Shown: positions 1 to 64,000 of the stretch, one piece after another
How the letters are laid out: every line of letters starts with the position of its first letter
Numbering within the stretch: position 1 is the first letter of the stretch
Virus record (IMG/VR): IMGVR_UViG_3300035698_030063
Direction: 5' to 3' (one strand)
DNA from: an uncultured virus (IMG/VR IMGVR_UViG_3300035698_030063)
Taxonomy: Duplodnaviria > Heunggongvirae > Uroviricota > Caudoviricetes
Length of the DNA stretch: 64,000 bases
Translations under genes and position numbers: made by a program
The notes under the pieces: model-generated
What the model saw: only the letters and a program-made list of their open reading frames with translations
The model's database searches: none
What the model was told of the DNA's origin: nothing

Positions 1-1
1 A

Positions 2-190
2 ATAGAAGATATATCAGAAGAAATGATTAAGCAGTTTAAGACTACCAACCAAAATATTCAAGAGATTAATGATAAGTTATATGTCATGAGCAAGAATATT
101 GATACTTTAAATAATAAAGTAGATAATCTTGATAATAAATTAGATATAGTTATTAAAACAAATTCTTTAAGATCTGCTAATACTTTTTAG
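2..190 (+). CDS. 3' end of a coiled-coil protein (partial, runs off window start)
   Basis: Open frame from base 2 (IEDISEEMIKQFKTTNQNIQEINDKLYVMSKNIDTLNNKVDNLDNKLDIV...) to TAG 188-190; heptad pattern; followed by hairpin and terminator. Confidence 0.6.
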   Translation: MEDISEEMIKQFKTTNQNIQEINDKLYVMSKNIDTLNNKVDNLDNKLDIVIKTNSLRSANTF

Positions 191-219
191 TATATTAAAT
201 ATATTTTAATATACTAAAA
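185..219. repeat. Perfect 15-bp inverted repeat with 5-nt loop
   Basis: TTTTAGTATATTAAA (185-199) - TATAT - TTTAATATACTAAAA (205-219). Confidence 0.85.
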
Positions 220-251
220 GCCACTACTTTCAACAAGGTAGTGGTTTTTTT
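219..251 (+). terminator. Rho-independent terminator
   Basis: AGCCACTAC...GTAGTGGTT stem followed by T run. Confidence 0.75.
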
Positions 252-253
252 GT

Positions 254-281
254 TTGAAAGTGAAAGTGATTTAGTTAAAGT
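254..281 (+). promoter_or_regulatory. Possible sigma70-type early promoter
   Basis: TTGAAA-N16-TAAAGT upstream of small-gene cluster; shares TTGAAA(A)GTGAAA with 3179-3206. Confidence 0.35.
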
Positions 282-313
282 AAAGAATAATTTTAATTTA
301 TTGAGGCAAAAAG

Positions 314-541
314 ATGAATTTAAAAGCAAAAGAAGGTAAATTTATAGATAAGAAAAATTTTGACAATCTGATAGGCTTGTATAATAAAAATTTAATAACC
401 TATGAGACTGTTATAGATCGTATCATACAGTTACAGAAAAGACTTGTGATAAATGATATTGTGGGAGAAGGAGATGGGATAGTTGCAAAAGAAGTTCTTG
501 CAAGAAGAATGGAACATGTAGGAATAGAAGTTGTTATATAA
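314..541 (+). CDS. Hypothetical protein (75 aa)
   Basis: ORF with GAGG SD; tight packing. Confidence 0.6.
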   Translation: MNLKAKEGKFIDKKNFDNLIGLYNKNLITYETVIDRIIQLQKRLVINDIVGEGDGIVAKEVLARRMEHVGIEVVI

Positions 542-553
542 AATAGGAATAAA

Positions 554-751
554 ATGAGAAAAAAGAATAATAATTGGTATTATTGCAATATTTGCGAGAA
601 ACCTATGAGGACAAAAGAATTAGATGGTTTATGTAAAGATTGCCATTTATATCTTTGTCTTGATTCTAAATGTTCTCGATGTTTAGAGGCGAAAGAAATG
701 GTCGATTTTTTGATTAAAGAAATAGACAAGATGCTAGACCTTAGACCTTAG
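554..751 (+). CDS. Small Cys-rich (Zn-finger-like) protein
   Basis: CxxC pairs: CNIC, CKDC, CSRC; AGGA SD. Confidence 0.6.
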   Translation: MRKKNNNWYYCNICEKPMRTKELDGLCKDCHLYLCLDSKCSRCLEAKEMVDFLIKEIDKMLDLRP

Positions 752-804
752 ACTATTGAGTCATATCGACCCAAAAAAAAAGATTTAAAAGCGAAAATAA
801 AGAA

Positions 805-999
805 ATGAATTTAAATAGATTGAAAGAGTTAGAGCAAGAAGTTGTATCTTTAAAGAATAGTGGAGATGATCCTAGTTGGCAATTATCTACCTTGATATTT
901 GATAGAGGTTCTGATGTGTTGCCTTTTATAAAAAAACATTGTTCAGAGTCTTATGTCGAGATTTTAGAAGGGTATATTAGAGGTTATCATGACACATGA
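805..999 (+). CDS. Hypothetical protein (64 aa)
   Basis: ORF in tightly packed + strand cluster. Confidence 0.55.
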   Translation: MNLNRLKELEQEVVSLKNSGDDPSWQLSTLIFDRGSDVLPFIKKHCSESYVEILEGYIRGYHDT

Positions 1000-1014
1000 T
1001 CTAGGAGAGAAGAG

Positions 1015-1359
1015 TTGATAGAAGGCATGTATGAAGTAGGAGAGAAAGTCAGACTAAAAACATGGTCTCGATTAGTAGAAGATTTTGGTTTGGATAATAA
1101 TAGAAACATAATAATAAGATCGGGATATAGATATAATATTGAATCTGAGAAAGATATTACATCTAAAACTGTTGATAGGATTGTGGCTATTTCGTCCACT
1201 TCTCCTATTTTTTATGATAGGCATTTTGAATGGTATTATGTGGTGAATGAAGATAGAAAAAATAGATGGTGGTTGCTTGCTGAATTGATTGATGGGCTAG
1301 TTGAGGATTATAAACGACCATACCCTATCAACGATCGTTTTGAGATTTTAGATTTATGA
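1015..1359 (+). CDS. Small SH3/KOW-like protein with C-terminal PINDRFEILDL tag
   Basis: AGGAG SD before TTG; YEVGEKVRLK N-terminus; ends RFEILDL-stop. Confidence 0.7.
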   Translation: MIEGMYEVGEKVRLKTWSRLVEDFGLDNNRNIIIRSGYRYNIESEKDITSKTVDRIVAISSTSPIFYDRHFEWYYVVNEDRKNRWWLLAELIDGLVEDYKRPYPINDRFEILDL

Positions 1360-1598
1360 AGTATGGAATAGGTCAACAAGTAAAGATGAAGAAAACTTAT
1401 CCTGATTTTGGTTATAATGCTTTTTTCGCGAAATATGATTACGTATTTACTATAAAGAGTTATGACGGTTTTTATTATTCAGTAGAAGAAGATTTTATTT
1501 TGTATAGAGATGATTCTATAGAAGGTTTATATGTAGAAGGTTTATATGTAGAAGAAACAGACCCTATTTACGATCGTTTTGAGATTTTAGATTTATAA
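1356..1598 (+). CDS. Small SH3/KOW-like protein with C-terminal PIYDRFEILDL tag (probable paralog of 1015-1359)
   Basis: ATGA overlap; YGIGQQVKMK N-terminus; IEGLYVE vs IDGLVE; ends RFEILDL-stop. Confidence 0.7.
   Translation: MKYGIGQQVKMKKTYPDFGYNAFFAKYDYVFTIKSYDGFYYSVEEDFILYRDDSIEGLYVEGLYVEETDPIYDRFEILDL
1521..1554 (+). repeat. 15-bp in-frame tandem duplication (EGLYV x2)
   Basis: GAAGGTTTATATGTA GAAGGTTTATATGTA GAAG. Confidence 0.8.
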
Positions 1599-1612
1599 TT
1601 TTGGAATAAAAA

Positions 1613-1876
1613 ATGTATGATGAAACATTTGCTAAGCAATTATCTGAGTTAAGTGATTTTGCTCTAACTATAAGTGGGACTAAAAATGACTATAGTAAAG
1701 AAGATATGTTTAATGCTTCTTTAGTATTTTTTGAAGTTTTTACATCTCTCATGCATGATCATCATAAGGATAAATTAACTCAGGAGCAGTTAGAGATTCT
1801 TTCTGAAGAGGCTGGTAAGAGTATTCATCAAACTGTTGAGATTTTTACTGGGATTGATTTGAAAGGTATATATTGA
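1613..1876 (+). CDS. Hypothetical protein (87 aa)
   Basis: ORF, tight packing. Confidence 0.6.
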   Translation: MYDETFAKQLSELSDFALTISGTKNDYSKEDMFNASLVFFEVFTSLMHDHHKDKLTQEQLEILSEEAGKSIHQTVEIFTGIDLKGIY

Positions 1877-2163
1877 TGAAGTTAATTAAGTGGTTTAAAA
1901 AAAAGTTCAAGACAGTTTACTGTAATGAATGTAAATATAGAGGAGAAGAAAGTTGGTATAGACAACATGATTGTCACGCTTCTCCATATGTTTTTTTTGA
2001 AACAAAAGGATCATTATTAAAACGTCCAGAGACAACACGATATGAGGGATATCGTTTTTGTGAGAAAGTGAAAAAATTTCCTTGGTGTTCTAAATATAAG
2101 CAGCTAACTGAAGAAGATATACAAGCGAGAAAAGAAGCAAAAGAAATAAAGCGTAAAAAATAA
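1873..2163 (+). CDS. Hypothetical Cys-containing basic protein
   Basis: CNECKY..C..C..C pattern; TGATG overlap (ATG at 1876 likely start). Confidence 0.55.
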   Translation: MMKLIKWFKKKFKTVYCNECKYRGEESWYRQHDCHASPYVFFETKGSLLKRPETTRYEGYRFCEKVKKFPWCSKYKQLTEEDIQARKEAKEIKRKK

Positions 2164-2268
2164 ATAAATACAGTCTTAGGAATTGCAATCCTCTTAAGAA
2201 GAAAATAAGAAGAGAAATTAACGAATTGGATTTTGAGATGAAGTTTCCATTTTATAGAAAGGGTAGTT

Positions 2269-2361
2269 ATGAAGTTCGAAGAAAAGAGTAAAAAGTTGAG
2301 AGATGCTTATAAGAAGAAAGTTAAAAGAAATAAAAAGAAGATGAAAGAAGGAGAAAAATAA
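2269..2361 (+). CDS. Very small Lys-rich ORF (30 aa, not in ORF track)
   Basis: MKFEEKSKKLRDAYKKKVKRNKKKMKEGEK; AAGGG SD; TAATG coupling to next gene. Confidence 0.35.
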   Translation: MKFEEKSKKLRDAYKKKVKRNKKKMKEGEK

Positions 2362-2795
2362 TGCAGAAGATAGTTGTGAATAAGTGTTATGGCGGCTTTG
2401 GGCTTTCTATGAAAGCTCAAGAAGAGTATTTGAAATTGATAGGTAAAAAAGCATATTTCTATGTTATGTCTAAATATAAACATCGAGATGGAGTTGAAGA
2501 ACATAAGAAGATAGAAGTTGGGTCTGAAGGAGGCTTTTTTTCTAACACTTTAACAAAGGACTTTGGAGAAACTTTTGAAAAGTTCGGAGACGAACATAAT
2601 GATAATTTTTTCTTATCTATGGATATAGAGAGAGATGATCCTAAGTTGATTGAAGTTATAGAGAAGTTGGGAGACGAAGCTAACGGAGGTTGTGCCCAAC
2701 TTGCAATCGTAGAAATTCCTGATGGTGTTAAATGGGTCATAGATGATTATGATGGAATGGAAAGTGTAGAAGAAGAACATAGAAGTTGGTATTAA
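2361..2795 (+). CDS. Conserved phage hypothetical protein
   Basis: KIVVNKCYGGFGLS...RDDPKLIEVIEKLG...IVEIPD..W.IDDYDGMESVEE.HRSW pattern recognised from phage hypotheticals. Confidence 0.75.
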   Translation: MQKIVVNKCYGGFGLSMKAQEEYLKLIGKKAYFYVMSKYKHRDGVEEHKKIEVGSEGGFFSNTLTKDFGETFEKFGDEHNDNFFLSMDIERDDPKLIEVIEKLGDEANGGCAQLAIVEIPDGVKWVIDDYDGMESVEEEHRSWY

Positions 2796-2810
2796 TAAAG
2801 GATATTAAAA

Positions 2811-3164
2811 ATGGGTATTAAACGTTGTAAGATATGTGATGAGTTTATTTATGATTTTGAAGTAAAGGCAGGTAAGAAGCATAAATGTTTACCTTTGTGG
2901 TTATGTAGAATAAGTGATGGAGATGATGATAAATATACTGAAGAGGAGAAGGCAGAATGGTTTGAGTATAAATCTCATGCTTATAGTGCGTCAACTGCTG
3001 CTGAGCAATGTGCAGAAGAGCAAGAACCTAATTGGGACTATTCTTTTATTAATAATGGAGGGGTAGATATCGATGTTAAGGATCCTAAGACAGGAGAGGT
3101 AGAGAAGTTTTTTGTAAGCGCAGAGCAGGTTATTGAATACCATACTAGTAAAAGGAAAGAATAG
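2811..3164 (+). CDS. Hypothetical protein with N-terminal CxxC...HxC
   Basis: AAGGA SD; CKIC...HKC. Confidence 0.65.
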   Translation: MGIKRCKICDEFIYDFEVKAGKKHKCLPLWLCRISDGDDDKYTEEEKAEWFEYKSHAYSASTAAEQCAEEQEPNWDYSFINNGGVDIDVKDPKTGEVEKFFVSAEQVIEYHTSKRKE

Positions 3165-3178
3165 AGGATTTTTTAATG

Positions 3179-3206
3179 TTGAAAAGTGAAAATAAAGTGA
3201 TACAAT
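3179..3206 (+). promoter_or_regulatory. Possible sigma70-type promoter with extended -10
   Basis: TTGAAA-N16-TACAAT with TG upstream of the -10, in the intergenic gap before the macrodomain gene. Confidence 0.45.
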
Positions 3207-3233
3207 AGTAAATTATTATCATAGCAAGGTGAA

Positions 3234-3827
3234 ATGATGTCAGAATTTGAAGAAATTAGTGAAGATTTAGAAGTAAGTCTTACAAATAGGGAAATTAACG
3301 AAAAGACTCCATATGTGGATATAGAGCTTACTATGGGAGATATTACACAGATTGAAGTAGATGCTGTTGTTAATGCGGCACATGACGATCTTACAGGAGG
3401 AGGGGGAGTTGATGGGGCTATTCATAAGGCGGCAGGTCAGAAGCTCTTGGGAGAATGTCTTAATTTGTATGGATGTCCTCAAGGAGAAGCTAGAATTACA
3501 GGTGCTTATGATATGCCTTCTAAATATGTTATTCACACTGTTGGTCCTGTTTGGGTTCCTTCTTTACCTCCTGATATAAAATTTAGGATGTTAAGAGATT
3601 GTTATAACAGTTGTTTATTATTAGCTGAGAGTCAGGGATTAAAATCAATAGCATTTCCTTGCATTTCCACAGGTGCTTATTGTTTTCCAAAAGATTTAGC
3701 ATCTACGTGTGCTTTTGAAACGATTAAAACGTTTTTTAATGATCGTAAGGGTACGTATATAGATGAAGTTTACATTGTTTGTTTTGATAAGCAGAATTTT
3801 AAAGAATATGAAAAAATATTAACTTAG
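3234..3827 (+). CDS. Macrodomain protein (YmdB/MacroD-like ADP-ribose hydrolase)
   Basis: GDIT..VDAVVNAAH..L.GGGGVDGAIH.AAG, VIHTVGPVW and SIAFPCISTGAYCFP motifs. Confidence 0.92.
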   Translation: MMSEFEEISEDLEVSLTNREINEKTPYVDIELTMGDITQIEVDAVVNAAHDDLTGGGGVDGAIHKAAGQKLLGECLNLYGCPQGEARITGAYDMPSKYVIHTVGPVWVPSLPPDIKFRMLRDCYNSCLLLAESQGLKSIAFPCISTGAYCFPKDLASTCAFETIKTFFNDRKGTYIDEVYIVCFDKQNFKEYEKILT

Positions 3828-3840
3828 AAGGTGGTAATGT

Positions 3841-4059
3841 ATGAGATTAAGTAAAGCATCGAAGACACCAAGGAATTTGCCTTGTACCTGTGGTAGTGGA
3901 AAGAAATATAAAAAGTGCTGTTTGGTGAAACAGCAGGAGCAAGAAGCTATACAGTTCAAAGCTATGAGATTGGCGGCAGAGGCTAAAGAAGTAGAAAAAG
4001 AGAATATTGATAGATGCACTAACTCAGACCAAAATAAAGTTGTTGAAAAAGATGCTTGA
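3841..4059 (+). CDS. SEC-C motif (Zn-binding) protein
   Basis: RNLPCTCGSGKKYKKCC. Confidence 0.85.
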   Translation: MRLSKASKTPRNLPCTCGSGKKYKKCCLVKQQEQEAIQFKAMRLAAEAKEVEKENIDRCTNSDQNKVVEKDA

Positions 4060-4183
4060 ACAAAATGGCATAAATGATATGTTTGATTTTCAAGTTGACG
4101 AAAATACTGGTAAATTGGTTATAACTAAGAAGCAGAAAACAGATAAATTTATAGATAGTAGATTTGACATTTTGGATTTATGA
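4007..4183 (+). CDS. Small protein with C-terminal FIDSRFDILDL tag (58 aa from TTG 4007 or 43 aa from ATG 4052; not in ORF track)
   Basis: ...MLEQNGINDMFDFQVDENTGKLVITKKQKTDKFIDSRFDILDL-TGA (4181-4183); fills the gap between neighbours. Confidence 0.7.
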   Translation: MIDALTQTKIKLLKKMLEQNGINDMFDFQVDENTGKLVITKKQKTDKFIDSRFDILDL

Positions 4184-4184
4184 T

Positions 4185-4706
4185 ATGGTAGAAGAAGTAA
4201 AATTTGGTGATAAGATAATGGGCAAACCTAAAAAGAATCAAAGGGGTTTTATTCTTTACCCTCCTAAGCCTGAAGAAAAGATTAAGGTTCGTTTTGTTGG
4301 TAAGCAACAAAAGATATATCAACAGTGGAATAGTGCTACAAAAACGTTTACTTGTTCTGAAAGAAAGCAAGAAGGATATATTACTAGGGTGGTTTCTTTT
4401 GTAATAGATAGAGCGGATGAGAAAATCAAGGCTTTTTTATGTCCAGCTTCTGCATATCAGCAATTGGGAAATTTAGGTGAGCCTGATCATGATTTTGTTG
4501 TCCATAGACATGGCAGGGGTTTGAATACTAAATATGATGTAATAAGTTTAGGAAAGACTGAGGTTAGTCAAGATCTTTTGGATAGAATAGAGATTACTGC
4601 AAATACTTATTCTCTTTCAGATATTTTTATAAGAGACGTTAAATGGGAGCTTTTGGATAAAGATTATGAACCTATTGAAAATAGATTTGATATTTTAGAT
4701 TTGTAA
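4185..4706 (+). CDS. gp32-like single-stranded DNA-binding protein-like, with C-terminal PIENRFDILDL tag
   Basis: KVRFVG..W...RVVSFVIDRADEKIK...YQQL...DHDFVVHRHGRGLNTKYDV resembles phage gp32-like OB-fold SSBs; ATG 4185 preferred over TTG 4164. Confidence 0.55.
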   Translation: MVEEVKFGDKIMGKPKKNQRGFILYPPKPEEKIKVRFVGKQQKIYQQWNSATKTFTCSERKQEGYITRVVSFVIDRADEKIKAFLCPASAYQQLGNLGEPDHDFVVHRHGRGLNTKYDVISLGKTEVSQDLLDRIEITANTYSLSDIFIRDVKWELLDKDYEPIENRFDILDL

Positions 4707-4780
4707 AAGATTTTTTAGAGGATTTTTAAAATTTTCCTGTAATAAATAAATAGATATTAAATATTTTCAGGAGAATTATT

Positions 4781-5167
4781 TTGGCCAAGAAAGAATCATC
4801 AATCTTAAAAAAAGCAGGAATAATTATTTCTATTATTGTGGGTATTGTTGTTATAGTCCCATCTATTATTGGTGTTGATAAATATTTTGCTAAAACAACT
4901 GATGTTGAAAAAGTTGTGGTTGAATTAAAGAATACTGATCAATCTCTTAACCAGAGAATAGAAATAGGCATTATAGACGATCAGATATTTCAACAGGAGC
5001 AGACAATTCAAAGAATAGAAGATTGGCAGAGGTACGCTCAACGTAAAGAACAGCCAATATTAACACCTATTGAGAAAGAAATTTTGCAAAAAGCTAGAAT
5101 GAGAAAAGCTCAATTAGAGGGCAAAAAAGAAGATAAGATTAAAGCATATGAGAAAGGGAATAAGTAA
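4781..5167 (+). CDS. Single-pass membrane protein with coiled coil
   Basis: Hydrophobic IIISIIVGIVVIVPSII then Q/E/K-rich helix; AGGAG SD before TTG. Confidence 0.65.
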   Translation: MAKKESSILKKAGIIISIIVGIVVIVPSIIGVDKYFAKTTDVEKVVVELKNTDQSLNQRIEIGIIDDQIFQQEQTIQRIEDWQRYAQRKEQPILTPIEKEILQKARMRKAQLEGKKEDKIKAYEKGNK

Positions 5168-5589
5168 TGAAAATTATAAAAAGCAGTTTATATATGAGAA
5201 AAGAAGCTATTTGGTCTAAAATGCCTGTAGGGGATCCTAATCTACCTGGACAGCTTACTGAGCAGGATATAACAGGTGGGATGGAAGATGATACTGCTTA
5301 TGGTCAGCGAGGGGAATCACATCTTGATAATGCCATTTTATATTATACATATGATTATGATTATAATGAGAACATGGCTACTAATATAAAGCCAATATTA
5401 TCTGTAGATAATAGATATGGAAGTCATATTTCAGATACTAGTGAGTTAGGAATGTTAGTGGAAAGTAATGAAGATCAGATAAGAAATGATATAGAGCATT
5501 TTGAAGAAGATGCTAAAATTGAAAGACAGCCAGGATATGGTCAACCAGAATATGATCCTGTTGATCAGTATGACGATATTGGTTTTTGA
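5167..5589 (+). CDS. Acidic hypothetical protein (possible head protein)
   Basis: TAATG coupling; basic leader MKIIKSSLYMRKEA, acidic body, ends YDDIGF. Confidence 0.6.
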   Translation: MKIIKSSLYMRKEAIWSKMPVGDPNLPGQLTEQDITGGMEDDTAYGQRGESHLDNAILYYTYDYDYNENMATNIKPILSVDNRYGSHISDTSELGMLVESNEDQIRNDIEHFEEDAKIERQPGYGQPEYDPVDQYDDIGF

Positions 5590-5596
5590 GAAAAAT

Positions 5597-5630
5597 AGCC
5601 ACTCTATCTTATAAGTAGAGTGGTTTTTTT
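5597..5630 (+). terminator. Rho-independent terminator
   Basis: AGCCACTCTAT...GTAGAGTGGTT stem plus T run; same AGCCACT/AGTGGTTTT design as 219-251. Confidence 0.8.
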
Positions 5631-5712
5631 ATGTCCTTAGATATCGGTTGTGTGTCAAAAATATAAAAAAATGACGATATAATATTAGTTATTAAATTTT
5701 TTGGAGAAAAAT

Positions 5713-6105
5713 ATGAATGGTTTGACACCAGAAGAAAAACAGACGGCATTTACATATGCTGCGAATGGCGCTGATTTTATGTTTATGCCAAGTCCTGAAT
5801 TACGTTCTAAAATCGCTCTGGGTTGCCCAGAAGCTGATGGAATTAACAATGTGATGACAGCCATCCTTATACAGGGAAAGCCCACCAGATTGGAATCTAA
5901 GATGGTTGTCAGGTATTGTAAGGGTACGTTAGACAAAAATAATACTTGGCTGTTCGATAATGGCAATATAAAGGTGGTTCCTAAACGATTTAAACAACCA
6001 GAAAAGCTAAAATCAGAAGAAGATAAAAGGATAGACAGGGAGATAAAAGAAAAAGGAAAAGCATCTGTTATGATAAAAAAAGAGGAGAATAGCAATGAAG
6101 AATGA
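5713..6105 (+). CDS. Hypothetical protein
   Basis: GGAG SD before ATG 5713 (track start TTG 5701). Confidence 0.6.
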   Translation: MNGLTPEEKQTAFTYAANGADFMFMPSPELRSKIALGCPEADGINNVMTAILIQGKPTRLESKMVVRYCKGTLDKNNTWLFDNGNIKVVPKRFKQPEKLKSEEDKRIDREIKEKGKASVMIKKEENSNEE

Positions 6106-6379
6106 AAGTAATAATAAGGGAACTATGGATAAGACATCTAAGAAAACAACTGTTAAAAAGAATAGCAAGGGTAAAGCCGTTTCAATTACTCAGTTTAAAG
6201 ATTTAGAGGGAAAATTTCTACATGTTAAAGTCGGGCATGAGATGCGTCCTGCTAGCGTAGAGGATATAGAATCAATTCAAGAACAATTGGTTAATTTATT
6301 TGAGAAGAATAATGTTAACTGTTTAGCATTTGTTACCCATCATGCTGTTGAGATGGACATCATAGAAAAGGATAATTAA
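6095..6379 (+). CDS. Hypothetical protein
   Basis: GAGGAG SD; overlapping operon arrangement. Confidence 0.65.
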   Translation: MKNESNNKGTMDKTSKKTTVKKNSKGKAVSITQFKDLEGKFLHVKVGHEMRPASVEDIESIQEQLVNLFEKNNVNCLAFVTHHAVEMDIIEKDN

Positions 6380-6801
6380 TGGAGTGTAAAATGTTAAAAA
6401 AGCCTGTTTTTGAGAATTTTACGGAATATTGGTATTATGCCAGATACTTATCGAGGGAACAGAGAAAACTTATATTTAAAAGTCTTTCTTCTAAACAAAG
6501 AAAGTTCTTAGATAATTCTTATTTAAGCGAGGGATGGTGTGATTTATTTTATCGTAATGAGGTTGATGTAAAAATAGATGAACTGAAAGAATTTTATGGT
6601 TACGATGTTCTAGAGATACGTTTAAAAGTTTTAAAAGGAAAAAGTGTGTATGTCCCCGCTAAATTTTGGAAAATAGCAGAAGAGCAGTTTAATCAGTATG
6701 TTCCAGAAGCAGTTAATTTTGTTATAGGAGGTTTGAGAGCTATTCCTGATAAGGAGAACAAACAAGTTTGTCTGATTGTTTATGACCCATCAGATGATTG
6801 A
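6379..6801 (+). CDS. Hypothetical protein
   Basis: TAATG coupling; 140 aa. Confidence 0.65.
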   Translation: MECKMLKKPVFENFTEYWYYARYLSREQRKLIFKSLSSKQRKFLDNSYLSEGWCDLFYRNEVDVKIDELKEFYGYDVLEIRLKVLKGKSVYVPAKFWKIAEEQFNQYVPEAVNFVIGGLRAIPDKENKQVCLIVYDPSDD

Positions 6802-6839
6802 AATTTTACAATTTTATATTTTTAATTACTGGGAGTCCT

Positions 6840-7682
6840 ATGTCTAGAAAAAAATGTAATGGGAATGGAAATGGTAATGACAGTAGTGTTGAGAAAAATA
6901 GTAAAATAAAAAGTGAAGTAAAGAAGAAATACATAAAGCCGAGAATATCAGTAACGGCAAAAAGTGAAAATCAAAGATTGCTTTTAAAATCAATCAAAGA
7001 AAACTTAGTCACAATTGTAGCAGGCCCTCCAGGAACTGGGAAAGCTCAACCTTTAGATTCAAAAGTCTATACTCCTAATGGGGTTAAGCTAATGAAGGAT
7101 ATAAATATTGGAGATGAAGTTTCCACTCCTGACGGAGGAGTTTCGAAGGTTATAGATGTTTTTCCTCAAGGTGAAAAGGATGTTTATCGTATATTTTTTA
7201 TGGATGGAGATTATGTCGAGTGCTGCAAGGATCATTTATGGAGAATTAAAGACAAATATAAATACAAGGAAAAATATAAAAACAAATATAGAGTAGAAGA
7301 TAGTTAATAGGAAGATAAAAGAGACTAATCATATTGGTAAAAAAAGTGTCAATGTATAAGTGTGAATGATGATAAGAAGTTATATCTAACAGATAATTTT
7401 ATTGTCACTCATAACACATTTAGAAATTCTTTTATCATTCTTGATGAAGCTCAAAATACTAGCCCAGAACAAGTTAGAATGTTTCTAACAAGGATAGGGG
7501 AGAATTGTAAGGTTGTTATTACAGGGGATCCTTTTCAAACCGATATTAGAGGTAAAAACGGGCTAGTAGATGCTTGTGAAAGATTGGAGGGAGTAAATAA
7601 TCTTAGTATTATTGAATTCACCAAAGAGGATATTGTAAGAAATCCTATTGTTGCGGAAATTGAAGAAAGATATTCTGAGTAA
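6840..7682 (+). pseudogene. phoH: PhoH-like ATPase, intein-interrupted, frameshifted and internally deleted
   Basis: KSENQ..L...GPPGTGK (Walker A) | intein | TFRNSFIILDEAQN...FLTRIGENCKVVITGDPFQTD...DIVRNPIV. In-frame stops at 7305-7310, 7326 and 7338; the usual segment between Walker A and RGR-T is absent. Confidence 0.85.
7044..7415 (+). mobile_element. Degenerate Ala-start mini-intein (HINT domain, no endonuclease)
   Basis: AQPLDSKVYTPNG...CCKDHLW (blocks A/B); CQCISV...LYLTDNFIVTHN|T (blocks F/G); KIVNRKIKETNHIGKK lies in a shifted frame. Confidence 0.85.
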
Positions 7683-7685
7683 AAT

Positions 7686-7727
7686 AAAGGTTTTGAAGTA
7701 AGAAAAAGCGAATATTTGTATTATATA
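7686..7727 (+). promoter_or_regulatory. Putative phage-specific (late) promoter motif
   Basis: AAAGG-N19-GAATATTTGTATTATATA; same layout recurs in other intergenic gaps. Confidence 0.45.
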
Positions 7728-7753
7728 GGGACGATTGTACTCTTGGAGAGATA

Positions 7754-10700
7754 ATGTTTAATTTAGATAGATTAATTGAGATGGTTAAAAAGGGGGAATT
7801 CCCAAACAAACCTTTTAATATTAGAAAAAAAGCAGGGGAAGAAGAATTCGGTGAGGAGTATATAAGAAGAACTACAGATGCTCCTAAAGCGGAACAATCT
7901 TATGAAGAAAGTTTTGAAAGAGTTCCTCAAGTTAAAGAGGATATTAGTTTTGATTTATCAAATAGGCTTACTGAAGAGCAGAAGTTGAATGCACAAAAAA
8001 TAGATGAAGCTATGAATTTATGGGTTCAGCAGAATACTCAAAGCATGGGAATGGAGGCCACAGAGGGAGTTGAGGCTTTAGAGCACAAACGGGATAAGAG
8101 ATCTGAAGATTCATTACTAAAAACAGATAAATTTATAGTAGATGAAATGAGAAAAGATCCAAATCTTATCACAACTTTAACTAATAAGATTGATCAAAAT
8201 GTGCCACTTGAGCCAGAAATGCCACTTATATTTGTGGCAACTATGTTGGCTAAACATCAGAAAAAAGAAGAGGTAACAGAGAAAGCTCCTGCTGATTTTG
8301 TTGAACCTGTTCGTCCTGTTTCTCCTACTGATGCTGCTCCTGTTGCTGATGCTAATGTTGGTAGTGATGTAATGTATGATGATATTACATTATCGGTTAT
8401 GAGGAGATTTAATCCTGATTCTTTAGAAGAAACTGGTGATTTGGATAATGTTTTAGACGCCCTTAGCCCTAAAGGAAAAGGCGTTGGCAAGATGTATAAT
8501 CCTACTAATTTCCAAGTAGCTGTTGAGAAGATGTTTGGCGTACCTAAGGGTAATAATGTTGATCAGAGGATGAATTTTTTCTTAGTTAATTCTGATTTAT
8601 TGGCTATGCCATTTTTCCCAAATGAAAATCCACAGTACAATATTTTTCAACAAGTTCCAGGGCTAGAAGAGGGATTAAGGGCAGAGTTGAATAAATTTGG
8701 AATCGGGGATGAGGATATCATATCTGGTTTAAAAAGAGCTAGTGCTCAAAAAGCTGATCAAGCAAGAGGCATTCCAAGTCCTAAAGGCCCGATAACCAGA
8801 GCTTTACAATTATATGCAGAACCTGAATTGCATGAAATTTTGCAGCAATTGATCGGAAGAACAGATCCTTCAATAGTTCAATGGTTTAAACCTAAATTGC
8901 AGTATGCAATGGAGGAAACAGGGGCAAAACTTAATGTAAATGAAGAGACTAGTAACCTCGGTATAGGTCCAGGGGAAGAGATGGCAATAAAAGAAAAAGC
9001 AACACCTGAACAGAAAAGTCATGCAGCTAATCAGGTCGCGGCAATTGTTGATAGTTATTTAGTTGATCAGTTGGACACTATGGATATAATGAAGGATTCT
9101 ATAGTTGGAAACATGATGGCTCCTGAAGTAAATAAGTATATGGAGTTAAAGAATGGTCTTGCTACTGTTCGAAGTCCAGAAGAAAAAACACAAGTAGAAA
9201 ATAATATTAAAAATCAGATGGGCATGTATATTCTTACTGAGTCTTTAAATGGATTTAGTAATTATACTATAGTCCAATTAAGACAACTTTTTAAAGATGC
9301 TACTGGGGTTTCTGCTGGGAAGAAATATTATGCTCCAGGATCTGAACAAAAAGATACTATGATTAATTTTACGAATGATTTTGGAAAAGCAAACGTTCCA
9401 TCAGATATTATAGAAACTATTTTTAAGGGGGATAAGAGTGGAAGCGAAAAAATTAATCCTAGCGATTATGTTAAGGGATATATAAATCAAATTAATAGTG
9501 GAGAAATAACTGATCCATATTCCCCAGATTGGTCAAAAATGATTCAGAGAAAAGTTCCATATAATGTTTTTGCTGATATGTATATGTTAAAATCTGAAAT
9601 AAAAGGTATGCACGACAGAGGATTAGCAAGAAGACCAGAAGGTGCTTACTCTGGAGAAGATGTTATTACATCTATATATAACGATTTAGAGAAAGATGTA
9701 GCAAGCAGAAAGATGTTGGAAGATTTTTCTGGAATAGTCTATGAGGATAGAAATAGTTCTCTACAAATAGAACAAAAAAAGAAAAATTTTATTAGAATGA
9801 CCTTGGATCAAACAAATAAAAATTTAAATAGATATGAAAGTTGTTATAAGGCAAGAAAAAAATATAATGATTTAAGGGAAGAAGTCAAGAATAAGCATAT
9901 GCTGACTGATGAGGAGAGAAAAGAAGAAATATCAGCCATCAATAGAGAAGAGAAAGAGGGAAAGGTATATTTTAAGGATGATAAAGATGGAAATATTATA
10001 GTAGATAAAAAAGGCCTTCCTAAAAAATTCCATGATTATTCTGTTCTAAAAAATGTAAAATGGGTTATTGGTTCTATTATGTGGCCATTACTACCAAGCA
10101 TATTGAATAATATTGAAAACTCTCAAGCTACGAATATTTTTGAAATGAATGCAGAAAAATCATTTTTAGATTTATTTGACCACGGCGCTAAACAATATGA
10201 AAGATATACTGATATCGGTAAGAATATTAATCCTTTTGATGAGCAAGGCAGATCTAATACTGAATTGTATTATCTAGTTAGAGATGGCAGAATTCCAGTA
10301 GATATTCAAAAAATAATAGATTTTACCAAAAAATCTAAAATGACAGAAAATGACAAGATATATATTAATAATCTTAATTATATTTTTGGATTAAAAAAGA
10401 AGTTAAGGAAAAATCAAGATCTTTTAGATAAGGCTACTATTAACAAAGAAAATTATATAGTTAATCGTTTGAGTTATATGGCTCGAGATAGAGTTAATAA
10501 GATCAGGTTTGAAAAAAATCCAAATGAACAAGCTAAACTTTTATCTAGGATCCCTCCAGAAAAACTTCAAGAATTTAAAAATAAAGTTATTAGCGAATGG
10601 GACGGTTATTCTGGATTGTCTGATGAATATTATCTATGGTTAGGGCTTAAAGGTCCTGTTAAAAGTAAAAATACTTTTAATAGTCTTGTGAATAAATATC

Positions 10701-10966
10701 AAAATTCTGTTGATAAAGTTTTAAATGATATAACAGTTAAAGAAGTGGCGAATGCTAAGGTAAAGCGGCTAACTACTGCTTCTAAAACATCGTATTTAAG
10801 ATTGGTTCATGCCGAATATAAAAAAGCTTTATCAAAAATAGATAAATTACATAAAATTAAAAAGTTTTCATATAAATTTGCGAGTGTAGATGTTTCTTCA
10901 ATTGACGATACTATATTAGATATTGAGAAAAATTTTGAGAGTCTTTTAGACACTTTAATAAGGTAG
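7754..10966 (+). CDS. Large hypothetical protein (1070 aa), possibly internal virion protein
   Basis: GGAG SD; no recognisable catalytic motif; acidic N half, basic C half; downstream of putative late promoter. Confidence 0.6.
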   Translation: MFNLDRLIEMVKKGEFPNKPFNIRKKAGEEEFGEEYIRRTTDAPKAEQSYEESFERVPQVKEDISFDLSNRLTEEQKLNAQKIDEAMNLWVQQNTQSMGMEATEGVEALEHKRDKRSEDSLLKTDKFIVDEMRKDPNLITTLTNKIDQNVPLEPEMPLIFVATMLAKHQKKEEVTEKAPADFVEPVRPVSPTDAAPVADANVGSDVMYDDITLSVMRRFNPDSLEETGDLDNVLDALSPKGKGVGKMYNPTNFQVAVEKMFGVPKGNNVDQRMNFFLVNSDLLAMPFFPNENPQYNIFQQVPGLEEGLRAELNKFGIGDEDIISGLKRASAQKADQARGIPSPKGPITRALQLYAEPELHEILQQLIGRTDPSIVQWFKPKLQYAMEETGAKLNVNEETSNLGIGPGEEMAIKEKATPEQKSHAANQVAAIVDSYLVDQLDTMDIMKDSIVGNMMAPEVNKYMELKNGLATVRSPEEKTQVENNIKNQMGMYILTESLNGFSNYTIVQLRQLFKDATGVSAGKKYYAPGSEQKDTMINFTNDFGKANVPSDIIETIFKGDKSGSEKINPSDYVKGYINQINSGEITDPYSPDWSKMIQRKVPYNVFADMYMLKSEIKGMHDRGLARRPEGAYSGEDVITSIYNDLEKDVASRKMLEDFSGIVYEDRNSSLQIEQKKKNFIRMTLDQTNKNLNRYESCYKARKKYNDLREEVKNKHMLTDEERKEEISAINREEKEGKVYFKDDKDGNIIVDKKGLPKKFHDYSVLKNVKWVIGSIMWPLLPSILNNIENSQATNIFEMNAEKSFLDLFDHGAKQYERYTDIGKNINPFDEQGRSNTELYYLVRDGRIPVDIQKIIDFTKKSKMTENDKIYINNLNYIFGLKKKLRKNQDLLDKATINKENYIVNRLSYMARDRVNKIRFEKNPNEQAKLLSRIPPEKLQEFKNKVISEWDGYSGLSDEYYLWLGLKGPVKSKNTFNSLVNKYQNSVDKVLNDITVKEVANAKVKRLTTASKTSYLRLVHAEYKKALSKIDKLHKIKKFSYKFASVDVSSIDDTILDIEKNFESLLDTLIR

Positions 10967-10972
10967 AATTGT

Positions 10973-11062
10973 ATAAATATAACAATAGTATGTTTTCAAT
11001 GCAGGAATCATGATAAGTATCCTAATATGGAAATAAATTTTAGAGATAACAAGATATATTAT
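10973..11062 (+). repeat. Degenerate 90-bp copy of the 5' end of ORF 11664-11834 (start ATG mutated to ATA)
   Basis: 79/90 nt identical to 11664-11753 by manual alignment. Confidence 0.85.
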
Positions 11063-11106
11063 TACGATAAATATGTGTGATTATTTATTATTCAAAAGGA
11101 AAATAG

Positions 11107-11667
11107 ATGGAGATTAATAGAGTTTGGAATATGCCTAACAAATGGACTTTTAAAATAAAGCCTATTAGAGAGTTATTAAAAAAATATGTAAATCAAGAAA
11201 AAATATGGTTAGATCCTTTTGCAGGAGAAAACAGCCCTGGAACTATTACTAATGATTTAAATCCACAAAGGGATACTGATTATCATATGGATGCAAGAGA
11301 TTTCTTACATATGTTTGATAATGAATATGCAGATGGTATTCTTTATGATCCACCATATTCTGTTACGCAAGTGAAACAGATATATGATGGTATTGGTAAA
11401 GAGGTTACATTTAAAGAAACAAGAGCAAGTTTCTGGAGAGAAGCTAAAGATGAAATAACAAGAGTTATTAAGGATGATGGAATAGTTATTAGCTTTGGAT
11501 GGAATTCTAGTGGAGTTGGTAAAACTAATGGTTTTGAAATTATAGAAGTTTTAATGGTTCCTCATGGTGGAATTCACAACGATACAATAGTCGTGGTAGA
11601 AAAAAAAGTTTCAAAATCTATTTGTGATGATGTGGATTTGTTTGAAGACGAGATGAGTAGTATATGA
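11107..11667 (+). CDS. Adenine (amino) DNA methyltransferase, solitary phage type
   Basis: LDPFAG (motif I), DPPYS (motif IV), MPNKWTFKIKPI N-terminus, HGG.HNDTI C-terminus. Confidence 0.85.
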   Translation: MEINRVWNMPNKWTFKIKPIRELLKKYVNQEKIWLDPFAGENSPGTITNDLNPQRDTDYHMDARDFLHMFDNEYADGILYDPPYSVTQVKQIYDGIGKEVTFKETRASFWREAKDEITRVIKDDGIVISFGWNSSGVGKTNGFEIIEVLMVPHGGIHNDTIVVVEKKVSKSICDDVDLFEDEMSSI

Positions 11668-11834
11668 ATATAACAGTAGTATGTTCTCATTGTAGAAATC
11701 ATGATAAAGATCCTAATATAGAAATAAATTTTAGAGATAATAAGATATATTACTTTTGTCCTGAATGTGAAAAAGAAAGTATCATTAGTCTAAAAGCTGT
11801 TTTGCCCCCACTTCCAAAAACAAGAAGGATGTAA
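11664..11834 (+). CDS. Small Zn-ribbon protein (56 aa, not in ORF track)
   Basis: MNITVVCSHCRNHDKDPNIEINFRDNKIYYFCPECEKES...; ATGA overlap with MTase stop. Confidence 0.7.
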   Translation: MNITVVCSHCRNHDKDPNIEINFRDNKIYYFCPECEKESIISLKAVLPPLPKTRRM

Positions 11835-11835
11835 T

Positions 11836-12408
11836 ATGTTTTTTATAGTTAATAAAACAAAAAGCACTGTTTCAATAGTTGATATTAATATCACCTTAGG
11901 CCCCAGGCAGGCTGTAGATTTAGATAAATTAATGAGCAGGAGTAAGTCAGAAGCTTCCAAGATGCTAAAGAGGGCTAGTAAAAAAGGACATATTGATGTT
12001 CGTATTAAAGATGGTGGTAAAATATCTAAAATAAAATCTTCAGAAAAAATAAACGATCTTAATGATTTTAAAAAAGAAATTTTGGAAGAAATGAAAGGAT
12101 TGTTAAATCAGACTCAGCAACCAACCCCACAGCAAAGCTTAGGTAAAGAAGATCTAGCAGCTTTTGCTCAACAGATTATAAGTAGTATACCTAAGTCAGA
12201 AACTATTATTATACAAGGTCAACCTCAAGAAGTTAGAGAAGATGAGGATGTTGAAATGGATGAAGATATGTTGGCAAAGATTAATGCAAGAACTGTCGAT
12301 AAGATAGTAGAAGGCACTGATATTAATGCTATGAATTATAAAGAAGAAAAGCAAGAAAATACGATATTAGATAATATAAATGAACTAGAAGATTTGCTTT
12401 TTGACTAA
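11836..12408 (+). CDS. Hypothetical protein with acidic C-terminus (candidate partner of the actin-like protein)
   Basis: AAGGA SD; 190 aa; partner role inferred only from position. Confidence 0.6.
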   Translation: MFFIVNKTKSTVSIVDINITLGPRQAVDLDKLMSRSKSEASKMLKRASKKGHIDVRIKDGGKISKIKSSEKINDLNDFKKEILEEMKGLLNQTQQPTPQQSLGKEDLAAFAQQIISSIPKSETIIIQGQPQEVREDEDVEMDEDMLAKINARTVDKIVEGTDINAMNYKEEKQENTILDNINELEDLLFD

Positions 12409-12439
12409 TAAAAATAAAAGAAGGATATTTAGCAGATAG

Positions 12440-12712
12440 AAGAAAAATCCAGAATATAAGCAATGGACAAAAGATGTATATAAAAAAGATGGTTATACTT
12501 GTCAAAAATGTTTTAAGGCGGGACGTAAATTGAATGCTCATCATATAGAAGGTTTTGCTGAAAATAAAAAAATAAGAACAGATATTAATAATGGTATAAC
12601 TTTTTGTCAAGATTGTCACAATTTATTTCATGCTATTTACAGTAAGAAAAATATAACTAAAAAACAATTAGATGATTTTATGATTAAAAAAAGTATGAAG
12701 AGGACTGGCTGA
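12440..12712 (+). pseudogene. HNH endonuclease remnant (N-terminus lost)
   Basis: KNPEYKQWTKDVYKKDGYTCQKC...KLNAHHIEGF...DINNGITFCQDCHNLFH; in-frame TAG at 12437 and no upstream start; homologous to C-terminus of 14300-15382. Confidence 0.8.
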
Positions 12713-12713
12713 T

Positions 12714-12932
12714 ATGGCTTTTAATAGAGAAAATTTTACAGATGAAGAAAAAGAAGCTATAATATCCCATGCTTTAGAGATTGACGAAGGAAGAATTGTT
12801 TTAGCTCAAGCTTTTGCTAATACTATTCCTAGTTATATTGAAACGGGAAGAAAACTTCTTAAGATGGACGAAATTATGAAAGAGGAAATACCTGATCCTA
12901 TTGACAGTAGATTTGATATTCTAGATTTGTAG
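12714..12932 (+). CDS. Small protein resembling a major capsid protein N-terminal fragment, with C-terminal PIDSRFDILDL tag
   Basis: TDEEKEAIISHALEIDEGRIVLAQAFAN.I....GRKLLKMDE recalls N-termini of large-phage HK97-fold capsid proteins; ends RFDILDL-stop. Confidence 0.55.
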   Translation: MAFNRENFTDEEKEAIISHALEIDEGRIVLAQAFANTIPSYIETGRKLLKMDEIMKEEIPDPIDSRFDILDL

Positions 12933-12940
12933 GATATATC

Positions 12941-13177
12941 ATGAGATGTAAATCGCATAAGAGATATAAGGGCGAGTTGAGACCACGATGTAGCTGTTTA
13001 GATTGTTGGATAATATATATAGAGTCGCATTTGGATTTAGGAATTATAGACGATGCTATTGAGCATCAAAAAGAATTTCACGGAGGATGGAGTATTGAGT
13101 ATGGAGACACAGACGATAATTTGGTAACAAATTATTTATTTAAAAAGAAAAGAGAATTGGAGTTAAGATATGAGTAG
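12941..13177 (+). CDS. Hypothetical protein with N-terminal C/H Zn motif
   Basis: CKSHKRYKG..RPRCSCLDCW; AGGA SD. Confidence 0.6.
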   Translation: MRCKSHKRYKGELRPRCSCLDCWIIYIESHLDLGIIDDAIEHQKEFHGGWSIEYGDTDDNLVTNYLFKKKRELELRYE

Positions 13178-14225
13178 AGCATGTGGAGTTGATGTCGGGA
13201 CGATGTTTTTTCAGGTTGCTGAAAATGATAAAGATGGAAAAATAGATCTTAAAGAGATTAGAAATGCTTTTGTACAACTGGAAGCTTCTGAAGATATTGA
13301 GCAAGTTCTTGCTCAAAATGACTGGCAATATGTTAGTGACGATAAGAACTATTACGTGCTGGGAGAGGATTCCATGAGAGTGGCTAGGATGTTCCCAGGC
13401 AAAGTAGAACTGAGGAGACCTATGCAGGGAGGAGTTCTTAATAAGGGAGAAGATAAGAAGATGCTTGTGATGGCTAAAATGATCGAATCTTCTATCGGTA
13501 AAGCTCCTGATAATAATTCTTTAGTTTGTACTTGTATATCTTCTGATCCTGTAGATGGAGCGCAAGATAATTTATTTCATAAGGTTAGATTAGAGGGTAT
13601 GTTCAAACGTCTTGGATGGAATATTAAGGTTATCGAGGAAGGTCATGCTGTTATTCTATCTGAGAATCCATCTATAACTGATTCAGATGGTAAAAGAATT
13701 CCTTTTAGTGGAATAGGCGTATCTTTTGGTGCTGGTAAGGTTAATTGTGTTCTTGCATATAGAGGTCTCTCAGTTGTCGGTATGAGTGCTGCTAGATCTG
13801 GAGATTGGATAGACAGTAAAGTTGCTGAACAAACTGATGTCCCTATTACTAAGGTAACTAATGTAAAAGAGACTAAGTTAGATTTTAACAATATAGATTA
13901 TGATGATGATATTGTTTTTGCTTTAGATGCTTATTACACTAATATGATTGAGTATGTATTTAAGAATTTTGCTAAGAAATTTTCTAAAGAGAAGAGCGAG
14001 TTTGAAGCTCCTTTAGATATTGTGATAGCAGGTGGAACTTCTATACCTAAAGGATTTAGAGATAAAGTGAAATCTGTTGTAGAAGGATTAGATCTTCCTT
14101 TTGAGATTAAGGATGTGATCCATTCAGAAGATCCGAGAAATGCTGTGGTTAAGGGTTTGTTAACTCAGGCTATTATTTCTCAAAAAAAGCTTAAGGGCAG
14201 GAAAATAAATGAAATGCTAGATTAA
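13170..14225 (+). CDS. Actin-fold ATPase, volactin-like (MreB/MamK superfamily)
   Basis: Phosphate-1 GVDVGTM; RNAF; RRPMQGGVL; EEGHAVILSE; phosphate-2 GIGVSFGAGKVN; RSGDWID; adenosine loop IVIAGGTS.PKGF; DPRNAVVKG. Confidence 0.85.
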   Translation: MSRACGVDVGTMFFQVAENDKDGKIDLKEIRNAFVQLEASEDIEQVLAQNDWQYVSDDKNYYVLGEDSMRVARMFPGKVELRRPMQGGVLNKGEDKKMLVMAKMIESSIGKAPDNNSLVCTCISSDPVDGAQDNLFHKVRLEGMFKRLGWNIKVIEEGHAVILSENPSITDSDGKRIPFSGIGVSFGAGKVNCVLAYRGLSVVGMSAARSGDWIDSKVAEQTDVPITKVTNVKETKLDFNNIDYDDDIVFALDAYYTNMIEYVFKNFAKKFSKEKSEFEAPLDIVIAGGTSIPKGFRDKVKSVVEGLDLPFEIKDVIHSEDPRNAVVKGLLTQAIISQKKLKGRKINEMLD

Positions 14226-14249
14226 AAACAAGGTTTTTATTTGTATTTT

Positions 14250-14286
14250 AAGAAGTTATATGTATAAGCGTATAACTTCTTTTTTT
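14250..14286 (+). terminator. Hairpin/terminator overlapping putative late promoter
   Basis: AAGAAGTTATATG...CGTATAACTTCTT plus T run. Confidence 0.65.
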
Positions 14287-14299
14287 ATGGAGATATTCA

Positions 14300-15382
14300 A
14301 TGTCAAAAAAATTAAAACATAGTTATATAAAGCAATATTTTAAAGATAATAATTGTGAATTATTAGAAAAAGAATATATAAATAATTTAACTAAAATGAA
14401 ATATAGATGTAGTTGTGGGGATATTAGCGAAATAACTTTCAATAGTTTTAAAAGGGGATCACGATGTTTTACTTGTGGTAAGGAAAAAATGGCAGAAAAA
14501 CAGAGATTAACATATGACTATGTTAAAGATATGTTTAGATTTTCAGGATGCGAGTTATTAGAAAAAGAATATAAAAATTGTATGGTTTTAATGAAGTATA
14601 GGTGTAGCTGTGGGAATATGAGTAAAATAACTTTTAATCAATTTCAACAAGGGCAAAGATGTGCAAAATGTGGAGGAACAGAAAAACTTACAATAGAATA
14701 TGTGAAAGGATTTTTTGAAGAGCAGGGTTGTGAGCTGTTAGAAAAAGAATATGTTAATAACAGAACAAAAATGAGATATATGTGTAAATGTGGTAATTAT
14801 TCAAAAATTGGATTTGATAGTTTCAAAATGGGACGAAGATGCATGAAGTGTAGAGGATCGGAAAAATTAATATATGAATATGTTGAACAATATTTTAAGG
14901 AACAAGGTTGCGAGCTGATAGAGAAAGAATATGTTAATAATAGAACAAAAATGAGATACAAGTGCGATTGTGGAAGTATAAGTGAAATATGTTTTAGTGA
15001 TTTTAAACAAGGGAGGAGATGTAAAAAATGTGGATATGAGAAAATATCTGGTGAAAATCATTGGAATTATGATAGTAGTTTAACAGATGAAGATAGGCAA
15101 GATAGAAGGCTTATAGATGGATATCTTCAGTGGATAAAAAGCATTTATAAAAATAATAATTATACTTGCCAGAAATGCATTAAAAGAGGTGGCAAATTGA
15201 ATGCTCATCATATCGAAAATTATTCTGCTAATAAAGGGTTGAGGGTAGATATGAATAATGGAATATGTTTTTGTGAGTCATGCCATAAACAATTTCATAA
15301 AAAATATGGTAAAAGAAATAATAATAAACAACAGTTAGATCAATTTATAGGAGATAAAAATGGGATATTGTGTAGAGTCTGA
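14300..15382 (+). CDS. HNH homing endonuclease with four N-terminal Zn-ribbon repeats
   Basis: Four copies of KLTxEYV..F...GCELLEKEY.N..TKM.Y.CxCG....I.F..F..G.RC..C; C-terminal YTCQKC...KLNAHHI...NNGICFCESCHKQFH. Confidence 0.88.
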   Translation: MSKKLKHSYIKQYFKDNNCELLEKEYINNLTKMKYRCSCGDISEITFNSFKRGSRCFTCGKEKMAEKQRLTYDYVKDMFRFSGCELLEKEYKNCMVLMKYRCSCGNMSKITFNQFQQGQRCAKCGGTEKLTIEYVKGFFEEQGCELLEKEYVNNRTKMRYMCKCGNYSKIGFDSFKMGRRCMKCRGSEKLIYEYVEQYFKEQGCELIEKEYVNNRTKMRYKCDCGSISEICFSDFKQGRRCKKCGYEKISGENHWNYDSSLTDEDRQDRRLIDGYLQWIKSIYKNNNYTCQKCIKRGGKLNAHHIENYSANKGLRVDMNNGICFCESCHKQFHKKYGKRNNNKQQLDQFIGDKNGILCRV

Positions 15383-16088
15383 TATAGTTTTTATAATCGC
15401 CCAAAGTCTCACTTCGGCAACCGCCCAGACGACTGATGATCTTGGAACTCTTGGTAATTTATTGAATATTGGTAATACTTTAGATAAAAATTTAGTAACT
15501 TCTGATAATGTTAGTTATTATATTCAACTGGCTGATAGTGAAATAGATGCTGTCTTGAGTCAGATGTATGTTACTCCTTTTTGTGAGAAGGTTGATTTTG
15601 AAACAGAGCTATATTCAGATTTAGACCCATCTAATAATAATTACATTGTTTTAGAAAGATATTGTCCTTTGGCTGTAGGTGATATAGTTATAATAACTGA
15701 TGGTACAAATGATGAACGTCATGAAGTAAGTGAAGTTATTGGGGGAGATACTTTTGAGACAACAACTAATATACAATATTCTTTCACGGCTGGGGCTAGG
15801 ATTTTAAGAGTAGCATATCCAAATCCTATTAGATTTATATCTGCTAGAATTGCTTCAGCTAATATATATGATAAATATTTTTCATCAGAGAGCGCTCCTA
15901 ATACTTCTGCTTTTGGTCAGACTATGAGAGAACTAGCTTATGACAGGATAAATGATGTTTTAAATGGAACTATCGTTTTACATGGTGCTCATAAAATTGG
16001 TCGTAGATTTTACAATCCAAATCTTGTTGACCAATACGCTTTACCTTCTGGTGGTAGTATTGAGAAAGGTCGTAAACAGATTAAATAA
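15360..16088 (+). CDS. Head-tail adaptor/neck protein (Mu gp36/DUF1320-like) with inserted domain
   Basis: YC...DI...YIQLADSEIDAVL...YVTPF...PNPIRFISARIA...IYD...LAYDRINDVLNG; first gene of the morphogenesis block. Confidence 0.65.
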   Translation: MGYCVESDIVFIIAQSLTSATAQTTDDLGTLGNLLNIGNTLDKNLVTSDNVSYYIQLADSEIDAVLSQMYVTPFCEKVDFETELYSDLDPSNNNYIVLERYCPLAVGDIVIITDGTNDERHEVSEVIGGDTFETTTNIQYSFTAGARILRVAYPNPIRFISARIASANIYDKYFSSESAPNTSAFGQTMRELAYDRINDVLNGTIVLHGAHKIGRRFYNPNLVDQYALPSGGSIEKGRKQIK

Positions 16089-16342
16089 TGGCTATGGAAA
16101 AATTTATAAATGCTTTACAGAAAGCTAAATCTATGGATGGAAAAATTGTAGGGGAGGATTCTGCGTTTATTAAAACAGAACTTGCAAAAGATGATAAACA
16201 GGCATGGGTTAATCATATGGTAGAACAGTATTTAAAACATGAAACTATAGATACTCCTCCTCTAGATTTGGAAATAATAAAGAAAGATTTTGTTAAAGAA
16301 ATTGCTAGAAGAGAAATAAAAAAAATATTTGGTAAGGGTTAA
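16088..16342 (+). CDS. Hypothetical protein (neck region)
   Basis: TAATG coupling. Confidence 0.55.
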   Translation: MAMEKFINALQKAKSMDGKIVGEDSAFIKTELAKDDKQAWVNHMVEQYLKHETIDTPPLDLEIIKKDFVKEIARREIKKIFGKG

Positions 16343-16347
16343 TAAAC

Positions 16348-17268
16348 ATGGCTATGGAAGAAGTGTTAGATAGCGTTAGAAGAATAATATATAAATGGGT
16401 TAATACTTCTACTCGAATCAACTTAAATGTAGCTAGAGGAGATACGGTTATTAGCGTTGCAGATGCTCGCAGATTTACTGTTGGTGATCAGGTTATGTTA
16501 AAGAATAGTACAGTTTATGAAACTGGCTTAATTATAGATTGTATTGACACAGTGGCTAACTTAATTACATTAACTACTTCTATTTTAAATGATTGGACAA
16601 TAGCTGAGAACACAGTTCTGATAAAAACTATTAATGAACAATTTGTTCAGGGAATTTATATCGGAGAGCCAGATGTTATTCCTCGTTTTCCTGCTATTAC
16701 CGTAAATGGTGTAAGTAGAAACTCAGAATGGTTGACATTAGAAAGTACGAAAGAAAGATATCAGATAGAAGTAACTGTATATGTTAGAGGAGGCACTCAT
16801 GAGGAGGGCTATAGATTTTGTATGGCTATGGCTGATGAGATTCAAAAAGGTTTAAAACGTAACATAATGCCGTTAGTGAGTGATTATAATTTAACTTCTT
16901 TAACTAGAGATATAACAGCGGGTGATTTAACTATCTATGTAAATGATAGAAGTTTATTTAATGATAATGTAAGACTGATAATAGAAGATCCATACGAGAC
17001 TCAAGAGAATTGGGCTGTTGCTTTATTTGATAGTGAAGAAGATCCTTCTCAACAGGCTGTTAGATTATCAAATTGTGCTGAATGGGATTTTAGTGCTTCT
17101 GATACGACTATAATAGTGCCTACAAGACATATTTTTAATTCGTGGCCTGACGACATCCAATACGGAAGCATACATAAAGGAGAGTTGTTAAAAGCGGCTA
17201 AAATTAGCTGGTTTGCTGAAGAAGAGGAGATGCAATTCTTAAGGAGAGATGAGCCAAAATTGAGATAA
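16348..17268 (+). CDS. Probable tail terminator/completion protein with two inserted beta domains
   Basis: IYIGEPDVIPRFPAITV...RYQIEVTVYV...MADEIQKGL pattern; position upstream of tail tube. Confidence 0.55.
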   Translation: MAMEEVLDSVRRIIYKWVNTSTRINLNVARGDTVISVADARRFTVGDQVMLKNSTVYETGLIIDCIDTVANLITLTTSILNDWTIAENTVLIKTINEQFVQGIYIGEPDVIPRFPAITVNGVSRNSEWLTLESTKERYQIEVTVYVRGGTHEEGYRFCMAMADEIQKGLKRNIMPLVSDYNLTSLTRDITAGDLTIYVNDRSLFNDNVRLIIEDPYETQENWAVALFDSEEDPSQQAVRLSNCAEWDFSASDTTIIVPTRHIFNSWPDDIQYGSIHKGELLKAAKISWFAEEEEMQFLRRDEPKLR

Positions 17269-17368
17269 TTTGAAATAAATAAAGGGGAACTAAATAATAA
17301 GTGAAATATTAATAATGTCACTTGAGCATAAGAAATAAAAAGGGATTTTAAAAATTCTGTAAAATAAT

Positions 17369-17407
17369 AAAGGTAATGACAATAATTTTTAAGAATAGTA
17401 TTATATA
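17369..17407 (+). promoter_or_regulatory. Putative phage-specific (late) promoter motif
   Basis: AAAGG-N19-GAATAGTATTATATA before AGGAG SD; related copies at 17281 and 17340. Confidence 0.5.
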
Positions 17408-17431
17408 AAATAAATTTATAGGAGAATTACA

Positions 17432-17884
17432 ATGGCTCAAATAGATAGAGATCTTTACAGAAGCATAGCAGACGCTTATGCATCTATCGATGTAAGTTTG
17501 GCAGGAGTATCTACTGATGCAAGAACTGCTCTGGATGCGATCGTAGATGTAGATACAACTACATATCCAGATGCTACACCTTCTGTTGCTGATGCAGATG
17601 CAGCTTTGGAAATAGAATTAGCTCTTTTAACCCCTTTCAATATCGCTTATATTCAGGCTCAAACTATATCATTAAATGTAGCTAATATATTAGATGCTGT
17701 CAGAGCAGTTAATAATCATGTTGTTGCTAGTCAAGATGCAGGAACAGATGCAAAAACAAAACTAGATAATTGGATTAACAATGATATGGTTAGTCATTGG
17801 GGCGCAGGCGGTGCTTGCCCTGCTGGATGGGCTAATATCAGCACAGATGCTGGGTACGATACTACTGACTGGGTAACAGTTTAA
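17432..17884 (+). CDS. Acidic Ala/Asp-rich putative virion protein
   Basis: Strong AGGAG SD; co-transcribed with tail tube. Confidence 0.6.
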   Translation: MAQIDRDLYRSIADAYASIDVSLAGVSTDARTALDAIVDVDTTTYPDATPSVADADAALEIELALLTPFNIAYIQAQTISLNVANILDAVRAVNNHVVASQDAGTDAKTKLDNWINNDMVSHWGAGGACPAGWANISTDAGYDTTDWVTV

Positions 17885-17915
17885 AAATAATAAATAATAA
17901 TAAAAGGAGAGAAAA

Positions 17916-18989
17916 ATGCCTACTATTCCTCATAATTTTTGGAATAATCCTAGAGCCTTTATGGGTTTTGTTGGATTTGTTCAGATAGGAGCTGGTGCAA
18001 TAAACGGTAATACCAGCGGAGCTGGACTTGTTAATCATAATTCTTATACGATTAGGGCAACTTCAGCAGATATAAACCTAACACAAGAAATTACAAAACC
18101 TGATGTAGTTGATAGTCGTTATGACAGATCAGTATATCAGCTGGGTCCAAAATTAGTTGATGGTAGTGTTTCTTTTCCTGTAGTGTATGAGGTTCCAGCT
18201 AATAATACTTTAACTTTATTTGAAATACTTTATAGATATGCTGTAACTCGTGATGATAATGGAGGTTTGAGCACTTTTGACTGTGATGTAAAGTATGATT
18301 CATCTGGTAATGCTAATTTTACATATACTGGATGTCTTGTTAACACATGGAAATTCTCAGTTGCTCAATCAGATGTTGTTACATGTGATTTTGACGTTAT
18401 AGGAATTGACCGTATTCCAGGAAATCTTACTACTCCTGGAAGAAGTGATACTACTTGCTCTCCTGCTGGAAGTGCTACTAATGGAACTCTTGGAACTACA
18501 AGAATTGTTACATGGAATGATGCTCGTGTAGAATTGAGTGGTGGAAGAATAGCAACACCTATTGGTGGTCAATTTGTTAGGACTTTCGAATGTAATGTTA
18601 ATAATGATGCTGAGCGTTTTTATTCAATGAATACTAAGCTTTTCGCACAATCAATTGCTCCTCGTAAGAGGGATATTACTGGTAGTATGACACTTATTGG
18701 TAGGCATCCAGATCTTGCTGACGTTGCTTTTTTAAATCAAGATAACTGCACAGAAACATCTAATATTCTGTTTGGATATCAAACCCCTTCTTCAGGCGAA
18801 GGTTGTACAGAATCAACATTCGATGTGACTCTTCCTAATATCGTATTTGAGATTGAAACTATGAGTCTTACAAATGATATTTTTGAATCTACTGTTAATT
18901 GGCATAGTCTCCCGAGTGCAGGAACAGGGGTATGCGACCCATTGCTCACTATTGGTAGTGCTAACTTTACTTACCCAGCATTAGCTTAA
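17916..18989 (+). CDS. Major tail tube protein
   Basis: GPKLVDGSVSF...YTGCLVNTWKFSV...VTCDFDVIG...VRTFECNVNN...RDITGSMTL; followed by strong terminator, chaperones and tape measure. Confidence 0.78.
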   Translation: MPTIPHNFWNNPRAFMGFVGFVQIGAGAINGNTSGAGLVNHNSYTIRATSADINLTQEITKPDVVDSRYDRSVYQLGPKLVDGSVSFPVVYEVPANNTLTLFEILYRYAVTRDDNGGLSTFDCDVKYDSSGNANFTYTGCLVNTWKFSVAQSDVVTCDFDVIGIDRIPGNLTTPGRSDTTCSPAGSATNGTLGTTRIVTWNDARVELSGGRIATPIGGQFVRTFECNVNNDAERFYSMNTKLFAQSIAPRKRDITGSMTLIGRHPDLADVAFLNQDNCTETSNILFGYQTPSSGEGCTESTFDVTLPNIVFEIETMSLTNDIFESTVNWHSLPSAGTGVCDPLLTIGSANFTYPALA

Positions 18990-18999
18990 AGATACTTAT

Positions 19000-19035
19000 A
19001 GACGAAAGAGAGTTATGCTCTCTTTCGTCTTTTTT
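19000..19035 (+). terminator. Rho-independent terminator
   Basis: AGACGAAAGAGAG-TTATG-CTCTCTTTCGTCT perfect 13-bp stem plus T run. Confidence 0.9.
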
Positions 19036-19165
19036 ACTCCCCCCCAATTCCCCATTCTTTACAAATTTTAAGATTTTTTCTTTCTTTTTCCGATATATTA
19101 AAGGATTCAGAAACGGAAAAATTATCAATATAATAATTTTAGACGCTATTTTAAAGGAGAATAAT

Positions 19166-19600
19166 ATGTCGTTGTTAGATAATCGTGATTTAATGGAAAT
19201 AAAGTTGTACTACAAGTACATCAAAATAGGTAATGGTAAAAAGTTAGTTATTTTGGAAGATAAAAAAGCAGAAGAATTACTTAAAGATGAAGAAAAAGCA
19301 AAAGAGGTAGAGATTCTTGAAACTCAATGGGCTATGTTGAATTGGAAAGAGCAAAATGAAGTTATGAATGCTTCTTCTCAAGTTGCTGATCCAATAACAG
19401 GTGAAAAACAGTTTAATTTTTTACTATATCGAGATGCTATTGTTAAGAGATGCCTGAAATCTTGGAATTTAACTATGAATGAGAAGCCAGCGCCTGTCAC
19501 TCCAGATGCTATTGATAAGCTTCCTGGGCCTGTTGTTGTTAGTATTTATCAGAAGTTTGAGAAATATATAGAATTTAATGAGGAAGAAATGGGAAACTAA
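19166..19600 (+). CDS. Tail assembly chaperone (gpG-like)
   Basis: Between tube and tape measure; LKSWNLT...PVTPDAIDKLP; ends EEMGN at slippery site. Confidence 0.78.
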   Translation: MSLLDNRDLMEIKLYYKYIKIGNGKKLVILEDKKAEELLKDEEKAKEVEILETQWAMLNWKEQNEVMNASSQVADPITGEKQFNFLLYRDAIVKRCLKSWNLTMNEKPAPVTPDAIDKLPGPVVVSIYQKFEKYIEFNEEEMGN

Positions 19601-19632
19601 CGATGGCCGCGGCAGAGTATGCTCGTGGCCGT
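19591..19632 (+). other. Programmed -1 ribosomal frameshift signal
   Basis: G GGA AAC heptamer (19591-19597), 5-nt spacer, hairpin ATGGCCGCGGCA-GAGTA-TGCTCGTGGCCGT; -1 frame is open into 19603-19824. Confidence 0.8.
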
Positions 19633-19824
19633 AATATAACGGTTCGACCAGTTCCTAGAGCAATGACATATTTCTCACTAGCAAAAGAATTTAATTGGCT
19701 TCCAGATGAGATAGATAGGCAAGAGCCAAAAAAGATAAAAGGTGTAATGCATATTTTGTCGATTTATAATAATGTTAAAAATAAAGAAATTGAAGCTGCT
19801 AATAGAAAAGCGCAAAGGAGATAA
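19603..19824 (+). CDS. Tail assembly chaperone frameshift extension (gpT-like)
   Basis: In the -1 frame of upstream gene; LAKEFNWLPDEIDRQ motif. Confidence 0.72.
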   Translation: MAAAEYARGRNITVRPVPRAMTYFSLAKEFNWLPDEIDRQEPKKIKGVMHILSIYNNVKNKEIEAANRKAQRR

Positions 19825-19826
19825 TA

Positions 19827-20234
19827 ATGCAAAATTTATTTATACAGGAAAATGAAGAATTTACTATAGGATTTACAGTTGCAACAGATAAGAAAGGCAC
19901 TATTTTTTGCGATCTTAATAGAGAATCTTTAGAAGAATCTATTCAAGGAGTGAAGGATATGGAGATACAGGATTATAAGGCAGTTTTTAAGAAGCCATCA
20001 TTTGGTACTTCTTTAGAGCTTTATAATTCTATTTTTAGTGTTAATGATGAAACAGGAGTTAATTTTAACCCACTTCTAGCAAGGTATAATAAGATTGTAG
20101 CTCTTATTAAGATTTGGAATCTTAAAGGAGTAGATGAAAAACCTACGGTAGAAGATATTAGATCTCTTCACCCTATAATTGCTACTGTTATTGGAATACA
20201 GATAGATGCTGAAACAGGATCTATTTTCGGTTAA
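19827..20234 (+). CDS. Second tail-assembly-chaperone-like protein
   Basis: Similar to 19166-19600: FNPLLARYNKIVALIKIWNL...PT.EDIRSL.P vs FNFLLYRDAIVKRCLKSWNL...VTPDAIDKLP. Confidence 0.6.
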   Translation: MQNLFIQENEEFTIGFTVATDKKGTIFCDLNRESLEESIQGVKDMEIQDYKAVFKKPSFGTSLELYNSIFSVNDETGVNFNPLLARYNKIVALIKIWNLKGVDEKPTVEDIRSLHPIIATVIGIQIDAETGSIFG

Positions 20235-20266
20235 TAGTAGATCATACATTATTGTGTTATATCATA

Positions 20267-20300
20267 AAAGAGGCAGTAGAAAATCACTGTCTCTTTTTTT
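20267..20300 (+). terminator. Rho-independent terminator
   Basis: AAGAGGCAGT...ACTGTCTCTT plus T run. Confidence 0.7.
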
Positions 20301-20373
20301 AATAAATAGAGGTTTTTTCATAAAAATTTAGTATTTTTAATTATACAACAAAATTTTTATAGAGAGTTAAATC

Positions 20374-23300
20374 ATGCCAGATGATATTTTAGAATTTCAA
20401 TCAAAATTAGAAATAGCCCTTAGCTCCGTAGGTGTTGAAGATGTTCTTGCTGCTCTTAACAACATTAATCAATCTGAGAAAGATGCTGGTAGAAGCGCTA
20501 AAGATCTTGTTCGTGATTATGGCAGTCTTAAAAACGCTGCAAAAGCATTAGCCAAAGCTTATAAAGATTCTGGTGCTGCAGCTAAAAAATCTTTAACTGA
20601 AACAAATAAACAGTTAAGGACAATGAAATCAAATATAAAAACGATAGCATCCCCTCTGAAAGAGGTTTCTGCTGGTTTTAAGAAACTGGTTTTGCCTTCA
20701 TCTTTTGGAGCTTCTTTAAAAACTGTTGATGATTATAATAAGACTATGATGAGTTTATCATCTAGTGTTAGTCGTTTAGGAATAGGCATTACTAGTCTTG
20801 AGAATAATCTTAGTAGAGTCGGCAAAGAGATGTCTTTAACAAGGGTAGAAACTAATAAGTTATTTGATGATTTTCAAGCTGGTATGAGAGCTATTTCTGT
20901 TGGAGATTTCGAAGATATTATGAAGAGAATTCGTAGTGCTGTTGGATCTAATGCGGCAGCTATTGGTAAGATGCAGTCAACAATTGTTAATTTATCTCAG
21001 AGTTATCCTATGCTGGTTAAATCTTTAGTTGATTTAAATAAAGAAGGAGATCGAGGCAAAAACATTGATAAAGAATTTCTTAAAACAAGAATTAGAAATC
21101 TGTTTTATATTGGTAAAATTTCAGATGCTCAATATAAACAGCTATCAGCCTATATTAGCGCTAATAAACAAATGAGTCAAGTTGATAAGGATAAAAAAAA
21201 AGCAATAGATGCACAAATTGAGGCTATGCAAGAATTTAAAATGCATATAGAATCTCTTAAAATGGTCGTTGGTACAGCTATTATGCCTGTAGTGGAGAAA
21301 GTCGCTAATATTATTGGTAAATGGAATGATGGTACCAGAGATCTGAAAAAAGATCTATTAATTGTTGCTGGAATTTGGGGCGGGTTGAAGATTGGTAAGA
21401 TGTTGTTGGGAGCTGTGGCTGGTGGTGTTGGTCGTAAAATATCTGGAGGTGCTTCTAGCGGTATTATGGGATCTCTTACTGGAGGTCAGCGTGTTTATGT
21501 AACTAATTGGCCGTTAGGAATGGGGATAACAGGAAAAACAGCAGCAGCAGCAACAGTAAAAACAGCAGCAACAGTAAAAACAGCAGCAGCTTTAACTGGT
21601 TTTGCTTCTGCTCTCGGAGTGGCGATAGTAGCAGTTGGAGCCCTGGCGGTCGCTGTTACGGCAGCTGCGCTTGCAAAGGAGTCATGGAATGCTTATAAAG
21701 AGTATAAGCTTACGGATGAGGAAGTTACTGCAAGAGCTAGTCGTACAGGGGAATTGTCAAAAAGATGGAAAGAGGTATCTTCGTCAGAAAGATATAAGGA
21801 CAAACAAAAATTAATGAAAACAAAATTTTCTTCAGATGCAGAAAGAGGAAAAGCGGTCTCAGATTACAAGGAAAAATATGGGATATATGATAAAATATTA
21901 ATAGAAGTTGAAAAAACGAAAAAAGTAGAAGAGAATATGGTAGGAATTAAAGAAAAACAGAGAGAGATAGGAGAAGCTATATCATCTTTATATCAAGCTC
22001 AAACTGGATATATAGATTCCATGATTACAAAGCAGGCTTTGTTAGGTCAAGTTGATATGGGAATGTATAATACTGAGCTATCAAAAGGTCTTGCTCTTAT
22101 TGATGCTCAGGTAGAATCTAATAAGAGGTTATTATCGAATCTTGATGCTAAAGGGGGAATTACAAAAAAAGATTTAATGGGTATGGAGGGTATATCTGAT
22201 GAGGTGATTAATCAAATTAAATCTTATGATGTGGCTGATAATGCCATACTGTCGTTAGCACAAGTAGAACAAGTTAGAGTAAAAATTAATAAAGAAATAT
22301 CTGACGAACTTAAAGAGCAGGTAGGGCTAAGATTAAAGGGTGTAGAACTTGAATCTGAAAATTTAAAATATGCAACTTTGTCAGCTAATAAAGCAGGATT
22401 AATGGTTCAATTAGCAGATAATTATGCTATTGGTGTTGGTGCTTCTGCTAGTATGAGAATACAACAATTTAAGGCAGAAGAGCAAGCAATACAAGTTTTA
22501 GAAAGACAAAAACAAATAGCTTTAAGTAACATCGCAGCTGGAGTAGATGTAGTGGCATATAAAAATCAACTTTTAGGAATTGAGAATGAAATATTGCAGA
22601 AGCAAATGGCTCAAGCTCAACAGGTTAGAGCATTGAGAGATGGGTGGGTTTCAGCAATTTCTGCGATGAACACTGGTGCTGGTGGATTCACAGATATTGT
22701 TATGACTCAAACTAAAGGTGTAGCTTTGGCTCAAAAATTAGCAGGTTCAGTTGAAGCTCAAGTTTTTGGTCGCCGCGGAGCTGGTGAAGGTTATAATAGG
22801 TCAGAAAGATTTAAAGCTAGGAGAAGTAGTTTTGGAGAAGTTCAAGGTTTAGGGATGGCATCAATAGATAGCGGAGGAAGAGATAGATGGGCAACTCCTT
22901 TCAGTGATGGTGAGGACCTAAGATGGATGGAAACAGGAGAAAGAGGTCAGGCTTATGATCAACTTATGGCAGAGATGAAGCGTGGTGGAAGAGATATAGC
23001 AGAAGGTGGAGGTTCCGCATTAGGAGCAGGAAATAAAATGGCTCTTGGAGCATGGATGGCAGGGCAGGGAAGTAGGCAAGGTCTTGATTTTACAGAGGGC
23101 CAAAGAAAGGGCATATCTAGGAGTAGGACTTATGGTGGTGGAGCAGGTGGTGGAGCAGGTTCAGTTGCAGGAGAAGTTTATATAGATGCTAAAAATGTTT
23201 ATATAAACGGCAGCAATATAGGGGGAATGACAGGTGGAGGAGGCACAGCGAGAGGAGCGGGCACAGCAGGAGTAATAAAAAAGAAAGAAAAAGTAGAAGG

Positions 23301-23838
23301 GCCTAGTAGAGCATTGTTGGAAGCATCTATAGGAAAAAATGGGTTAAAGAAAGCAGAAGAAGTTAAAAAGAAAATCAAAGGGCGTGGAGACGTTAGTTCT
23401 TATAATATTGCATATAGATATAGAAAAGAAGAAACTAATATAAAAAGAGGGGAAGAAGTATATAAGAGTTTATCGTCAAAAATGAAAGCAGGAGGAGAAA
23501 GCCCTGATTTAGAGAAGAATTTGGCTGTTGTCACTGATTATTTAGGTAAGTCGTATATGGGTCAACGTAGAAGGGAAGAACAATTTGCAGAAGCTACGGG
23601 TTGGGACGTTGCTAAGAAGGGAATGCCAAAGGCAGAGTTTATTAATTCGAGGGGAGGTGGTCCTGGTGCTGCTCCAGTCCCAGTTGGAGGAGGTGGAGGT
23701 GGAGGTGTTACTAACATTAATGTACAACATAGCATCACTATTAATGCTACTGGCTCTACTAATGCTGAGATTGTTAAGGATAGTGATAAAAAATTAAGTG
23801 AAGCTTTAGATGAAGTTACCTCTTTACCAGGAAGATAA
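20374..23838 (+). CDS. Tape measure protein
   Basis: 1154 aa, helical Ala/Lys/Gly-rich, central hydrophobic segments, GQRVYVTNWP motif, C-terminal TNINVQHSITIN; follows chaperones. Confidence 0.82.
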   Translation: MPDDILEFQSKLEIALSSVGVEDVLAALNNINQSEKDAGRSAKDLVRDYGSLKNAAKALAKAYKDSGAAAKKSLTETNKQLRTMKSNIKTIASPLKEVSAGFKKLVLPSSFGASLKTVDDYNKTMMSLSSSVSRLGIGITSLENNLSRVGKEMSLTRVETNKLFDDFQAGMRAISVGDFEDIMKRIRSAVGSNAAAIGKMQSTIVNLSQSYPMLVKSLVDLNKEGDRGKNIDKEFLKTRIRNLFYIGKISDAQYKQLSAYISANKQMSQVDKDKKKAIDAQIEAMQEFKMHIESLKMVVGTAIMPVVEKVANIIGKWNDGTRDLKKDLLIVAGIWGGLKIGKMLLGAVAGGVGRKISGGASSGIMGSLTGGQRVYVTNWPLGMGITGKTAAAATVKTAATVKTAAALTGFASALGVAIVAVGALAVAVTAAALAKESWNAYKEYKLTDEEVTARASRTGELSKRWKEVSSSERYKDKQKLMKTKFSSDAERGKAVSDYKEKYGIYDKILIEVEKTKKVEENMVGIKEKQREIGEAISSLYQAQTGYIDSMITKQALLGQVDMGMYNTELSKGLALIDAQVESNKRLLSNLDAKGGITKKDLMGMEGISDEVINQIKSYDVADNAILSLAQVEQVRVKINKEISDELKEQVGLRLKGVELESENLKYATLSANKAGLMVQLADNYAIGVGASASMRIQQFKAEEQAIQVLERQKQIALSNIAAGVDVVAYKNQLLGIENEILQKQMAQAQQVRALRDGWVSAISAMNTGAGGFTDIVMTQTKGVALAQKLAGSVEAQVFGRRGAGEGYNRSERFKARRSSFGEVQGLGMASIDSGGRDRWATPFSDGEDLRWMETGERGQAYDQLMAEMKRGGRDIAEGGGSALGAGNKMALGAWMAGQGSRQGLDFTEGQRKGISRSRTYGGGAGGGAGSVAGEVYIDAKNVYINGSNIGGMTGGGGTARGAGTAGVIKKKEKVEGPSRALLEASIGKNGLKKAEEVKKKIKGRGDVSSYNIAYRYRKEETNIKRGEEVYKSLSSKMKAGGESPDLEKNLAVVTDYLGKSYMGQRRREEQFAEATGWDVAKKGMPKAEFINSRGGGPGAAPVPVGGGGGGGVTNINVQHSITINATGSTNAEIVKDSDKKLSEALDEVTSLPGR
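21535..21591 (+). repeat. Imperfect 18-bp tandem repeat in tape measure (KTAAAATVKTAATVKTAAA)
   Basis: AAAACAGCAGCA(GCAGCA)ACAGTA units. Confidence 0.7.
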
Positions 23839-23841
23839 ATA

Positions 23842-26800
23842 ATGGCGTTTGATAGAAGAAGAACATATATTTGTTATAATAATAAAGATTTAATCAGAGA
23901 TGGTTTTATACCTAGAATTATAAGAAAATCATATCGAGAAGACAATTCTTTAACTAATCCTGTTACTACTTTTAATTTTAGTAGATTAAAAAGTCCTCCA
24001 AAAGGAGTTACTTATACGGTAGTAAGAAAAAAAGATGATCCAAGCATCATCGTAGAAGTTATAGAAAAGAAAAAATTACTACCTGCCGAAAAAATAAAAA
24101 TTGAATTTGAATTTAGTAAAACCATGAAGAATGCTGTTTCTCATCCTATACCATTAACTCCTGTTGCTCCAGGTGCTGTGGGAGGGTTGATTGGCAATGT
24201 GGGGTTGCAGGCAGTAGGATTTGGTGGTTTTACTACTGGTTTTACTGAAATAACATATCATCTTTTAGAATCTAATACAAAAACAAATCAAAAGATTTTA
24301 GTTACGCAGGAAATTATTGATACAGGTATTATTCAGTTTGATGGGTTTCCCTTATCTGTCTTTGGAATAGTTAAAGAATATACTGAGGTTATTGGAATAA
24401 CATCAGATCCAGATATAGAGAAAATAAAGGTATTATATAAAGGAGAACATAATCAAGCAAAGTTTAGGATTGTCGGTGTTGATGTAGAAGCATATTTTGG
24501 TATAGATTTTACTAATGAGCAGTTGGAAAAATTAGGAAAATTTAGTAGTGGATCTTTTTTAGGTACTGGTAGAAAAAGAATTGATGGAGCAACAGATTCA
24601 AATGGTTTGTTTGGTGGGCGTGCTAATCCACATTTAATATTAGTGGATAATGCAGGAGATTCTGGGTTATCATCTCCAGCTGTTGAAGAAAGAGAAGTAG
24701 TTCTTCTTGGGGATCAAAAACAATTATTTGTAAAAATAGTCGATGATGATAGAACTTTAAAATTTAGAGGTGATAATAAAGAAGCTTTGGGTGGAGGTGA
24801 ATATCCTTTTCAAATTAGAGGAACAACAGGGATAGATGCTACTGATAAACAAATAAGAATTGACACATCAGATATTATTGTTGGAGATATTATATACGTA
24901 ACTCATAACACTACTGTTGGAGATAGGCATTTAAGACAGAATGTAGAACATAAGGGAACTATAGGCCAGGGTAATACTTTTGGTGGTATTGGCTTTTCGG
25001 CAGCTATAGCAAGCGAGCAAGATATATTTGATTATAAAATAAGGCAATGGAAAGTTCCTTCACTGCCATCTGGGATTACTATATCTAATATTGATCAAGT
25101 TACAGATGGCTATACAAAAGACGATGATTATAAATTAACTTTAAATGAATTTATAGATATTGATGAAAAGCAAAGAGAGGAAGATTTTGAGTTAACTGGT
25201 GATGCAGCTAGTGTAATCGAGGGATGGAGATTATCGGAAGCAATTTTATGGAGAAGGATAAATGATCTTTTTGCCGCTGATTATCGTGGCATAATACATA
25301 TAAAAAACAGGAGTACGGTAAGTGTATTATACCCTCGTTCTTCAATAAGGGATCAGGATTGGTTCACGAAATATTTGGAAAGTCTACCTTTTACATATCC
25401 GACTGGCCCTCCAGACCCTGCTGATCCTGTTGATGAAGATGGTAATCCTAAATTTACTTACCTCCCTTCTGATTTAGAAAAAACATTAGAGTCTCAAACT
25501 AATTTTGATGACCTAGAGGGATTTTTATTTGATACAGCAGAAATAGTAAATAGTATGCTTTTTGATAGAGAAAAATTGCATTATTATAGACCGTTTGCAG
25601 ATGCATTAAAAATAGTAAGTCAATATATTGAAGATAATCTCGATACAGGGATAGGAATTACGCATCTTGATTTACTTCCTTTGCTTTGTTCTTCAGTAAT
25701 CACTACTACGGAAACAGAACTTATCGATGGAAAGACTATTACCAGAAGAACACATGATTATAGTAGTTTTAATATTTCTAGTTGTGGAAGTATTAATTTG
25801 GACTATTATGATTTATCATATGGTATTTTTGATAACACTGTTGCTCAATTCTCAAAAAGTAGCAGTTGTGAAGATCTTTTCCCGCTAAAGAATTTTAATT
25901 ACTCTAGCACAAATAGGGATGCTAACTCAGAAGGTCAGGGGGTATGGTATGAAGCTGGCACTATAGATCAAACTATTCAGGGGTGGAGACCTGAGGGAGG
26001 AACTATAAATAGTCATTGGAAACTTGAAACTCCTTATTTTTGTAGTGATTTTAATAATAGTACCAGAGTATATGTTGAAAAAATGGGAGGTAATTCTTTA
26101 GATAATTATAGCTGGATATACGTTGATACAGAACCATTTGTACCTAATAATATATCTGCGGATAGTAGTTATGATGCCTCATCATCTATTGTTGTATTTA
26201 GTGATGATATTATGCATAATGGTTTGAATTATCATAGAATAAATGATAATTTTTTTGAACAACAACTATCTTTTAAAAAAATAGACAAAACAAAAAATCA
26301 TATTAGGGACACGTATGATCATACTGTCGCTGGTCAGACTGTTACAGAAGCATATGATCATGATGAGAATTTTCTAGTTGGTCAAAATAGGATATTAGGA
26401 GATTCTCCAAGTTATTCTTATGGTATTCCTATAACGGAAGATATTTTTAAAGTATGCAATACTTTGTGCGAACCTGATAGCACAGAATCTTTAACTTTTT
26501 GGGTTACTAAGGATTTAGAAACTGATACGTGGGATGATGGAACACCTTTTGATCTAGATTTCTCTGATACTCCTCCTAGGGCTAATATCCCGTTTGATTG
26601 GTATGTTAAATATATTGAAGTAGAGTTTTCTTACGATCCCTCTGTACCAGTAGAGGGCATTGAAAGATATGTATCTTTTTATTTTGAGGATAGCGAAAGC
26701 TCAGTGAGCGATTTTTTAATGTCAGAAATTAAGCTTAAAACAAAGGGTTCTAATATTTTTGTTGTTAGACTTAATTTTAGATATTATTTTGGAGGACCGT

Positions 26801-28233
26801 TTCAGTTTTTAGGAAAATTTTGGGAAAAAGTAAATATTGTTGATGTTAAAGCTAGATTTGCTAAGGGTGGAGATCAGTCTATTGAAGAAAAATTTAATTT
26901 AGATACTTATAAAATAACGTCTGGGCAAAGTGGGGTTGCGTATGATAGACAGGGAAGAATATTAATTTTTTATGCTAATGAAGAAACAAGCAATATCGAT
27001 ATAGCAGTTTCATTTAACGATGGTAACACTTGGGCATATGATAGGAATATTATAAGATTAACTTCTAGTGAAACAGCCACAATGCCTTTTGTAATAAAGG
27101 ATAATAATACAAGATATGTTCATTTATTTTGGGTATTAAATGATAAATTTTTAATGTATAGAAAGGTAGATACCAACACGGTAGAAGTTTCTAATGCTTT
27201 TGTAGAACCTATTATTCCGCAAACGTATGAAGCAGGAGATTACGATATTACTTTAGATGATCCTGAGAGGGCTTACTGGGGTAATTTTTCGTATAATGGA
27301 GTTTTATTAAGAAGAGAACCAAGCTATTTTATTGTTGCTAATGCTGATGATGAATATTATTTAGAACAGATAGACATAATTAATCAAATTAATATTTCAA
27401 ACAATAGTTTAATAGGGACTGCCAATTCTAATAAAATTCAAACTCTTCGTTTTATATCCGCTAGTAATCCTTCAGAAATGAGAGATGATTTTAATGGGAT
27501 TCCTTATGCTGTATATATAGCTAACGATGGAGTTTTGAGATTATTTTTTGTTAGTAGTAATAAATTGTCTATCAAAAGTAGTTATAATTATATTACTTGG
27601 CAGTATGATGTATTTGAGCAGTCAATACATAAAAACTATATGGATGAGGAGTTAAATAAAGGTTTTACTGAAGATATATCAAATATACAAATAGTTAGAG
27701 ATGATTACGATAAATCAATAGTTTCTGTTCTTTATTCCCATAATAGAATGTTGTTTATAAGGCATTTTTATACTAATTTTTTATTTCCATGGCGTGATTC
27801 AGAAGGTAATCTACATGATGAGCAAATGAGAAGACATCTCGAAGTAACAGATGCAGATCCGAATGCAGAGCCTCCTAAAAAAAGAACTGGAAATGTTTCT
27901 GTATTTTTAGTCGGTATTATTCCAGAACAAATAAAAGATAGTATTAAAGATGATATAGATAATGATGTTTCTATAGAAGATTCAGACTTAGCTATATATT
28001 TTCCTTATAAAGATCCAGATACTCCTTCAGATAAAGATGCTAATAAAGCAATGGTTGATATATTTAATGATAATTTTGCAGTTGATACAAATACTCAGCC
28101 TTATTCTTTTGTAACATCTAAAGGGTTAATTAGAGTTTATTATAAAGATAGTATAGGCAATATTGATGGGATAATAATAGACTCGTTGATAGACCCTAAT
28201 TTAGAAGTTATGAATGTGTGGAATGGTGTTTAA
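23842..28233 (+). CDS. Large acidic tail tip/baseplate protein (1463 aa)
   Basis: Directly after tape measure; BNR-like SFNDGNTW; propeller-like C-terminus. Confidence 0.6.
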   Translation: MAFDRRRTYICYNNKDLIRDGFIPRIIRKSYREDNSLTNPVTTFNFSRLKSPPKGVTYTVVRKKDDPSIIVEVIEKKKLLPAEKIKIEFEFSKTMKNAVSHPIPLTPVAPGAVGGLIGNVGLQAVGFGGFTTGFTEITYHLLESNTKTNQKILVTQEIIDTGIIQFDGFPLSVFGIVKEYTEVIGITSDPDIEKIKVLYKGEHNQAKFRIVGVDVEAYFGIDFTNEQLEKLGKFSSGSFLGTGRKRIDGATDSNGLFGGRANPHLILVDNAGDSGLSSPAVEEREVVLLGDQKQLFVKIVDDDRTLKFRGDNKEALGGGEYPFQIRGTTGIDATDKQIRIDTSDIIVGDIIYVTHNTTVGDRHLRQNVEHKGTIGQGNTFGGIGFSAAIASEQDIFDYKIRQWKVPSLPSGITISNIDQVTDGYTKDDDYKLTLNEFIDIDEKQREEDFELTGDAASVIEGWRLSEAILWRRINDLFAADYRGIIHIKNRSTVSVLYPRSSIRDQDWFTKYLESLPFTYPTGPPDPADPVDEDGNPKFTYLPSDLEKTLESQTNFDDLEGFLFDTAEIVNSMLFDREKLHYYRPFADALKIVSQYIEDNLDTGIGITHLDLLPLLCSSVITTTETELIDGKTITRRTHDYSSFNISSCGSINLDYYDLSYGIFDNTVAQFSKSSSCEDLFPLKNFNYSSTNRDANSEGQGVWYEAGTIDQTIQGWRPEGGTINSHWKLETPYFCSDFNNSTRVYVEKMGGNSLDNYSWIYVDTEPFVPNNISADSSYDASSSIVVFSDDIMHNGLNYHRINDNFFEQQLSFKKIDKTKNHIRDTYDHTVAGQTVTEAYDHDENFLVGQNRILGDSPSYSYGIPITEDIFKVCNTLCEPDSTESLTFWVTKDLETDTWDDGTPFDLDFSDTPPRANIPFDWYVKYIEVEFSYDPSVPVEGIERYVSFYFEDSESSVSDFLMSEIKLKTKGSNIFVVRLNFRYYFGGPFQFLGKFWEKVNIVDVKARFAKGGDQSIEEKFNLDTYKITSGQSGVAYDRQGRILIFYANEETSNIDIAVSFNDGNTWAYDRNIIRLTSSETATMPFVIKDNNTRYVHLFWVLNDKFLMYRKVDTNTVEVSNAFVEPIIPQTYEAGDYDITLDDPERAYWGNFSYNGVLLRREPSYFIVANADDEYYLEQIDIINQINISNNSLIGTANSNKIQTLRFISASNPSEMRDDFNGIPYAVYIANDGVLRLFFVSSNKLSIKSSYNYITWQYDVFEQSIHKNYMDEELNKGFTEDISNIQIVRDDYDKSIVSVLYSHNRMLFIRHFYTNFLFPWRDSEGNLHDEQMRRHLEVTDADPNAEPPKKRTGNVSVFLVGIIPEQIKDSIKDDIDNDVSIEDSDLAIYFPYKDPDTPSDKDANKAMVDIFNDNFAVDTNTQPYSFVTSKGLIRVYYKDSIGNIDGIIIDSLIDPNLEVMNVWNGV

Positions 28234-28235
28234 TA

Positions 28236-31200
28236 ATGACTGATTTTAGAGTAAATATAATAGATATTTTAGAGAAATGGGGATTTTACAGCGACACTCT
28301 AGATTGTGGTCAGCCAGCTTTTAATTCGGGTCATGTGCAGCTTAAATGTTATATAAATAATACATGTCCATTTTACAAGACTCCATATAAAGAAGATAGC
28401 ATAATTTTTAATACTAAAACTTATGATGAAATTAAAGACCTTATGCCAGATAGAACAACGAGAGCATTAGTAACGACACCAGGTGTTGAGGGGCTACATT
28501 TTGAGCCAAGAAAAGTTTTTAGACATAATTATATGAATAAATTTAATCCAGGCGTTGACGCTCCAGTAGTATCTCCTGAAAAAATGTTTGAAAATTTTGA
28601 AACTTATTTTAAAAGTATAACTGCTGAGAATAGTCCTGTTATTGCTGGTGCAGATAGAACTTTGTATAGGGCCGAGTACGATTGGGTTATAGTAAATAGT
28701 GTTTTTGATAAATTATCTTGCTCAGGTGGCACTGTAGAGGAGTGTAGTATAAAGGCTCAATGGTCTTATGATAATCCAATCCTTTCAATAAATAGGATGG
28801 AAGATGAAGATATAAGACATGATTACTCTCCTAGTTATTATAAGGAGTATAAAGATAGTATAGAAATAAAAATAGGTGAACCACCGACTCCTAAACCTAA
28901 AACAGATCTAAAAATTCAACAATTTATGATTCAAATGCCTGTGCAAACTAATGTTTATGATGAAAATATTCGTGGTGTTCATTGGAAAGTAGTTAAAAGA
29001 ATGCCTATTTTTAAAGGAGCGGATTTTTTTGTTAGATTTTATAAAGGGGCACAAGAGCCAGTAAATTATCCTGTTTCAGGTGATGATGATCTTGCTGTTA
29101 GTTTTAACGATTCTTCTTATTTCCCTCTAGATTATACTTATAATAAAAAAGTTTTACTTAATCCTATAGACAAAAATAAAGCATATGCTAATGAAGCGGT
29201 TAGATCCACAAGAGGACCTAGGAAATCAAATTTATATGATTTCTATACTCAAGCATATTATATAATAGAAATGTCTGGTGAGGGGGAGAATGGGAAGAAT
29301 GAAGAATATTTTATTGTGATACCATCACGAGGTAATCCAATATTTGTACATTTCTTTCTTGGAGATGATGCTGAAGATATTATTGCTAAAAGACTGGGCC
29401 GACCGTTTGCGGGAGTTACTGGAGAACAATTGATTAATGCTGATTATTTTGATATCGTTGTAAGAAATCATTTAGGTAGATTAGTAATTCAATTTGAGGG
29501 CAAGGGTCTTGAAAATATTCCACCATGGATTGTAGAAAGATTAGATAGGGTTCCTAAAAAACTTACCAAAAAGCAGGAAAGCGATGGAGAAACTTCTTTT
29601 ATGGTTGAGGAACCAAGGAATTTAGTTGTTCCGAGGTGTCTGCTAAAGTTATGGGGTGGAAATATAGCGTGTGGTTTTATTTTTGGTTATTTACAGTATG
29701 AAGAAAGTTATGAATCGTTTATATATCCGCCTAGAAATGTAGATGATGCTAATCCTACTTTTGATCCTGCTGGTAATGCTTTTTCTTCGTGGGGACCTGA
29801 AGAAGTTTCATTTTCTGCTGAATATTTTAAAAGCGATCCGATATGGTTGCCTATGAATAGAGGAGATAAAGCTGTTCATAAAATATTATTTGAAGCTAAT
29901 AATGGGCCTCAGTTAGAGCGGGGTTCTATAGGAGATTCAACAACAGAGTTTAATGATAAGCCGTTGTTCACTCAAGATGCCCAATATTATCATAATTATG
30001 ATGGAGATTCAAATCCAGACTGGGAAAAGGGATATTTTTATTATAACAAACCAATAAGAGAATTTTCTTCGAGTACTCCTACAAACCCTCAGCCAAAAAC
30101 TTCTAATATAATTATTAAAAAATATAAATATTTAAATTATGTTAGAACTAAACATCAGGGTTTTAATACTTATATCGGTATGATGTGTGGCGATCATTAT
30201 TTTCCAAAGAGGTTTAATTTATCAATTGAGAGTATGAAAGATGTAAGCCTCTTTCCAGGTGAAAGGCCCCCCCTTACGGGAGATGGTTGGTTTTTGCGTA
30301 ATTGTAAGACTCCGATTTTAACTGGTATGAGATTAATTGCTGAACCTTCTCTTGATACAAGATGGGATGATGGAACTAATATATTAAGTGGTGTTAAAAG
30401 AGACCCAGAGACAGGTGGAGTAAGTTCTTATTTTGTAGACGCTAGTGATCATGTTACGAATTTCTCTCATTCTTGGACTTCTTCTGGCTTAACTTCTCTT
30501 GAACATAGTGGAACTATTCAATTTTATCTTAATGATAATATGACTATTGAGAATTTAACTAACGGGAATAATCCTCCTATTAATAACGTTACGAAGGAAT
30601 TATTGGCTCTTCAGGACAAAACTTTTTATATAGAAATTTGGGCAGGATATAGACCTAAAGAGACTATGGGAACGAACGGTCAAGAATGTGATCATAGTAA
30701 TTATACAAGGATACCAGGATTTTATAAAATGTTTACAGGTATGTGTTCTGGTGGGTCTCTTAGTTACGAGTATAATAAACATATAATGACATGTCGAATA
30801 AGTGATTATAGTACTGTTTTAAAAAATATGTTATTTTTTAATTCTCCATGGTTTGATGCTATGAAAGATGCTACAGCAGTGAGAGAGATATTAAAAATGG
30901 CAGGTTTTAGAGATCAGGGAACATATGATCCAGCGACATTAGTAAGTGAGATAGCAGATGAATCGACCGCTGCTGATGAGAAGCAAGTTCATTCTCATTT
31001 TGATGGAAGGACTTTTAAATATGTGAATTTTGGATTACCTTCTGGATATAATAGATTAGAGCAACCATCTTTAAAATTTAATGATGGAGATCCGCTTATT
31101 GATGCTATTAATAAAATATCTTCGTATTCAGCAAAAATATTTTATTTTGATGAATGGGGGATAGCTCATTATGAAGATTTTCAGGATATGGTTGAAGAAG

Positions 31201-31709
31201 ATTTTCAAAATGAAGTTCCATTAATTGTTTTGTATCAATTTACAACAAACCCAGAAATTATTCCAGGTCAAGTGGTATTTAATAAAACTGAGAGATCATT
31301 TGATGTTGATAGTGTTGTTACTCATTTAAAGACTTTAACTAATACTCCTGATATGCATATGTTGATCAGAGATCGTATTAGATGGGAGGGTATTGAAAAT
31401 CCTGAGGCTAGTGGTTTTTTAGGATATCAAAAAACATTTTTTCAAGCTGAAAGTATGTTTGGTTCGAAGGAAGCCCAGATTTCAGCGATGAATAAATATG
31501 CTGTAATGTTTAAGCCTATTATAGGTATTAAATTTGAAACCTTTGGTTTGCCATTGAGAGCAACAGATATTATATCTATAAATGATGAGATTGTTAGAGT
31601 TATTAAGGTGGATCATAGTTTTAATGCAGAAAAAAATCAGTGGTGGATGAATGTAGATTGTCAAAGATTTCAACCAATTAGTGCTTCTGATATTATAAAA
31701 GGACCGTAA
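28236..31709 (+). CDS. Baseplate hub/tail tip protein
   Basis: C-terminal hub-like pattern (DAINKIS...FYFDEWGIAHY...IKFETFGLPLRATDIISIND...KVDHSF...WWMNV); ATG 28236 preferred over GTG 28218. Confidence 0.6.
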   Translation: MTDFRVNIIDILEKWGFYSDTLDCGQPAFNSGHVQLKCYINNTCPFYKTPYKEDSIIFNTKTYDEIKDLMPDRTTRALVTTPGVEGLHFEPRKVFRHNYMNKFNPGVDAPVVSPEKMFENFETYFKSITAENSPVIAGADRTLYRAEYDWVIVNSVFDKLSCSGGTVEECSIKAQWSYDNPILSINRMEDEDIRHDYSPSYYKEYKDSIEIKIGEPPTPKPKTDLKIQQFMIQMPVQTNVYDENIRGVHWKVVKRMPIFKGADFFVRFYKGAQEPVNYPVSGDDDLAVSFNDSSYFPLDYTYNKKVLLNPIDKNKAYANEAVRSTRGPRKSNLYDFYTQAYYIIEMSGEGENGKNEEYFIVIPSRGNPIFVHFFLGDDAEDIIAKRLGRPFAGVTGEQLINADYFDIVVRNHLGRLVIQFEGKGLENIPPWIVERLDRVPKKLTKKQESDGETSFMVEEPRNLVVPRCLLKLWGGNIACGFIFGYLQYEESYESFIYPPRNVDDANPTFDPAGNAFSSWGPEEVSFSAEYFKSDPIWLPMNRGDKAVHKILFEANNGPQLERGSIGDSTTEFNDKPLFTQDAQYYHNYDGDSNPDWEKGYFYYNKPIREFSSSTPTNPQPKTSNIIIKKYKYLNYVRTKHQGFNTYIGMMCGDHYFPKRFNLSIESMKDVSLFPGERPPLTGDGWFLRNCKTPILTGMRLIAEPSLDTRWDDGTNILSGVKRDPETGGVSSYFVDASDHVTNFSHSWTSSGLTSLEHSGTIQFYLNDNMTIENLTNGNNPPINNVTKELLALQDKTFYIEIWAGYRPKETMGTNGQECDHSNYTRIPGFYKMFTGMCSGGSLSYEYNKHIMTCRISDYSTVLKNMLFFNSPWFDAMKDATAVREILKMAGFRDQGTYDPATLVSEIADESTAADEKQVHSHFDGRTFKYVNFGLPSGYNRLEQPSLKFNDGDPLIDAINKISSYSAKIFYFDEWGIAHYEDFQDMVEEDFQNEVPLIVLYQFTTNPEIIPGQVVFNKTERSFDVDSVVTHLKTLTNTPDMHMLIRDRIRWEGIENPEASGFLGYQKTFFQAESMFGSKEAQISAMNKYAVMFKPIIGIKFETFGLPLRATDIISINDEIVRVIKVDHSFNAEKNQWWMNVDCQRFQPISASDIIKGP

Positions 31710-31735
31710 TAAAAAATAATTATAGGAGAAAAATA

Positions 31736-31954
31736 ATGATTAATGATAGGATAAGAAATAATCTTGTAAAAATGTTTAATGATAAAAGGGATTTTGTTAG
31801 AGCTGAGGATTCTAGATTGGGTAGTGTAGCACAGAGAAATACTACTTACAGAAGAAATGGTATGTTGAATTTTGGTGGTAGGCAAATGATGGGGATATCT
31901 GGTGATGATCAATATTTTAGAGTGGGTGTTGGCGGCCCTCCGACAGTATCATAA
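31736..31954 (+). CDS. Small hypothetical protein in tail module
   Basis: AGGAG SD. Confidence 0.6.
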   Translation: MINDRIRNNLVKMFNDKRDFVRAEDSRLGSVAQRNTTYRRNGMLNFGGRQMMGISGDDQYFRVGVGGPPTVS

Positions 31955-31974
31955 TATTTAGAGGAGAAATATAA

Positions 31975-34900
31975 ATGGGACAGACTCGCTATTATTCGCT
32001 CGCTTTTTTTGATTTCGGAGATAAATTAAATTCTTCTATCAATGTTAGAAAAGAAATAGATCGTTTTGTTGTTATTGATAAACAACTGTATGGCATGTAT
32101 AAGATATTTGGAAATGGAGTTATCGATGGGTTTAATGTTAGTGACGCTGGCTTTCAGTCAGGTAAAGGTATCTCTGTTAATATTTCTCAAGGTACGGGGG
32201 TTATTAATTTTATAGCTGCTCAAAATGAAATTCCTGGAACAGTTACTGGATTACCCCCCAATACAGTTGTTAGTATATATGCGCAAATAGTTGGATCTAC
32301 ATATCTAGATAGAAAGGTTAAATTTTTATATTCTAGAACTCCAATTTCTAATGCTATTAAATTAGCCTTAGTGTCTACTGGTGCTGATAATATATCGTTC
32401 ATAGATAATAATGCAAGAGACTTAATTGGTTTTGAAGAGATTATACAAGATGCTATTAATGAGCACAAACATAGAGGGACTCCTACTAAAATTAATTTAG
32501 AAGAAGAAGTTAAAAATCAATTACCAGGAGCTAGGCTTGAAGGTATTGATGCTTCTAAAGTTGTTAGTGGGAGATTTGATATAGATAGGATTCCGCTAGT
32601 AGATCATAACGATTTAGAACATAATGGAATGTTAAATCATGCTGCTCTTGATTCTTATGTTAGAACATTTTCACAGAACAATAAGGAACTACTAGGTGAA
32701 ATTAATATGGTTAATCTTTTAAGGATGATTATATTTCATAAATATAAAGATGTTGATGTGGACGAATATTTTATTAATGAACTAGCTTTGATTCCAGGTG
32801 TGTCTCCAAATGAGTTTATAGATTTTACTGCTACCACTGCTAATATTGATTTAGATAGTGGATGTATTAGTGGGATACCATCTGTATCAGGAATTTTTAC
32901 TTCAGTATTTTGGAACGATACATTTTCGTTTGATACTAATACTTTTAATAATAATATTTTAATAGATAATGATACTGTATTTTTAGATGCATCTGATAGC
33001 TCTACAGAATCTCTTGCTGATTTTTCTGGTGGTAGGCAGCCTTTTGAAGAAGAGATGATAATTGTAGACAGAAATCAACAAGTAGTTGTAGCTGATGGTG
33101 AGGAAGGAAATCTCGTAGGTCAAATGGGTGGTGGTGGTACTCTGAATTATTTTTATAGATTAGATTATGAGTCAACTGAATATAAAAATTGGGATGGGAT
33201 ATACGATCAAATAGTTATTAAAATAAAGACTACAGAGCAAATTCATGACCCTGTTTATATGTATGTAGTAAATGGTAGTAATATAAGAAATGACGGAGTG
33301 AGTGGTACTGGGAGCATTGAGGCGGGCAATATAGATGGGGTTAGAGTGCCTAGCTCTTCATGGGAGATTTTAGCTAAAGATGAAAACTCGGCAACTTTAT
33401 TAGAAAAAACTTTTAATATACATGAATTGGGGCTAACTGAAGTATCTCAAATTACAATTTTTACATCAGATGATTTTACATTTGAGATAGATGATTTAGA
33501 AGTTAGAAGAACGAATATTGTTTCTGAAACTGGAACTATAAAATTTCAGTATAGCACAGAAGCTAGTGTTACTTTTCATACCATTTTTTATGATATTGAC
33601 ACTCCTTCAGGAACTACTTCTTCTTTGAGATTAAAAACTGCATCTACAGTTGATTCTTTATCAAGAGCATTTTGGACGCAAAATCTTAATTCTGGAGATG
33701 TGGTTGCTATAACTGGTTCTACGGCAGAAATAGAAGTTGTAATGACGAGTGATGATAGTAGAACTATTTCTCCAGTTCTTAATAGTATAGAGTTAAGATT
33801 ATTAACAGATGCTAATTTTACAGGTTTTGTTATAGATACAGAAGATGAATTTGTTAGGGGAACTATAAGTAATTTAGATATTAATCCAGCTGTACAAGTA
33901 GGACAGGATATTTTAAACATATCAACTCCTATTAATGTTGGAGGTGTATATTTTGCAAAAGCAGGATCAGTAAGTGAGAATAATAATGTAGGTGATGCTA
34001 TATATGGATTTAGTGGAGCGCCTGGTGGAGACGGTTTTTATGGTATGCCTATATCTCCTGTTCAAGCTAGATATTGGAATAGTTCTTCTACAAGAGGATT
34101 TAAAACGGTATCTTCTGTTGTTAGAAGATTTGATAATTCTTTTTTGATTTCCGATTTAGGCAACTCAAGAGTGCTACAAGTTGATAGGAATGGTAATTTA
34201 ATTAAAGGTTTTGGTTCAACATATTCTACTGACATAAATTTTTATCCATTATCTGCTGTTTACAACCCTACTAATCAGATTTTATCTGTTGCCTTTACAC
34301 AAGCTGTTGTTGTGTCAGATATAACAGAAATTTCATTTTTCATTGGAGGAGGTTCCCAAATTGCCCTGACTTTAGATGATACTATTTTAAATAATAACAA
34401 ATCAGGGAATAAAATTTTAGAAATAGAGTTAGATGATGATACCGCTGTTAGACTATTGAATGCCACAAGTGATAATCTTACAGTTGATTTTGGGGCAGGA
34501 GCATTCACGGCTACTATTCAGGTTAATGAGGGCATGAAAGCAACAGGAAATAATATATTTAGTCTTGTAAGTGGATTAATATGTTTCGTTGGTGATTTTA
34601 CATTTATAGATAATATTAAGCATCCTGTTGGAGTATATGAAAATAGTGAAAATAATTGGATGATTTTAAATTCTTCGATATTTTATGGAGGACCTGATCA
34701 AGGAACTGGTGTTGTTCTAGACCCTACAGAAATAGTAGATCTTGAAGCTACGGAAGTTCCTAGTATCGTAGAAATTGATCCCGATGATGTATCTAATACT
34801 ACGGATAAATTAATTTCAAGTGATGTTACATTTTCTGATTATACTCTTGGTGGGATCGTTGAATACACTACTAATCAAAGATTTGTAGTAGCTGGCATAG

Positions 34901-35280
34901 AGGAAGATAGTAATGCTATTTTGGTAGGAACAGGACAAGATTTATTAGATAAATATGATGATCCTCCATTAGATGTTCAGTTTAGAGCCGCTGCTGTAGA
35001 TGCTTTGAAGGGTTATGTTGGGAGGGTATTTGTTATAGATAAGGTTAATAATAAGCAACAAGCTATGTACACTAGCCCTGATGGGACCTATGCGAGCGAT
35101 GTATCAGGCTTTAGTAATGGAGATCTTTCAGTAGCAGAGTCAGCTTTTGCAGATGCTTCTGGAAGACTTGTTAGAATAGATGCATTTGGCTCTGTCACAT
35201 GGTCATATGGCGTAGGAACTTTCCATATTATTAATGATAGTAAAGTGGTAGGTGATGATACTGTAATAGTAAGCGTTTAA
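31975..35280 (+). CDS. Putative tail appendage protein with beta-propeller-like C-terminal half
   Basis: GAGGAG SD; N-terminus paralogous to 56774; HKH motif; NHL-like ISDLGNSRVLQVDRNGNLI. Confidence 0.6.
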   Translation: MGQTRYYSLAFFDFGDKLNSSINVRKEIDRFVVIDKQLYGMYKIFGNGVIDGFNVSDAGFQSGKGISVNISQGTGVINFIAAQNEIPGTVTGLPPNTVVSIYAQIVGSTYLDRKVKFLYSRTPISNAIKLALVSTGADNISFIDNNARDLIGFEEIIQDAINEHKHRGTPTKINLEEEVKNQLPGARLEGIDASKVVSGRFDIDRIPLVDHNDLEHNGMLNHAALDSYVRTFSQNNKELLGEINMVNLLRMIIFHKYKDVDVDEYFINELALIPGVSPNEFIDFTATTANIDLDSGCISGIPSVSGIFTSVFWNDTFSFDTNTFNNNILIDNDTVFLDASDSSTESLADFSGGRQPFEEEMIIVDRNQQVVVADGEEGNLVGQMGGGGTLNYFYRLDYESTEYKNWDGIYDQIVIKIKTTEQIHDPVYMYVVNGSNIRNDGVSGTGSIEAGNIDGVRVPSSSWEILAKDENSATLLEKTFNIHELGLTEVSQITIFTSDDFTFEIDDLEVRRTNIVSETGTIKFQYSTEASVTFHTIFYDIDTPSGTTSSLRLKTASTVDSLSRAFWTQNLNSGDVVAITGSTAEIEVVMTSDDSRTISPVLNSIELRLLTDANFTGFVIDTEDEFVRGTISNLDINPAVQVGQDILNISTPINVGGVYFAKAGSVSENNNVGDAIYGFSGAPGGDGFYGMPISPVQARYWNSSSTRGFKTVSSVVRRFDNSFLISDLGNSRVLQVDRNGNLIKGFGSTYSTDINFYPLSAVYNPTNQILSVAFTQAVVVSDITEISFFIGGGSQIALTLDDTILNNNKSGNKILEIELDDDTAVRLLNATSDNLTVDFGAGAFTATIQVNEGMKATGNNIFSLVSGLICFVGDFTFIDNIKHPVGVYENSENNWMILNSSIFYGGPDQGTGVVLDPTEIVDLEATEVPSIVEIDPDDVSNTTDKLISSDVTFSDYTLGGIVEYTTNQRFVVAGIEEDSNAILVGTGQDLLDKYDDPPLDVQFRAAAVDALKGYVGRVFVIDKVNNKQQAMYTSPDGTYASDVSGFSNGDLSVAESAFADASGRLVRIDAFGSVTWSYGVGTFHIINDSKVVGDDTVIVSV

Positions 35281-35303
35281 TATTTAAAAATTTCAAAAAT
35301 AAA

Positions 35304-35343
35304 AGAGGATTTTTTTCTATAATAGTTATAAATGTATTATATG
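35304..35343 (+). promoter_or_regulatory. Putative phage-specific promoter motif
   Basis: AGAGG-N19-ATAAATGTATTATATG before AGGAG SD. Confidence 0.4.
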
Positions 35344-35368
35344 TTATTACTATTTTATAGGAGAAATC

Positions 35369-35518
35369 ATGAAGAGAGAAAAGTTTACAGAAGAAATTAG
35401 GGTAGTTGTCCCTCCATCTTTAAGATCTTCTTTTCAGGCAAAATGCGAAAAGAAGTATAAAACCATTTCTGAGGTATTAAGAGAGCTGATGGTTAATTAT
35501 TTGGAGGAGGAAAAGTGA
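35369..35518 (+). CDS. Ribbon-helix-helix DNA-binding protein (49 aa, not in ORF track)
   Basis: MKREKFTEEIRVVVPPSLRSSFQAKCEKKYKTISEVLRELMVNYLEEEK; AGGAG SD. Confidence 0.75.
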   Translation: MKREKFTEEIRVVVPPSLRSSFQAKCEKKYKTISEVLRELMVNYLEEEK

Positions 35519-35537
35519 GATAAAGAAATTAACTTAA

Positions 35538-35645
35538 TGTGTAAAATGTCATAATAATTTTCATTTAAAGTATGGTAAAAAGAATAATAATAAACAACAA
35601 TTAGAAGAATTTTTTAAGATGAGGCAAAATCGTGTCAAAAATTAA
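35538..35645 (+). pseudogene. Minimal HNH endonuclease remnant (C-terminal tail only)
   Basis: CVKCHNNFHLKYGKKNNNKQQLEEF vs CESCHKQFHKKYGKRNNNKQQLDQF of 14300-15382; preceded by in-frame TAA. Confidence 0.75.
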
Positions 35646-36729
35646 AATAACTTATGCATGTTTTTTAAATTCTTCAGGATATTCATTTGCAGCACAGAAT
35701 TATATTAAAGCAATAGATCAAACAGGACTATTCGATATAAAAATTAGAATTTTTGGAAATATTCCTAGTCGTCCAGCTATTTCTGATGCTGATTATTCGT
35801 ATTTTATGGAAATGATTAAAAAGAAAGATGATCCTGAAAGAATTTTAATTTATCATTGCATTCCTACCATACAAAAAAGAATTAAGGGGTATAAAAAAAG
35901 TATAGGATTTGCTACATATGAGACGTATCAACCACCTGAAAATTGGGTTGATATTCTTAATAAAAATGACGCTATAATAGTTCCTTCCCGATTTAATTAT
36001 AAAATATTTTCTCACATGCAAATAAAAAAGCCAATATATTACCTTCCTCATTGTTTAAATATGGAAGTATACAATAGAGACGTTCTTCCTTTATACGAGT
36101 ATGATAAGTATACATTTTTATTTATGGGAATTTTTCGAGAAAGAAAAGGATATAAAGAACAGATAGAAGCGTGGTTAAAGGAATTTACATTAGAAGATAA
36201 TGTTCAATTAATTATAAAAACTGATAGAATTAAAAAAGCACAAGAATATGTGGAGAAGGTAAAAAAACAAATAGGAATAAATAAAGGATTTGCTCCTATT
36301 TTGTTTGAAAATAAAGTATTCGATGAAAGAGATTTGCCCAAGTATTTGAAATCAGTAGATTGTTTAGTGTCTTCGACCAAAGGTGAAGGATTTGGGCTAC
36401 CAGGATTACAGTGTATGGCATTAGGTATTCCTGTAATAGTAACCAATTTTTCAGGTTGTCAGGATTATGCTAATAGTAAGACTGCCACTCTTTTGGAGCC
36501 AAATGGGTTTATTTTTAGGGCGAATATGGACAATATTCCCCAGTTTAGAAATAAAAAATGGGCATTTTTAGAAGTAAATAAAATACAGAAAGCTATGAGA
36601 TATATTTTTAATAATCAAAAGAAAGTAGAAATGAAATCTAACTGGGCATTTTCTGATATTACAAATAAATTTAATTATAAGATAATAGGAAATATGTTTA
36701 CAAATATAATAAGAGAATTATATGGTTAA
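35632..36729 (+). CDS. GT-B glycosyltransferase family 4
   Basis: SSGYS.AA; IIVPSRFN; FLFMGIFRERKG; DCLVSSTKGEGFGLPGLQCMALGIPVIVTNFSG. Confidence 0.9.
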   Translation: MSKIKITYACFLNSSGYSFAAQNYIKAIDQTGLFDIKIRIFGNIPSRPAISDADYSYFMEMIKKKDDPERILIYHCIPTIQKRIKGYKKSIGFATYETYQPPENWVDILNKNDAIIVPSRFNYKIFSHMQIKKPIYYLPHCLNMEVYNRDVLPLYEYDKYTFLFMGIFRERKGYKEQIEAWLKEFTLEDNVQLIIKTDRIKKAQEYVEKVKKQIGINKGFAPILFENKVFDERDLPKYLKSVDCLVSSTKGEGFGLPGLQCMALGIPVIVTNFSGCQDYANSKTATLLEPNGFIFRANMDNIPQFRNKKWAFLEVNKIQKAMRYIFNNQKKVEMKSNWAFSDITNKFNYKIIGNMFTNIIRELYG

Positions 36730-39700
36730 TATAAAATTATATCCTCCATATGGCACAATAGATCAATCCTCTTCCGTTAAATTCGAGATATCCGACATTG
36801 ATATCGATGATATCGATGATATTAGGTTAGAGATAGAGAATATTACAGATGGCGTTAAGGTTGATATTAAACATTTTGAAAAAATAGAAAATGGGTACGG
36901 AGGAGTTATGGATTTAAATATTCCTGAACATTCTTCTCAATCCTCAATTTCTATATTTACTACTATATATGAGTTGGAGACAGATGGTTCTTATAAAATG
37001 TTGCAGATTTGTCCGTCTATTTTTGATATAAAAGAAGAATTTGATGAAGTCGATGGTAATATTATCGTTTCTCCTTCATTTATTAGTCAAAAAGATATAT
37101 GTTCTATCAAAATTAAGGGAGAGCCACTTTCTTCTGCTTCTTTTTCAGTTAATGATAAAATATTAAGAATAATGATAAATGAGATAGGTTATGGATCTAT
37201 CCATTTTAGAGGAAGCGAAGTTGTCGGAAGTAAAGAGTTAGAATCTCTTAATAGAATTCCTGTTTATATCTATGAAGGTGAGAATAAAACAAAAAAAGTT
37301 TTTAGTGGTTCGTATGTTAATATTCTTCCTTCAAATATCGCCATACATGCTGATTTAGATCCAAGATGTGATCCTAATAGTGATCATTATTTTGTTCCAG
37401 GATCATGGACATTACCAGAAGAATGCGACTCTGATGTTTGTGACCCAGATAAGGAAGTTTGTCCTTGTGACCCAGATAAGGAAGTTTGTGAATGTAATCC
37501 TCTTCTAGAAGTTTGTGAGCAATGCGATCCTGATGATCCTGATAAAAAATGTTCTTCACCTCTGCCACCACCTTCTCCTCCAAGTACTCTTCCTAAGCGT
37601 GATTGCGAATATGGAAATGTTGGATTAAGGTCATCGTCTTTTTGTAGAATACATAATAATTCTGTTATTTTATTAAATAATGGTTTGGTTATGTATGCTT
37701 ATACATCTCCAGATCCAGCTTATGAATCTGATATTACTGCTGATCAATATAATATCAATAGAGTGTTTTTAGCGACACAGTATACAAGTCCAAGTTTTGA
37801 TATTATAGCACATAGAGATGTTGTTATTGAATCTAAATCTGCTGTAGAAAATTTTAGAATTCATGTAGAGGAAGATTTATGGGGCACTATTAATGCTATA
37901 GATGATTTGTCTGAGAGTCTTATTTATATATCTTTTTACAGTCCTGCCTTGGGTTATCAGAATACATTAATAATTGATACCGAGATAGATGAATATACAG
38001 GTGATTTTATTATAATAGCATTGGCAGGTGTAACTAATGTTGAGTTAATAAATTGGGTATTTTGTGTTAATGTTGTTATTTATGATGCATCTGTATCTCC
38101 AGAAAATAATTTTTATATGGCTGGAAATGTAGAATCTTTTATGACTGTTCCTTTTGTTAGGAATGAGTTTGAGAGTGGAGCATATGTTCAACCAGTTAAT
38201 GTCTCTATTGCAACGAATTATCAATATGTTGGTGTTGATAGAGAAACATATGTTTATATTATTGTAGAAGCAGTTACCGAAAATAATTTAAGTCAATTAT
38301 ACTACAATAGTATGTCATTTGGTAAAGATAATACTTTTGAACAAAAAACTTATGGGTGGGTTAGATTAACTGATGAAACTCAAGGAAATAATAGGAATCC
38401 TATTGCTAAGATGGATTCTTATAATAATCTTCATGTTATTTTTGAAAGTGATCGTGGGGGTATTAATCAACTATATTACGGAAATATAGGGGTAGATAAT
38501 ACGTTGTCAGCAGCATCTACTTTCTCTTCTTCTATAGATAAATATTCAGAGTTTTTATCTAAAGGAAAATTACCTTTTGATTATTTTAATTCCTTACTGT
38601 TAAAAGTTCCTACACCTGTTTTATCTCCGAATCCTTCAAATAATTTAGAAGAAGTTTTTTCTATTCCTGAGTTTGATACTGAAAATGTTTTGTCAGAGAA
38701 ATGGAATACTATTCAAAGCGGTGGGGGAAGTGTTTCACTAGTTGATACTGCTAGTTATCTAGATGATATTCTTATTACGGCAAATCCTTTATCAGAAGAG
38801 GCCATGGCTATAACTTCTTTAAAGATATTGGAAGATGGAGATCTAGTGGGATCTGATCCTAGCCAGGACATTTTAAGTTTGCTTCAATATAATTATCAAA
38901 TATCATTTGATCTAGAATCTAACATAACTCAGGATAATAATTTGACATCAGCGGTCACTGTGACAGGTATTGAAATGAATCAGTTATTTGATCAATGGAA
39001 GTCAGAATTTGTAATTTCTATTGAAAGTAGTGTTACTAATCAACCTGTTTACAATGGTTTTGATAATAATAAATATATCATAGGTAGATTTGATAATGTC
39101 TATGATAGAATAGTGCCGTTGGTTGGTGCTTATAGATATGACAATCCTACTAATCCATCTTTTATAAGTTCTCAAATAAAAATTTTGAAAAATGATAATA
39201 ACTTAAAAGATTTTACTTTTGGGATAATGTTTGAGAAGACATATATGAAAGCAACAAATATACAAACTTCTTCAGATTATGTTGCAGATGGTAATCAAAT
39301 ATTAACATATGTTCCAGAAATTAGAGAAATTGTTTATACGGGTAAGGCAAAGCTAGTAGCATTTATTAAAACTAATGATAATAGCGATACTAGAGCGGAT
39401 TACATTATAGTTAGAGAATTCCCAGAAGAGTTAGATATCAGCGAAAGCGCTACTTATGATATTCTTGTTAATTATACAAGGATAAGTTCAGAACAGGTGG
39501 AAAATATTTTAAACACTCATAAGGAATCTTATTTTAATCAGTTTATTGGGTGTTTAACTTTAATAATAGATGGAGTTCCAAAATTTTCACAATCATTTGT
39601 TTCAGAGATAGATACTGATGATTATAATTATTTTGATATAGGCTTTGGAGTTCCTAATGGAGGTTATTATGTATCCGATAAAATGGCTCCTAGTAAATTA

Positions 39701-40915
39701 GGTATATATGATAGCGTATCTACTACTCTTGACATAAGTAATATAACAATATCATCTCCTACTTATACTTATAACGATGCTGTTGTTAGTATGCCTCCTA
39801 CGATCAGGGATATAACTAATTTTAAAGTATTTGATGAGTTTATTCGTAAGCCTAGTAATACTTTTACTTATATTAAATCAGATTGGGATGATGAGTTAAT
39901 TTCTTTAAACTTTTTCAGTAAGGACGAAATAAAATACTATTTTGAGCATATAGAGAGTAGTTCTCAAGATTTTGAAGAATTGTTTGATGTTGAAAATGTT
40001 GAAAAGGTAAGTATAGAGTTTGTTACTTATGGTAGGGCTGATAGGATAATCGTAACAACTGCATATGGAATTGTGTTATATGATACAGGTTTTATTATAT
40101 CAAGTGTTGATGTTCCTTTTAAATTTGATGTAGACGTTACTTTAGTTAAGAGTATTTATATTAATGTTGAAGCAGGGGATATTCCTAATACTTCTTATAG
40201 ATTTATTGCTTATTTTAAGAAGGTTTATAATGATAATGGGTTTATTCAAGTGCCTATAACATATGAAGGTATAAATCAAACAGCAGCTTTAGATATAGGT
40301 CTTTGTGATGATATTCATATAGCATGGCAATCTAATAAGAGTAAATATTGGGATATATATTATTCTAATTCGGTTGATGAATTATCTCCTTTTAGATATA
40401 AAACACAAATTACTAATACAGAAAGCAATAGTATAAAACCTTCTATTTCTGCGAATAGAACAGGCAAAAGAATGATAACATGGAATGATAATAGAGATGG
40501 TAATTTTACGATTTATATGGCTCGTTCTGTAGAGGGTTATGATTGCGATCAGAAGTCATGCGAGACTAAGATGTTAAAGAAACATGAGGATAATATAGAA
40601 CAATGCAGCATAGCTTTTTCTCTTGAGGTCTCTGAAAATGGAATTTATAATTTAGTTTTGTATATGTATAAAGATATTAATATGAGTAGTTTGTATAAAA
40701 CTATTATTTTAGAAAATAATGAGTCAAAATGGTTTATTAATGGAGTATCTACAGAAAATCTTATCATTAATGACGATGATGGTAATTTTTTAGGGGTCTC
40801 ATTACTAACTGGTACAGAATATATTGTAAGTTATACACCAGATAAGGATGATGGTATTTTTGATATTATTCTTTATACTAATATGAATGCTGTTTTAGTT
40901 GAGGAGGAAGTGTAA
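36722..40915 (+). CDS. Large acidic virion protein with Cys/Pro-rich insert and propeller-like repeats
   Basis: 1397 aa; LHVIFESDR / IHIAWQSNK / MITWNDNRDG repeats; CDPDKEVC repeats. Confidence 0.6.
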   Translation: MVNIKLYPPYGTIDQSSSVKFEISDIDIDDIDDIRLEIENITDGVKVDIKHFEKIENGYGGVMDLNIPEHSSQSSISIFTTIYELETDGSYKMLQICPSIFDIKEEFDEVDGNIIVSPSFISQKDICSIKIKGEPLSSASFSVNDKILRIMINEIGYGSIHFRGSEVVGSKELESLNRIPVYIYEGENKTKKVFSGSYVNILPSNIAIHADLDPRCDPNSDHYFVPGSWTLPEECDSDVCDPDKEVCPCDPDKEVCECNPLLEVCEQCDPDDPDKKCSSPLPPPSPPSTLPKRDCEYGNVGLRSSSFCRIHNNSVILLNNGLVMYAYTSPDPAYESDITADQYNINRVFLATQYTSPSFDIIAHRDVVIESKSAVENFRIHVEEDLWGTINAIDDLSESLIYISFYSPALGYQNTLIIDTEIDEYTGDFIIIALAGVTNVELINWVFCVNVVIYDASVSPENNFYMAGNVESFMTVPFVRNEFESGAYVQPVNVSIATNYQYVGVDRETYVYIIVEAVTENNLSQLYYNSMSFGKDNTFEQKTYGWVRLTDETQGNNRNPIAKMDSYNNLHVIFESDRGGINQLYYGNIGVDNTLSAASTFSSSIDKYSEFLSKGKLPFDYFNSLLLKVPTPVLSPNPSNNLEEVFSIPEFDTENVLSEKWNTIQSGGGSVSLVDTASYLDDILITANPLSEEAMAITSLKILEDGDLVGSDPSQDILSLLQYNYQISFDLESNITQDNNLTSAVTVTGIEMNQLFDQWKSEFVISIESSVTNQPVYNGFDNNKYIIGRFDNVYDRIVPLVGAYRYDNPTNPSFISSQIKILKNDNNLKDFTFGIMFEKTYMKATNIQTSSDYVADGNQILTYVPEIREIVYTGKAKLVAFIKTNDNSDTRADYIIVREFPEELDISESATYDILVNYTRISSEQVENILNTHKESYFNQFIGCLTLIIDGVPKFSQSFVSEIDTDDYNYFDIGFGVPNGGYYVSDKMAPSKLGIYDSVSTTLDISNITISSPTYTYNDAVVSMPPTIRDITNFKVFDEFIRKPSNTFTYIKSDWDDELISLNFFSKDEIKYYFEHIESSSQDFEELFDVENVEKVSIEFVTYGRADRIIVTTAYGIVLYDTGFIISSVDVPFKFDVDVTLVKSIYINVEAGDIPNTSYRFIAYFKKVYNDNGFIQVPITYEGINQTAALDIGLCDDIHIAWQSNKSKYWDIYYSNSVDELSPFRYKTQITNTESNSIKPSISANRTGKRMITWNDNRDGNFTIYMARSVEGYDCDQKSCETKMLKKHEDNIEQCSIAFSLEVSENGIYNLVLYMYKDINMSSLYKTIILENNESKWFINGVSTENLIINDDDGNFLGVSLLTGTEYIVSYTPDKDDGIFDIILYTNMNAVLVEEEV
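37439..37492 (+). repeat. 27-bp in-frame tandem repeat (CDPDKEVC[P/E])
   Basis: TGTGACCCAGATAAGGAAGTTTGTCCT TGTGACCCAGATAAGGAAGTTTGTGAA. Confidence 0.85.
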
Positions 40916-40916
40916 A

Positions 40917-43766
40917 ATGGTAGGCGAAATAGGAGTTGAACCTATTGTTCCAAGTGTTTGTTTAACAGTATCTTCAGATTCACCAGGTGGCTCTTGGACA
41001 GGTCACACATCATGTTCAGGAATTACCCATACTTATCCTGCTGCCCCTACATGTAGCGGAGAACAAACTATTGGTGATACAATTAGCATTACAGCTACTC
41101 CTGATACTAATTTTTTTGTCTCTAATTGGGATGTCATCGCGACAGGGGATTCAGGTTTTAGTGTTTCTGATTTAAATTTATCTGGTAGCATTCATACGTC
41201 CCAGTCAACAAACTTTATTTATGACGGAGCACTTGGAGATGTTACGATAGTAATATCGTTTCTTCCTATAACGTGTCAGTTAACTCTTGCTATAGGTAGT
41301 GGAGAGGGATCACTTAGACTTAATTTTCCATCAGGAAAAACACCAGATATTAATAGCGGCAGTACTACAGTTGGTATTGATGCTTCTGCTGGAGATACTA
41401 CTGATATTCGATGCGCTGCTACTCCTGCCTTTGGGTATACTATTAGTGGATGGGAGCTTGATGGCGTCACTCATCCTACTTCAGATTTGCAAAAGCAAAC
41501 TCCTAATGCATTTACTACTGTTGGTTTTAGTTCAAGAAGAATAGAGGTTTTCTTTGTCCCCTCAGTTGATTGCACAAAAGATAAACAACTTACAGTAACT
41601 ACTCATGGACAGGGAACAATAAGTCATCTTAACGGTTTGTATTGCGATTCCGATGTTCTAAATTTAGCTCCTTCTCCTGCTAGTGGGTGGGCTTTTAGTA
41701 GATGGATTTATGATGAGAATTCTGACATTGATTTGCTTGTAGGAAGTATTCTTAGAGTTCCTATGGCTATTGACAGGATAAGTATAACAGCTATTTTTAT
41801 AGAAGGAACTCCCGTAGAAGTAGCAAGTAATTTATTTTACTGCCCTTCTGATAGTTATAAGAATAATATTGTTGTTTTTGATTTTTTAAATACTAATGAA
41901 GATCCATCAATAGATAATAATTATCATTTTAGAGTTAACTTTTATAATGATGTTAATAAAAGTAAATTGGTTTATTCTGCTTTTTCTTTAGCAGATAATA
42001 AAAGATGGTTTTTGGATGATAATTCTTTTACTCAATTATCAACTGATGGTTTAAATGTTGGTCAAAATGGATCGGTTAGTATCATTTACGATCCAGAAGT
42101 TTTACCTCAACAAATTTCAGAGACTCAAAAACCGCATCTCATTAATGATAAGACTGTTATATATGAAAAGCCATTAATATGTGGAGTTAAATATTATGTA
42201 GAAATTCAATCTTATGAGATGTCTAGCAATAGTATCGCTGACATAAAGACTATTTCTCTTACATTGGCTTGCAATAGGGTTGACTCTTATTATTGGAATT
42301 ATAATAAAGATAAAAATAATTGGCTATGTAGCGGTCAGGGTAAAACAGATTTAAAAGTATGCAGCGGTTTTGGTCAAGCTATTAATTCTTCTATTGCATC
42401 TAATTTAATAGGAAATTTTCAAATAGTATGGCAAGGTCGAAGAACTTCTCAGGATGCAAATGGAATAATAAGTAGAATTGATAATATTTATAGTGCCATA
42501 TGGGAATCTAGTAAGGATAAATTACATTCATCTGGTCAAGGTTTATATGATACTTTAGAAATGGATGAAGGGAATCACCCAGTTGTTATTACTGATCCAG
42601 CTCTTAATTTCTACATTACTGGGACAACAAAAGATAACATAAAATATAAAGAGTGTACCGTATCTCCTGGTGATGAAGCCCCAGATGGTGGAGGCACGTC
42701 TAATGATACTACTTTTGAAGCATTTTGTTATCCTGGAGAGACAACTTTGCTTAGTAACGTTTATGATGAAATTAAAATGAGGATATATAAAGAAGATACA
42801 TCGGGATCTTTGGTAATCAATGATGAGAAAGTTGTTTCTGTGATAAATAAAAAATCTATCAGATTAGATGTTGATGGTATCGTTGGTGCATATGCGGTCA
42901 GAGTTAGAAATATGGAAGATCCTGAGTGGAGTGAGTGGATTAATATAGATAACAAATTGTTAGATGGTGGCACAGGTGATGATGAGAGTAATGACGCTTA
43001 TAGAATAGATAATAATAGATTTTTAGTTCAATGGAATATAAAAAATCTAAATGGACTAAGAAGAATATGTTGTCAAGTTTTAACTATGTATGGAATTAGT
43101 AATACTTTTTGTATCGAAGTTTTATCTAATTTTGAAGTACCTCAGCATGTGTTTAAATTTTATGTAAGAAATAATGATACTAGAGTTGAAGGCGTTTATG
43201 ATTCTAACGACCCTGCTAATAGTGGAGATGAGTTTCCCACATATAAAGGTCAATATGTTCTATCACTAGAAAATGGTATCACGGACGGCCCCGAAGGAGG
43301 CAAGATAGTTTATTTCGATGCGATGTTTAGTGATTTAGTTTATAAAGATGAAATAAATAAAATTCCTTATAGTATTGGAGATGTTACATTTAATCTTATT
43401 CAGCAGGGAATAAATGATAAAAGAAAACAAAGTTTTACAGCCATAACAGATATTAAATTTTCAGGAGAATTTGAAATATTAAATAGCGATGGAATATTTA
43501 ATAAAGATGGAACAGCGTTTATAGAAATAGTATTCCTAGGAGAACTTGTGGGTGAATCTTGTGGCTCTGATGAGAGAGATAAATATAACTTTATTAATGC
43601 TGATGTGCAAGAGATAGCTAATATTGATTTGCTTCCAGAAGAAGTTTATCAAAAATATCAAAGAGATAGATTGTCTAAGGGAATTGATCTTAATGAGTTT
43701 AAACAAAATTATGATAAAGATGATGTCAATTTTAAATTTGGAGATCCAGGATATTATAGGAAATAA
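40917..43766 (+). CDS. Virion protein with InlB B-repeat/Ig-like N-terminal domains
   Basis: Three ITATPD...W / ATPAFGYTISGW / PSPASGWAFSRW repeats; GAGGAGG SD supports ATG 40917. Confidence 0.6.
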   Translation: MVGEIGVEPIVPSVCLTVSSDSPGGSWTGHTSCSGITHTYPAAPTCSGEQTIGDTISITATPDTNFFVSNWDVIATGDSGFSVSDLNLSGSIHTSQSTNFIYDGALGDVTIVISFLPITCQLTLAIGSGEGSLRLNFPSGKTPDINSGSTTVGIDASAGDTTDIRCAATPAFGYTISGWELDGVTHPTSDLQKQTPNAFTTVGFSSRRIEVFFVPSVDCTKDKQLTVTTHGQGTISHLNGLYCDSDVLNLAPSPASGWAFSRWIYDENSDIDLLVGSILRVPMAIDRISITAIFIEGTPVEVASNLFYCPSDSYKNNIVVFDFLNTNEDPSIDNNYHFRVNFYNDVNKSKLVYSAFSLADNKRWFLDDNSFTQLSTDGLNVGQNGSVSIIYDPEVLPQQISETQKPHLINDKTVIYEKPLICGVKYYVEIQSYEMSSNSIADIKTISLTLACNRVDSYYWNYNKDKNNWLCSGQGKTDLKVCSGFGQAINSSIASNLIGNFQIVWQGRRTSQDANGIISRIDNIYSAIWESSKDKLHSSGQGLYDTLEMDEGNHPVVITDPALNFYITGTTKDNIKYKECTVSPGDEAPDGGGTSNDTTFEAFCYPGETTLLSNVYDEIKMRIYKEDTSGSLVINDEKVVSVINKKSIRLDVDGIVGAYAVRVRNMEDPEWSEWINIDNKLLDGGTGDDESNDAYRIDNNRFLVQWNIKNLNGLRRICCQVLTMYGISNTFCIEVLSNFEVPQHVFKFYVRNNDTRVEGVYDSNDPANSGDEFPTYKGQYVLSLENGITDGPEGGKIVYFDAMFSDLVYKDEINKIPYSIGDVTFNLIQQGINDKRKQSFTAITDIKFSGEFEILNSDGIFNKDGTAFIEIVFLGELVGESCGSDERDKYNFINADVQEIANIDLLPEEVYQKYQRDRLSKGIDLNEFKQNYDKDDVNFKFGDPGYYRK

Positions 43767-43768
43767 TT

Positions 43769-46060
43769 ATGGCTATAGATTTAACATCAAATATAATTAG
43801 TTGGTGGAGGCTAGATGAAACTTCGGGAGTCGATGTTGTTGATACTCAAGATAATCATAATGGGACTACTGCTGATAATATTTCTACGATAACTAGCATA
43901 GATGCTCCTGATGGAAGAAGTAGTAGTTTTGATATTAATGGTGATGATGATAAAAATGTTACAATTCTTGATTCTAACGATTTTACTTTTGTCGATGAAG
44001 ATGGAGATCTTCCTTTTTCTTTATCTACATGGTTTAAAATGGTAGGGCCTGGAACTAATTTTCTAATATCTAAATATGATGCTGGATTATCGCAAAGAGA
44101 GTATTATTTTTATACAACTTCTACTGCTTTAGCTCTTTATATGCAGGATGAATCAAGTAATGGCTATCTGGTTAGTTTTCATGCTCTCCCATTGTCGTTA
44201 ATAGATGGCAAATGGCATCATGCTGTTGCCACTTATAGCGGTCTTGGTGGGGCTCTTGCTCATACGGGCATTCGTTGCTATTTAGACGGAGTGGAATTAA
44301 CTACTACGACTTCGTTTAATGCTAATAATTATAATAAGATGGTTAATACAAGCTCTTCCTTAACCTTAGGAGGATCGGATGATGCTTTTGGTAATTTTAA
44401 AGGTCTTTTATCAGATGCAATGGTATTTGATAGAGTGCTTACTGATGGAGAAGTAAAATATTTTTATAATGACGGTTTTGGAGTAGAGTCAGGCGCATTA
44501 GCAATTATTGATCCTATTAGTTCTCCAACTCTTACTTTTCCTAATGGGGGAGAGACTTTTACGGAAGGAGATATAAATATACAATGGGCAGAGCCAGGGG
44601 ATTTGCTATCAACTGAATTAATTTGGTATGAGATATTTATTACAGATGATTTTAATAAAACTAAAAAAGAAGAGTTAATTCAAATAGCTACTATTCCTTC
44701 TGGTAATACCTCTTATAATTATACTATACAAAAAAATCTTAGAGGGGAAAAATGTAGAGTAGGAATAAGATCAGTAAATCATAGAGGGTTGAGAAGTAAT
44801 GTATCATTTTCTGCTGATGATTTTATTATTGATAATGAGGTATTACCATCTCCATCTCTATTAGAGCCAGTAATTGGAGGTACTTATTTTTCTTATATTC
44901 TTTTTGTATTTGATCATCAGGGGGTATCAGGAAGAAGTTCTCAAAGATCTTTTTATCAGATATATTATAAATCAGATAATCAAGATATAGACTGGACTTT
45001 ATTGCAAGGCAATATTATGGTTGGTGCTGATCCTATGAATATAGATGTTAGTAATTTTAATACAGATTCTGATTATGTTTTTAAAATAGAATTAGTTGAT
45101 GATAATAATGTATCTGCTCCTGTCTTTATCGATAATATAAATATTAATAATATTAATGTTTTTCTTATTGATACAGAGTCTCCTACAGGATCTATAAAAA
45201 TTGTTGATGATAATGAATATACTAAAAATACTGGATTGATTCTTCAAATTTCTTCTAGTGATGAAGTGAGTACTACAAAAGATATACAGATTCAACAAAC
45301 TAATGTAGAAACAGGTAATGTAACCGAAGGATCATTCATTCCTTTAACTTCATTAATAACGTGGGATATTAAAGAGGAAGTTGAAGGAGAAGGAGTTGTT
45401 GATGGTGTTAAATTAATACAAGCTAGATTTAGAGATCATGGAGATAACACATTACAAACTACAACTCAGAAAAATTTTAGAATCTATAAGAATTTAGACA
45501 ATAGGGAAGTAACAACATTTTTATATGGTAGTAAGGGATCGGAATCTAATTTATATTATGCTTTTGCTTCTGATGAGTCAAGTAGTATATTAGCAGAATT
45601 ATACAAAGATTTGATATTTATATCTACATTAACTGGAGATTGTACTTCTTTAGAGATTTATAACAATGTGTTGTATATAGGTATAAAAGACGATGAAAAT
45701 AAAGGGATATTACAAAGGTTGACGACAACTGTTGAAACTGTTGCTGATAATAATCAGGAGTTTACAGATGTTGCTGAAACTGTTGTTAATTCTTTATATT
45801 CTGCCGATTCTGTTATTAATGTCATGGAGGTTTTTGATAATACTTTATTTTTAGGATTGGATAACGGAGAATTATTGAGTTTCAAAGGTTCTGCTATTAG
45901 ATCAGAAAATAGTGATTTTCTTAATTTGAAAAGTATTAGAAATGTAAAAACTGATGGAATTATGTTGTATATATTTTTCTACAATACTACGGAAATATTG
46001 ATTATGAGAAAAGATGCTGGTGGAAATTATGTTTTTAGTACAGTGGATACGGAGGGTTAA
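43769..46060 (+). CDS. Virion protein: LamG/concanavalin-like domain plus FN3/Ig-like domains
   Basis: SWWRLDE...FSLSTWFK...DGKWHHAVATY...LSDAMVFDRVLTDGEV; PTLTFPNGGE; IDTESPTGSI. Confidence 0.75.
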   Translation: MAIDLTSNIISWWRLDETSGVDVVDTQDNHNGTTADNISTITSIDAPDGRSSSFDINGDDDKNVTILDSNDFTFVDEDGDLPFSLSTWFKMVGPGTNFLISKYDAGLSQREYYFYTTSTALALYMQDESSNGYLVSFHALPLSLIDGKWHHAVATYSGLGGALAHTGIRCYLDGVELTTTTSFNANNYNKMVNTSSSLTLGGSDDAFGNFKGLLSDAMVFDRVLTDGEVKYFYNDGFGVESGALAIIDPISSPTLTFPNGGETFTEGDINIQWAEPGDLLSTELIWYEIFITDDFNKTKKEELIQIATIPSGNTSYNYTIQKNLRGEKCRVGIRSVNHRGLRSNVSFSADDFIIDNEVLPSPSLLEPVIGGTYFSYILFVFDHQGVSGRSSQRSFYQIYYKSDNQDIDWTLLQGNIMVGADPMNIDVSNFNTDSDYVFKIELVDDNNVSAPVFIDNININNINVFLIDTESPTGSIKIVDDNEYTKNTGLILQISSSDEVSTTKDIQIQQTNVETGNVTEGSFIPLTSLITWDIKEEVEGEGVVDGVKLIQARFRDHGDNTLQTTTQKNFRIYKNLDNREVTTFLYGSKGSESNLYYAFASDESSSILAELYKDLIFISTLTGDCTSLEIYNNVLYIGIKDDENKGILQRLTTTVETVADNNQEFTDVAETVVNSLYSADSVINVMEVFDNTLFLGLDNGELLSFKGSAIRSENSDFLNLKSIRNVKTDGIMLYIFFYNTTEILIMRKDAGGNYVFSTVDTEG

Positions 46061-46062
46061 TT

Positions 46063-47073
46063 ATGGCTACACTTAAATTTTATTTAACTAGTTTAGAGCC
46101 AGATCTTGATCAGACAAACTATTCTCAATCAATAGGCGGATATGTTGGTAATTCTCTTGTGTACCCAGAAACTACTTTATCATCTTTTATGGGTTTATAC
46201 GATACGAATTTAAGTCTTGTCACTCCCTCATCTGGGAGTTGGTTAGAATGGCAGGGAATAGAGTATATTAATGTAGGCAATGAACTTATGAAAGTTCCAT
46301 CTTTTGTGAATGGTTCTATTGTTGTCTCTCAAAGAGCTTACAATAATATTTATAATGTTCATTTAGCAGGCGATATTGCAAGAGCAGCGGCAGCTAAAGA
46401 ATTATTTAATGATGTATTTAACGATAGTTACAAACAGTATAGATGTATAGCTATTAAAAATGTTTCTACGAATTCAACGGATCCATCTAATGAACAGGTG
46501 GTATATGATTTAGAAATATATATAAAACAAAATAGTAGGAATACTAATTCTAATATAAGAATAGCGTTGGAACAACCTTCAAGTGAGTATATATCTGGTG
46601 TATCTACAAGTTGGAGCACTATGACTTTAATAGACATTTCTTTGATAGATGTATATGAAGATGATTATTTTAAAGAATCTTTTCTAAAAATAACAAATGG
46701 TGCTGCATCTGGTCAGGGTAAAGTTATTAGTAGTTTTGATAGAGCTACGGGAACTTTTACATTTTATAATTCTTTTTCATCTGCATTAGATTTTGCTATT
46801 ACCCCTACATATGAAGTTCTTCCTTCACCTGCTCAAAGAGTTAAGACAGGAACTGTTTCTCCTAGTGTTGAAAGTTCTGATGTCACTCAATTCTTTCACC
46901 CAGACGAATTTACACCTTTAACGTTTTTTGAGCAAGCAAGTGTTTTTAATATTAGCAATCTATCTCCAAATGATGTTATGTATATTTGGATAGAGAGGAC
47001 TGTAGAAAAAGGAAACGAAGAATTTTTAAATAATGATTTTGTTTTAAATCTTAGATATAAGGTAAGCGAATAA
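46063..47073 (+). CDS. Putative virion protein
   Basis: SIGGY...LFNDV....QYRCIAIKN...L.PND...IWIERTV; GGAGG SD. Confidence 0.55.
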   Translation: MATLKFYLTSLEPDLDQTNYSQSIGGYVGNSLVYPETTLSSFMGLYDTNLSLVTPSSGSWLEWQGIEYINVGNELMKVPSFVNGSIVVSQRAYNNIYNVHLAGDIARAAAAKELFNDVFNDSYKQYRCIAIKNVSTNSTDPSNEQVVYDLEIYIKQNSRNTNSNIRIALEQPSSEYISGVSTSWSTMTLIDISLIDVYEDDYFKESFLKITNGAASGQGKVISSFDRATGTFTFYNSFSSALDFAITPTYEVLPSPAQRVKTGTVSPSVESSDVTQFFHPDEFTPLTFFEQASVFNISNLSPNDVMYIWIERTVEKGNEEFLNNDFVLNLRYKVSE

Positions 47074-47074
47074 C

Positions 47075-48070
47075 ATGTTTATAAATAGTTTGAAGTTTTT
47101 AGTTAGATTTGGTGGTTCCGCTATATTAGAAGAGGTGAGCCAAACAAATTTAGTTGTGTTGGGTGATGATATAATTGCATCTATTTCTGATAGTGGCTAT
47201 GCAATGCAAGATGATCAATATTTATTTGGAGATGGTCTTTCATCTAATGGTTTTAATACATCTATAACTAAAGAATACACTCTTGGATTCTGGTTATTTC
47301 CTATTAGTCCAGGTTTAGCTATTGATTCAGATACAGGTAATTTATTATCTATAGAAATGCCAGTTATAGTTTTTGTTGATGGGAGTAGTGCTGAGCATTC
47401 TATTATTGATGTTACTGAGTATACTCAAACTTCTGGAAATAACTCTTTAAAAGTTTCAGAAAGAGGTGGTTATTCTGCTTTTTCAGAAGAATATGAACCT
47501 GATAAGTGGCATCATTTTTGGATAACTCGTGATTCTAATGGTTTACAAATATTTGTGGATGCTGTTGAACAGACTTTACAGGATGAAAGTGGGACAATAA
47601 GTGAAAAAGTAACAGAAGGTTTGAATTCGTTTTTATACACATATATTAATCATAGTTTAGATGGATATGGAGAAGCCGTTGCTAAAAATGGGGGAGTTAT
47701 TGATGATATATTTTTGTTGAATATTAAAAATAATTCTCAATCTGATATGCAAAGAGTAATTAATGATGGTGTTCTTTATGTCATAGATGATATTTTTACT
47801 AGTACTAATATTGTGAAATCAGATGTTTTTATGAATGATCCAGAAATGATTACTGTTAATTCTATGATTGATGATTTGAGTTATATTTTTATAGGTAGAA
47901 ATGATGGTAAGATAATGAGAGGATCGCCTTTATTTTGGGAGACAAGAAAATCTTTTTCAGATAAAGAAGAATATAATTCTGGAGGAATATCAGTTTCTCT
48001 TAAGGGTATAGATATTAATGGCAAAGATACTGGTTTTCTTGAATTAAATAAAAATACTATAAGGTTATAA
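47075..48070 (+). CDS. LamG-like domain virion protein
   Basis: YTLGFWLFP...DKWHHFWITRD...IFVDA...IDDIFL. Confidence 0.65.
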   Translation: MFINSLKFLVRFGGSAILEEVSQTNLVVLGDDIIASISDSGYAMQDDQYLFGDGLSSNGFNTSITKEYTLGFWLFPISPGLAIDSDTGNLLSIEMPVIVFVDGSSAEHSIIDVTEYTQTSGNNSLKVSERGGYSAFSEEYEPDKWHHFWITRDSNGLQIFVDAVEQTLQDESGTISEKVTEGLNSFLYTYINHSLDGYGEAVAKNGGVIDDIFLLNIKNNSQSDMQRVINDGVLYVIDDIFTSTNIVKSDVFMNDPEMITVNSMIDDLSYIFIGRNDGKIMRGSPLFWETRKSFSDKEEYNSGGISVSLKGIDINGKDTGFLELNKNTIRL

Positions 48071-48075
48071 TAATA

Positions 48076-50154
48076 ATGAGTTTTCAATTAACATTAAAAT
48101 TAAATAATCAAACAGTCTCTGATCATCTCTCTTCTATCAGGATATTCAATGATTATCCTACTTGGAGTTGGGAATTTGATATTATTGACAAAATTTCTGT
48201 CGATCCTGATACAGGCGTTACTACTGATGTTGGAGATTTTAGTCAAGTTGCTTATGAGGTGAAGATAGGGACTTCTGATTTTGAGATTGGAACTTCTCGT
48301 TTTATAGGTGATGTATCAAGGACAGGATATATTGCTTCCAAAGAAATGTTTTGGCCTTTTTCTGGATTTCCTTTGCAAAGAAGTGTTACATATTATGGTC
48401 AGATATATGCCGTTGATGAAGCTAATAGAACAACATCTTTTGCCACATTTTCATTCTCTTATAATTCATTACCTTCTGTGAGTAATGTAGAAATTACTCC
48501 TTCTCTTCCTGCCCCTACAGATAATCTTATATTATCTTACGATTATTTTGATGCTGATGGGGATTTGGAATCTGGAACAACTATAAGATGGTTCAAAAAT
48601 GGAGTTCATCAAAGACAGTTTGATAATGCTATTATTATTAATTCTTCTTTTTTGCAGAATAATGACATATGGAATGCAGATGTTTATCCTTCTGATGGTT
48701 TTGAATATGGCTCTAGAGTAACATCTCCACAAGTAAAGATAATAGCTATACCGATAATTATTTCAGAGTTATCCGTGTTACCAAAGCATCCTAATCTTGA
48801 TGATATTATAAAAGCCAATTATGAAGTGAGTGATGAATTTGAATTTGAAAATGTATCTATTAGATGGTACGTTAATAATCTGATTGTACAAGATGTTAAC
48901 GATTTACAATTTGTTAAACTTGATGTCCAAGAAGGTGATCTAGTTAGATTTGAAGTAAAGCATAAAGATGGAACTTTCTATAGTTCTTCTACAACAGTCT
49001 CTGTTGTGGCATCAGAATTTATTGTTACTGATATACAAGTTGATGGTAGGATTAATCCTTTAGATGTTTCTAGTATAACTCCACATGTTAAATGGAAAAG
49101 ATTTGTTCCAAGTGGCAAAAGTGTAAATTATATCTCTATTAGAATAGGGAATTTTTTTGAATCAGATAATGTTTATTCTGCTGTTATCTCTGGTGATAGA
49201 AATGTATTTACAATTCCAGTTAATACTTTAGAAAAAGGAAGAGATTATTATATAGGTATAGCTTTAAGTGATACTCAGACTTTTAATAAATACACCACAA
49301 GTCATTTTAGAATAAATGGAAGTCGATGGGAAAAAGATGTCTCCAACTCTACAGGGTGGACTTTTGAAACTATGTTTGTAACTGTTAGTGAATCTGTTTC
49401 TGAATATCAGACAATTAGAATAAATGATGGAGATAAATTTGCAGAAATCAGATTGTATAGTAGTAAAATTTCTTTAATTTCTGGTTCTACAATAGAATAT
49501 TCAGTTTCAACAGTTGCTAATAATTTTTTAACTATAGCTGGTCAGAATAATGATATAAAAATTTATTTAAATAGAGAATTAATAATAGATGGAGAAGGAA
49601 TTTTTACAAGAGAGTCGAATATAAAGAGATTAGAACTATCTCATGACGATTTGACTTCTGGTTTTATCATTAATTATAAATATTTCTTCTATACTACTTC
49701 AGGATATTTTTTGCCAGGTATTGCTATCGAATATTCTGATTTGCAATTCCATGATTATATAGAATTTCAAAATAATGAAGTAATTTCTTTGCAGGGATAT
49801 GTCGGAGGAAAGTATGTTTTTGGATTGAATTCTGATAATGAGAGTAGCACTATTTATACTATCGGTCCAGGGGATGTAACAAGAGCAGGGACAGTGGCTA
49901 GAACGTATTCTCCTATAAGTAGGATTAATAAATCTCCTGATGGAACTAAAACTGTTGCTGCTCATGCTAATGGAGTGTCGATTATAACTGGTTATTTAAT
50001 TAATCCTTTTGATCACGAATTAATATTTGTTAATGATACTGGAGTTTTGAATGAAACACTTCCTACAGCAAGTGGTTGGGAGTTGGTAGAGAATATTAGT
50101 GCTAATTCAGCATATTTTGATACAGATGGTTTTCACATAGATACTATCCAATAA
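48076..50154 (+). CDS. Ig-like domain virion protein
   Basis: NSLPSVSNVEITP...L.LSYDYFDADGDLESGTTIRWFKNG...VYPSDGFEYG. Confidence 0.65.
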   Translation: MSFQLTLKLNNQTVSDHLSSIRIFNDYPTWSWEFDIIDKISVDPDTGVTTDVGDFSQVAYEVKIGTSDFEIGTSRFIGDVSRTGYIASKEMFWPFSGFPLQRSVTYYGQIYAVDEANRTTSFATFSFSYNSLPSVSNVEITPSLPAPTDNLILSYDYFDADGDLESGTTIRWFKNGVHQRQFDNAIIINSSFLQNNDIWNADVYPSDGFEYGSRVTSPQVKIIAIPIIISELSVLPKHPNLDDIIKANYEVSDEFEFENVSIRWYVNNLIVQDVNDLQFVKLDVQEGDLVRFEVKHKDGTFYSSSTTVSVVASEFIVTDIQVDGRINPLDVSSITPHVKWKRFVPSGKSVNYISIRIGNFFESDNVYSAVISGDRNVFTIPVNTLEKGRDYYIGIALSDTQTFNKYTTSHFRINGSRWEKDVSNSTGWTFETMFVTVSESVSEYQTIRINDGDKFAEIRLYSSKISLISGSTIEYSVSTVANNFLTIAGQNNDIKIYLNRELIIDGEGIFTRESNIKRLELSHDDLTSGFIINYKYFFYTTSGYFLPGIAIEYSDLQFHDYIEFQNNEVISLQGYVGGKYVFGLNSDNESSTIYTIGPGDVTRAGTVARTYSPISRINKSPDGTKTVAAHANGVSIITGYLINPFDHELIFVNDTGVLNETLPTASGWELVENISANSAYFDTDGFHIDTIQ

Positions 50155-50169
50155 GGGTTTGGAGAAGAT

Positions 50170-53100
50170 ATGAGTTTATATAGTAATTTAGTTGCACAAT
50201 GGAAATTTAATGGTAATCTTTTAGACACTAAGGGAAATCATAAGGGATCATGGACAGGGGGGGCTGGAGCAGAAACTTATAGTTTTGGTGTTAATGGGAA
50301 TCCTAATCGGTCTTTAAATTTGTTATCTGCTTCTCAAAATGTTTTTGTTGATAGCGATTCAAGATTGCAGTTAAGTAAGTTTTCAGTATCTTTTTGGATT
50401 CGTCCAGATACTTTAACTAATAATGAAACATATGTATATTATGGGGAAACAAGTGGATCTTTATGGGATGATGGATGGGGCGTTTATTATGTTACTGGTG
50501 GATATGTTCGTTTAAATGTTGGAGATCAATCTGGTTATACATCTTTTCCACAAGCTCTTATTGGCTCTGTAGGTAATTGGCATCATGTTGTTTGCACATA
50601 TGATGGGACTACTGGTAAGGTATATGTAGATTCTAATAAAGGAACTGATGCCGCTTTAACTGATAATGGTTATAGCTTACCGTCTTTTAGAATAGGATCT
50701 GATGGTTCGGGAAGTAATAATGTTGATTCTTTAATGGATAATGTTTGTTATTTTGATAGGGCATTAACTCAAGATGAAGTAACTATTTTGTATAATGATG
50801 GAAATGGGATAGAAGATTTGACAGTTTTTGATGATTCTTTAGCGATTGATTCTGCTACTAACGAATATGGAGATGATGCTAATCGAGGAGGAGTTTGGTA
50901 TTATACTCAAAACAAATTCGGTTCAGATTGGGTTAATAAGGTAGATAATATTAAAGGATGGACAGTAGATTTTAATTTAAGAGTTGCAGATACTCAAGAT
51001 AGCGACTGGATTATAGATGAAAATAACAAGGGTAAAGGAGTTGGGTTATATGTTAATGATGGAACAAAACAGGAAACTATAAATTTTCTTACTCAGCAAG
51101 TAGTTTTTACCAATTCTAATCATACAAAGTTATACGATGCTACTCAAGAAGTTAATTATAGGTTAACTGGTAAAAAGGATAATCTTAAATTATATGCTCG
51201 TCCTTTTGGAAGTTCTGCATATAGAGAAATAGCAGATGTTAATTTTTCTAAAAATGCAACGCAAAATGGCAATTCTTTAAATCCTGTTGTTTTTGAAGAT
51301 TCTGATAGTAATCTACATGTTGTTTGGTGGGATGATGGAGGCAATTTAGGTTCTATTTATTATTCTAAGTTTGATGGGACATCATGGACAGAGCCAGAAG
51401 AAATAGTTTCTCTTGACAATGGCGTTCAATTTCCTTCAATTATTGTTGATAGCGAAGAAACAATATATGTAGCTTTTGAGTCCAAACAAACTGAAAGTAG
51501 TGTAATAGGTTTTGTATATAGAAACAATTTAGGATGGAGCAATCCTTATTACACAGGCGTGGATATCGGATACAGCAGACATCCTAAAATGACGTTTGAT
51601 AGTCAATCTAATGTTTGCATTGTGTGGGAAGATCATAGAAGGACACATCAAGAGATATATTTGAATATATTTTTATCGGAAGAATTAAAATGGAAAGGTG
51701 AGGTAAAATTATCTACTAATCCTTTTGGTAGCTATCGTCCTGCTATATCTTCATACATGGATAATATATTTGTTTCTTTAACTCAGGCTGCTGAAGACAA
51801 TACTTCTCATATCGAGGTATTGAGGTATAATGTTTTAAATGATTCTAAGTTATCCGCTGTTATAGTATCTGGAACAAATGGAAGAGCTGATCAATCTAGT
51901 ATTTTATGTAATGTGTCTGGGAAGGTCATTGTGGTATGGCAGGATAATCCTTATGGTAAATATGAAATTTATTCTACTGTTTTATCTCCTTCTTTAGATA
52001 TTTTAATAAATGATTTCGCTATTACAAATAGTAATGGTGGAGCAAAATTCCCAGTGTTGTCAGAACAACTTGCTACTGGTAATGTTTATATAGCATGGCA
52101 AGATTATAAATCAGGAGATTATAGTAGTTTTGATCCTACTCTTGATCCTTCGGATGTTGATCCATATGAAGAACGCCGACAACAACAGGTAGAACCTAAT
52201 AATTCAGCTATATTTGTGGCTCTTTATAATGAAAGTTTTTTATCTAGCGGTAATGGATCTTTTGATGTGAGGATTATTTTTGATGATGAGAGAAATTCTT
52301 ATATGCCTTCTATCCCTTCATTTTTTAATGGAGAACTTCCAATCGTATATGAGTCATATTTATTTGATGAGTATGGTTTTTTAAATAGCGATGATATGTT
52401 GCGTAGGATTAGATGCGCTTATTATTCTTTAGATAGAAGCGATTCAGAGTTCTTAGCTAATAATGAGACTATCACAGATCCTTCAGATGAAATATTTAAC
52501 GTTCATAGAGATTACATTTTAAATGAGAATATATCTACTAAAGAAATAAGATTTGGAGATTTTTCTGATGTGATAGATGCTCATTACGTTTTTAAAGAAT
52601 TTAAATATTATGTTGATGATGCGGTTGAGCCATATAGTATTAAGGAAATAGATTCTGGCACTGTCGGTGTAGATTCTATTTCTGCTGCCGATGCTGTTAT
52701 AAATAATTATGGAGATGTATGGATCGTAGGTATCTGTGGAACTTATTTTTATTTTTCAAATCAAAATAGAACTTTGAAAGTGGATGAAAATTTTCTTGGA
52801 ACAGATTCTGAAGTTGCTAATGCAAAATCGATTACTTTTGATAGATATAATAATATATTTATCGGTGGAGAAGGTTCAGTAAAATATAGTTCTAATCATT
52901 TTAATAGTTTTAAAGATGATTTAGGTATTACTGTTACAGGTACAGTTAATTCTATGGTTTTTGATGGAGATAATAAATTTTATGTTGGAACAGAAACAGA
53001 TCTGACATCTTATATTATGGAATATAATGAAAGCGTGTCTCCAGTTGGAGATTCAGATAATACTATAACTGCCACATTTGAATCTACTATTTTATTAGGT

Positions 53101-56100
53101 AATATTTTATCGTTAAAAGTAGATGCTAATAATGCTCTTTGGATATGTACCGATAATGGTTTGTATAGATATTATAAAAATAAAACATTAAGTTTTACTG
53201 TTGCTAATGGTTTGCCTTCTAATAGAATTAATGATATAGCTATAAGAAATACTGCTATTAGATATGTTGCTACATCTAATGGTATATCTAAAATGGTTGG
53301 ATTTAATTTTGATAGTTTTATAACATCTGAAGATGAAACTGTATGGAATAACAATGTAAAAAGTGTTATGTGGAGAAATCCTAATGTATTGTTTGCAGGA
53401 ACTATGTCTAGGCTTAATCAAATTATTATTAATGATGTTGATGATACATATTCAACAGTTTTTTATGAACCACTATCTTCGATTAATACTTCCCCAGACG
53501 ATTTTCATACTTATTATTTAGATGCTCCACAAAGTTTTATTGATTCGATTGCACCAACTTCTATTTTAGAAGTTTATATTAATGGTAATAAAATTCATTA
53601 TGGATATGATGTTGGATCTGATAGTAAGACTATAAGATTTAAAATGCCTATAAGTAATGATGATATTGTAGAAATTATTGTTAGAGATGATTTGAAAGTA
53701 ATTTCTGATTTTTCTCAGACTATTACTGAAAAAACTAATGTTGGAAGTAATTTGTTAAAAATAAAAGATCTTGCTGTGGAAGATCTTGGTGATGATGCTA
53801 ATATATATGTTATATCAGAAGGTGTTGATAATGAAGTAAAAATAAATGATAGTGATAGTATTTTACCATTTGACAGAATACATCTTGACACTAATCCTCC
53901 TACTTTTATTTCTAATGTGGTAGATGGAGTTGATATTTCTGGTATTAAAATAGGGGATCAAGTTGAAAGAAGTATTGTTAAGATTGATATTGTAGGAGCA
54001 ACAGATAGAGCGTTAGATGATTCTGATCCTCCAGTAGAGCTATCAGCAGGTTCTGGTATAGAAACTATGATAATATCTAACAATGAAGAATTTTTAGAAG
54101 ATGATGGGATAACTTCAAAAGTACCAGTTCCATTTTCTAATTCTACGACACATGATTTGGGATTATCTCTAGAACAAGTTGTTAAGAATTTAAAGTTAGA
54201 GCCAGAAGACGGGATGGGTTCTGTGATAACATATGTAAGTGATGCTATTCATTTATATGCTGGTGTTTCTAAGCCTGCTGTCGTTTATAAATATAATTGG
54301 GTTGATGAAGAGTGGGAAGTATTATTTTCTTATGATACAGATCAGTACATAGATTTTATAGAGAAGTATAATAATAATCTTATGATTAGTGTAGGGCATG
54401 ATACCGATCCAGCTCTACTTTATACTTATGATTATGATAGTAGTTTTAATTTGACAGAGAATAGTTTATTACCTTTATCTGAATCAAGAGCTTATATTTC
54501 TCATATACTCAATGGAAAATTTTATATTGGAACAGGTCTAGGTGGTGGAGATGAATATACTAATGGTTCAGGTAGTAGTGGTGCTATTTATGTATTTGAT
54601 GATGGGACTGCTTTAAATACTGCTCCTACTTTTAGTAAAGTAGCGGATGGTTTAGATGAAGATGTTTTTGGGCTAACAAGTTCAACAGGTAGTGCAATTT
54701 TACTAGCGTCTACTGGACCTAACGCATATGTATATGAAGTTGACGTTGATGGTCAGAACAAATCTATTATCTACAATTCTGCTGAAACTATTGTTTCTTT
54801 AAATCATCAGACGGATTTAGATGGAGATATTATTAATACTACTTTTGCGGGATTAGAAACAAGCGGAAAAATAAGGAGATCTGTAACTTCTAATAATACT
54901 TTTGACATATCGTTTAGAACAATACCAGGAAAAATAAGTACATTGAAAATATTCCCTGTCATTACTGGTATTGAAGGTGACTCTGTTTATACAACTACTT
55001 TTGCAGCAGTTGGCAGTGTTATTTATTTCCTATCTAGAGCAGGAACATGGGTTTGGAAATATAGTCATAATGAAGATATAAATGATATGACGTTTGATGA
55101 TAGAGTTACTAATAATTCTTTGTATGTTATTTCAGATACTGGAGTAACTAAAATTAATCCTCTGTCAGAAAATAAGGTTGTATATTTGAAATTAACTGAC
55201 AGAGCTGGAAATGAATCCATTTTAGATTTAACATTAGATTCAACAGGGGCTGTTGAAACTAATACCAATCCATTTGTTGATAGTGTGGAAATTTCGAGTC
55301 TTGTTGATTTTGTTAGTGAAAAAAAGATATTTGAGCTAGATGAGTTGGGCAACAATGTAACGATACAATCGGGAATAGATCGTTTTTATTCTGCTAATAA
55401 AATAAACGAAGAAAAAGGGGAATATATTAGTGAGATATTTGATGGGACAAATGATCTTGTGAAATGGGAGAATATCTCATGGCAAGTAACAAGATTGGAA
55501 AATACATCTGTTTTAATGTATGTTAGAACTTCTACATCTTCTAATGATATATTAATGGCAGAGTGGTTTGGTCCATTTGATAGTTCTTTATCTACGAATA
55601 TTTCTTTAAGTCATATGCGAGGGCAGTTTATACAGTTTAAAACAGAATTGATAAGTACTGAAAAGGGTATAACCCCTACATTCCATAGAGCTACTATTAG
55701 AGCTATTACAAGTGAGTCTGTTCATTTCTTTACCACAAATTTTGTTATGCCTACTATAATTGAAAAAGGTATTATAACTAGCAAAAAAACAATTCCCGTA
55801 GCAGCAGATGTAGTTTTTGGTTTGAATACTACAAATTCTATTGATTGGACGGAGTACCAGCAGGTAGATGAAAATAGAATATTTAACGTAAATCAGACAG
55901 GACATAATTTAAGAGTAGGTATTAAATTTATTAGCCCTAATCGTTCAACAATAGACGCTACAGAATTTGGAGAGTATGGCCCTTATGATCAGAACTTAGA
56001 TGTAAATACTATACCTTTTGATGTTTTGAACGATACAGGTTCTAGTCATGATTATCATTTTAAAGTGACATTATATAGTGATGTTTATTTAAGAGACGTA

Positions 56101-56772
56101 GTATTTTCTGCTTATTCTGCTAATAGCCCAGACGGTTTTAGTGTAAATGGAGAGGCAGTTTCATCAGCAGGTGTCAATTTGCTTGATGGAGAAACAGCAG
56201 AAGTTTTATTTGCTGTATCTGGTGCTGCTAATATAGATTGTGAGACTTTTTATTTTACTAGAATAGAATATATTTATTCTACTAGTTTTGTAACATTATC
56301 TGAAAATACATCATTTGTTGCAAGCTGCACATCTTCATTTATTGATGCTATAGATTTTAATTTTACAAATAATGACACTGAGACAAATGATTATCATTTT
56401 AGAATAAAATTTTATCAAGATGCTGAGAGGACCGTTGAATTTGCTACAGTTTTTAGTGGTAATGATAGAACTGGTTGGTTAGTAGATAATGTTCTAATAC
56501 CAGAGGCTGGTGCTACAGTAGTTCCAGGAGATACGGTTAACGTTGTTTATCGTCCTGATCCAGATGATTTTGCGTCTGGGTCTATCTTTTATTTAACGAT
56601 AGAAGCTCATGACGGAGAAGATTACGTATTTTCTGATAGTTCTTATACATTCCAAATAAGAGATGTTCCTAGTACGGAAATATGTGGGGAATATGCAGAT
56701 GTTCCTATTGTTGAGAATTTTGGTATTATGTTTGAACTAGATAACAATGAATTTGTAACTTTGAATATTTAA
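50170..56772 (+). CDS. Giant virion protein (2200 aa): LamG, beta-propellers, C-terminal repeated domain
   Basis: N-terminal LamG (FSVSFWIRP, WHHVVCTYDG, FDRALTQDEV); HVVW.D / IVWEDHR repeats; NGLPSNRINDI two-component-propeller motif. Confidence 0.72.
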   Translation: MSLYSNLVAQWKFNGNLLDTKGNHKGSWTGGAGAETYSFGVNGNPNRSLNLLSASQNVFVDSDSRLQLSKFSVSFWIRPDTLTNNETYVYYGETSGSLWDDGWGVYYVTGGYVRLNVGDQSGYTSFPQALIGSVGNWHHVVCTYDGTTGKVYVDSNKGTDAALTDNGYSLPSFRIGSDGSGSNNVDSLMDNVCYFDRALTQDEVTILYNDGNGIEDLTVFDDSLAIDSATNEYGDDANRGGVWYYTQNKFGSDWVNKVDNIKGWTVDFNLRVADTQDSDWIIDENNKGKGVGLYVNDGTKQETINFLTQQVVFTNSNHTKLYDATQEVNYRLTGKKDNLKLYARPFGSSAYREIADVNFSKNATQNGNSLNPVVFEDSDSNLHVVWWDDGGNLGSIYYSKFDGTSWTEPEEIVSLDNGVQFPSIIVDSEETIYVAFESKQTESSVIGFVYRNNLGWSNPYYTGVDIGYSRHPKMTFDSQSNVCIVWEDHRRTHQEIYLNIFLSEELKWKGEVKLSTNPFGSYRPAISSYMDNIFVSLTQAAEDNTSHIEVLRYNVLNDSKLSAVIVSGTNGRADQSSILCNVSGKVIVVWQDNPYGKYEIYSTVLSPSLDILINDFAITNSNGGAKFPVLSEQLATGNVYIAWQDYKSGDYSSFDPTLDPSDVDPYEERRQQQVEPNNSAIFVALYNESFLSSGNGSFDVRIIFDDERNSYMPSIPSFFNGELPIVYESYLFDEYGFLNSDDMLRRIRCAYYSLDRSDSEFLANNETITDPSDEIFNVHRDYILNENISTKEIRFGDFSDVIDAHYVFKEFKYYVDDAVEPYSIKEIDSGTVGVDSISAADAVINNYGDVWIVGICGTYFYFSNQNRTLKVDENFLGTDSEVANAKSITFDRYNNIFIGGEGSVKYSSNHFNSFKDDLGITVTGTVNSMVFDGDNKFYVGTETDLTSYIMEYNESVSPVGDSDNTITATFESTILLGNILSLKVDANNALWICTDNGLYRYYKNKTLSFTVANGLPSNRINDIAIRNTAIRYVATSNGISKMVGFNFDSFITSEDETVWNNNVKSVMWRNPNVLFAGTMSRLNQIIINDVDDTYSTVFYEPLSSINTSPDDFHTYYLDAPQSFIDSIAPTSILEVYINGNKIHYGYDVGSDSKTIRFKMPISNDDIVEIIVRDDLKVISDFSQTITEKTNVGSNLLKIKDLAVEDLGDDANIYVISEGVDNEVKINDSDSILPFDRIHLDTNPPTFISNVVDGVDISGIKIGDQVERSIVKIDIVGATDRALDDSDPPVELSAGSGIETMIISNNEEFLEDDGITSKVPVPFSNSTTHDLGLSLEQVVKNLKLEPEDGMGSVITYVSDAIHLYAGVSKPAVVYKYNWVDEEWEVLFSYDTDQYIDFIEKYNNNLMISVGHDTDPALLYTYDYDSSFNLTENSLLPLSESRAYISHILNGKFYIGTGLGGGDEYTNGSGSSGAIYVFDDGTALNTAPTFSKVADGLDEDVFGLTSSTGSAILLASTGPNAYVYEVDVDGQNKSIIYNSAETIVSLNHQTDLDGDIINTTFAGLETSGKIRRSVTSNNTFDISFRTIPGKISTLKIFPVITGIEGDSVYTTTFAAVGSVIYFLSRAGTWVWKYSHNEDINDMTFDDRVTNNSLYVISDTGVTKINPLSENKVVYLKLTDRAGNESILDLTLDSTGAVETNTNPFVDSVEISSLVDFVSEKKIFELDELGNNVTIQSGIDRFYSANKINEEKGEYISEIFDGTNDLVKWENISWQVTRLENTSVLMYVRTSTSSNDILMAEWFGPFDSSLSTNISLSHMRGQFIQFKTELISTEKGITPTFHRATIRAITSESVHFFTTNFVMPTIIEKGIITSKKTIPVAADVVFGLNTTNSIDWTEYQQVDENRIFNVNQTGHNLRVGIKFISPNRSTIDATEFGEYGPYDQNLDVNTIPFDVLNDTGSSHDYHFKVTLYSDVYLRDVVFSAYSANSPDGFSVNGEAVSSAGVNLLDGETAEVLFAVSGAANIDCETFYFTRIEYIYSTSFVTLSENTSFVASCTSSFIDAIDFNFTNNDTETNDYHFRIKFYQDAERTVEFATVFSGNDRTGWLVDNVLIPEAGATVVPGDTVNVVYRPDPDDFASGSIFYLTIEAHDGEDYVFSDSSYTFQIRDVPSTEICGEYADVPIVENFGIMFELDNNEFVTLNI

Positions 56773-56773
56773 C

Positions 56774-59700
56774 ATGCCTTATAAAACAAGATATTATGAT
56801 TTAGAAGCTTTTAAGACTGGGGATAGATACTCATCTCGAACAGATCGAAGAAGATTCACCATTATAGATAATGAGATGGCGTTCATAACAGATTTTATTG
56901 GATCTGGTCTAATCTTTGGTTGGGATATTACAAACAACGGAGATGGAACTGTATTTATCTCTAATGGAATGGGATTAATTAATAGAAGGGTTGTTGAATC
57001 ATTTGGTGGATTTGATGTGACTCTAAGTAGTAATTCCGTTCATTATTTTGTGATAGAGGCGAGAGATGGAGTTGTAGGTGGAACAAGCTCTCATTCTAAT
57101 ATAGTTAAGGTTACAGCTATTGATACAATCTCTCCTGATCCTCCTACAGGAGTCCAAAAAGAAGATAGTGTGTTGGACTACTTATCTACTCTTCCTTCTA
57201 TTAGTGACGAACTGACGGATTATCTTAGAAATTTAATGGATAGAGGTGGAGAAGATGATAGTCTAGAGTTGATACCTTATAAGGAAGTAGCATTTAGTTG
57301 GTCTGCTAATACAGAAGTAGATTTTAGTCACTATAAAATAACAAGAGGATTTGGAAGTGATGTAACGGTTCTAGGTGTAACGACAGAATTAATTTATGTT
57401 GATATTAATTTAGAATCTGATACTAATTATGAATACCAAGTTATCGCTGTTGATTTAAGTGGTAATGAAAGTGGTACTACAGAGATAGAGATTTTTACAG
57501 ATGTTGATTCAAGAATTCCATCTGCTCCTCAATTTGTTCAAGTATTTCCAGGCGATGAAACCTTGCAAGTTATATGGAATAACTCTCCTACTAGTAATGT
57601 TCCTAATTATAGGGTAGAGGTTCAGGAATTAAATATAGACTATAATGTAGTTGGTAGTCCTACTGTAACTATTATTCCTGCGGACACTCAATCGGAATTT
57701 GGTTCTAGTTATGTTATTTTTGAGAATCTTAGTTTAAACATAAATTATGAAATAACAGTTTATTCTCAAAGTAAGGCAAGTATTTTATCAGACGGTGCTT
57801 CTAAAAAAGTTTTGTTAAGAAGCAATCCAGGAGCTGGTGAGGTAAATAATATTGAATTAGAATTTTCGATAAGTACTTTTGAAAATGTTGGAGTAGAAAC
57901 AAAAGTATCTTGGAAATATCAACGTTCTAACCCATCTATTTCTTTTGCGGAAAAGTTTTTAGTAACTTTTATTGAAAATGGAATAAGATTTTCAGAACCT
58001 ATAGAGATACTAGAGACAGTAGCTAATATAACATGTCCAGGAGGGGATGAGTCTAGCGGTAAATGTTACGAATTGGATGTCAAGTATATACCCTATATTA
58101 ACAATAACATTTTAGAATATGAGTCTATTAAACAATATAATCCTTATGTTGTTGTCGTTCAAACTGAAGATTCTGATGGTAATATTAGTTCAGGAACAAT
58201 TATTAGAGTTTCAAGGACATCAGTTTCAGATACTCTTCCTGCTATAGCTGATTTTACCATGGAGAGAGAGTCGAATAATGATATATTTTTACAATGGATT
58301 AATCCAACACAACCTTATTTTGCATATAACAGATTGACTGTTAATATAATAGATTTAACAACAACAGATGTTCTTGGAACTAATTTTGTTGATAATGCAA
58401 TTATAGGTAAAGCTACAACCTATATCATACCTTCCTCTCAGTTTGATATTAATTTTAGGTACACTGTTACTATTACTCCATATGATGTTTTTACTCAAGA
58501 TGGTGGGGACGGTGCTGAAGGGGAAGGTTTTTCACAAGTTAAGCAATTCACAGAATCTCCTAATATAGTAAGGCCTTCTATTCCTACAGGCTTGAAAATT
58601 AATCCTGGGGATAAGTTGACAAGTTTATCTTGGAATTTAGATACTAAAGATGAAGACATAGAATTTTATAAGATTTATAGAGCGCTATATTCGACATATC
58701 AGCGTTCAAGTAATTTTTCTGTGATAAATACAATACCTTCATCATTACATGTTTTTACTGATTATACACCATCTAATGGGACTAGTTACACTTATTTTGT
58801 AACTGCTGTTGATACTCATGGAAAGGAATCGTTAAATCCTTTAGATGACGGTCATATATCTACTAGAGCCGTATCTGGTACTTCTAGCGATAGTTCGTAT
58901 CTATCCTCTCCAGAAGGTTTAATAGCTTCATATGGTAGCAATAATACAGATGTCGAATTATCTTGGGAAATTAGTGGGGGAACATTTGATGGTTATGAGA
59001 TTTTAAGATCAATAGGTAATAATTATTCTTTTATAATTATTGATCGTGTCTCTGTGTCAGTAATTAGCTATATAGATATTGATGCTTTACTAAAACATGA
59101 TGAAGAATACTATTATATGGTAAATAAATATAGAGATGAGGTATCATTTATAGTTAAAAGTTCTTCTGCATTAACAGATAATCAAATATCTATAGGGAAG
59201 GTAACTACTTCTGGTGGTGTGAGTAACGTTAATATTGATCTTTCATCTGTAGTTAATATTGCTAATTTAGAAGATCCTTTAACAGATTTAACTAATACAT
59301 CTTTAAATGTTCATCGTCATGCTAACGATTTAGGTATAGATAAAAGAATAGAATTACGTTCTAATGTAAGAATATCTGACTGGACAACGGTTGATTATCA
59401 AGTTTATACTACTCAACAGGATATACAAGGTGCTACCAATTATTTTGTGCAAATATCAGGAGAATTGAACGAAGAGTATTTTATCACTAATGGGATAGTT
59501 GATGCAGTAGCATTAGCTCAAGCTCGTGCTGGAGAATCTCCTATTTTATTTGAGATAGTTGAAGATAAAGATCAAATTGTTTTTAATGAGTCATTATTTT
59601 CTCAGTCTAGTCTTATTGTTACTCCTTATGCTGAAGAACCTACTGTTACTTTAGAATTATTAGGAATATCTGAAGTTGATAATCTTCTTCCAGAAGTTAA

Positions 59701-62692
59701 AGTAGGAGATATGAGCGCGTCTCAATTTGGTAGTGGTCGTTTTAAATTTACTCAAATGTCAACGATTAATCATAATGGTAGAAAATCAGAAAGATTATTA
59801 CCTATTCGTTTGCCTATGCAGACTTTTGATAATTTTGTTTATAGCTTAGCATCTACATATGAAGATACAGATAGAAATAAGATGGGAACATCTGTAACTT
59901 TTTATGATATTATAATTACAAATGGAGAAGTAATATTAGCAGCTACTAGTAATGGGATATGGATAAGTGAGAATTATGGAAATGATTGGGATCAAGCTTC
60001 TGATTTTTCTGTAGCTGTGCGTAAATTGTACAAATCTATTGCTGGAGATTATTATGCATTAACAAATTATGGAGTTTATAAAAATAACGGAACAAGTTTT
60101 AGAACATGGGATTTGATGGACGGTGTAGAATTTTCAAAAAGTATAAGAGACATAACTGAAGATAGAAGTGGTAATATATATGTAAGCACTGATCTGGGCG
60201 TTTTTAAATTAAATAGTGAAATTATCCCTTACATAGAAGATACTTGGCAAAAGATGCCTATATTCGGAGCTAGGAGTTCAGAATCTTATGCTATTATTTA
60301 TGATGGTGATCATGATAGAGGATCAATCCCAGGAACAGGAAGAATTCTTGTAAGTAATGAGATAGGTTTGGTCCAATCTGTTGATGAAGGGTTGACATGG
60401 AATTACATAGCTGATTTAGAAGCTCTTATTAAAGTTAGAGATTTTATAATTGATAATGGTTATATTTTTGCTTTATCAGATAACTCTATCTATAGAGAGA
60501 AGATAGGAGAAAATGTTTTTGTAAAAATAGCAGACATAGATTCTACTACGACTAAAGATATAGTAATTTTTGCAGGTCAATTTTATATCACTACTAATAA
60601 TGGTCTGAAAAAATCTTTAGCTCAAAACATATATACTGAAACTAATATTTCTATTGTAGCTACTTTTGAAAAGTTAAATATAAATAATATAGTTATTCCT
60701 GCAACTACTATAGATTTAATTGATGAAAATATGTTTGTTGGTTCTGATAGGTTGCTATATGTAATGGAGTCGAATGGTAATGTGGGACTACAACTTGAGC
60801 AAAAAGAAACGGTAGTCCCAAGCGTATATGTAAATGGAGTGTTACAAAAATTAGGATTTTATTATAATAATAGTGGAAATGAACAAAACATAAGTTTTGA
60901 TGAAATAAGAGATGAAGATAGCTCTATTTCTGTTTCTAATAAATATGATATATATAATTCAGAATTTGGAGGTTGGGTATATAATAAATACGATGCCAAA
61001 TTTAAAATTTTTAATAATAATTTGGTGTTTGGAGAATCTAGAGATGAAATTTCAATAGATATTAATCAATTTGCTGTGGTTGTTCTTCCTACTTATGATG
61101 ATAATAATGCTCATAAAGAAGGAGCAGACAAGTATAAAGTTGATCTAGATGCTAATCTTATTTCGATAACAGATGAAGCACTTCCTGAAGGAGATGCTTT
61201 AGTAAGTCTTATTTCTGATACATATCAAAATTTTGAATTATTTTTATCACAGTTGTATGAAGAAACTAGAATAGTTATTAACGAAGACGGGACAACATCT
61301 GATTTTGTGTTACCATCTATACCTACAGATGTGATAGTTAAGAGGGATAGCGTATCAAATAGTGGAGAATCTATACAAATAGAAGAACCAGTTTATACTG
61401 AGATTAATGCTGATAGAGGAACTTCTTATGACACATCTGTTAATGTGATAGATGGACTTTTTACATTTGGTTTGCCTTTTGATAAATTTGATTCTCTTAC
61501 ATTAGATATTTTTGATGTAACTATTAAAAATGCTGGAGAAAATTCTCATAGAGAATTAGAGAATGTTTTTGAGGAAGCATATTCGGGGCCTTCATCATAT
61601 TTATCACAGGTTCAACAAGTTAATTTAGTTAAGATGGGTTTATTTACAGAGAAGACGTATCCAGGAGAACAAGAAGCTATTAATCCGTTACTTCAGTTTA
61701 AAGCTGTTATTCCAGATAATAGCGATTGGTATGATGTCTTAAATTCTACTATTAATTATGATGAGCAGGAAATTAATGAAGACATTACATTAGCAATTAA
61801 TTATCCTTCAGAAGTAATCTACATAGGAGAAATAGAGACTGTTATGGTTGGTGGTAAGGGTGGAGTCATATCTATAAATGCAATTACTTTAGAAATTAAT
61901 GAGGTAGATTTTGGAATTATTGATTCAGATACGTTGATTAGAGGTATATTACAAACAAGTAACGGCATATTTATTTTAACAGATGATGAGATTTTTGTTT
62001 CACTTGATCTGGGAGCTACTTGGAGCGAGTATAATAGAAGCGGACTACCTAATCAATTATATTCTATTGGGACTATTAACAATAATTTACTAGTCGGTGC
62101 TGAAGATGGTATCTATATAAAGTTGTCTAATTCTGATGTCATAGATTGGGAGAAAGTTAAAGATTCTGAGACTCCTGTAGAAATTATGCATAGTTCTAAT
62201 ATTTTATTTGTTGTAGTTGGAGTTATAAATGAGGATGATGGAATACAAATAGATAAGAAGATTTTTATTACTGGTAATGGATTTACTTATTCAGATACTG
62301 GTATCGGAGAAGATTTGGATATCACAGATATTGATAGACATGGGTTCGTAACTACCTACGTATCAACTAATCAAGGATTATATTCTGATAATGGATCATT
62401 TAATAGTTTGGAACCTAAGTTGCAAAATGTAGATTTGGGGGAACTTATCCAAGAAGGAGATACTATTAACGATACGACTACTGATGATGCAAATAAGGTC
62501 GTTATAGGGGCTAGTAATGGTTCGTATGGTTTAATAACAGATAACATATTGAATATTAAAGGAGATACTTCTCTAGAAGTTATTCATAAAATCCTTATAG
62601 TGGGAGATGATGAATGGCTGTTTGGTCAGAATCTGTTTAAAGTTCCATTCTTAGATTATCCGATTAGATTAACAACAGGCGCTCCTATGTAG
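56774..62692 (+). CDS. Giant virion protein (1972 aa): FN3 repeats and BNR/Asp-box propellers
   Basis: YEYQVIAVDLSGNES, YTYFVTAVDTHGKES (FN3); SENYGNDW, SVDEGLTW, SLDLGATW (Asp-boxes); N-terminus paralogous to 31975. Confidence 0.75.
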   Translation: MPYKTRYYDLEAFKTGDRYSSRTDRRRFTIIDNEMAFITDFIGSGLIFGWDITNNGDGTVFISNGMGLINRRVVESFGGFDVTLSSNSVHYFVIEARDGVVGGTSSHSNIVKVTAIDTISPDPPTGVQKEDSVLDYLSTLPSISDELTDYLRNLMDRGGEDDSLELIPYKEVAFSWSANTEVDFSHYKITRGFGSDVTVLGVTTELIYVDINLESDTNYEYQVIAVDLSGNESGTTEIEIFTDVDSRIPSAPQFVQVFPGDETLQVIWNNSPTSNVPNYRVEVQELNIDYNVVGSPTVTIIPADTQSEFGSSYVIFENLSLNINYEITVYSQSKASILSDGASKKVLLRSNPGAGEVNNIELEFSISTFENVGVETKVSWKYQRSNPSISFAEKFLVTFIENGIRFSEPIEILETVANITCPGGDESSGKCYELDVKYIPYINNNILEYESIKQYNPYVVVVQTEDSDGNISSGTIIRVSRTSVSDTLPAIADFTMERESNNDIFLQWINPTQPYFAYNRLTVNIIDLTTTDVLGTNFVDNAIIGKATTYIIPSSQFDINFRYTVTITPYDVFTQDGGDGAEGEGFSQVKQFTESPNIVRPSIPTGLKINPGDKLTSLSWNLDTKDEDIEFYKIYRALYSTYQRSSNFSVINTIPSSLHVFTDYTPSNGTSYTYFVTAVDTHGKESLNPLDDGHISTRAVSGTSSDSSYLSSPEGLIASYGSNNTDVELSWEISGGTFDGYEILRSIGNNYSFIIIDRVSVSVISYIDIDALLKHDEEYYYMVNKYRDEVSFIVKSSSALTDNQISIGKVTTSGGVSNVNIDLSSVVNIANLEDPLTDLTNTSLNVHRHANDLGIDKRIELRSNVRISDWTTVDYQVYTTQQDIQGATNYFVQISGELNEEYFITNGIVDAVALAQARAGESPILFEIVEDKDQIVFNESLFSQSSLIVTPYAEEPTVTLELLGISEVDNLLPEVKVGDMSASQFGSGRFKFTQMSTINHNGRKSERLLPIRLPMQTFDNFVYSLASTYEDTDRNKMGTSVTFYDIIITNGEVILAATSNGIWISENYGNDWDQASDFSVAVRKLYKSIAGDYYALTNYGVYKNNGTSFRTWDLMDGVEFSKSIRDITEDRSGNIYVSTDLGVFKLNSEIIPYIEDTWQKMPIFGARSSESYAIIYDGDHDRGSIPGTGRILVSNEIGLVQSVDEGLTWNYIADLEALIKVRDFIIDNGYIFALSDNSIYREKIGENVFVKIADIDSTTTKDIVIFAGQFYITTNNGLKKSLAQNIYTETNISIVATFEKLNINNIVIPATTIDLIDENMFVGSDRLLYVMESNGNVGLQLEQKETVVPSVYVNGVLQKLGFYYNNSGNEQNISFDEIRDEDSSISVSNKYDIYNSEFGGWVYNKYDAKFKIFNNNLVFGESRDEISIDINQFAVVVLPTYDDNNAHKEGADKYKVDLDANLISITDEALPEGDALVSLISDTYQNFELFLSQLYEETRIVINEDGTTSDFVLPSIPTDVIVKRDSVSNSGESIQIEEPVYTEINADRGTSYDTSVNVIDGLFTFGLPFDKFDSLTLDIFDVTIKNAGENSHRELENVFEEAYSGPSSYLSQVQQVNLVKMGLFTEKTYPGEQEAINPLLQFKAVIPDNSDWYDVLNSTINYDEQEINEDITLAINYPSEVIYIGEIETVMVGGKGGVISINAITLEINEVDFGIIDSDTLIRGILQTSNGIFILTDDEIFVSLDLGATWSEYNRSGLPNQLYSIGTINNNLLVGAEDGIYIKLSNSDVIDWEKVKDSETPVEIMHSSNILFVVVGVINEDDGIQIDKKIFITGNGFTYSDTGIGEDLDITDIDRHGFVTTYVSTNQGLYSDNGSFNSLEPKLQNVDLGELIQEGDTINDTTTDDANKVVIGASNGSYGLITDNILNIKGDTSLEVIHKILIVGDDEWLFGQNLFKVPFLDYPIRLTTGAPM

Positions 62693-62700
62693 AGGAATAT

Positions 62701-64000
62701 ATGGCTTATACACAAATACAAAAAATAGAAAATCCAATTCCATCAGCAAGTGATAAGTGGGGAGTAAGGTCTGTTGTAGATGGATACCATATGATCGTTG
62801 CAAGATCTGGAACTTCTTTAACAAAAGTATATAAAAGAGACATTGATGGAGTATGGCAAAATCAAGGGACTGTAACTGGGCAAACAGGTCAGTCTATGAG
62901 TGGTAATTATTTTACTGTTGCTGTTGCTGCTTCACAAGATTTGAAAATATATGATAAAGATAGTTTGTCTTCTCCTTTGCAAACACTTAATGAGTCTACG
63001 GATGGAACTGCTACTTTTGGAAATTCTGTTGTTATCAGCGAAAATTATATAGTTATAGGAGATCAAGCAAAAGATACTAATACTGGTCAAATATTTATTT
63101 ATGAAAAAACTGGAACCAATTCATGGACAGCCTATGCTAATAATCCAGTTGAAGCAGACGCTTTGAATGAACAAGATTTTTTTGGTTCTTCGGTTGCTAC
63201 TAACGATGAATCTATCATTATTGGAGCATTAGGTGACAACAGTAAAAAAGGAGCAGTTTATATCTTTCAAAAAGATGTAGATACTGGGGTGTGGGAGCAA
63301 ACTCAGAAAATATTTGCCTCAGATGGATTAGTAAATGATCAATTTGGAGAATCTATTTCTGCTTCTGGAGATCATTTTGTGGTAGGAGCTAGTTTAAAAG
63401 ATAGTTTGAGTGGGGATATCAATTCTGGTGCTGCTTATGTCTTTAAATATTCTACAAGTTGGTTTGAGATCGATAAATTAGTTAGTGTTGATGAGACTGA
63501 TCCTGAAGGGGACCATTTTGGAGAATCTGTTTATATTAATGGAGATCATATTATAGTTGGTTCTCCTGCTGCTAGATTAAATAAGGGAGTTGCAGATGTA
63601 TTTTTTAAGAAGAGAAGTTGGGGACATTTGAAAAAGATATTAGGATCAGATACTGCGGCTGATGATGATTTTGGAACATCCGTTTCTATATCTGGCAGAT
63701 TTATAGCTGTCGGTTCTCCTGATAATGAATCAGCAACTATAGGTGGTTCTGCCTACGTGTACGAAGATCCTCCAGTTAGATTAAGACTAGCCCAAGAATT
63801 TGAAGTTAATAGTGAATATCTACCATCTAAAGCATCAGTTTATTTGAAAAGAGTTGGTCAAAACTTAACTGATTATTGGCCTATTTATAATACTTCAAAA
63901 ACTGTAATAGATGCTACTAATTTTTCAACAATTGATCAAGCGAACACAGAGGGAGAAATGGTTATTGATGCAGATCAATTTATAAAGTTAGTAGCAGGGG
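62701..64000 (+). CDS. FG-GAP repeat beta-propeller virion protein (partial, runs off window end)
   Basis: GAGG SD, ATG 62701; repeated DxFGxSV(A/S)...IxVGA/GSP...GAxYVF units; open to window end. Confidence 0.82.
   Translation, partial: MAYTQIQKIENPIPSASDKWGVRSVVDGYHMIVARSGTSLTKVYKRDIDGVWQNQGTVTGQTGQSMSGNYFTVAVAASQDLKIYDKDSLSSPLQTLNESTDGTATFGNSVVISENYIVIGDQAKDTNTGQIFIYEKTGTNSWTAYANNPVEADALNEQDFFGSSVATNDESIIIGALGDNSKKGAVYIFQKDVDTGVWEQTQKIFASDGLVNDQFGESISASGDHFVVGASLKDSLSGDINSGAAYVFKYSTSWFEIDKLVSVDETDPEGDHFGESVYINGDHIIVGSPAARLNKGVADVFFKKRSWGHLKKILGSDTAADDDFGTSVSISGRFIAVGSPDNESATIGGSAYVYEDPPVRLRLAQEFEVNSEYLPSKASVYLKRVGQNLTDYWPIYNTSKTVIDATNFSTIDQANTEGEMVIDADQFIKLVAG

Follow-up and report, generated by a model that had tools for sequence, protein, structure and literature searches.

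C-terminal tails bind sliding clamps both in phage T4 (gp43, gp33 and gp55) and in bacteria (the QL[SD]LF motifs), and in T4 such a clamp-binding tail is shared by otherwise unrelated proteins. Encapsulin cargo-loading peptides are likewise C-terminal and bind HK97-fold shells, while the capsid-targeting sequence of T4 is N-terminal and is cleaved by the prohead protease. Terminal peptide degrons, such as ssrA for ClpXP, are the usual means by which AAA+ machines choose their substrates. AAA+ proteins may also carry docking peptides themselves: HslV is activated by the octapeptide EDLSRFIL of HslU (PMC4106860).

The window analysed here is a stretch of 64,000 nt from IMG/VR record IMGVR_UViG_3300035698_030063, an uncultured huge phage and relative of Bacillus phage G. 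Five of its ORFs, all on the + strand, terminate in (P/F)I-x-x-RF[DE]ILDL followed by a stop, and the sequences and coordinates given for these tags in the first-pass annotation are correct:

1015..1359, + strand: small tagged protein of an SH3-like family, 114 aa from TTG 1015 (57-member body cluster)
1324-1359, + strand: its tag, PINDRFEILDL, stop TGA
1356..1598, + strand: small tagged protein, 80 aa, paralogue of ORF 1015..1359 (same body cluster)
1563-1598, + strand: its tag, PIYDRFEILDL, stop TAA
4007..4183, + strand: 58-aa tagged protein, fold not assigned (homologues on contigs L101 and L110)
4148-4183, + strand: its tag, FIDSRFDILDL, stop TGA
4185..4706, + strand: predicted OB-fold, gp32-like protein of the ssDNA-binding type, 173 aa (structure matches and homologues)
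4671-4706, + strand: its tag, PIENRFDILDL, stop TAA
12714..12932, + strand: 72-aa protein made of a capsid N-terminus copy, a linker and the tag (comparison with the major capsid protein)
12897-12932, + strand: its tag, PIDSRFDILDL, stop TAG

A six-frame scan of the window with F[DE][ILVM]L[DE][LIVMF] finds just these five tags, all on the + strand with the stop directly after. The back-translated degenerate pattern MGNTTYGANATHYTNGAYYTNTRR also has 5 matches in the window, whereas none of 100 shuffles that preserved dinucleotides contained it (mean 0.00, maximum 0); the tag is thus enriched over shuffled controls. The large tail and virion ORFs of the window all lack it at their ends, as had been noted before.

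The proteins that bear the tag have little in common otherwise. None of the five reaches the Pfam cut-off, and most of the body types proposed in the first-pass annotation hold up, namely an SH3-like type (on weak structural neighbours), an SSB-like OB fold and a capsid-like fragment. Specifically, ORFs 1015..1359 and 1356..1598 belong to one family (n=57) whose structural neighbours are weakly SH3-like, those of ORF 1356..1598 being SH3-like/FeoA-like. The unannotated ORF 4007-4183 is probably a real gene, because two more contigs, L101 and L110, carry protein-level homologues at the same place, immediately upstream of the gene for the OB-fold protein. The OB-fold protein itself (4185-4706) is modelled as an OB domain with the SSB cores of RB69 gp32 (VIA-align Z 6.6 over 126 aligned residues, Foldseek probability 0.90) and T4 gp32 (Z 5.6 over 131 aligned, probability 0.89) as best PDB matches, and all 26 of its aligned homologues terminate in PIxxRF[DE]I[LM]DL. 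In ORF 12714-12932, which has orthologues in the related records G001, G003 and G004, the first ~55 residues duplicate the N-terminal part of the major capsid protein (290 aa).

Beyond the window, the tag is found on about 5-8% of the proteins in one clade of uncultured huge phages, whose major capsid protein shares 55% identity with its counterpart in Bacillus phage G. Related IMG/VR records contain 24, 28 and 44 tagged ORFs; a broad C-terminal regular expression matches 29/444, 35/463 and 37/742 genes, where the internal frequency of the pattern leads one to expect 0.14, 0.11 and 0.22. A strict pattern gives 16, 3, 20 and 17 matches in four IMG/VR records and its reversed control 0, and in six frames the strict motif never occurs internally save for 7 near-terminal cases in G004. 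The 305 distinct tagged ORFs collected, nearly all orphans, group into 129 body clusters, of which 89 are singletons; outside the window, 162 tagged proteins were scanned and only 3 have a Pfam match above cut-off. As the window by itself already holds four or more unrelated bodies, the earlier view of a modular tag on diverse cargo is borne out. Most tagged genes lie in arrays remote from replication genes, and in G004 up to 5 tagged genes follow one another in tandem. An Arg occupies position -7 in 304/305 tagged ORFs, though the regular expression did not demand it. The motif, with the consensus [ED]-P-I-x-[SND]-R-F-[DE]-I-L-D-L-COOH, is short, linear and portable and is carried on a charged linker; the literature searched does not describe it, and no named family was found in these searches, in keeping with the first reading of the window.

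The codons used indicate the level at which the tag is conserved. Synonymous variation had been pointed out in the window (Arg CGT/AGA, Leu TTA/TTG/CTA, Asp GAT/GAC, Ile ATT/ATC/ATA) and taken as a sign of selection on the peptide rather than the DNA. Indeed, when 65 strict tags (window plus four related records) are compared pairwise over their seven codons, identity is 0.949 at codon positions 1+2 and 0.555 at position 3; Arg is encoded by AGR in 44 of them and CGN in 21, and the stops are TGA (25), TAA (24) and TAG (16). Selection maintains the tag as a peptide, on more than 100 unrelated, mostly orphan bodies. The proposal that it is a free-C-terminus motif stands in part: most tags are terminal, but in some ORFs and lineages extra residues follow. 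G004 has 44 ORFs with a terminal tag and 7 more with 1-12 residues beyond the strict motif, and in the sister lineages G005 and G007 one or two acidic residues are appended; such extensions speak against a strict requirement for a carboxylate at the final Leu. The L-D-L-COOH ending matches the PDZ class II ligand pattern (hydrophobic-x-hydrophobic-COOH), and no PDZ family was found in Pfam scans of G004 proteins, which covered the phage side only and skipped untagged proteins shorter than 90-170 aa, depending on their conservation.

The tag also differs between lineages in a regular manner, with a dialect [RK]F[DE][LI]MD[LI] plus 0-2 acidic residues in G005 and [FW][DE]xID[LIM][DE] in G007. 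Orthologous families alter their tags in parallel: the orthologues of a 263-aa family end in CDRFDILDL, CDRFDLLDL, TDRFDLMDLD and NTVFDVLDLE, and those of a 120-aa family in xRFDILDL, TRWDILDL, TRWDFLDIREE and GFFDYIDIEE. These parallel switches suggest one co-evolving reader, and different families would adopt the same dialect in a given lineage because that single reader changes together with the tag. The tag would then be a docking or address label that fits one pocket of one reader protein. This explanation, with a system around a phage AAA+ ATPase as the best lead for the reader, is regarded as somewhat more probable than its opposite. Huge-phage genes are mostly small orphans that offer no handle for study, and a shared tag offers one: a reader found via a single peptide would at once tie 5-8% of the proteome to one shared fate. 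The lineage dialects provide a built-in test of specificity through tag swaps between phages.

The AAA+ ATPase in question is phrog_8638 (hereafter AAA-2), a tandem protein that is p97-like over D1+D2, and its naming as the centre of the reader system is tentative, the best lead rather than the probable answer. Its C-terminal tail, disordered in the model, ends in a short form of the tag motif, [KR]-[DEQ]-[LI]-D-[LI], and [LI]-D-[LIF] occurs near the C-terminus in 24/25 full-length homologues (0-2 residues from the end in 23/25). Tail and tag endings are alike lineage by lineage, in a comparison of only four lineages plus phage G: ...DLDL with ...ILDL in G001, G003 and G004, ...DLDI with ...LMD[LI] in G005, and ...NIDIE with ...ID[LIM][DE] in G007. 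In G038 the AAA-2 terminates in ANTITN without a tail and no tag was found in the 400 of 488 kb searched, and phage G lacks both the tag and any homologue of AAA-2. However, the correlation is imperfect, as P0164 ends in KDLDLD whereas five tags in L119, possibly the same contig, are canonical. The AAA-2 family also extends well beyond the tag: among the 53 viral records with AAA-2 that were searched, an excess of tags is confined to G001, G003, G004, G005 and G007, with a single match in G012, another in G023 and none in the remaining 46. In small phages with AAA-2 tails GRKLDL or GRALDLS there is no tag expansion, and only the adjoining gene terminates similarly. AAA-2 may therefore be just another client of some other hub. 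The actin-like filament, one of the hubs suggested earlier, gained nothing from the comparison, since the tag is missing from relatives whose actin-like protein is 62-63% identical.

Two arrangements around AAA-2 can be envisaged: (i) tags and AAA-2 tail would dock on one common partner, on the model of HslU tails on HslV or PAN/Cdc48 tails on the 20S proteasome, or (ii) AAA-2 itself would recognise the tags as client marks; clients might then be unfolded, turned over or carried to a particular site, for instance the replisome or the procapsid. As in HslU and the HbYX tails, a short hydrophobic/acidic peptide stands at the C-terminus, here on the flexible tail of an AAA+ ATPase of the ring-forming, hexameric type, and as with HbYX (shared by PAN, Cdc48, Mpa and non-ATPase activators of the 20S proteasome) one docking motif is common to different proteins. 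There is even a local likeness between S-R-F-(E)-I-L of the tag and S-R-F-I-L of HslU (PMC4106860), but the register differs (ILDL-COOH vs IL-COOH). Unlike in these systems, ~25-50 small non-ATPase proteins per genome bear the motif, docking is predicted from sequence alone, and no phage peptidase ring (PF00227 or PF00574) was found in 5/5 tag-bearing records. A bolder version, rather unlikely as a whole, would make the tag a private addressing code of huge phages of the phage G lineage, with ~25-50 clients per genome and the tag pocket identical to the AAA-2 tail pocket, such that dialects drift jointly. Unfoldase and clients would converge on one hub, e.g. an ATP-driven station at the procapsid or replication factory that would load or remodel proteins. 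A reader formed by the p97-like ATPase system would amount to a virus-encoded substrate-selection code for an AAA+ machine.

Among the alternatives, the one that survives best, though it is unlikely, is a capsid-loading label, by analogy with encapsulin peptides and the T4 capsid-targeting sequence: the tag would bind the scaffold or the inside of the HK97-fold shell, and dozens of small accessory proteins would be packed into the procapsid and injected with the DNA. As in those systems, unrelated proteins share a portable terminal peptide and the virus has an HK97-fold shell, and the C-terminal position and HK97-fold target of encapsulin peptides count in its favour, as do the many small orphan clients in tandem arrays (up to 5 consecutive genes in G004), which are typical of accessory or host-takeover genes. 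One conserved client, ORF 12714-12932 with its orthologues in G001, G003 and G004, also counts here for its copy of the capsid protein's first ~55 residues. Unlike encapsulin or T4 cargo, however, the clients include replication-type proteins, such as the OB-fold SSB-like protein and six clients within the replication module of G004, between DnaE pieces, primase and helicase, and the tag is known here from genes only. Dialects differ between G004 and G007 although their capsid proteins are 90% identical, and no tag was found in G038 or in phage G, whose capsid proteins are 80% and 55% identical, respectively. Encapsulin peptides have a consensus other than that of the tag, and the T4 capsid-targeting sequence was rejected as a match because the tag is C-terminal in 305/305 ORFs collected. 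Should the capsid nevertheless be the reader, the tag would be a natural protein-packaging signal, usable for cargo loading.

A timed degron, which would mark early proteins for an AAA+ protease (AAA-2 with a host peptidase, or host HslUV, ClpXP or ClpCP), is improbable. It would agree with the general use of terminal degrons by AAA+ machines, with two p97-like ATPases conserved in G001, G003 and G004, with an ATPase-M41 peptidase fusion encoded by G004 and with the resemblance of S-R-F-E-I-L to the HslU tail S-R-F-I-L. But no ClpP or HslV/proteasome gene is found in 5/5 tag-bearing records, a BLAST comparison of the M41 fusion with G003 and G001 gave no match, and the Clp_N protein has none in G005 or G007. 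Among 185,579 prokaryote species there are 2 matches, both non-coding and in one genome each, so no common host motif is mimicked, and a destruction mark on a conserved SSB-like protein would be odd. An ssrA-type degron (added by tmRNA and ending in LAA or similar) was rejected, as the tag is encoded in each gene; no tmRNA is among the 29 tRNA-type genes found in G004.

Less probable still is a replisome docking tail that would recruit clients to a replication protein in the manner of the SSB C-terminal tip, the T7 gp2.5/gp4 tails or the T4 clamp-binding tails. The shared clamp-binding tail of unrelated T4 proteins counts for it, and so do the tag on the gp32-like protein, six tagged genes inside the G004 replication module and the position of the AAA-2 gene, next to the helicase and its putative loader. 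The likeness to T4 and bacterial clamp tails lies in a C-terminal hydrophobic-Asp-hydrophobic-Leu peptide shared by unrelated phage proteins; the tag differs in that there is no detected clamp gene, a different polymerase tail and far more clients, mostly orphans. Specifically, no beta-clamp Pfam domain was found in G001, G003 or G004 (PF00712 and PF02768 in 0/3 records at E<=1, controls positive), a 368-aa neighbour looks helical in a low-confidence Atlas model, and most clients stand in arrays far from replication genes. The phage DnaE (its C-terminal piece) ends in ...SVDMFEDLF, a canonical-looking clamp motif, rather than RF[DE]ILDL, and a clamp-binding motif shared with the polymerase was discarded. 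The true SSB (PF00436) of G004 ends in ...TEEFDSI, and an acidic tip of the DDDIPF type was likewise discarded for the tag, which has a near-invariant Arg and ends in Leu.

Finally, a DNA-level element (recombination site, terminator or repeat) translated by chance, already disfavoured and hardly credible, would suit sites that always adjoin gene ends, where many genes overlap by 1-4 bases, but codon position 3 is 56% identical vs 95% at positions 1+2, Arg switches between AGR and CGN, three stops are used, the reversed pattern has 0 matches and the frame of the tag is always that of the ORF.

Two gene starts in the window may be placed differently. For ORF 1015..1359 the family start MxY.VG suggests Met at 1027, and for the gene with its end at 4706 the probable start is ATG 4185 (MVEEVKFG) rather than TTG 4164, this type of start being common to 26 homologues.

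Five plus-strand ORFs of the window end in the C-terminal peptide RF[DE]ILDL (the tag), each with a stop codon directly after it and at the coordinates described in the first-pass annotation. They are listed below together with the actin-like protein.

Tagged ORFs and the actin-like protein in the window (coordinates, strand, last 11 residues, description)
1015-1359, plus strand, PINDRFEILDL: paralogue of the next ORF; largest body family, with 57 members among the 305 tagged matches listed
1356-1598, plus strand, PIYDRFEILDL: paralogue of the previous ORF, same body family
4007-4183, plus strand, FIDSRFDILDL: 58 aa; sequence and position kept on two other contigs
4185-4706, plus strand, PIENRFDILDL: OB-fold protein with gp32-like best PDB matches
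12714-12932, plus strand, PIDSRFDILDL: mini-protein, capsid N-terminus plus tag
13170-14225: actin-like protein (Pfam Volactin, E 2e-58)

The window has a G+C content of approximately 31-36% (in 4-kb bins) and its genes lie on the plus strand almost throughout. In a six-frame scan, the pattern F[DE][ILVM]L[DE][LIVMF] occurs at the five tag sites and nowhere else in the window, and the back-translated DNA pattern of the tag matches 5 times, compared with 0.00 times over 100 dinucleotide-preserving shuffles. When 65 strict tags (from the window and four relatives) are compared, codon positions 1+2 show an identity of 0.949 and position 3 one of 0.555, the Arg codon switches between AGR (44) and CGN (21), and all three types of stop codon follow the tag. 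It is therefore the peptide, and not the DNA, that is conserved, as the synonymous codon variation seen at first pass had suggested, and the chance that the tag is a DNA element instead of a peptide signal is negligible. The tag is a genuine feature, far outside what chance would give, and works at the level of the protein.

None of the five tagged window proteins reaches the threshold of a Pfam or PHROG family, and their bodies (the protein minus the tag) were characterized by other means. The two paralogues had been called KOW/SH3-like, and the SH3-like part of this description is retained, if weakly, through the structural neighbours of their family. For the protein encoded at 4185-4706, previously described as SSB-like, the AlphaFold model is an OB fold (pLDDT 89.5) with a disordered tail. 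Its matches to the gp32 cores of RB69 (VIA-align Z 6.6, 126 aligned, Foldseek prob 0.90) and T4 (Z 5.6, 131 aligned, prob 0.89) have middling scores, and so an SSB-like body is plausible rather than proven. This protein has 28 metagenomic homologues, and all of the 26 aligned end in PIxxRF[DE]I[LM]DL; a locus search with this single protein as query found no relatives on viral contigs. The capsid-like fragment was recovered as such: the first ~55 residues of the ORF at 12714-12932 share 49% identity with the beginning of a 290-aa protein. This protein is 90% conserved among three related viral records (G002, G004 and G007), and its match to gp27, the major capsid protein of phage G (PDB 6wkk_A), has an E of 1.3e-95. 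By these sequence matches the ORF is a conserved mini-protein, a capsid N-terminus joined to the tag, with orthologues in G001, G003 and G004.

The genome-wide census of the tag was based on related records. A degenerate pattern led to four IMG/VR contigs (64,827 to 547,943 bp), two of which are 66-82% identical to the window DNA over aligned blocks. The strict pattern was counted 16, 3, 20 and 17 times in the four contigs and its reversed control 0 times, while a relaxed terminal regex gave 5 tagged ORFs in the window, 24 in G001, 3 in G002, 28 in G003 and 44 in G004. In six frames the strict motif is never internal, apart from seven ORFs of G004 in which it precedes a further 1-12 residues. 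In non-overlapping gene sets (>=60 aa), a broader regex marked 29/444, 35/463 and 37/742 genes, compared with 0.14, 0.11 and 0.22 expected from the internal frequency; enrichment at C-termini in related records is thus far above expectation. Tagged proteins are short (medians of 95-121 aa vs 172-188 aa for other genes) and their genes adjoin in runs of up to five.

At least 137 stretches with the tag pattern were found in a metagenome scan, bringing the distinct tagged ORFs from all sources to at least 305, in at least 129 body clusters, with 89 singletons among the matches listed. Among the same matches, Arg occupies position -7 in 304 of 305 without being demanded by the regex, Ile occupies position -10 in 236 and Pro position -11 in 146. 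Glu and Lys are commoner in the 13 residues preceding the tag core than in the bodies. Of 162 tagged proteins scanned outside the window, only 3 reach the Pfam cut-off, namely a DUF4116 repeat protein and two DUF551 proteins. In prokaryotes, the pattern has two matches among the genomes of 185,579 species (one genome each), both in non-coding Microcoleus DNA, and the tag is therefore no common bacterial motif. DNA nearly identical to window 900-4800 is present in 20 public runs labelled as salt lake metagenome, six of which contain at least half of the sampled words from this region; one run may be the source sample, and none is recorded as RNA.

The tag also exists in lineage-specific dialects, two of them in sister records. 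At least 17 ORFs of G005 (219 kb, 44% complete) end in [RK]F[DE][LI]MD[LI] plus 0-2 acidic residues, and approximately 10 ORFs of G007 (461 kb, complete) end in [FW][DE]xID[LIM][DE], without the Arg. Across lineages, the tags of a 263-aa family read CDRFDILDL, CDRFDLLDL, TDRFDLMDLD and NTVFDVLDLE, those of a 120-aa family read xRFDILDL, TRWDILDL, TRWDFLDIREE and GFFDYIDIEE, and three further families switch dialect likewise between G001/G003 and G005. If a single reader (the presumed binding partner of the tag) co-evolves with the tag, the tag is expected to change in parallel on unrelated bodies, and the switching seen in these families matches this prediction. The most fitting reading of the tag is a docking or address peptide that is portable and has one co-evolving, as yet hypothetical reader. 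Of the modular docking motif with a common hub proposed at first pass, the motif has held up as a real and portable feature of the proteins, and the hub stands as a proposed reader.

The best lead toward this reader is AAA-2, a 552-aa ATPase of the replication module (phrog_8638) that is p97/Cdc48-like in sequence and whose predicted model aligns over p97 D1+D2. Its disordered C-terminal tail, which ends in [KR][DEQ][LI]D[LI], carries an [LI]-D-[LIF] core in 24 of 25 full-length homologues examined, at most two residues from the end in 23 of 25, and tail and tags end alike in each lineage: DLDL with ILDL in G001, G003 and G004, DLDI with LMD[LI] in G005, and NIDIE with ID[LIM][DE] in G007. G038 lacks the AAA-2 tail, and a search of 400 of its 488 kb revealed no motif enriched at C-termini; phage G has neither an AAA-2 homologue nor the tag. 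An AAA-2-linked system is the likeliest of the candidates for the reader or the fate of tagged proteins, with a real but minority chance.

AAA-2 could be a fellow client (one more protein that the reader would bind) instead of the reader's partner, since its family is much wider than the tag (73 viral loci, with a tag excess in 5 of 53 AAA-2-bearing records searched, namely G001, G003, G004, G005 and G007), distant members with tails such as GRKLDL show no tag expansion, and in one probable same-contig case the AAA-2 tail has one additional residue and the tags are canonical. Where the AAA homologue of a record closes with Leu after an acidic run, the record showed no matching C-terminus excess. 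Docking of the AAA-2 tail in cis was set aside (tail pLDDT 40-48 in the monomer model), and a complex prediction of AAA-2 residues 1-530 with the window actin-like protein and the 80-aa tagged protein gave an ipSAE of 0.01 in two runs without controls, a result that counts on neither side of the question of binding.

Capsid loading as the reader or fate of the tag is rather unlikely; G004 and G007 differ in dialect and yet have capsid proteins that are 90% identical. The tag as a degron is improbable; no ClpP, HslV or proteasome was found in tag-bearing phage records, and a phage ClpP or HslV was set aside as reader for this reason. For a replisome hub the chance is slimmer still: a Pfam search of the phage records found no beta-clamp domain and DnaE ends in SVDMFEDLF instead of the tag, and so the sliding clamp was discarded as reader. 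The actin-like protein has orthologues at 62-85% identity in G003, G004, G007, G028 and G038, but the tag is absent from G028 and G038 despite 62-63% identity there; relatives at 28% identity in LR745208 and LR756511 are likewise in records without the tag.

Other candidates were also dropped. The tagged OB-fold protein is absent from G004, and u272 (the gene adjoining AAA-2) is DnaC-type-loader-like with a degenerate P-loop in an alignment read by eye, and is not homologous to the neighbour of AAA-2 in small phages. A stand-alone ClpC-type N-domain protein (Clp_N; G004 207489-208208, L028:7492-8208; family of 7,419 matches), with ~54% identity to proteins of Planctomycetota, is without a match in both G005 and G007. 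An identical protein is labelled as from a 'Candidatus Asgardarchaeia' bin by one public source; the gene content of the contig is that of a bacterial phage, with sigma-70 factors, IF3, DnaE and a phage G-type capsid.

One of the closest working analogies is the C-terminal tail with which AAA+ unfoldases dock, as in the HbYX tails. In HslU, the octapeptide EDLSRFIL is described as activating HslV (PMC4106860). With such systems the tag shares only a tail on an AAA+ ATPase, AAA-2. Other close working analogies are encapsulin cargo-loading peptides, the T4 capsid-targeting sequence and T4 clamp-binding tails, but features that define the clamp, SSB-tip, T4 capsid-targeting and ssrA families were tested and are lacking in the tag. 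In keeping with the earlier impression that it has no named family, no description was found in open-access papers searched with exact motif strings and keywords. The new observations are that the tag has lineage dialects, that orthologues switch between them in parallel, that one client carries a capsid N-terminus, that there is a link to the phage G lineage and that the AAA tail resembles the tag.

Annotation with Pfam indicates that G004 is a bacterial-type huge phage with split DnaE, DnaX, a DnaB-like helicase, primase, RecA, IF3, several sigma-70-type proteins and 29 tRNAs, and with no tmRNA; the genes for portal and capsid are located close to one end. About 190 proteins are conserved in G001, G003 and G004. 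The cultured phage nearest by capsid protein is Bacillus phage G (54.8% identity). The DnaE gene of G004 (405016-410391) is in two pieces with tagged genes in between. Among the AAA-2 homologues, many are broken up into ~334-aa pieces or contain intein domains (PF14890), and homing elements (HNH, LAGLIDADG, GIY-YIG) are common, with examples at window 12530-12712 and 14300-15382. A PhoH-like ATPase gene (window 6798-7682) is interrupted: the ORF at 6798-7307 contains the P-loop end followed by a sequence that is intein (Hint)-like by eye, with PHROG matches to helicase-loader, primase and terminase families, and the C-terminal part continues past a frame break in the ORF at 7362-7682.

A second class of C-termini, distinct from the tag, is acidic and closes with an aromatic residue (...DQYDDIGF, ...SVDMFEDLF, ...EIDMFD, ...SQDIDDVF; window 5167-5589 and G004 405016-406998, 404529-404807 and 414898-416436) and recalls SSB-tip or clamp-type motifs. 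Adjoining the largest tag array of G004 is a tandem array of ~12 paralogous ~270-aa genes (126525-134708, L024), seven of which end in ...PFINE or ...RFINE, and seven G007 proteins end in ...LPE; these may be further terminal motifs. A macro domain protein is encoded at window 3234-3827, and G004 has a broader ADP-ribose/NAD toolkit (PARP catalytic+WGR, ART-PolyVal, NADAR, NAPRTase and NAD synthase) as well as a Ro60/TROVE-vWA gene that adjoins a second p97-like ATPase.

Follow-up and report, generated by a model that had tools for sequence, protein, structure and literature searches.

The micro-protein gene and its surroundings

The DNA analyzed here is a one-strand stretch of 64,000 nucleotides from an uncultured phage (32% GC; hereafter the window). 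At positions 12714 to 12932 it contains an intact open reading frame (ORF) for a protein of 72 amino acids, referred to below as the micro-protein, and the 72-residue translation is identical to the sequence quoted in the initial annotation of this DNA. The gene lies between the remnant of a homing endonuclease gene and the gene of a volactin-type actin. The features of the locus are as follows:

11664-11834, + strand: Zn-ribbon protein of 56 aa, actin module (conserved gene order)
11836-12408, + strand: adaptor of ~190 aa with the tail ELEDLLFD, actin module (conserved gene order)
12530-12712, + strand: HNH homing endonuclease remnant, C-terminal part without a proper start, directly upstream of the micro-protein gene (Pfam HNH, E 3.6e-5)
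12697-12704, + strand: Shine-Dalgarno-like GAAGAGGA, 9 nt upstream of the micro-protein ATG (read from the sequence)
12714-12932, + strand: micro-protein gene, 72 aa, copy of a capsid N-arm with a C-terminal tag, ATG start and TAG stop (12930-12932)
12735-12824, + strand: residues 8-37, helical hairpin FTDEEKEAIISHALEIDEGRIVLAQAFANT, the core in common with the N-terminus of the capsid protein (similarity searches; AF2 helices at residues 10-20 and 24-37)
12825-12878, + strand: residues 38-55, third helix in the model, where GRKLLKMDE resembles GRKLLMVDE of the capsid protein (similarity, AF2 model)
12879-12929, + strand: residues 56-72, acidic linker and tag, unstructured (AF2: no secondary structure, pLDDT 48-54)
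12894-12929, + strand: tag core DPIDSRFDILDL of the micro-protein (tag logo from 70 tails)
13170-14225, + strand: volactin-type actin gene, downstream of the micro-protein gene (Pfam PF25216, E 2.1e-58)
14250-14281: terminator-like hairpin 3' of the volactin gene, the sole one found

In the AF2 model of the micro-protein, which is of moderate confidence (pLDDT 68), residues 10-56 form three helices, while the last 16 residues are unstructured, which fits a short linear docking motif. Judged from its sequence, the protein is composed of two modules, a duplicate of a capsid N-arm (approximately residues 8-55) and a disordered acidic linker ending in PIDSRFDILDL-COOH. General searches were of little help in its assignment. 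The ORF had no match in Pfam and PHROGs (phrog_2522 was not reached at E ≤ 0.1), the ESM Atlas gave no usable lead, Foldseek of the model against the PDB returned 0 matches at E ≤ 0.001, and a search for homologues of near-equal length recovered only the micro-protein itself and one relative. Five contigs carry the window micro-protein; the first 44 bases of its ORF were found on one metagenome contig of 1,675 bp and on none of the viral contigs.

A degenerate DNA pattern for the C-terminal tail identified 25 loci on 12 viral contigs, three of which are huge, namely G001 (548 kb, CheckV 100%), G002 (351 kb), and G003 (298 kb). These were used to compare the genomic context. The order Zn-ribbon, adaptor, volactin-type actin, and terminator-like hairpin is the same in seven viral contigs, and the adaptor tail is conserved as EL[ED][DG]L[LF]…, different from the RF[DE]ILDL tag described below. 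In the window, G001, and G002, the micro-protein gene is located in a same-strand block between the adaptor and volactin genes, with the Zn-ribbon gene and a gene encoding 875-1070 aa upstream, and neck and tail genes downstream. In G001 it lies ~50 kb, across the contig ends, from the head module, which comprises the capsid gene (290 aa) together with genes for a scaffold-like protein of 262 aa and a decoration-like protein of 187 aa. One micro-protein gene is present in G002 and two adjacent ones in G003, where both copies are found in an array of tagged accessory genes beside a PHP/DnaE-like gene, outside the head-neck block. Five more distant volactin modules have no micro-protein gene between adaptor and actin, and G002 carries a full-length HNH gene (304 aa) at the site of the HNH remnant of the window. 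The position is thus an insertion site, and the adjacency to the actin gene is not read as a sign of a common function.

Some further features of the window were recorded. A second HNH homing-endonuclease gene is found at 14300-15382, and two HNH genes hence flank the micro-protein/actin block. A PhoH-like ATPase is split into an N-terminal P-loop part (6798-7307) and a C-terminal part (7362-7682) with a gap of 54 nt, and two giant tail proteins (31975-35280, 1101 aa, and 56774-62692, 1972 aa) have homologous N-termini of ~50 residues. These N-termini (TRYY.L..F..GD…RF..ID…) are conserved in G001 and G002 and, in the complete genome G009, at least in the protein of ~1,085 aa. A promoter scan of the DNA gave 21 sites against 26.9 ± 5.5 in shuffles, that is, no excess.

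Similarity to gp27-type capsid proteins

The initial annotation had noted that capsid proteins of large phages with the HK97 fold begin with a pattern similar to that of the micro-protein. This pattern proved to be that of the capsid family of Bacillus/Lysinibacillus phage G. In a phmmer search of the PDB sequences with the micro-protein ORF alone, the best match was 6wkk_A, 'Gp27 major capsid protein' (E 4.3e-7), with residues 8-60 of the micro-protein aligned to residues 4-59 of gp27, and the next-best matches were at E 0.21 and 0.74. A profile of nine members of the micro-protein family matched the same chain at E 3.7e-14, and no other of the 177,635 distinct sequences reached E ≤ 1. By tblastn, phage G gp27 was the only match among 50,697 phage records (46% identity, E 2e-5), and blastp of the window micro-protein against the capsid protein of G001 gave 50.9% identity over 57 aa (E 5.9e-12). 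The supposed kinship is thus borne out by significant similarity to the capsid proteins of relatives (G001 and phage G), the capsid gene of the window phage itself lying outside the sequence seen.

Fifteen matches at E ≤ 1e-3 were obtained by phmmer in 1.84 billion representative proteins. Seven of these (P0003, P0004, P0005, P0009, P0012, P0013, and P0014) are proteins of 56-73 aa that share the N-terminal motif of the micro-protein and end in its tail or a variant of it, and two (P0006 and P0007) repeat the motif two or three times in tandem and lack the tail. The other six have capsid-type N-termini and include the full-length P0008 of 290 aa, as well as five short or aberrant gene calls (P0010, P0011, P0015, P0016, and P0017). 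P0008 was assigned to phrog_2522, 'major head protein' (E 6.8e-63), which is also matched by the small tagged P0014 (E 1.4e-11), and a profile from 43 relatives of P0008 matched 6wkk_A at E 8.4e-110. In the GenBank records of phage G, gp27 is the major head protein and gp26 a capsid decoration protein, and gp27 is reported from purified particles in the multi-omics paper on phage G (PMC12484599).

The micro-protein and gp27 (PDB 6WKK; phrog_2522) have in common the motif T/S-x-EEKE-x-I-x-x-AL-x-T-x-EGR-x-ALAQA … GRKLL-x-VD, and the similarity to the capsid family is confined to capsid residues ~1-59. With 72 aa against the 280-290 aa of gp27, the micro-protein does not contain the complete fold of ~280-290 residues (E-loop, spine helix, P and A domains); without the E-loop, P domain, and A domain it cannot form a shell. 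The tag, on the other hand, is present on the micro-protein and absent from the gp27 capsid protein. The micro-protein is a paralogous fragment of the gp27-type capsid family and not a capsid protein. An AF2 model of the capsid protein, built from 43 sequences of 79-92% identity, was unusable (pLDDT 50.8), and because of this poor model (pLDDT ~51) the N-arm could not be placed in the fold.

A family of small proteins with a hairpin and a tag

Members of the micro-protein family are 56-77 aa long and have an N-terminal hairpin of the form T[DE]xEKExII..AL.T.EGR..LAQA, to which the window protein conforms (hairpin HMM, E 2.4e-17). Nine members, with 46-67% identity to the window micro-protein, make up alignment A2. 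When all frames of at least 35 aa in the window, G001, G002, G003, and G009 were searched with the hairpin HMM, only two capsid proteins and five tagged micro-proteins were identified. All 13 small homologues are intact and keep both hairpin and tail; the tail is the tag or a close variant in 12 of them and a degenerate RLDILDL in one. The window-type tail is also found on P0002-P0005, P0009, P0012, the G001 copy, and the first G003 copy, and variants are seen in G002 (RFKILDL), the second G003 copy (RLDILDL), and P0013/P0014 (RFELMDF and RFELLDF). The segment of the GRKLLKMDE type (residues 38-55) is kept in approximately half of the family members.

The small proteins share 27 to 71% identity with capsid N-termini, and the positions conserved most within the family are those common to the capsid protein. 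The G001 micro-protein (72 aa) is 62.5% identical to the G001 capsid protein over 32 aa (E 5e-10), and the window micro-protein resembles the G001 capsid protein (51%) more than it does its counterparts in G001-G003 (34-42%). Pseudogene-like decay, which the initial annotation had named as an observation that would speak against its reading, was seen in none of the 13 homologues. As to purifying selection, which it had proposed to check, dN was lower than dS in the five of six micro-protein pairs that were computable, but dS was saturated (1.7 to 27), so that the values are only weak evidence for selection. Taken by its conservation, the micro-protein appears to be a working mimic of the capsid protein.

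The C-terminal RF[DE]ILDL tag

Five frames on the + strand of the window end in RF[DE]ILDL-stop (ends at 1359, 1598, 4183, 4706, and 12932), and the codons of the five tags differ. Besides the micro-protein, these are:

1015-1359, + strand: tagged protein of 114 aa (…YPINDRFEILDL), RF[DE]ILDL-stop
1356-1598, + strand: tagged protein of 80 aa (…DPIYDRFEILDL), RF[DE]ILDL-stop
4007-4183, + strand: tagged protein of 58 aa (…KFIDSRFDILDL), RF[DE]ILDL-stop
4164-4706, + strand: tagged protein of 180 aa (…EPIENRFDILDL), RF[DE]ILDL-stop

A macro-domain protein (PF01661, E 2.5e-37) is encoded at 3234-3827, among small genes that include these four tagged ORFs.

In G001, 43 ORFs carry the tag, of which 27 form a single array (136-153 kb). 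In non-overlapping gene sets, tagged genes amount to 33 of 784 in G001, 26 of 484 in G002, and 14 of 481 in G003, and about 3-9% of the subclade's proteins end exactly in the tag. The tail, called a tag when the micro-protein was first described, is indeed a tag common to many unrelated small proteins, in the window (5 carriers) as well as in G001 (43). Seventy of the 79 strict occurrences of the motif are at the exact C-terminal end; of the other nine, six lie 1-5 and three 6-20 residues short of it, and no occurrence is more internal. The logo of the 70 tails reads P (position -11, 30 tails), I (-10, 49 tails), any residue, [DSN] (-8, 64 tails), followed by R F [ED] I L D [LI], with R, F, and D invariant. 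The Arg of the tag is encoded by AGA (40), CGT (16), AGG (10), CGA (3), and CGC (1), and all three stop codons occur after it. The use of both Arg codon families and of three stop codons points to selection on the peptide and not on a DNA element.

The tag carriers range from 58 to 371 aa, and a Pfam family above the cut-off was assigned to only one of 65 tagged proteins (DUF551). Their genes are mostly located in arrays of small orphan genes and look accessory or early. Among the 43 tagged ORFs of G001, the micro-protein is the only one that is a clear fragment of a larger, unrelated phage protein. Two other observations were made in G001. A protein of 118 aa (274084-274440) has the tail-like PINSRFELLLFE near its N-terminus, not at the C-terminus, and ~11 paralogues of 254-279 aa, encoded at 124.9-134.7 kb and 278.8-280.4 kb, share the C-terminus …W[KR].[HN]PFIN[EG], which is a second family-wide C-terminal motif, confined to one paralogue family.

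In 185,579 prokaryote genomes the tag pattern had 54 matches, 46 of which lie in frames of less than 50 codons, and none of those in longer frames has the P-I-x-[DSN] preface. These matches look like chance occurrences in AT-rich DNA. DNA words for RFEI[LF]DL-stop also recur in very short frames of prokaryotes from many phyla, where …[DE][FL]RFEILDL is a frequent form, and look like AT-rich simple sequence.

Distribution of the tag and the micro-protein

The capsid family gave 1212 matches, the best 120 of which have 79-97% identity; capsid relatives are encoded on 121 viral stretches, and identity among 80 viral contigs is 70-100%. The strict tag together with the micro-protein is restricted to a subclade of this family. 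All four tag-bearing sequences (the window, G001, G002, and G003) encode the micro-protein, with one or two genes per tag-bearing genome across contigs of 298-548 kb. It was identified in none of the seven genomes that have the same capsid family and no strict tag, namely phage G, G009 (461 kb, a complete genome whose capsid protein shares 90% identity with the G001 one), and G011-G015 (257-494 kb); in these seven, the family profile matches the capsid N-terminus only, and phage G has neither the micro-protein nor the tag. The occurrence in four of four tag-bearing and none of seven tagless genomes indicates that the micro-protein is an accessory of the tag system and not part of core head assembly. 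Likewise, since most phages with a 75-90% identical capsid protein lack the micro-protein, head assembly is independent of it. In G009 (407-417 kb and 194-218 kb), five tails have the weaker form [FW]D..D[LI][ED], and seven proteins end in …LPE; both kinds of ends may be other or degenerate tails.

A reader of the tag was searched for by gene presence and absence across G001, G002, G003, and G009, and none was identified. The contrast yielded 68 G001 genes with relatives in G002 and G003 and not in G009, including a stand-alone Clp_N protein, two sigma-like proteins, Ro60, and a glycan cluster; since G009 has five variant tails, this contrast is not clean.

The Clp_N protein of G001 (P0137, 207489-208208) is a stand-alone double Clp_N with a Cys-rich C-terminal part and has relatives in G002, G003, G012, and G013. 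As G012 and G013 are tagless, Clp_N was rejected as the reader. Volactin, a candidate from synteny, was set aside because five distant volactin modules lack the micro-protein and the adaptor tail is different.

Possible functions of the micro-protein

In HK97-fold capsid proteins, scaffolding proteins usually dock with their C-termini on the N-arm helices (P22, 80alpha), and the N-helix of encapsulins, equivalent to the N-arm, binds cargo-loading peptides. We tentatively suggest, as a possible reading held with low confidence, that the micro-protein connects the tag network to capsid assembly, as an anchor or bridge. The capsid-arm copy would retain the face that the real N-arm presents, during head assembly, to the scaffolding protein or to an adjacent subunit, so that the hairpin could dock on the assembling procapsid or scaffold, and the tail would plug into the same putative reader as the tails of the other tagged small proteins. 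The micro-protein might then be the single link coupling the tag network to the capsid, whereby the tagged small proteins would be brought to or into the head, or the reader would be brought to the head. Such an anchor would be a tag-system accessory, dispensable for capsid assembly as such.

The genomic context leans towards virion assembly: in the window and two relatives the gene belongs to a block on one strand, flanked by the volactin module and the genes for neck and tail. Several observations count against an anchor, however. The G003 copies lie outside the head-neck block, the tagged genes look accessory or early with a Pfam domain in only one of 65, most phages with a 75-90% identical capsid protein have no micro-protein gene, and the five distant volactin modules without the gene mark the position as an insertion site. 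A complex prediction for the G001 capsid protein (alignment A3) and the window micro-protein (A2) gave no answer (score 0.00, without controls) and counts neither way. Extended to the whole tag system, the anchor could be part of a protein-addressing system in which ~14-43 tagged effectors per genome are tied by the micro-protein to the procapsid interior, and are packed and injected with the DNA; we hold this extension to be rather improbable. In a sharper version, the tail would imitate the capsid segment RRFYIVD, as natural ligand of the N-arm hairpin. This segment is invariant in the capsid protein, and among the 173,038 residues of G001 the strict pattern RF.I[LV]D has just two occurrences remote from C-termini, one of them in the capsid protein; the HMMER alignment of the tail to the RRFYIVD segment was not significant, and the resemblance may be chance.

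A piece of capsid can also serve as an immune trigger, as is the case for the T4 Gol peptide with Lit. The initial annotation had raised a decoy that would carry an immune sensor or assembly factor to the tag receptor. Spelled out for a sensor, the capsid-arm copy would bind a capsid-reading host sensor without triggering it, and the tag would deliver the complex to the reader for sequestration or destruction. We consider such a decoy somewhat unlikely. Its premise is that defence can read the capsid protein or a short stretch of it, as Gol/Lit, CapRel, and Avs7/Dsr1 show. Direct triggering of bacterial immunity by capsid proteins is described for CapRel (PMC9712102) and Avs7/Dsr1 (bioRxiv 10.64898/2026.01.04.697583), and the micro-protein gene is accessory, tied to the tag system, and in G003 located among tagged accessory genes. 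However, Avs7/Dsr1 are described in passages of the preprint as recognizing whole capsid folds over extended interfaces and not the N-arm (bioRxiv 10.64898/2026.01.04.697583), and there is no known sensor for the gp27-type capsid family or the host. Moreover, a clear fragment of a larger, unrelated phage protein is seen in only one of the 43 tagged ORFs of G001, and the position in the head-neck block in three of four cases suggests expression that is late for a decoy. The triggers of Lit, CapRel, and Avs7/Dsr1 are carried on the real capsid protein, whereas here a separate capsid fragment is encoded by the phage; the passages on CapRel and Avs7/Dsr1 describe no phage-encoded capsid fragment as antagonist.

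It is quite unlikely that the micro-protein is an ordinary tagged cargo or effector, whose body arose by duplication of the 5' part of the capsid gene and now has an unrelated role, with the tag alone setting the destination. The low end of the 27-71% identity to capsid N-termini, to which many members have drifted, the loss of the GRKLL strand in about half of the small proteins, and the tagless tandem-hairpin proteins (P0006 and P0007), which suggest a free-standing small helical module, would be in agreement with such an origin. It is at odds with the most conserved positions of the family being those common to the capsid protein, with the window protein being closer to the capsid (51%) than to the G001-G003 micro-proteins (34-42%), and with the maintenance of one or two copies per tag-bearing genome across contigs of 298-548 kb.

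The extreme conservation of the capsid protein in the clade (79-97% among the best 120 of 1212 matches; 70-100% among 80 contigs) means that a poisoning fragment would act broadly, and the micro-protein could in principle be a weapon against co-infecting relatives, a dominant-negative N-arm that poisons the assembly of their near-identical capsids. We regard this as very unlikely, as the phage's own capsid protein would be poisoned too with no immunity device evident, and the need for a tag would be unexplained.

Clamp-binding tails are carried by gp43, gp33, and gp55 of RB69/T4, and in the T4 family such tails are found on the DNA polymerase and on clamp-dependent replication and transcription factors. 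The acidic-hydrophobic C-terminal peptide of the tag resembles them, and the micro-protein would accordingly be a factor bound to a sliding clamp. With none of 65 tagged proteins a recognizable polymerase, replication, or transcription protein, and with at least 40 small orphan proteins implausibly competing for one clamp, this reading is highly improbable. A functionless, dead remnant of a capsid-gene duplication, as the adjoining decayed HNH endonuclease at the insertion site might suggest, is already contradicted by conservation, since 13 of 13 homologues keep an intact frame, start, hairpin, and tail at 27-71% identity, a ribosome-binding site is present, and dN is below dS in the five computable pairs (weak, with dS saturated).

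Comparison with known systems and implications

The T4 capsid-targeting sequence and the cargo-loading peptides of encapsulins load proteins into HK97-fold shells. As with the tag, one short linker-borne peptide is common to unrelated proteins of one genome. The T4 signal differs in being N-terminal and removed by the head protease, whereas the tag is C-terminal in 79 of 79 strict occurrences. The encapsulin peptides have another sequence and serve few enzymes, whereas the tag has 14-43 carriers per genome, all of them small orphans of as yet uncultivated phages, whose entry into the head is hypothetical. A likeness to the capsid-arm copy is found in CpmB of SaPI1, which mimics the 80alpha scaffolding protein at the contact between scaffold and N-arm, and which is likewise a small protein copying one side of a capsid/scaffold contact. 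CpmB, however, copies the C-terminal helix of the scaffold and is encoded by a parasite of the phage, whereas here the phage itself copies the N-arm of its capsid protein.

No relevant paper was found among published texts with tag strings of the RF[DE]ILDL type, and none joining huge phages to shared tails or capsid-fragment proteins was found in main texts. A review of jumbo phages (PMC13282480) does not contain 'targeting sequence', 'C-terminal', or 'decoy', and the phage G multi-omics paper (PMC12484599) does not contain 'actin', 'decoy', or 'capsid fragment'. A portable address peptide and molecular mimicry are each already known, and the present combination and its scale are not.

Huge phages have hundreds of small orphan genes of unexplained logic, a large share of which is marked here by one invariant tail. 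The micro-protein is the first link of this tag system to a known protein, and its hairpin and peptide are usable as baits. If the micro-protein is an anchor, it would show that a portable peptide can load cargo into the head of a giant phage. If it is a decoy, no capsid fragment encoded by a phage against capsid-sensing immunity would have preceded it. In both cases a new design principle would emerge, in which tagged micro-proteins mimic core proteins of the very phage that encodes them.
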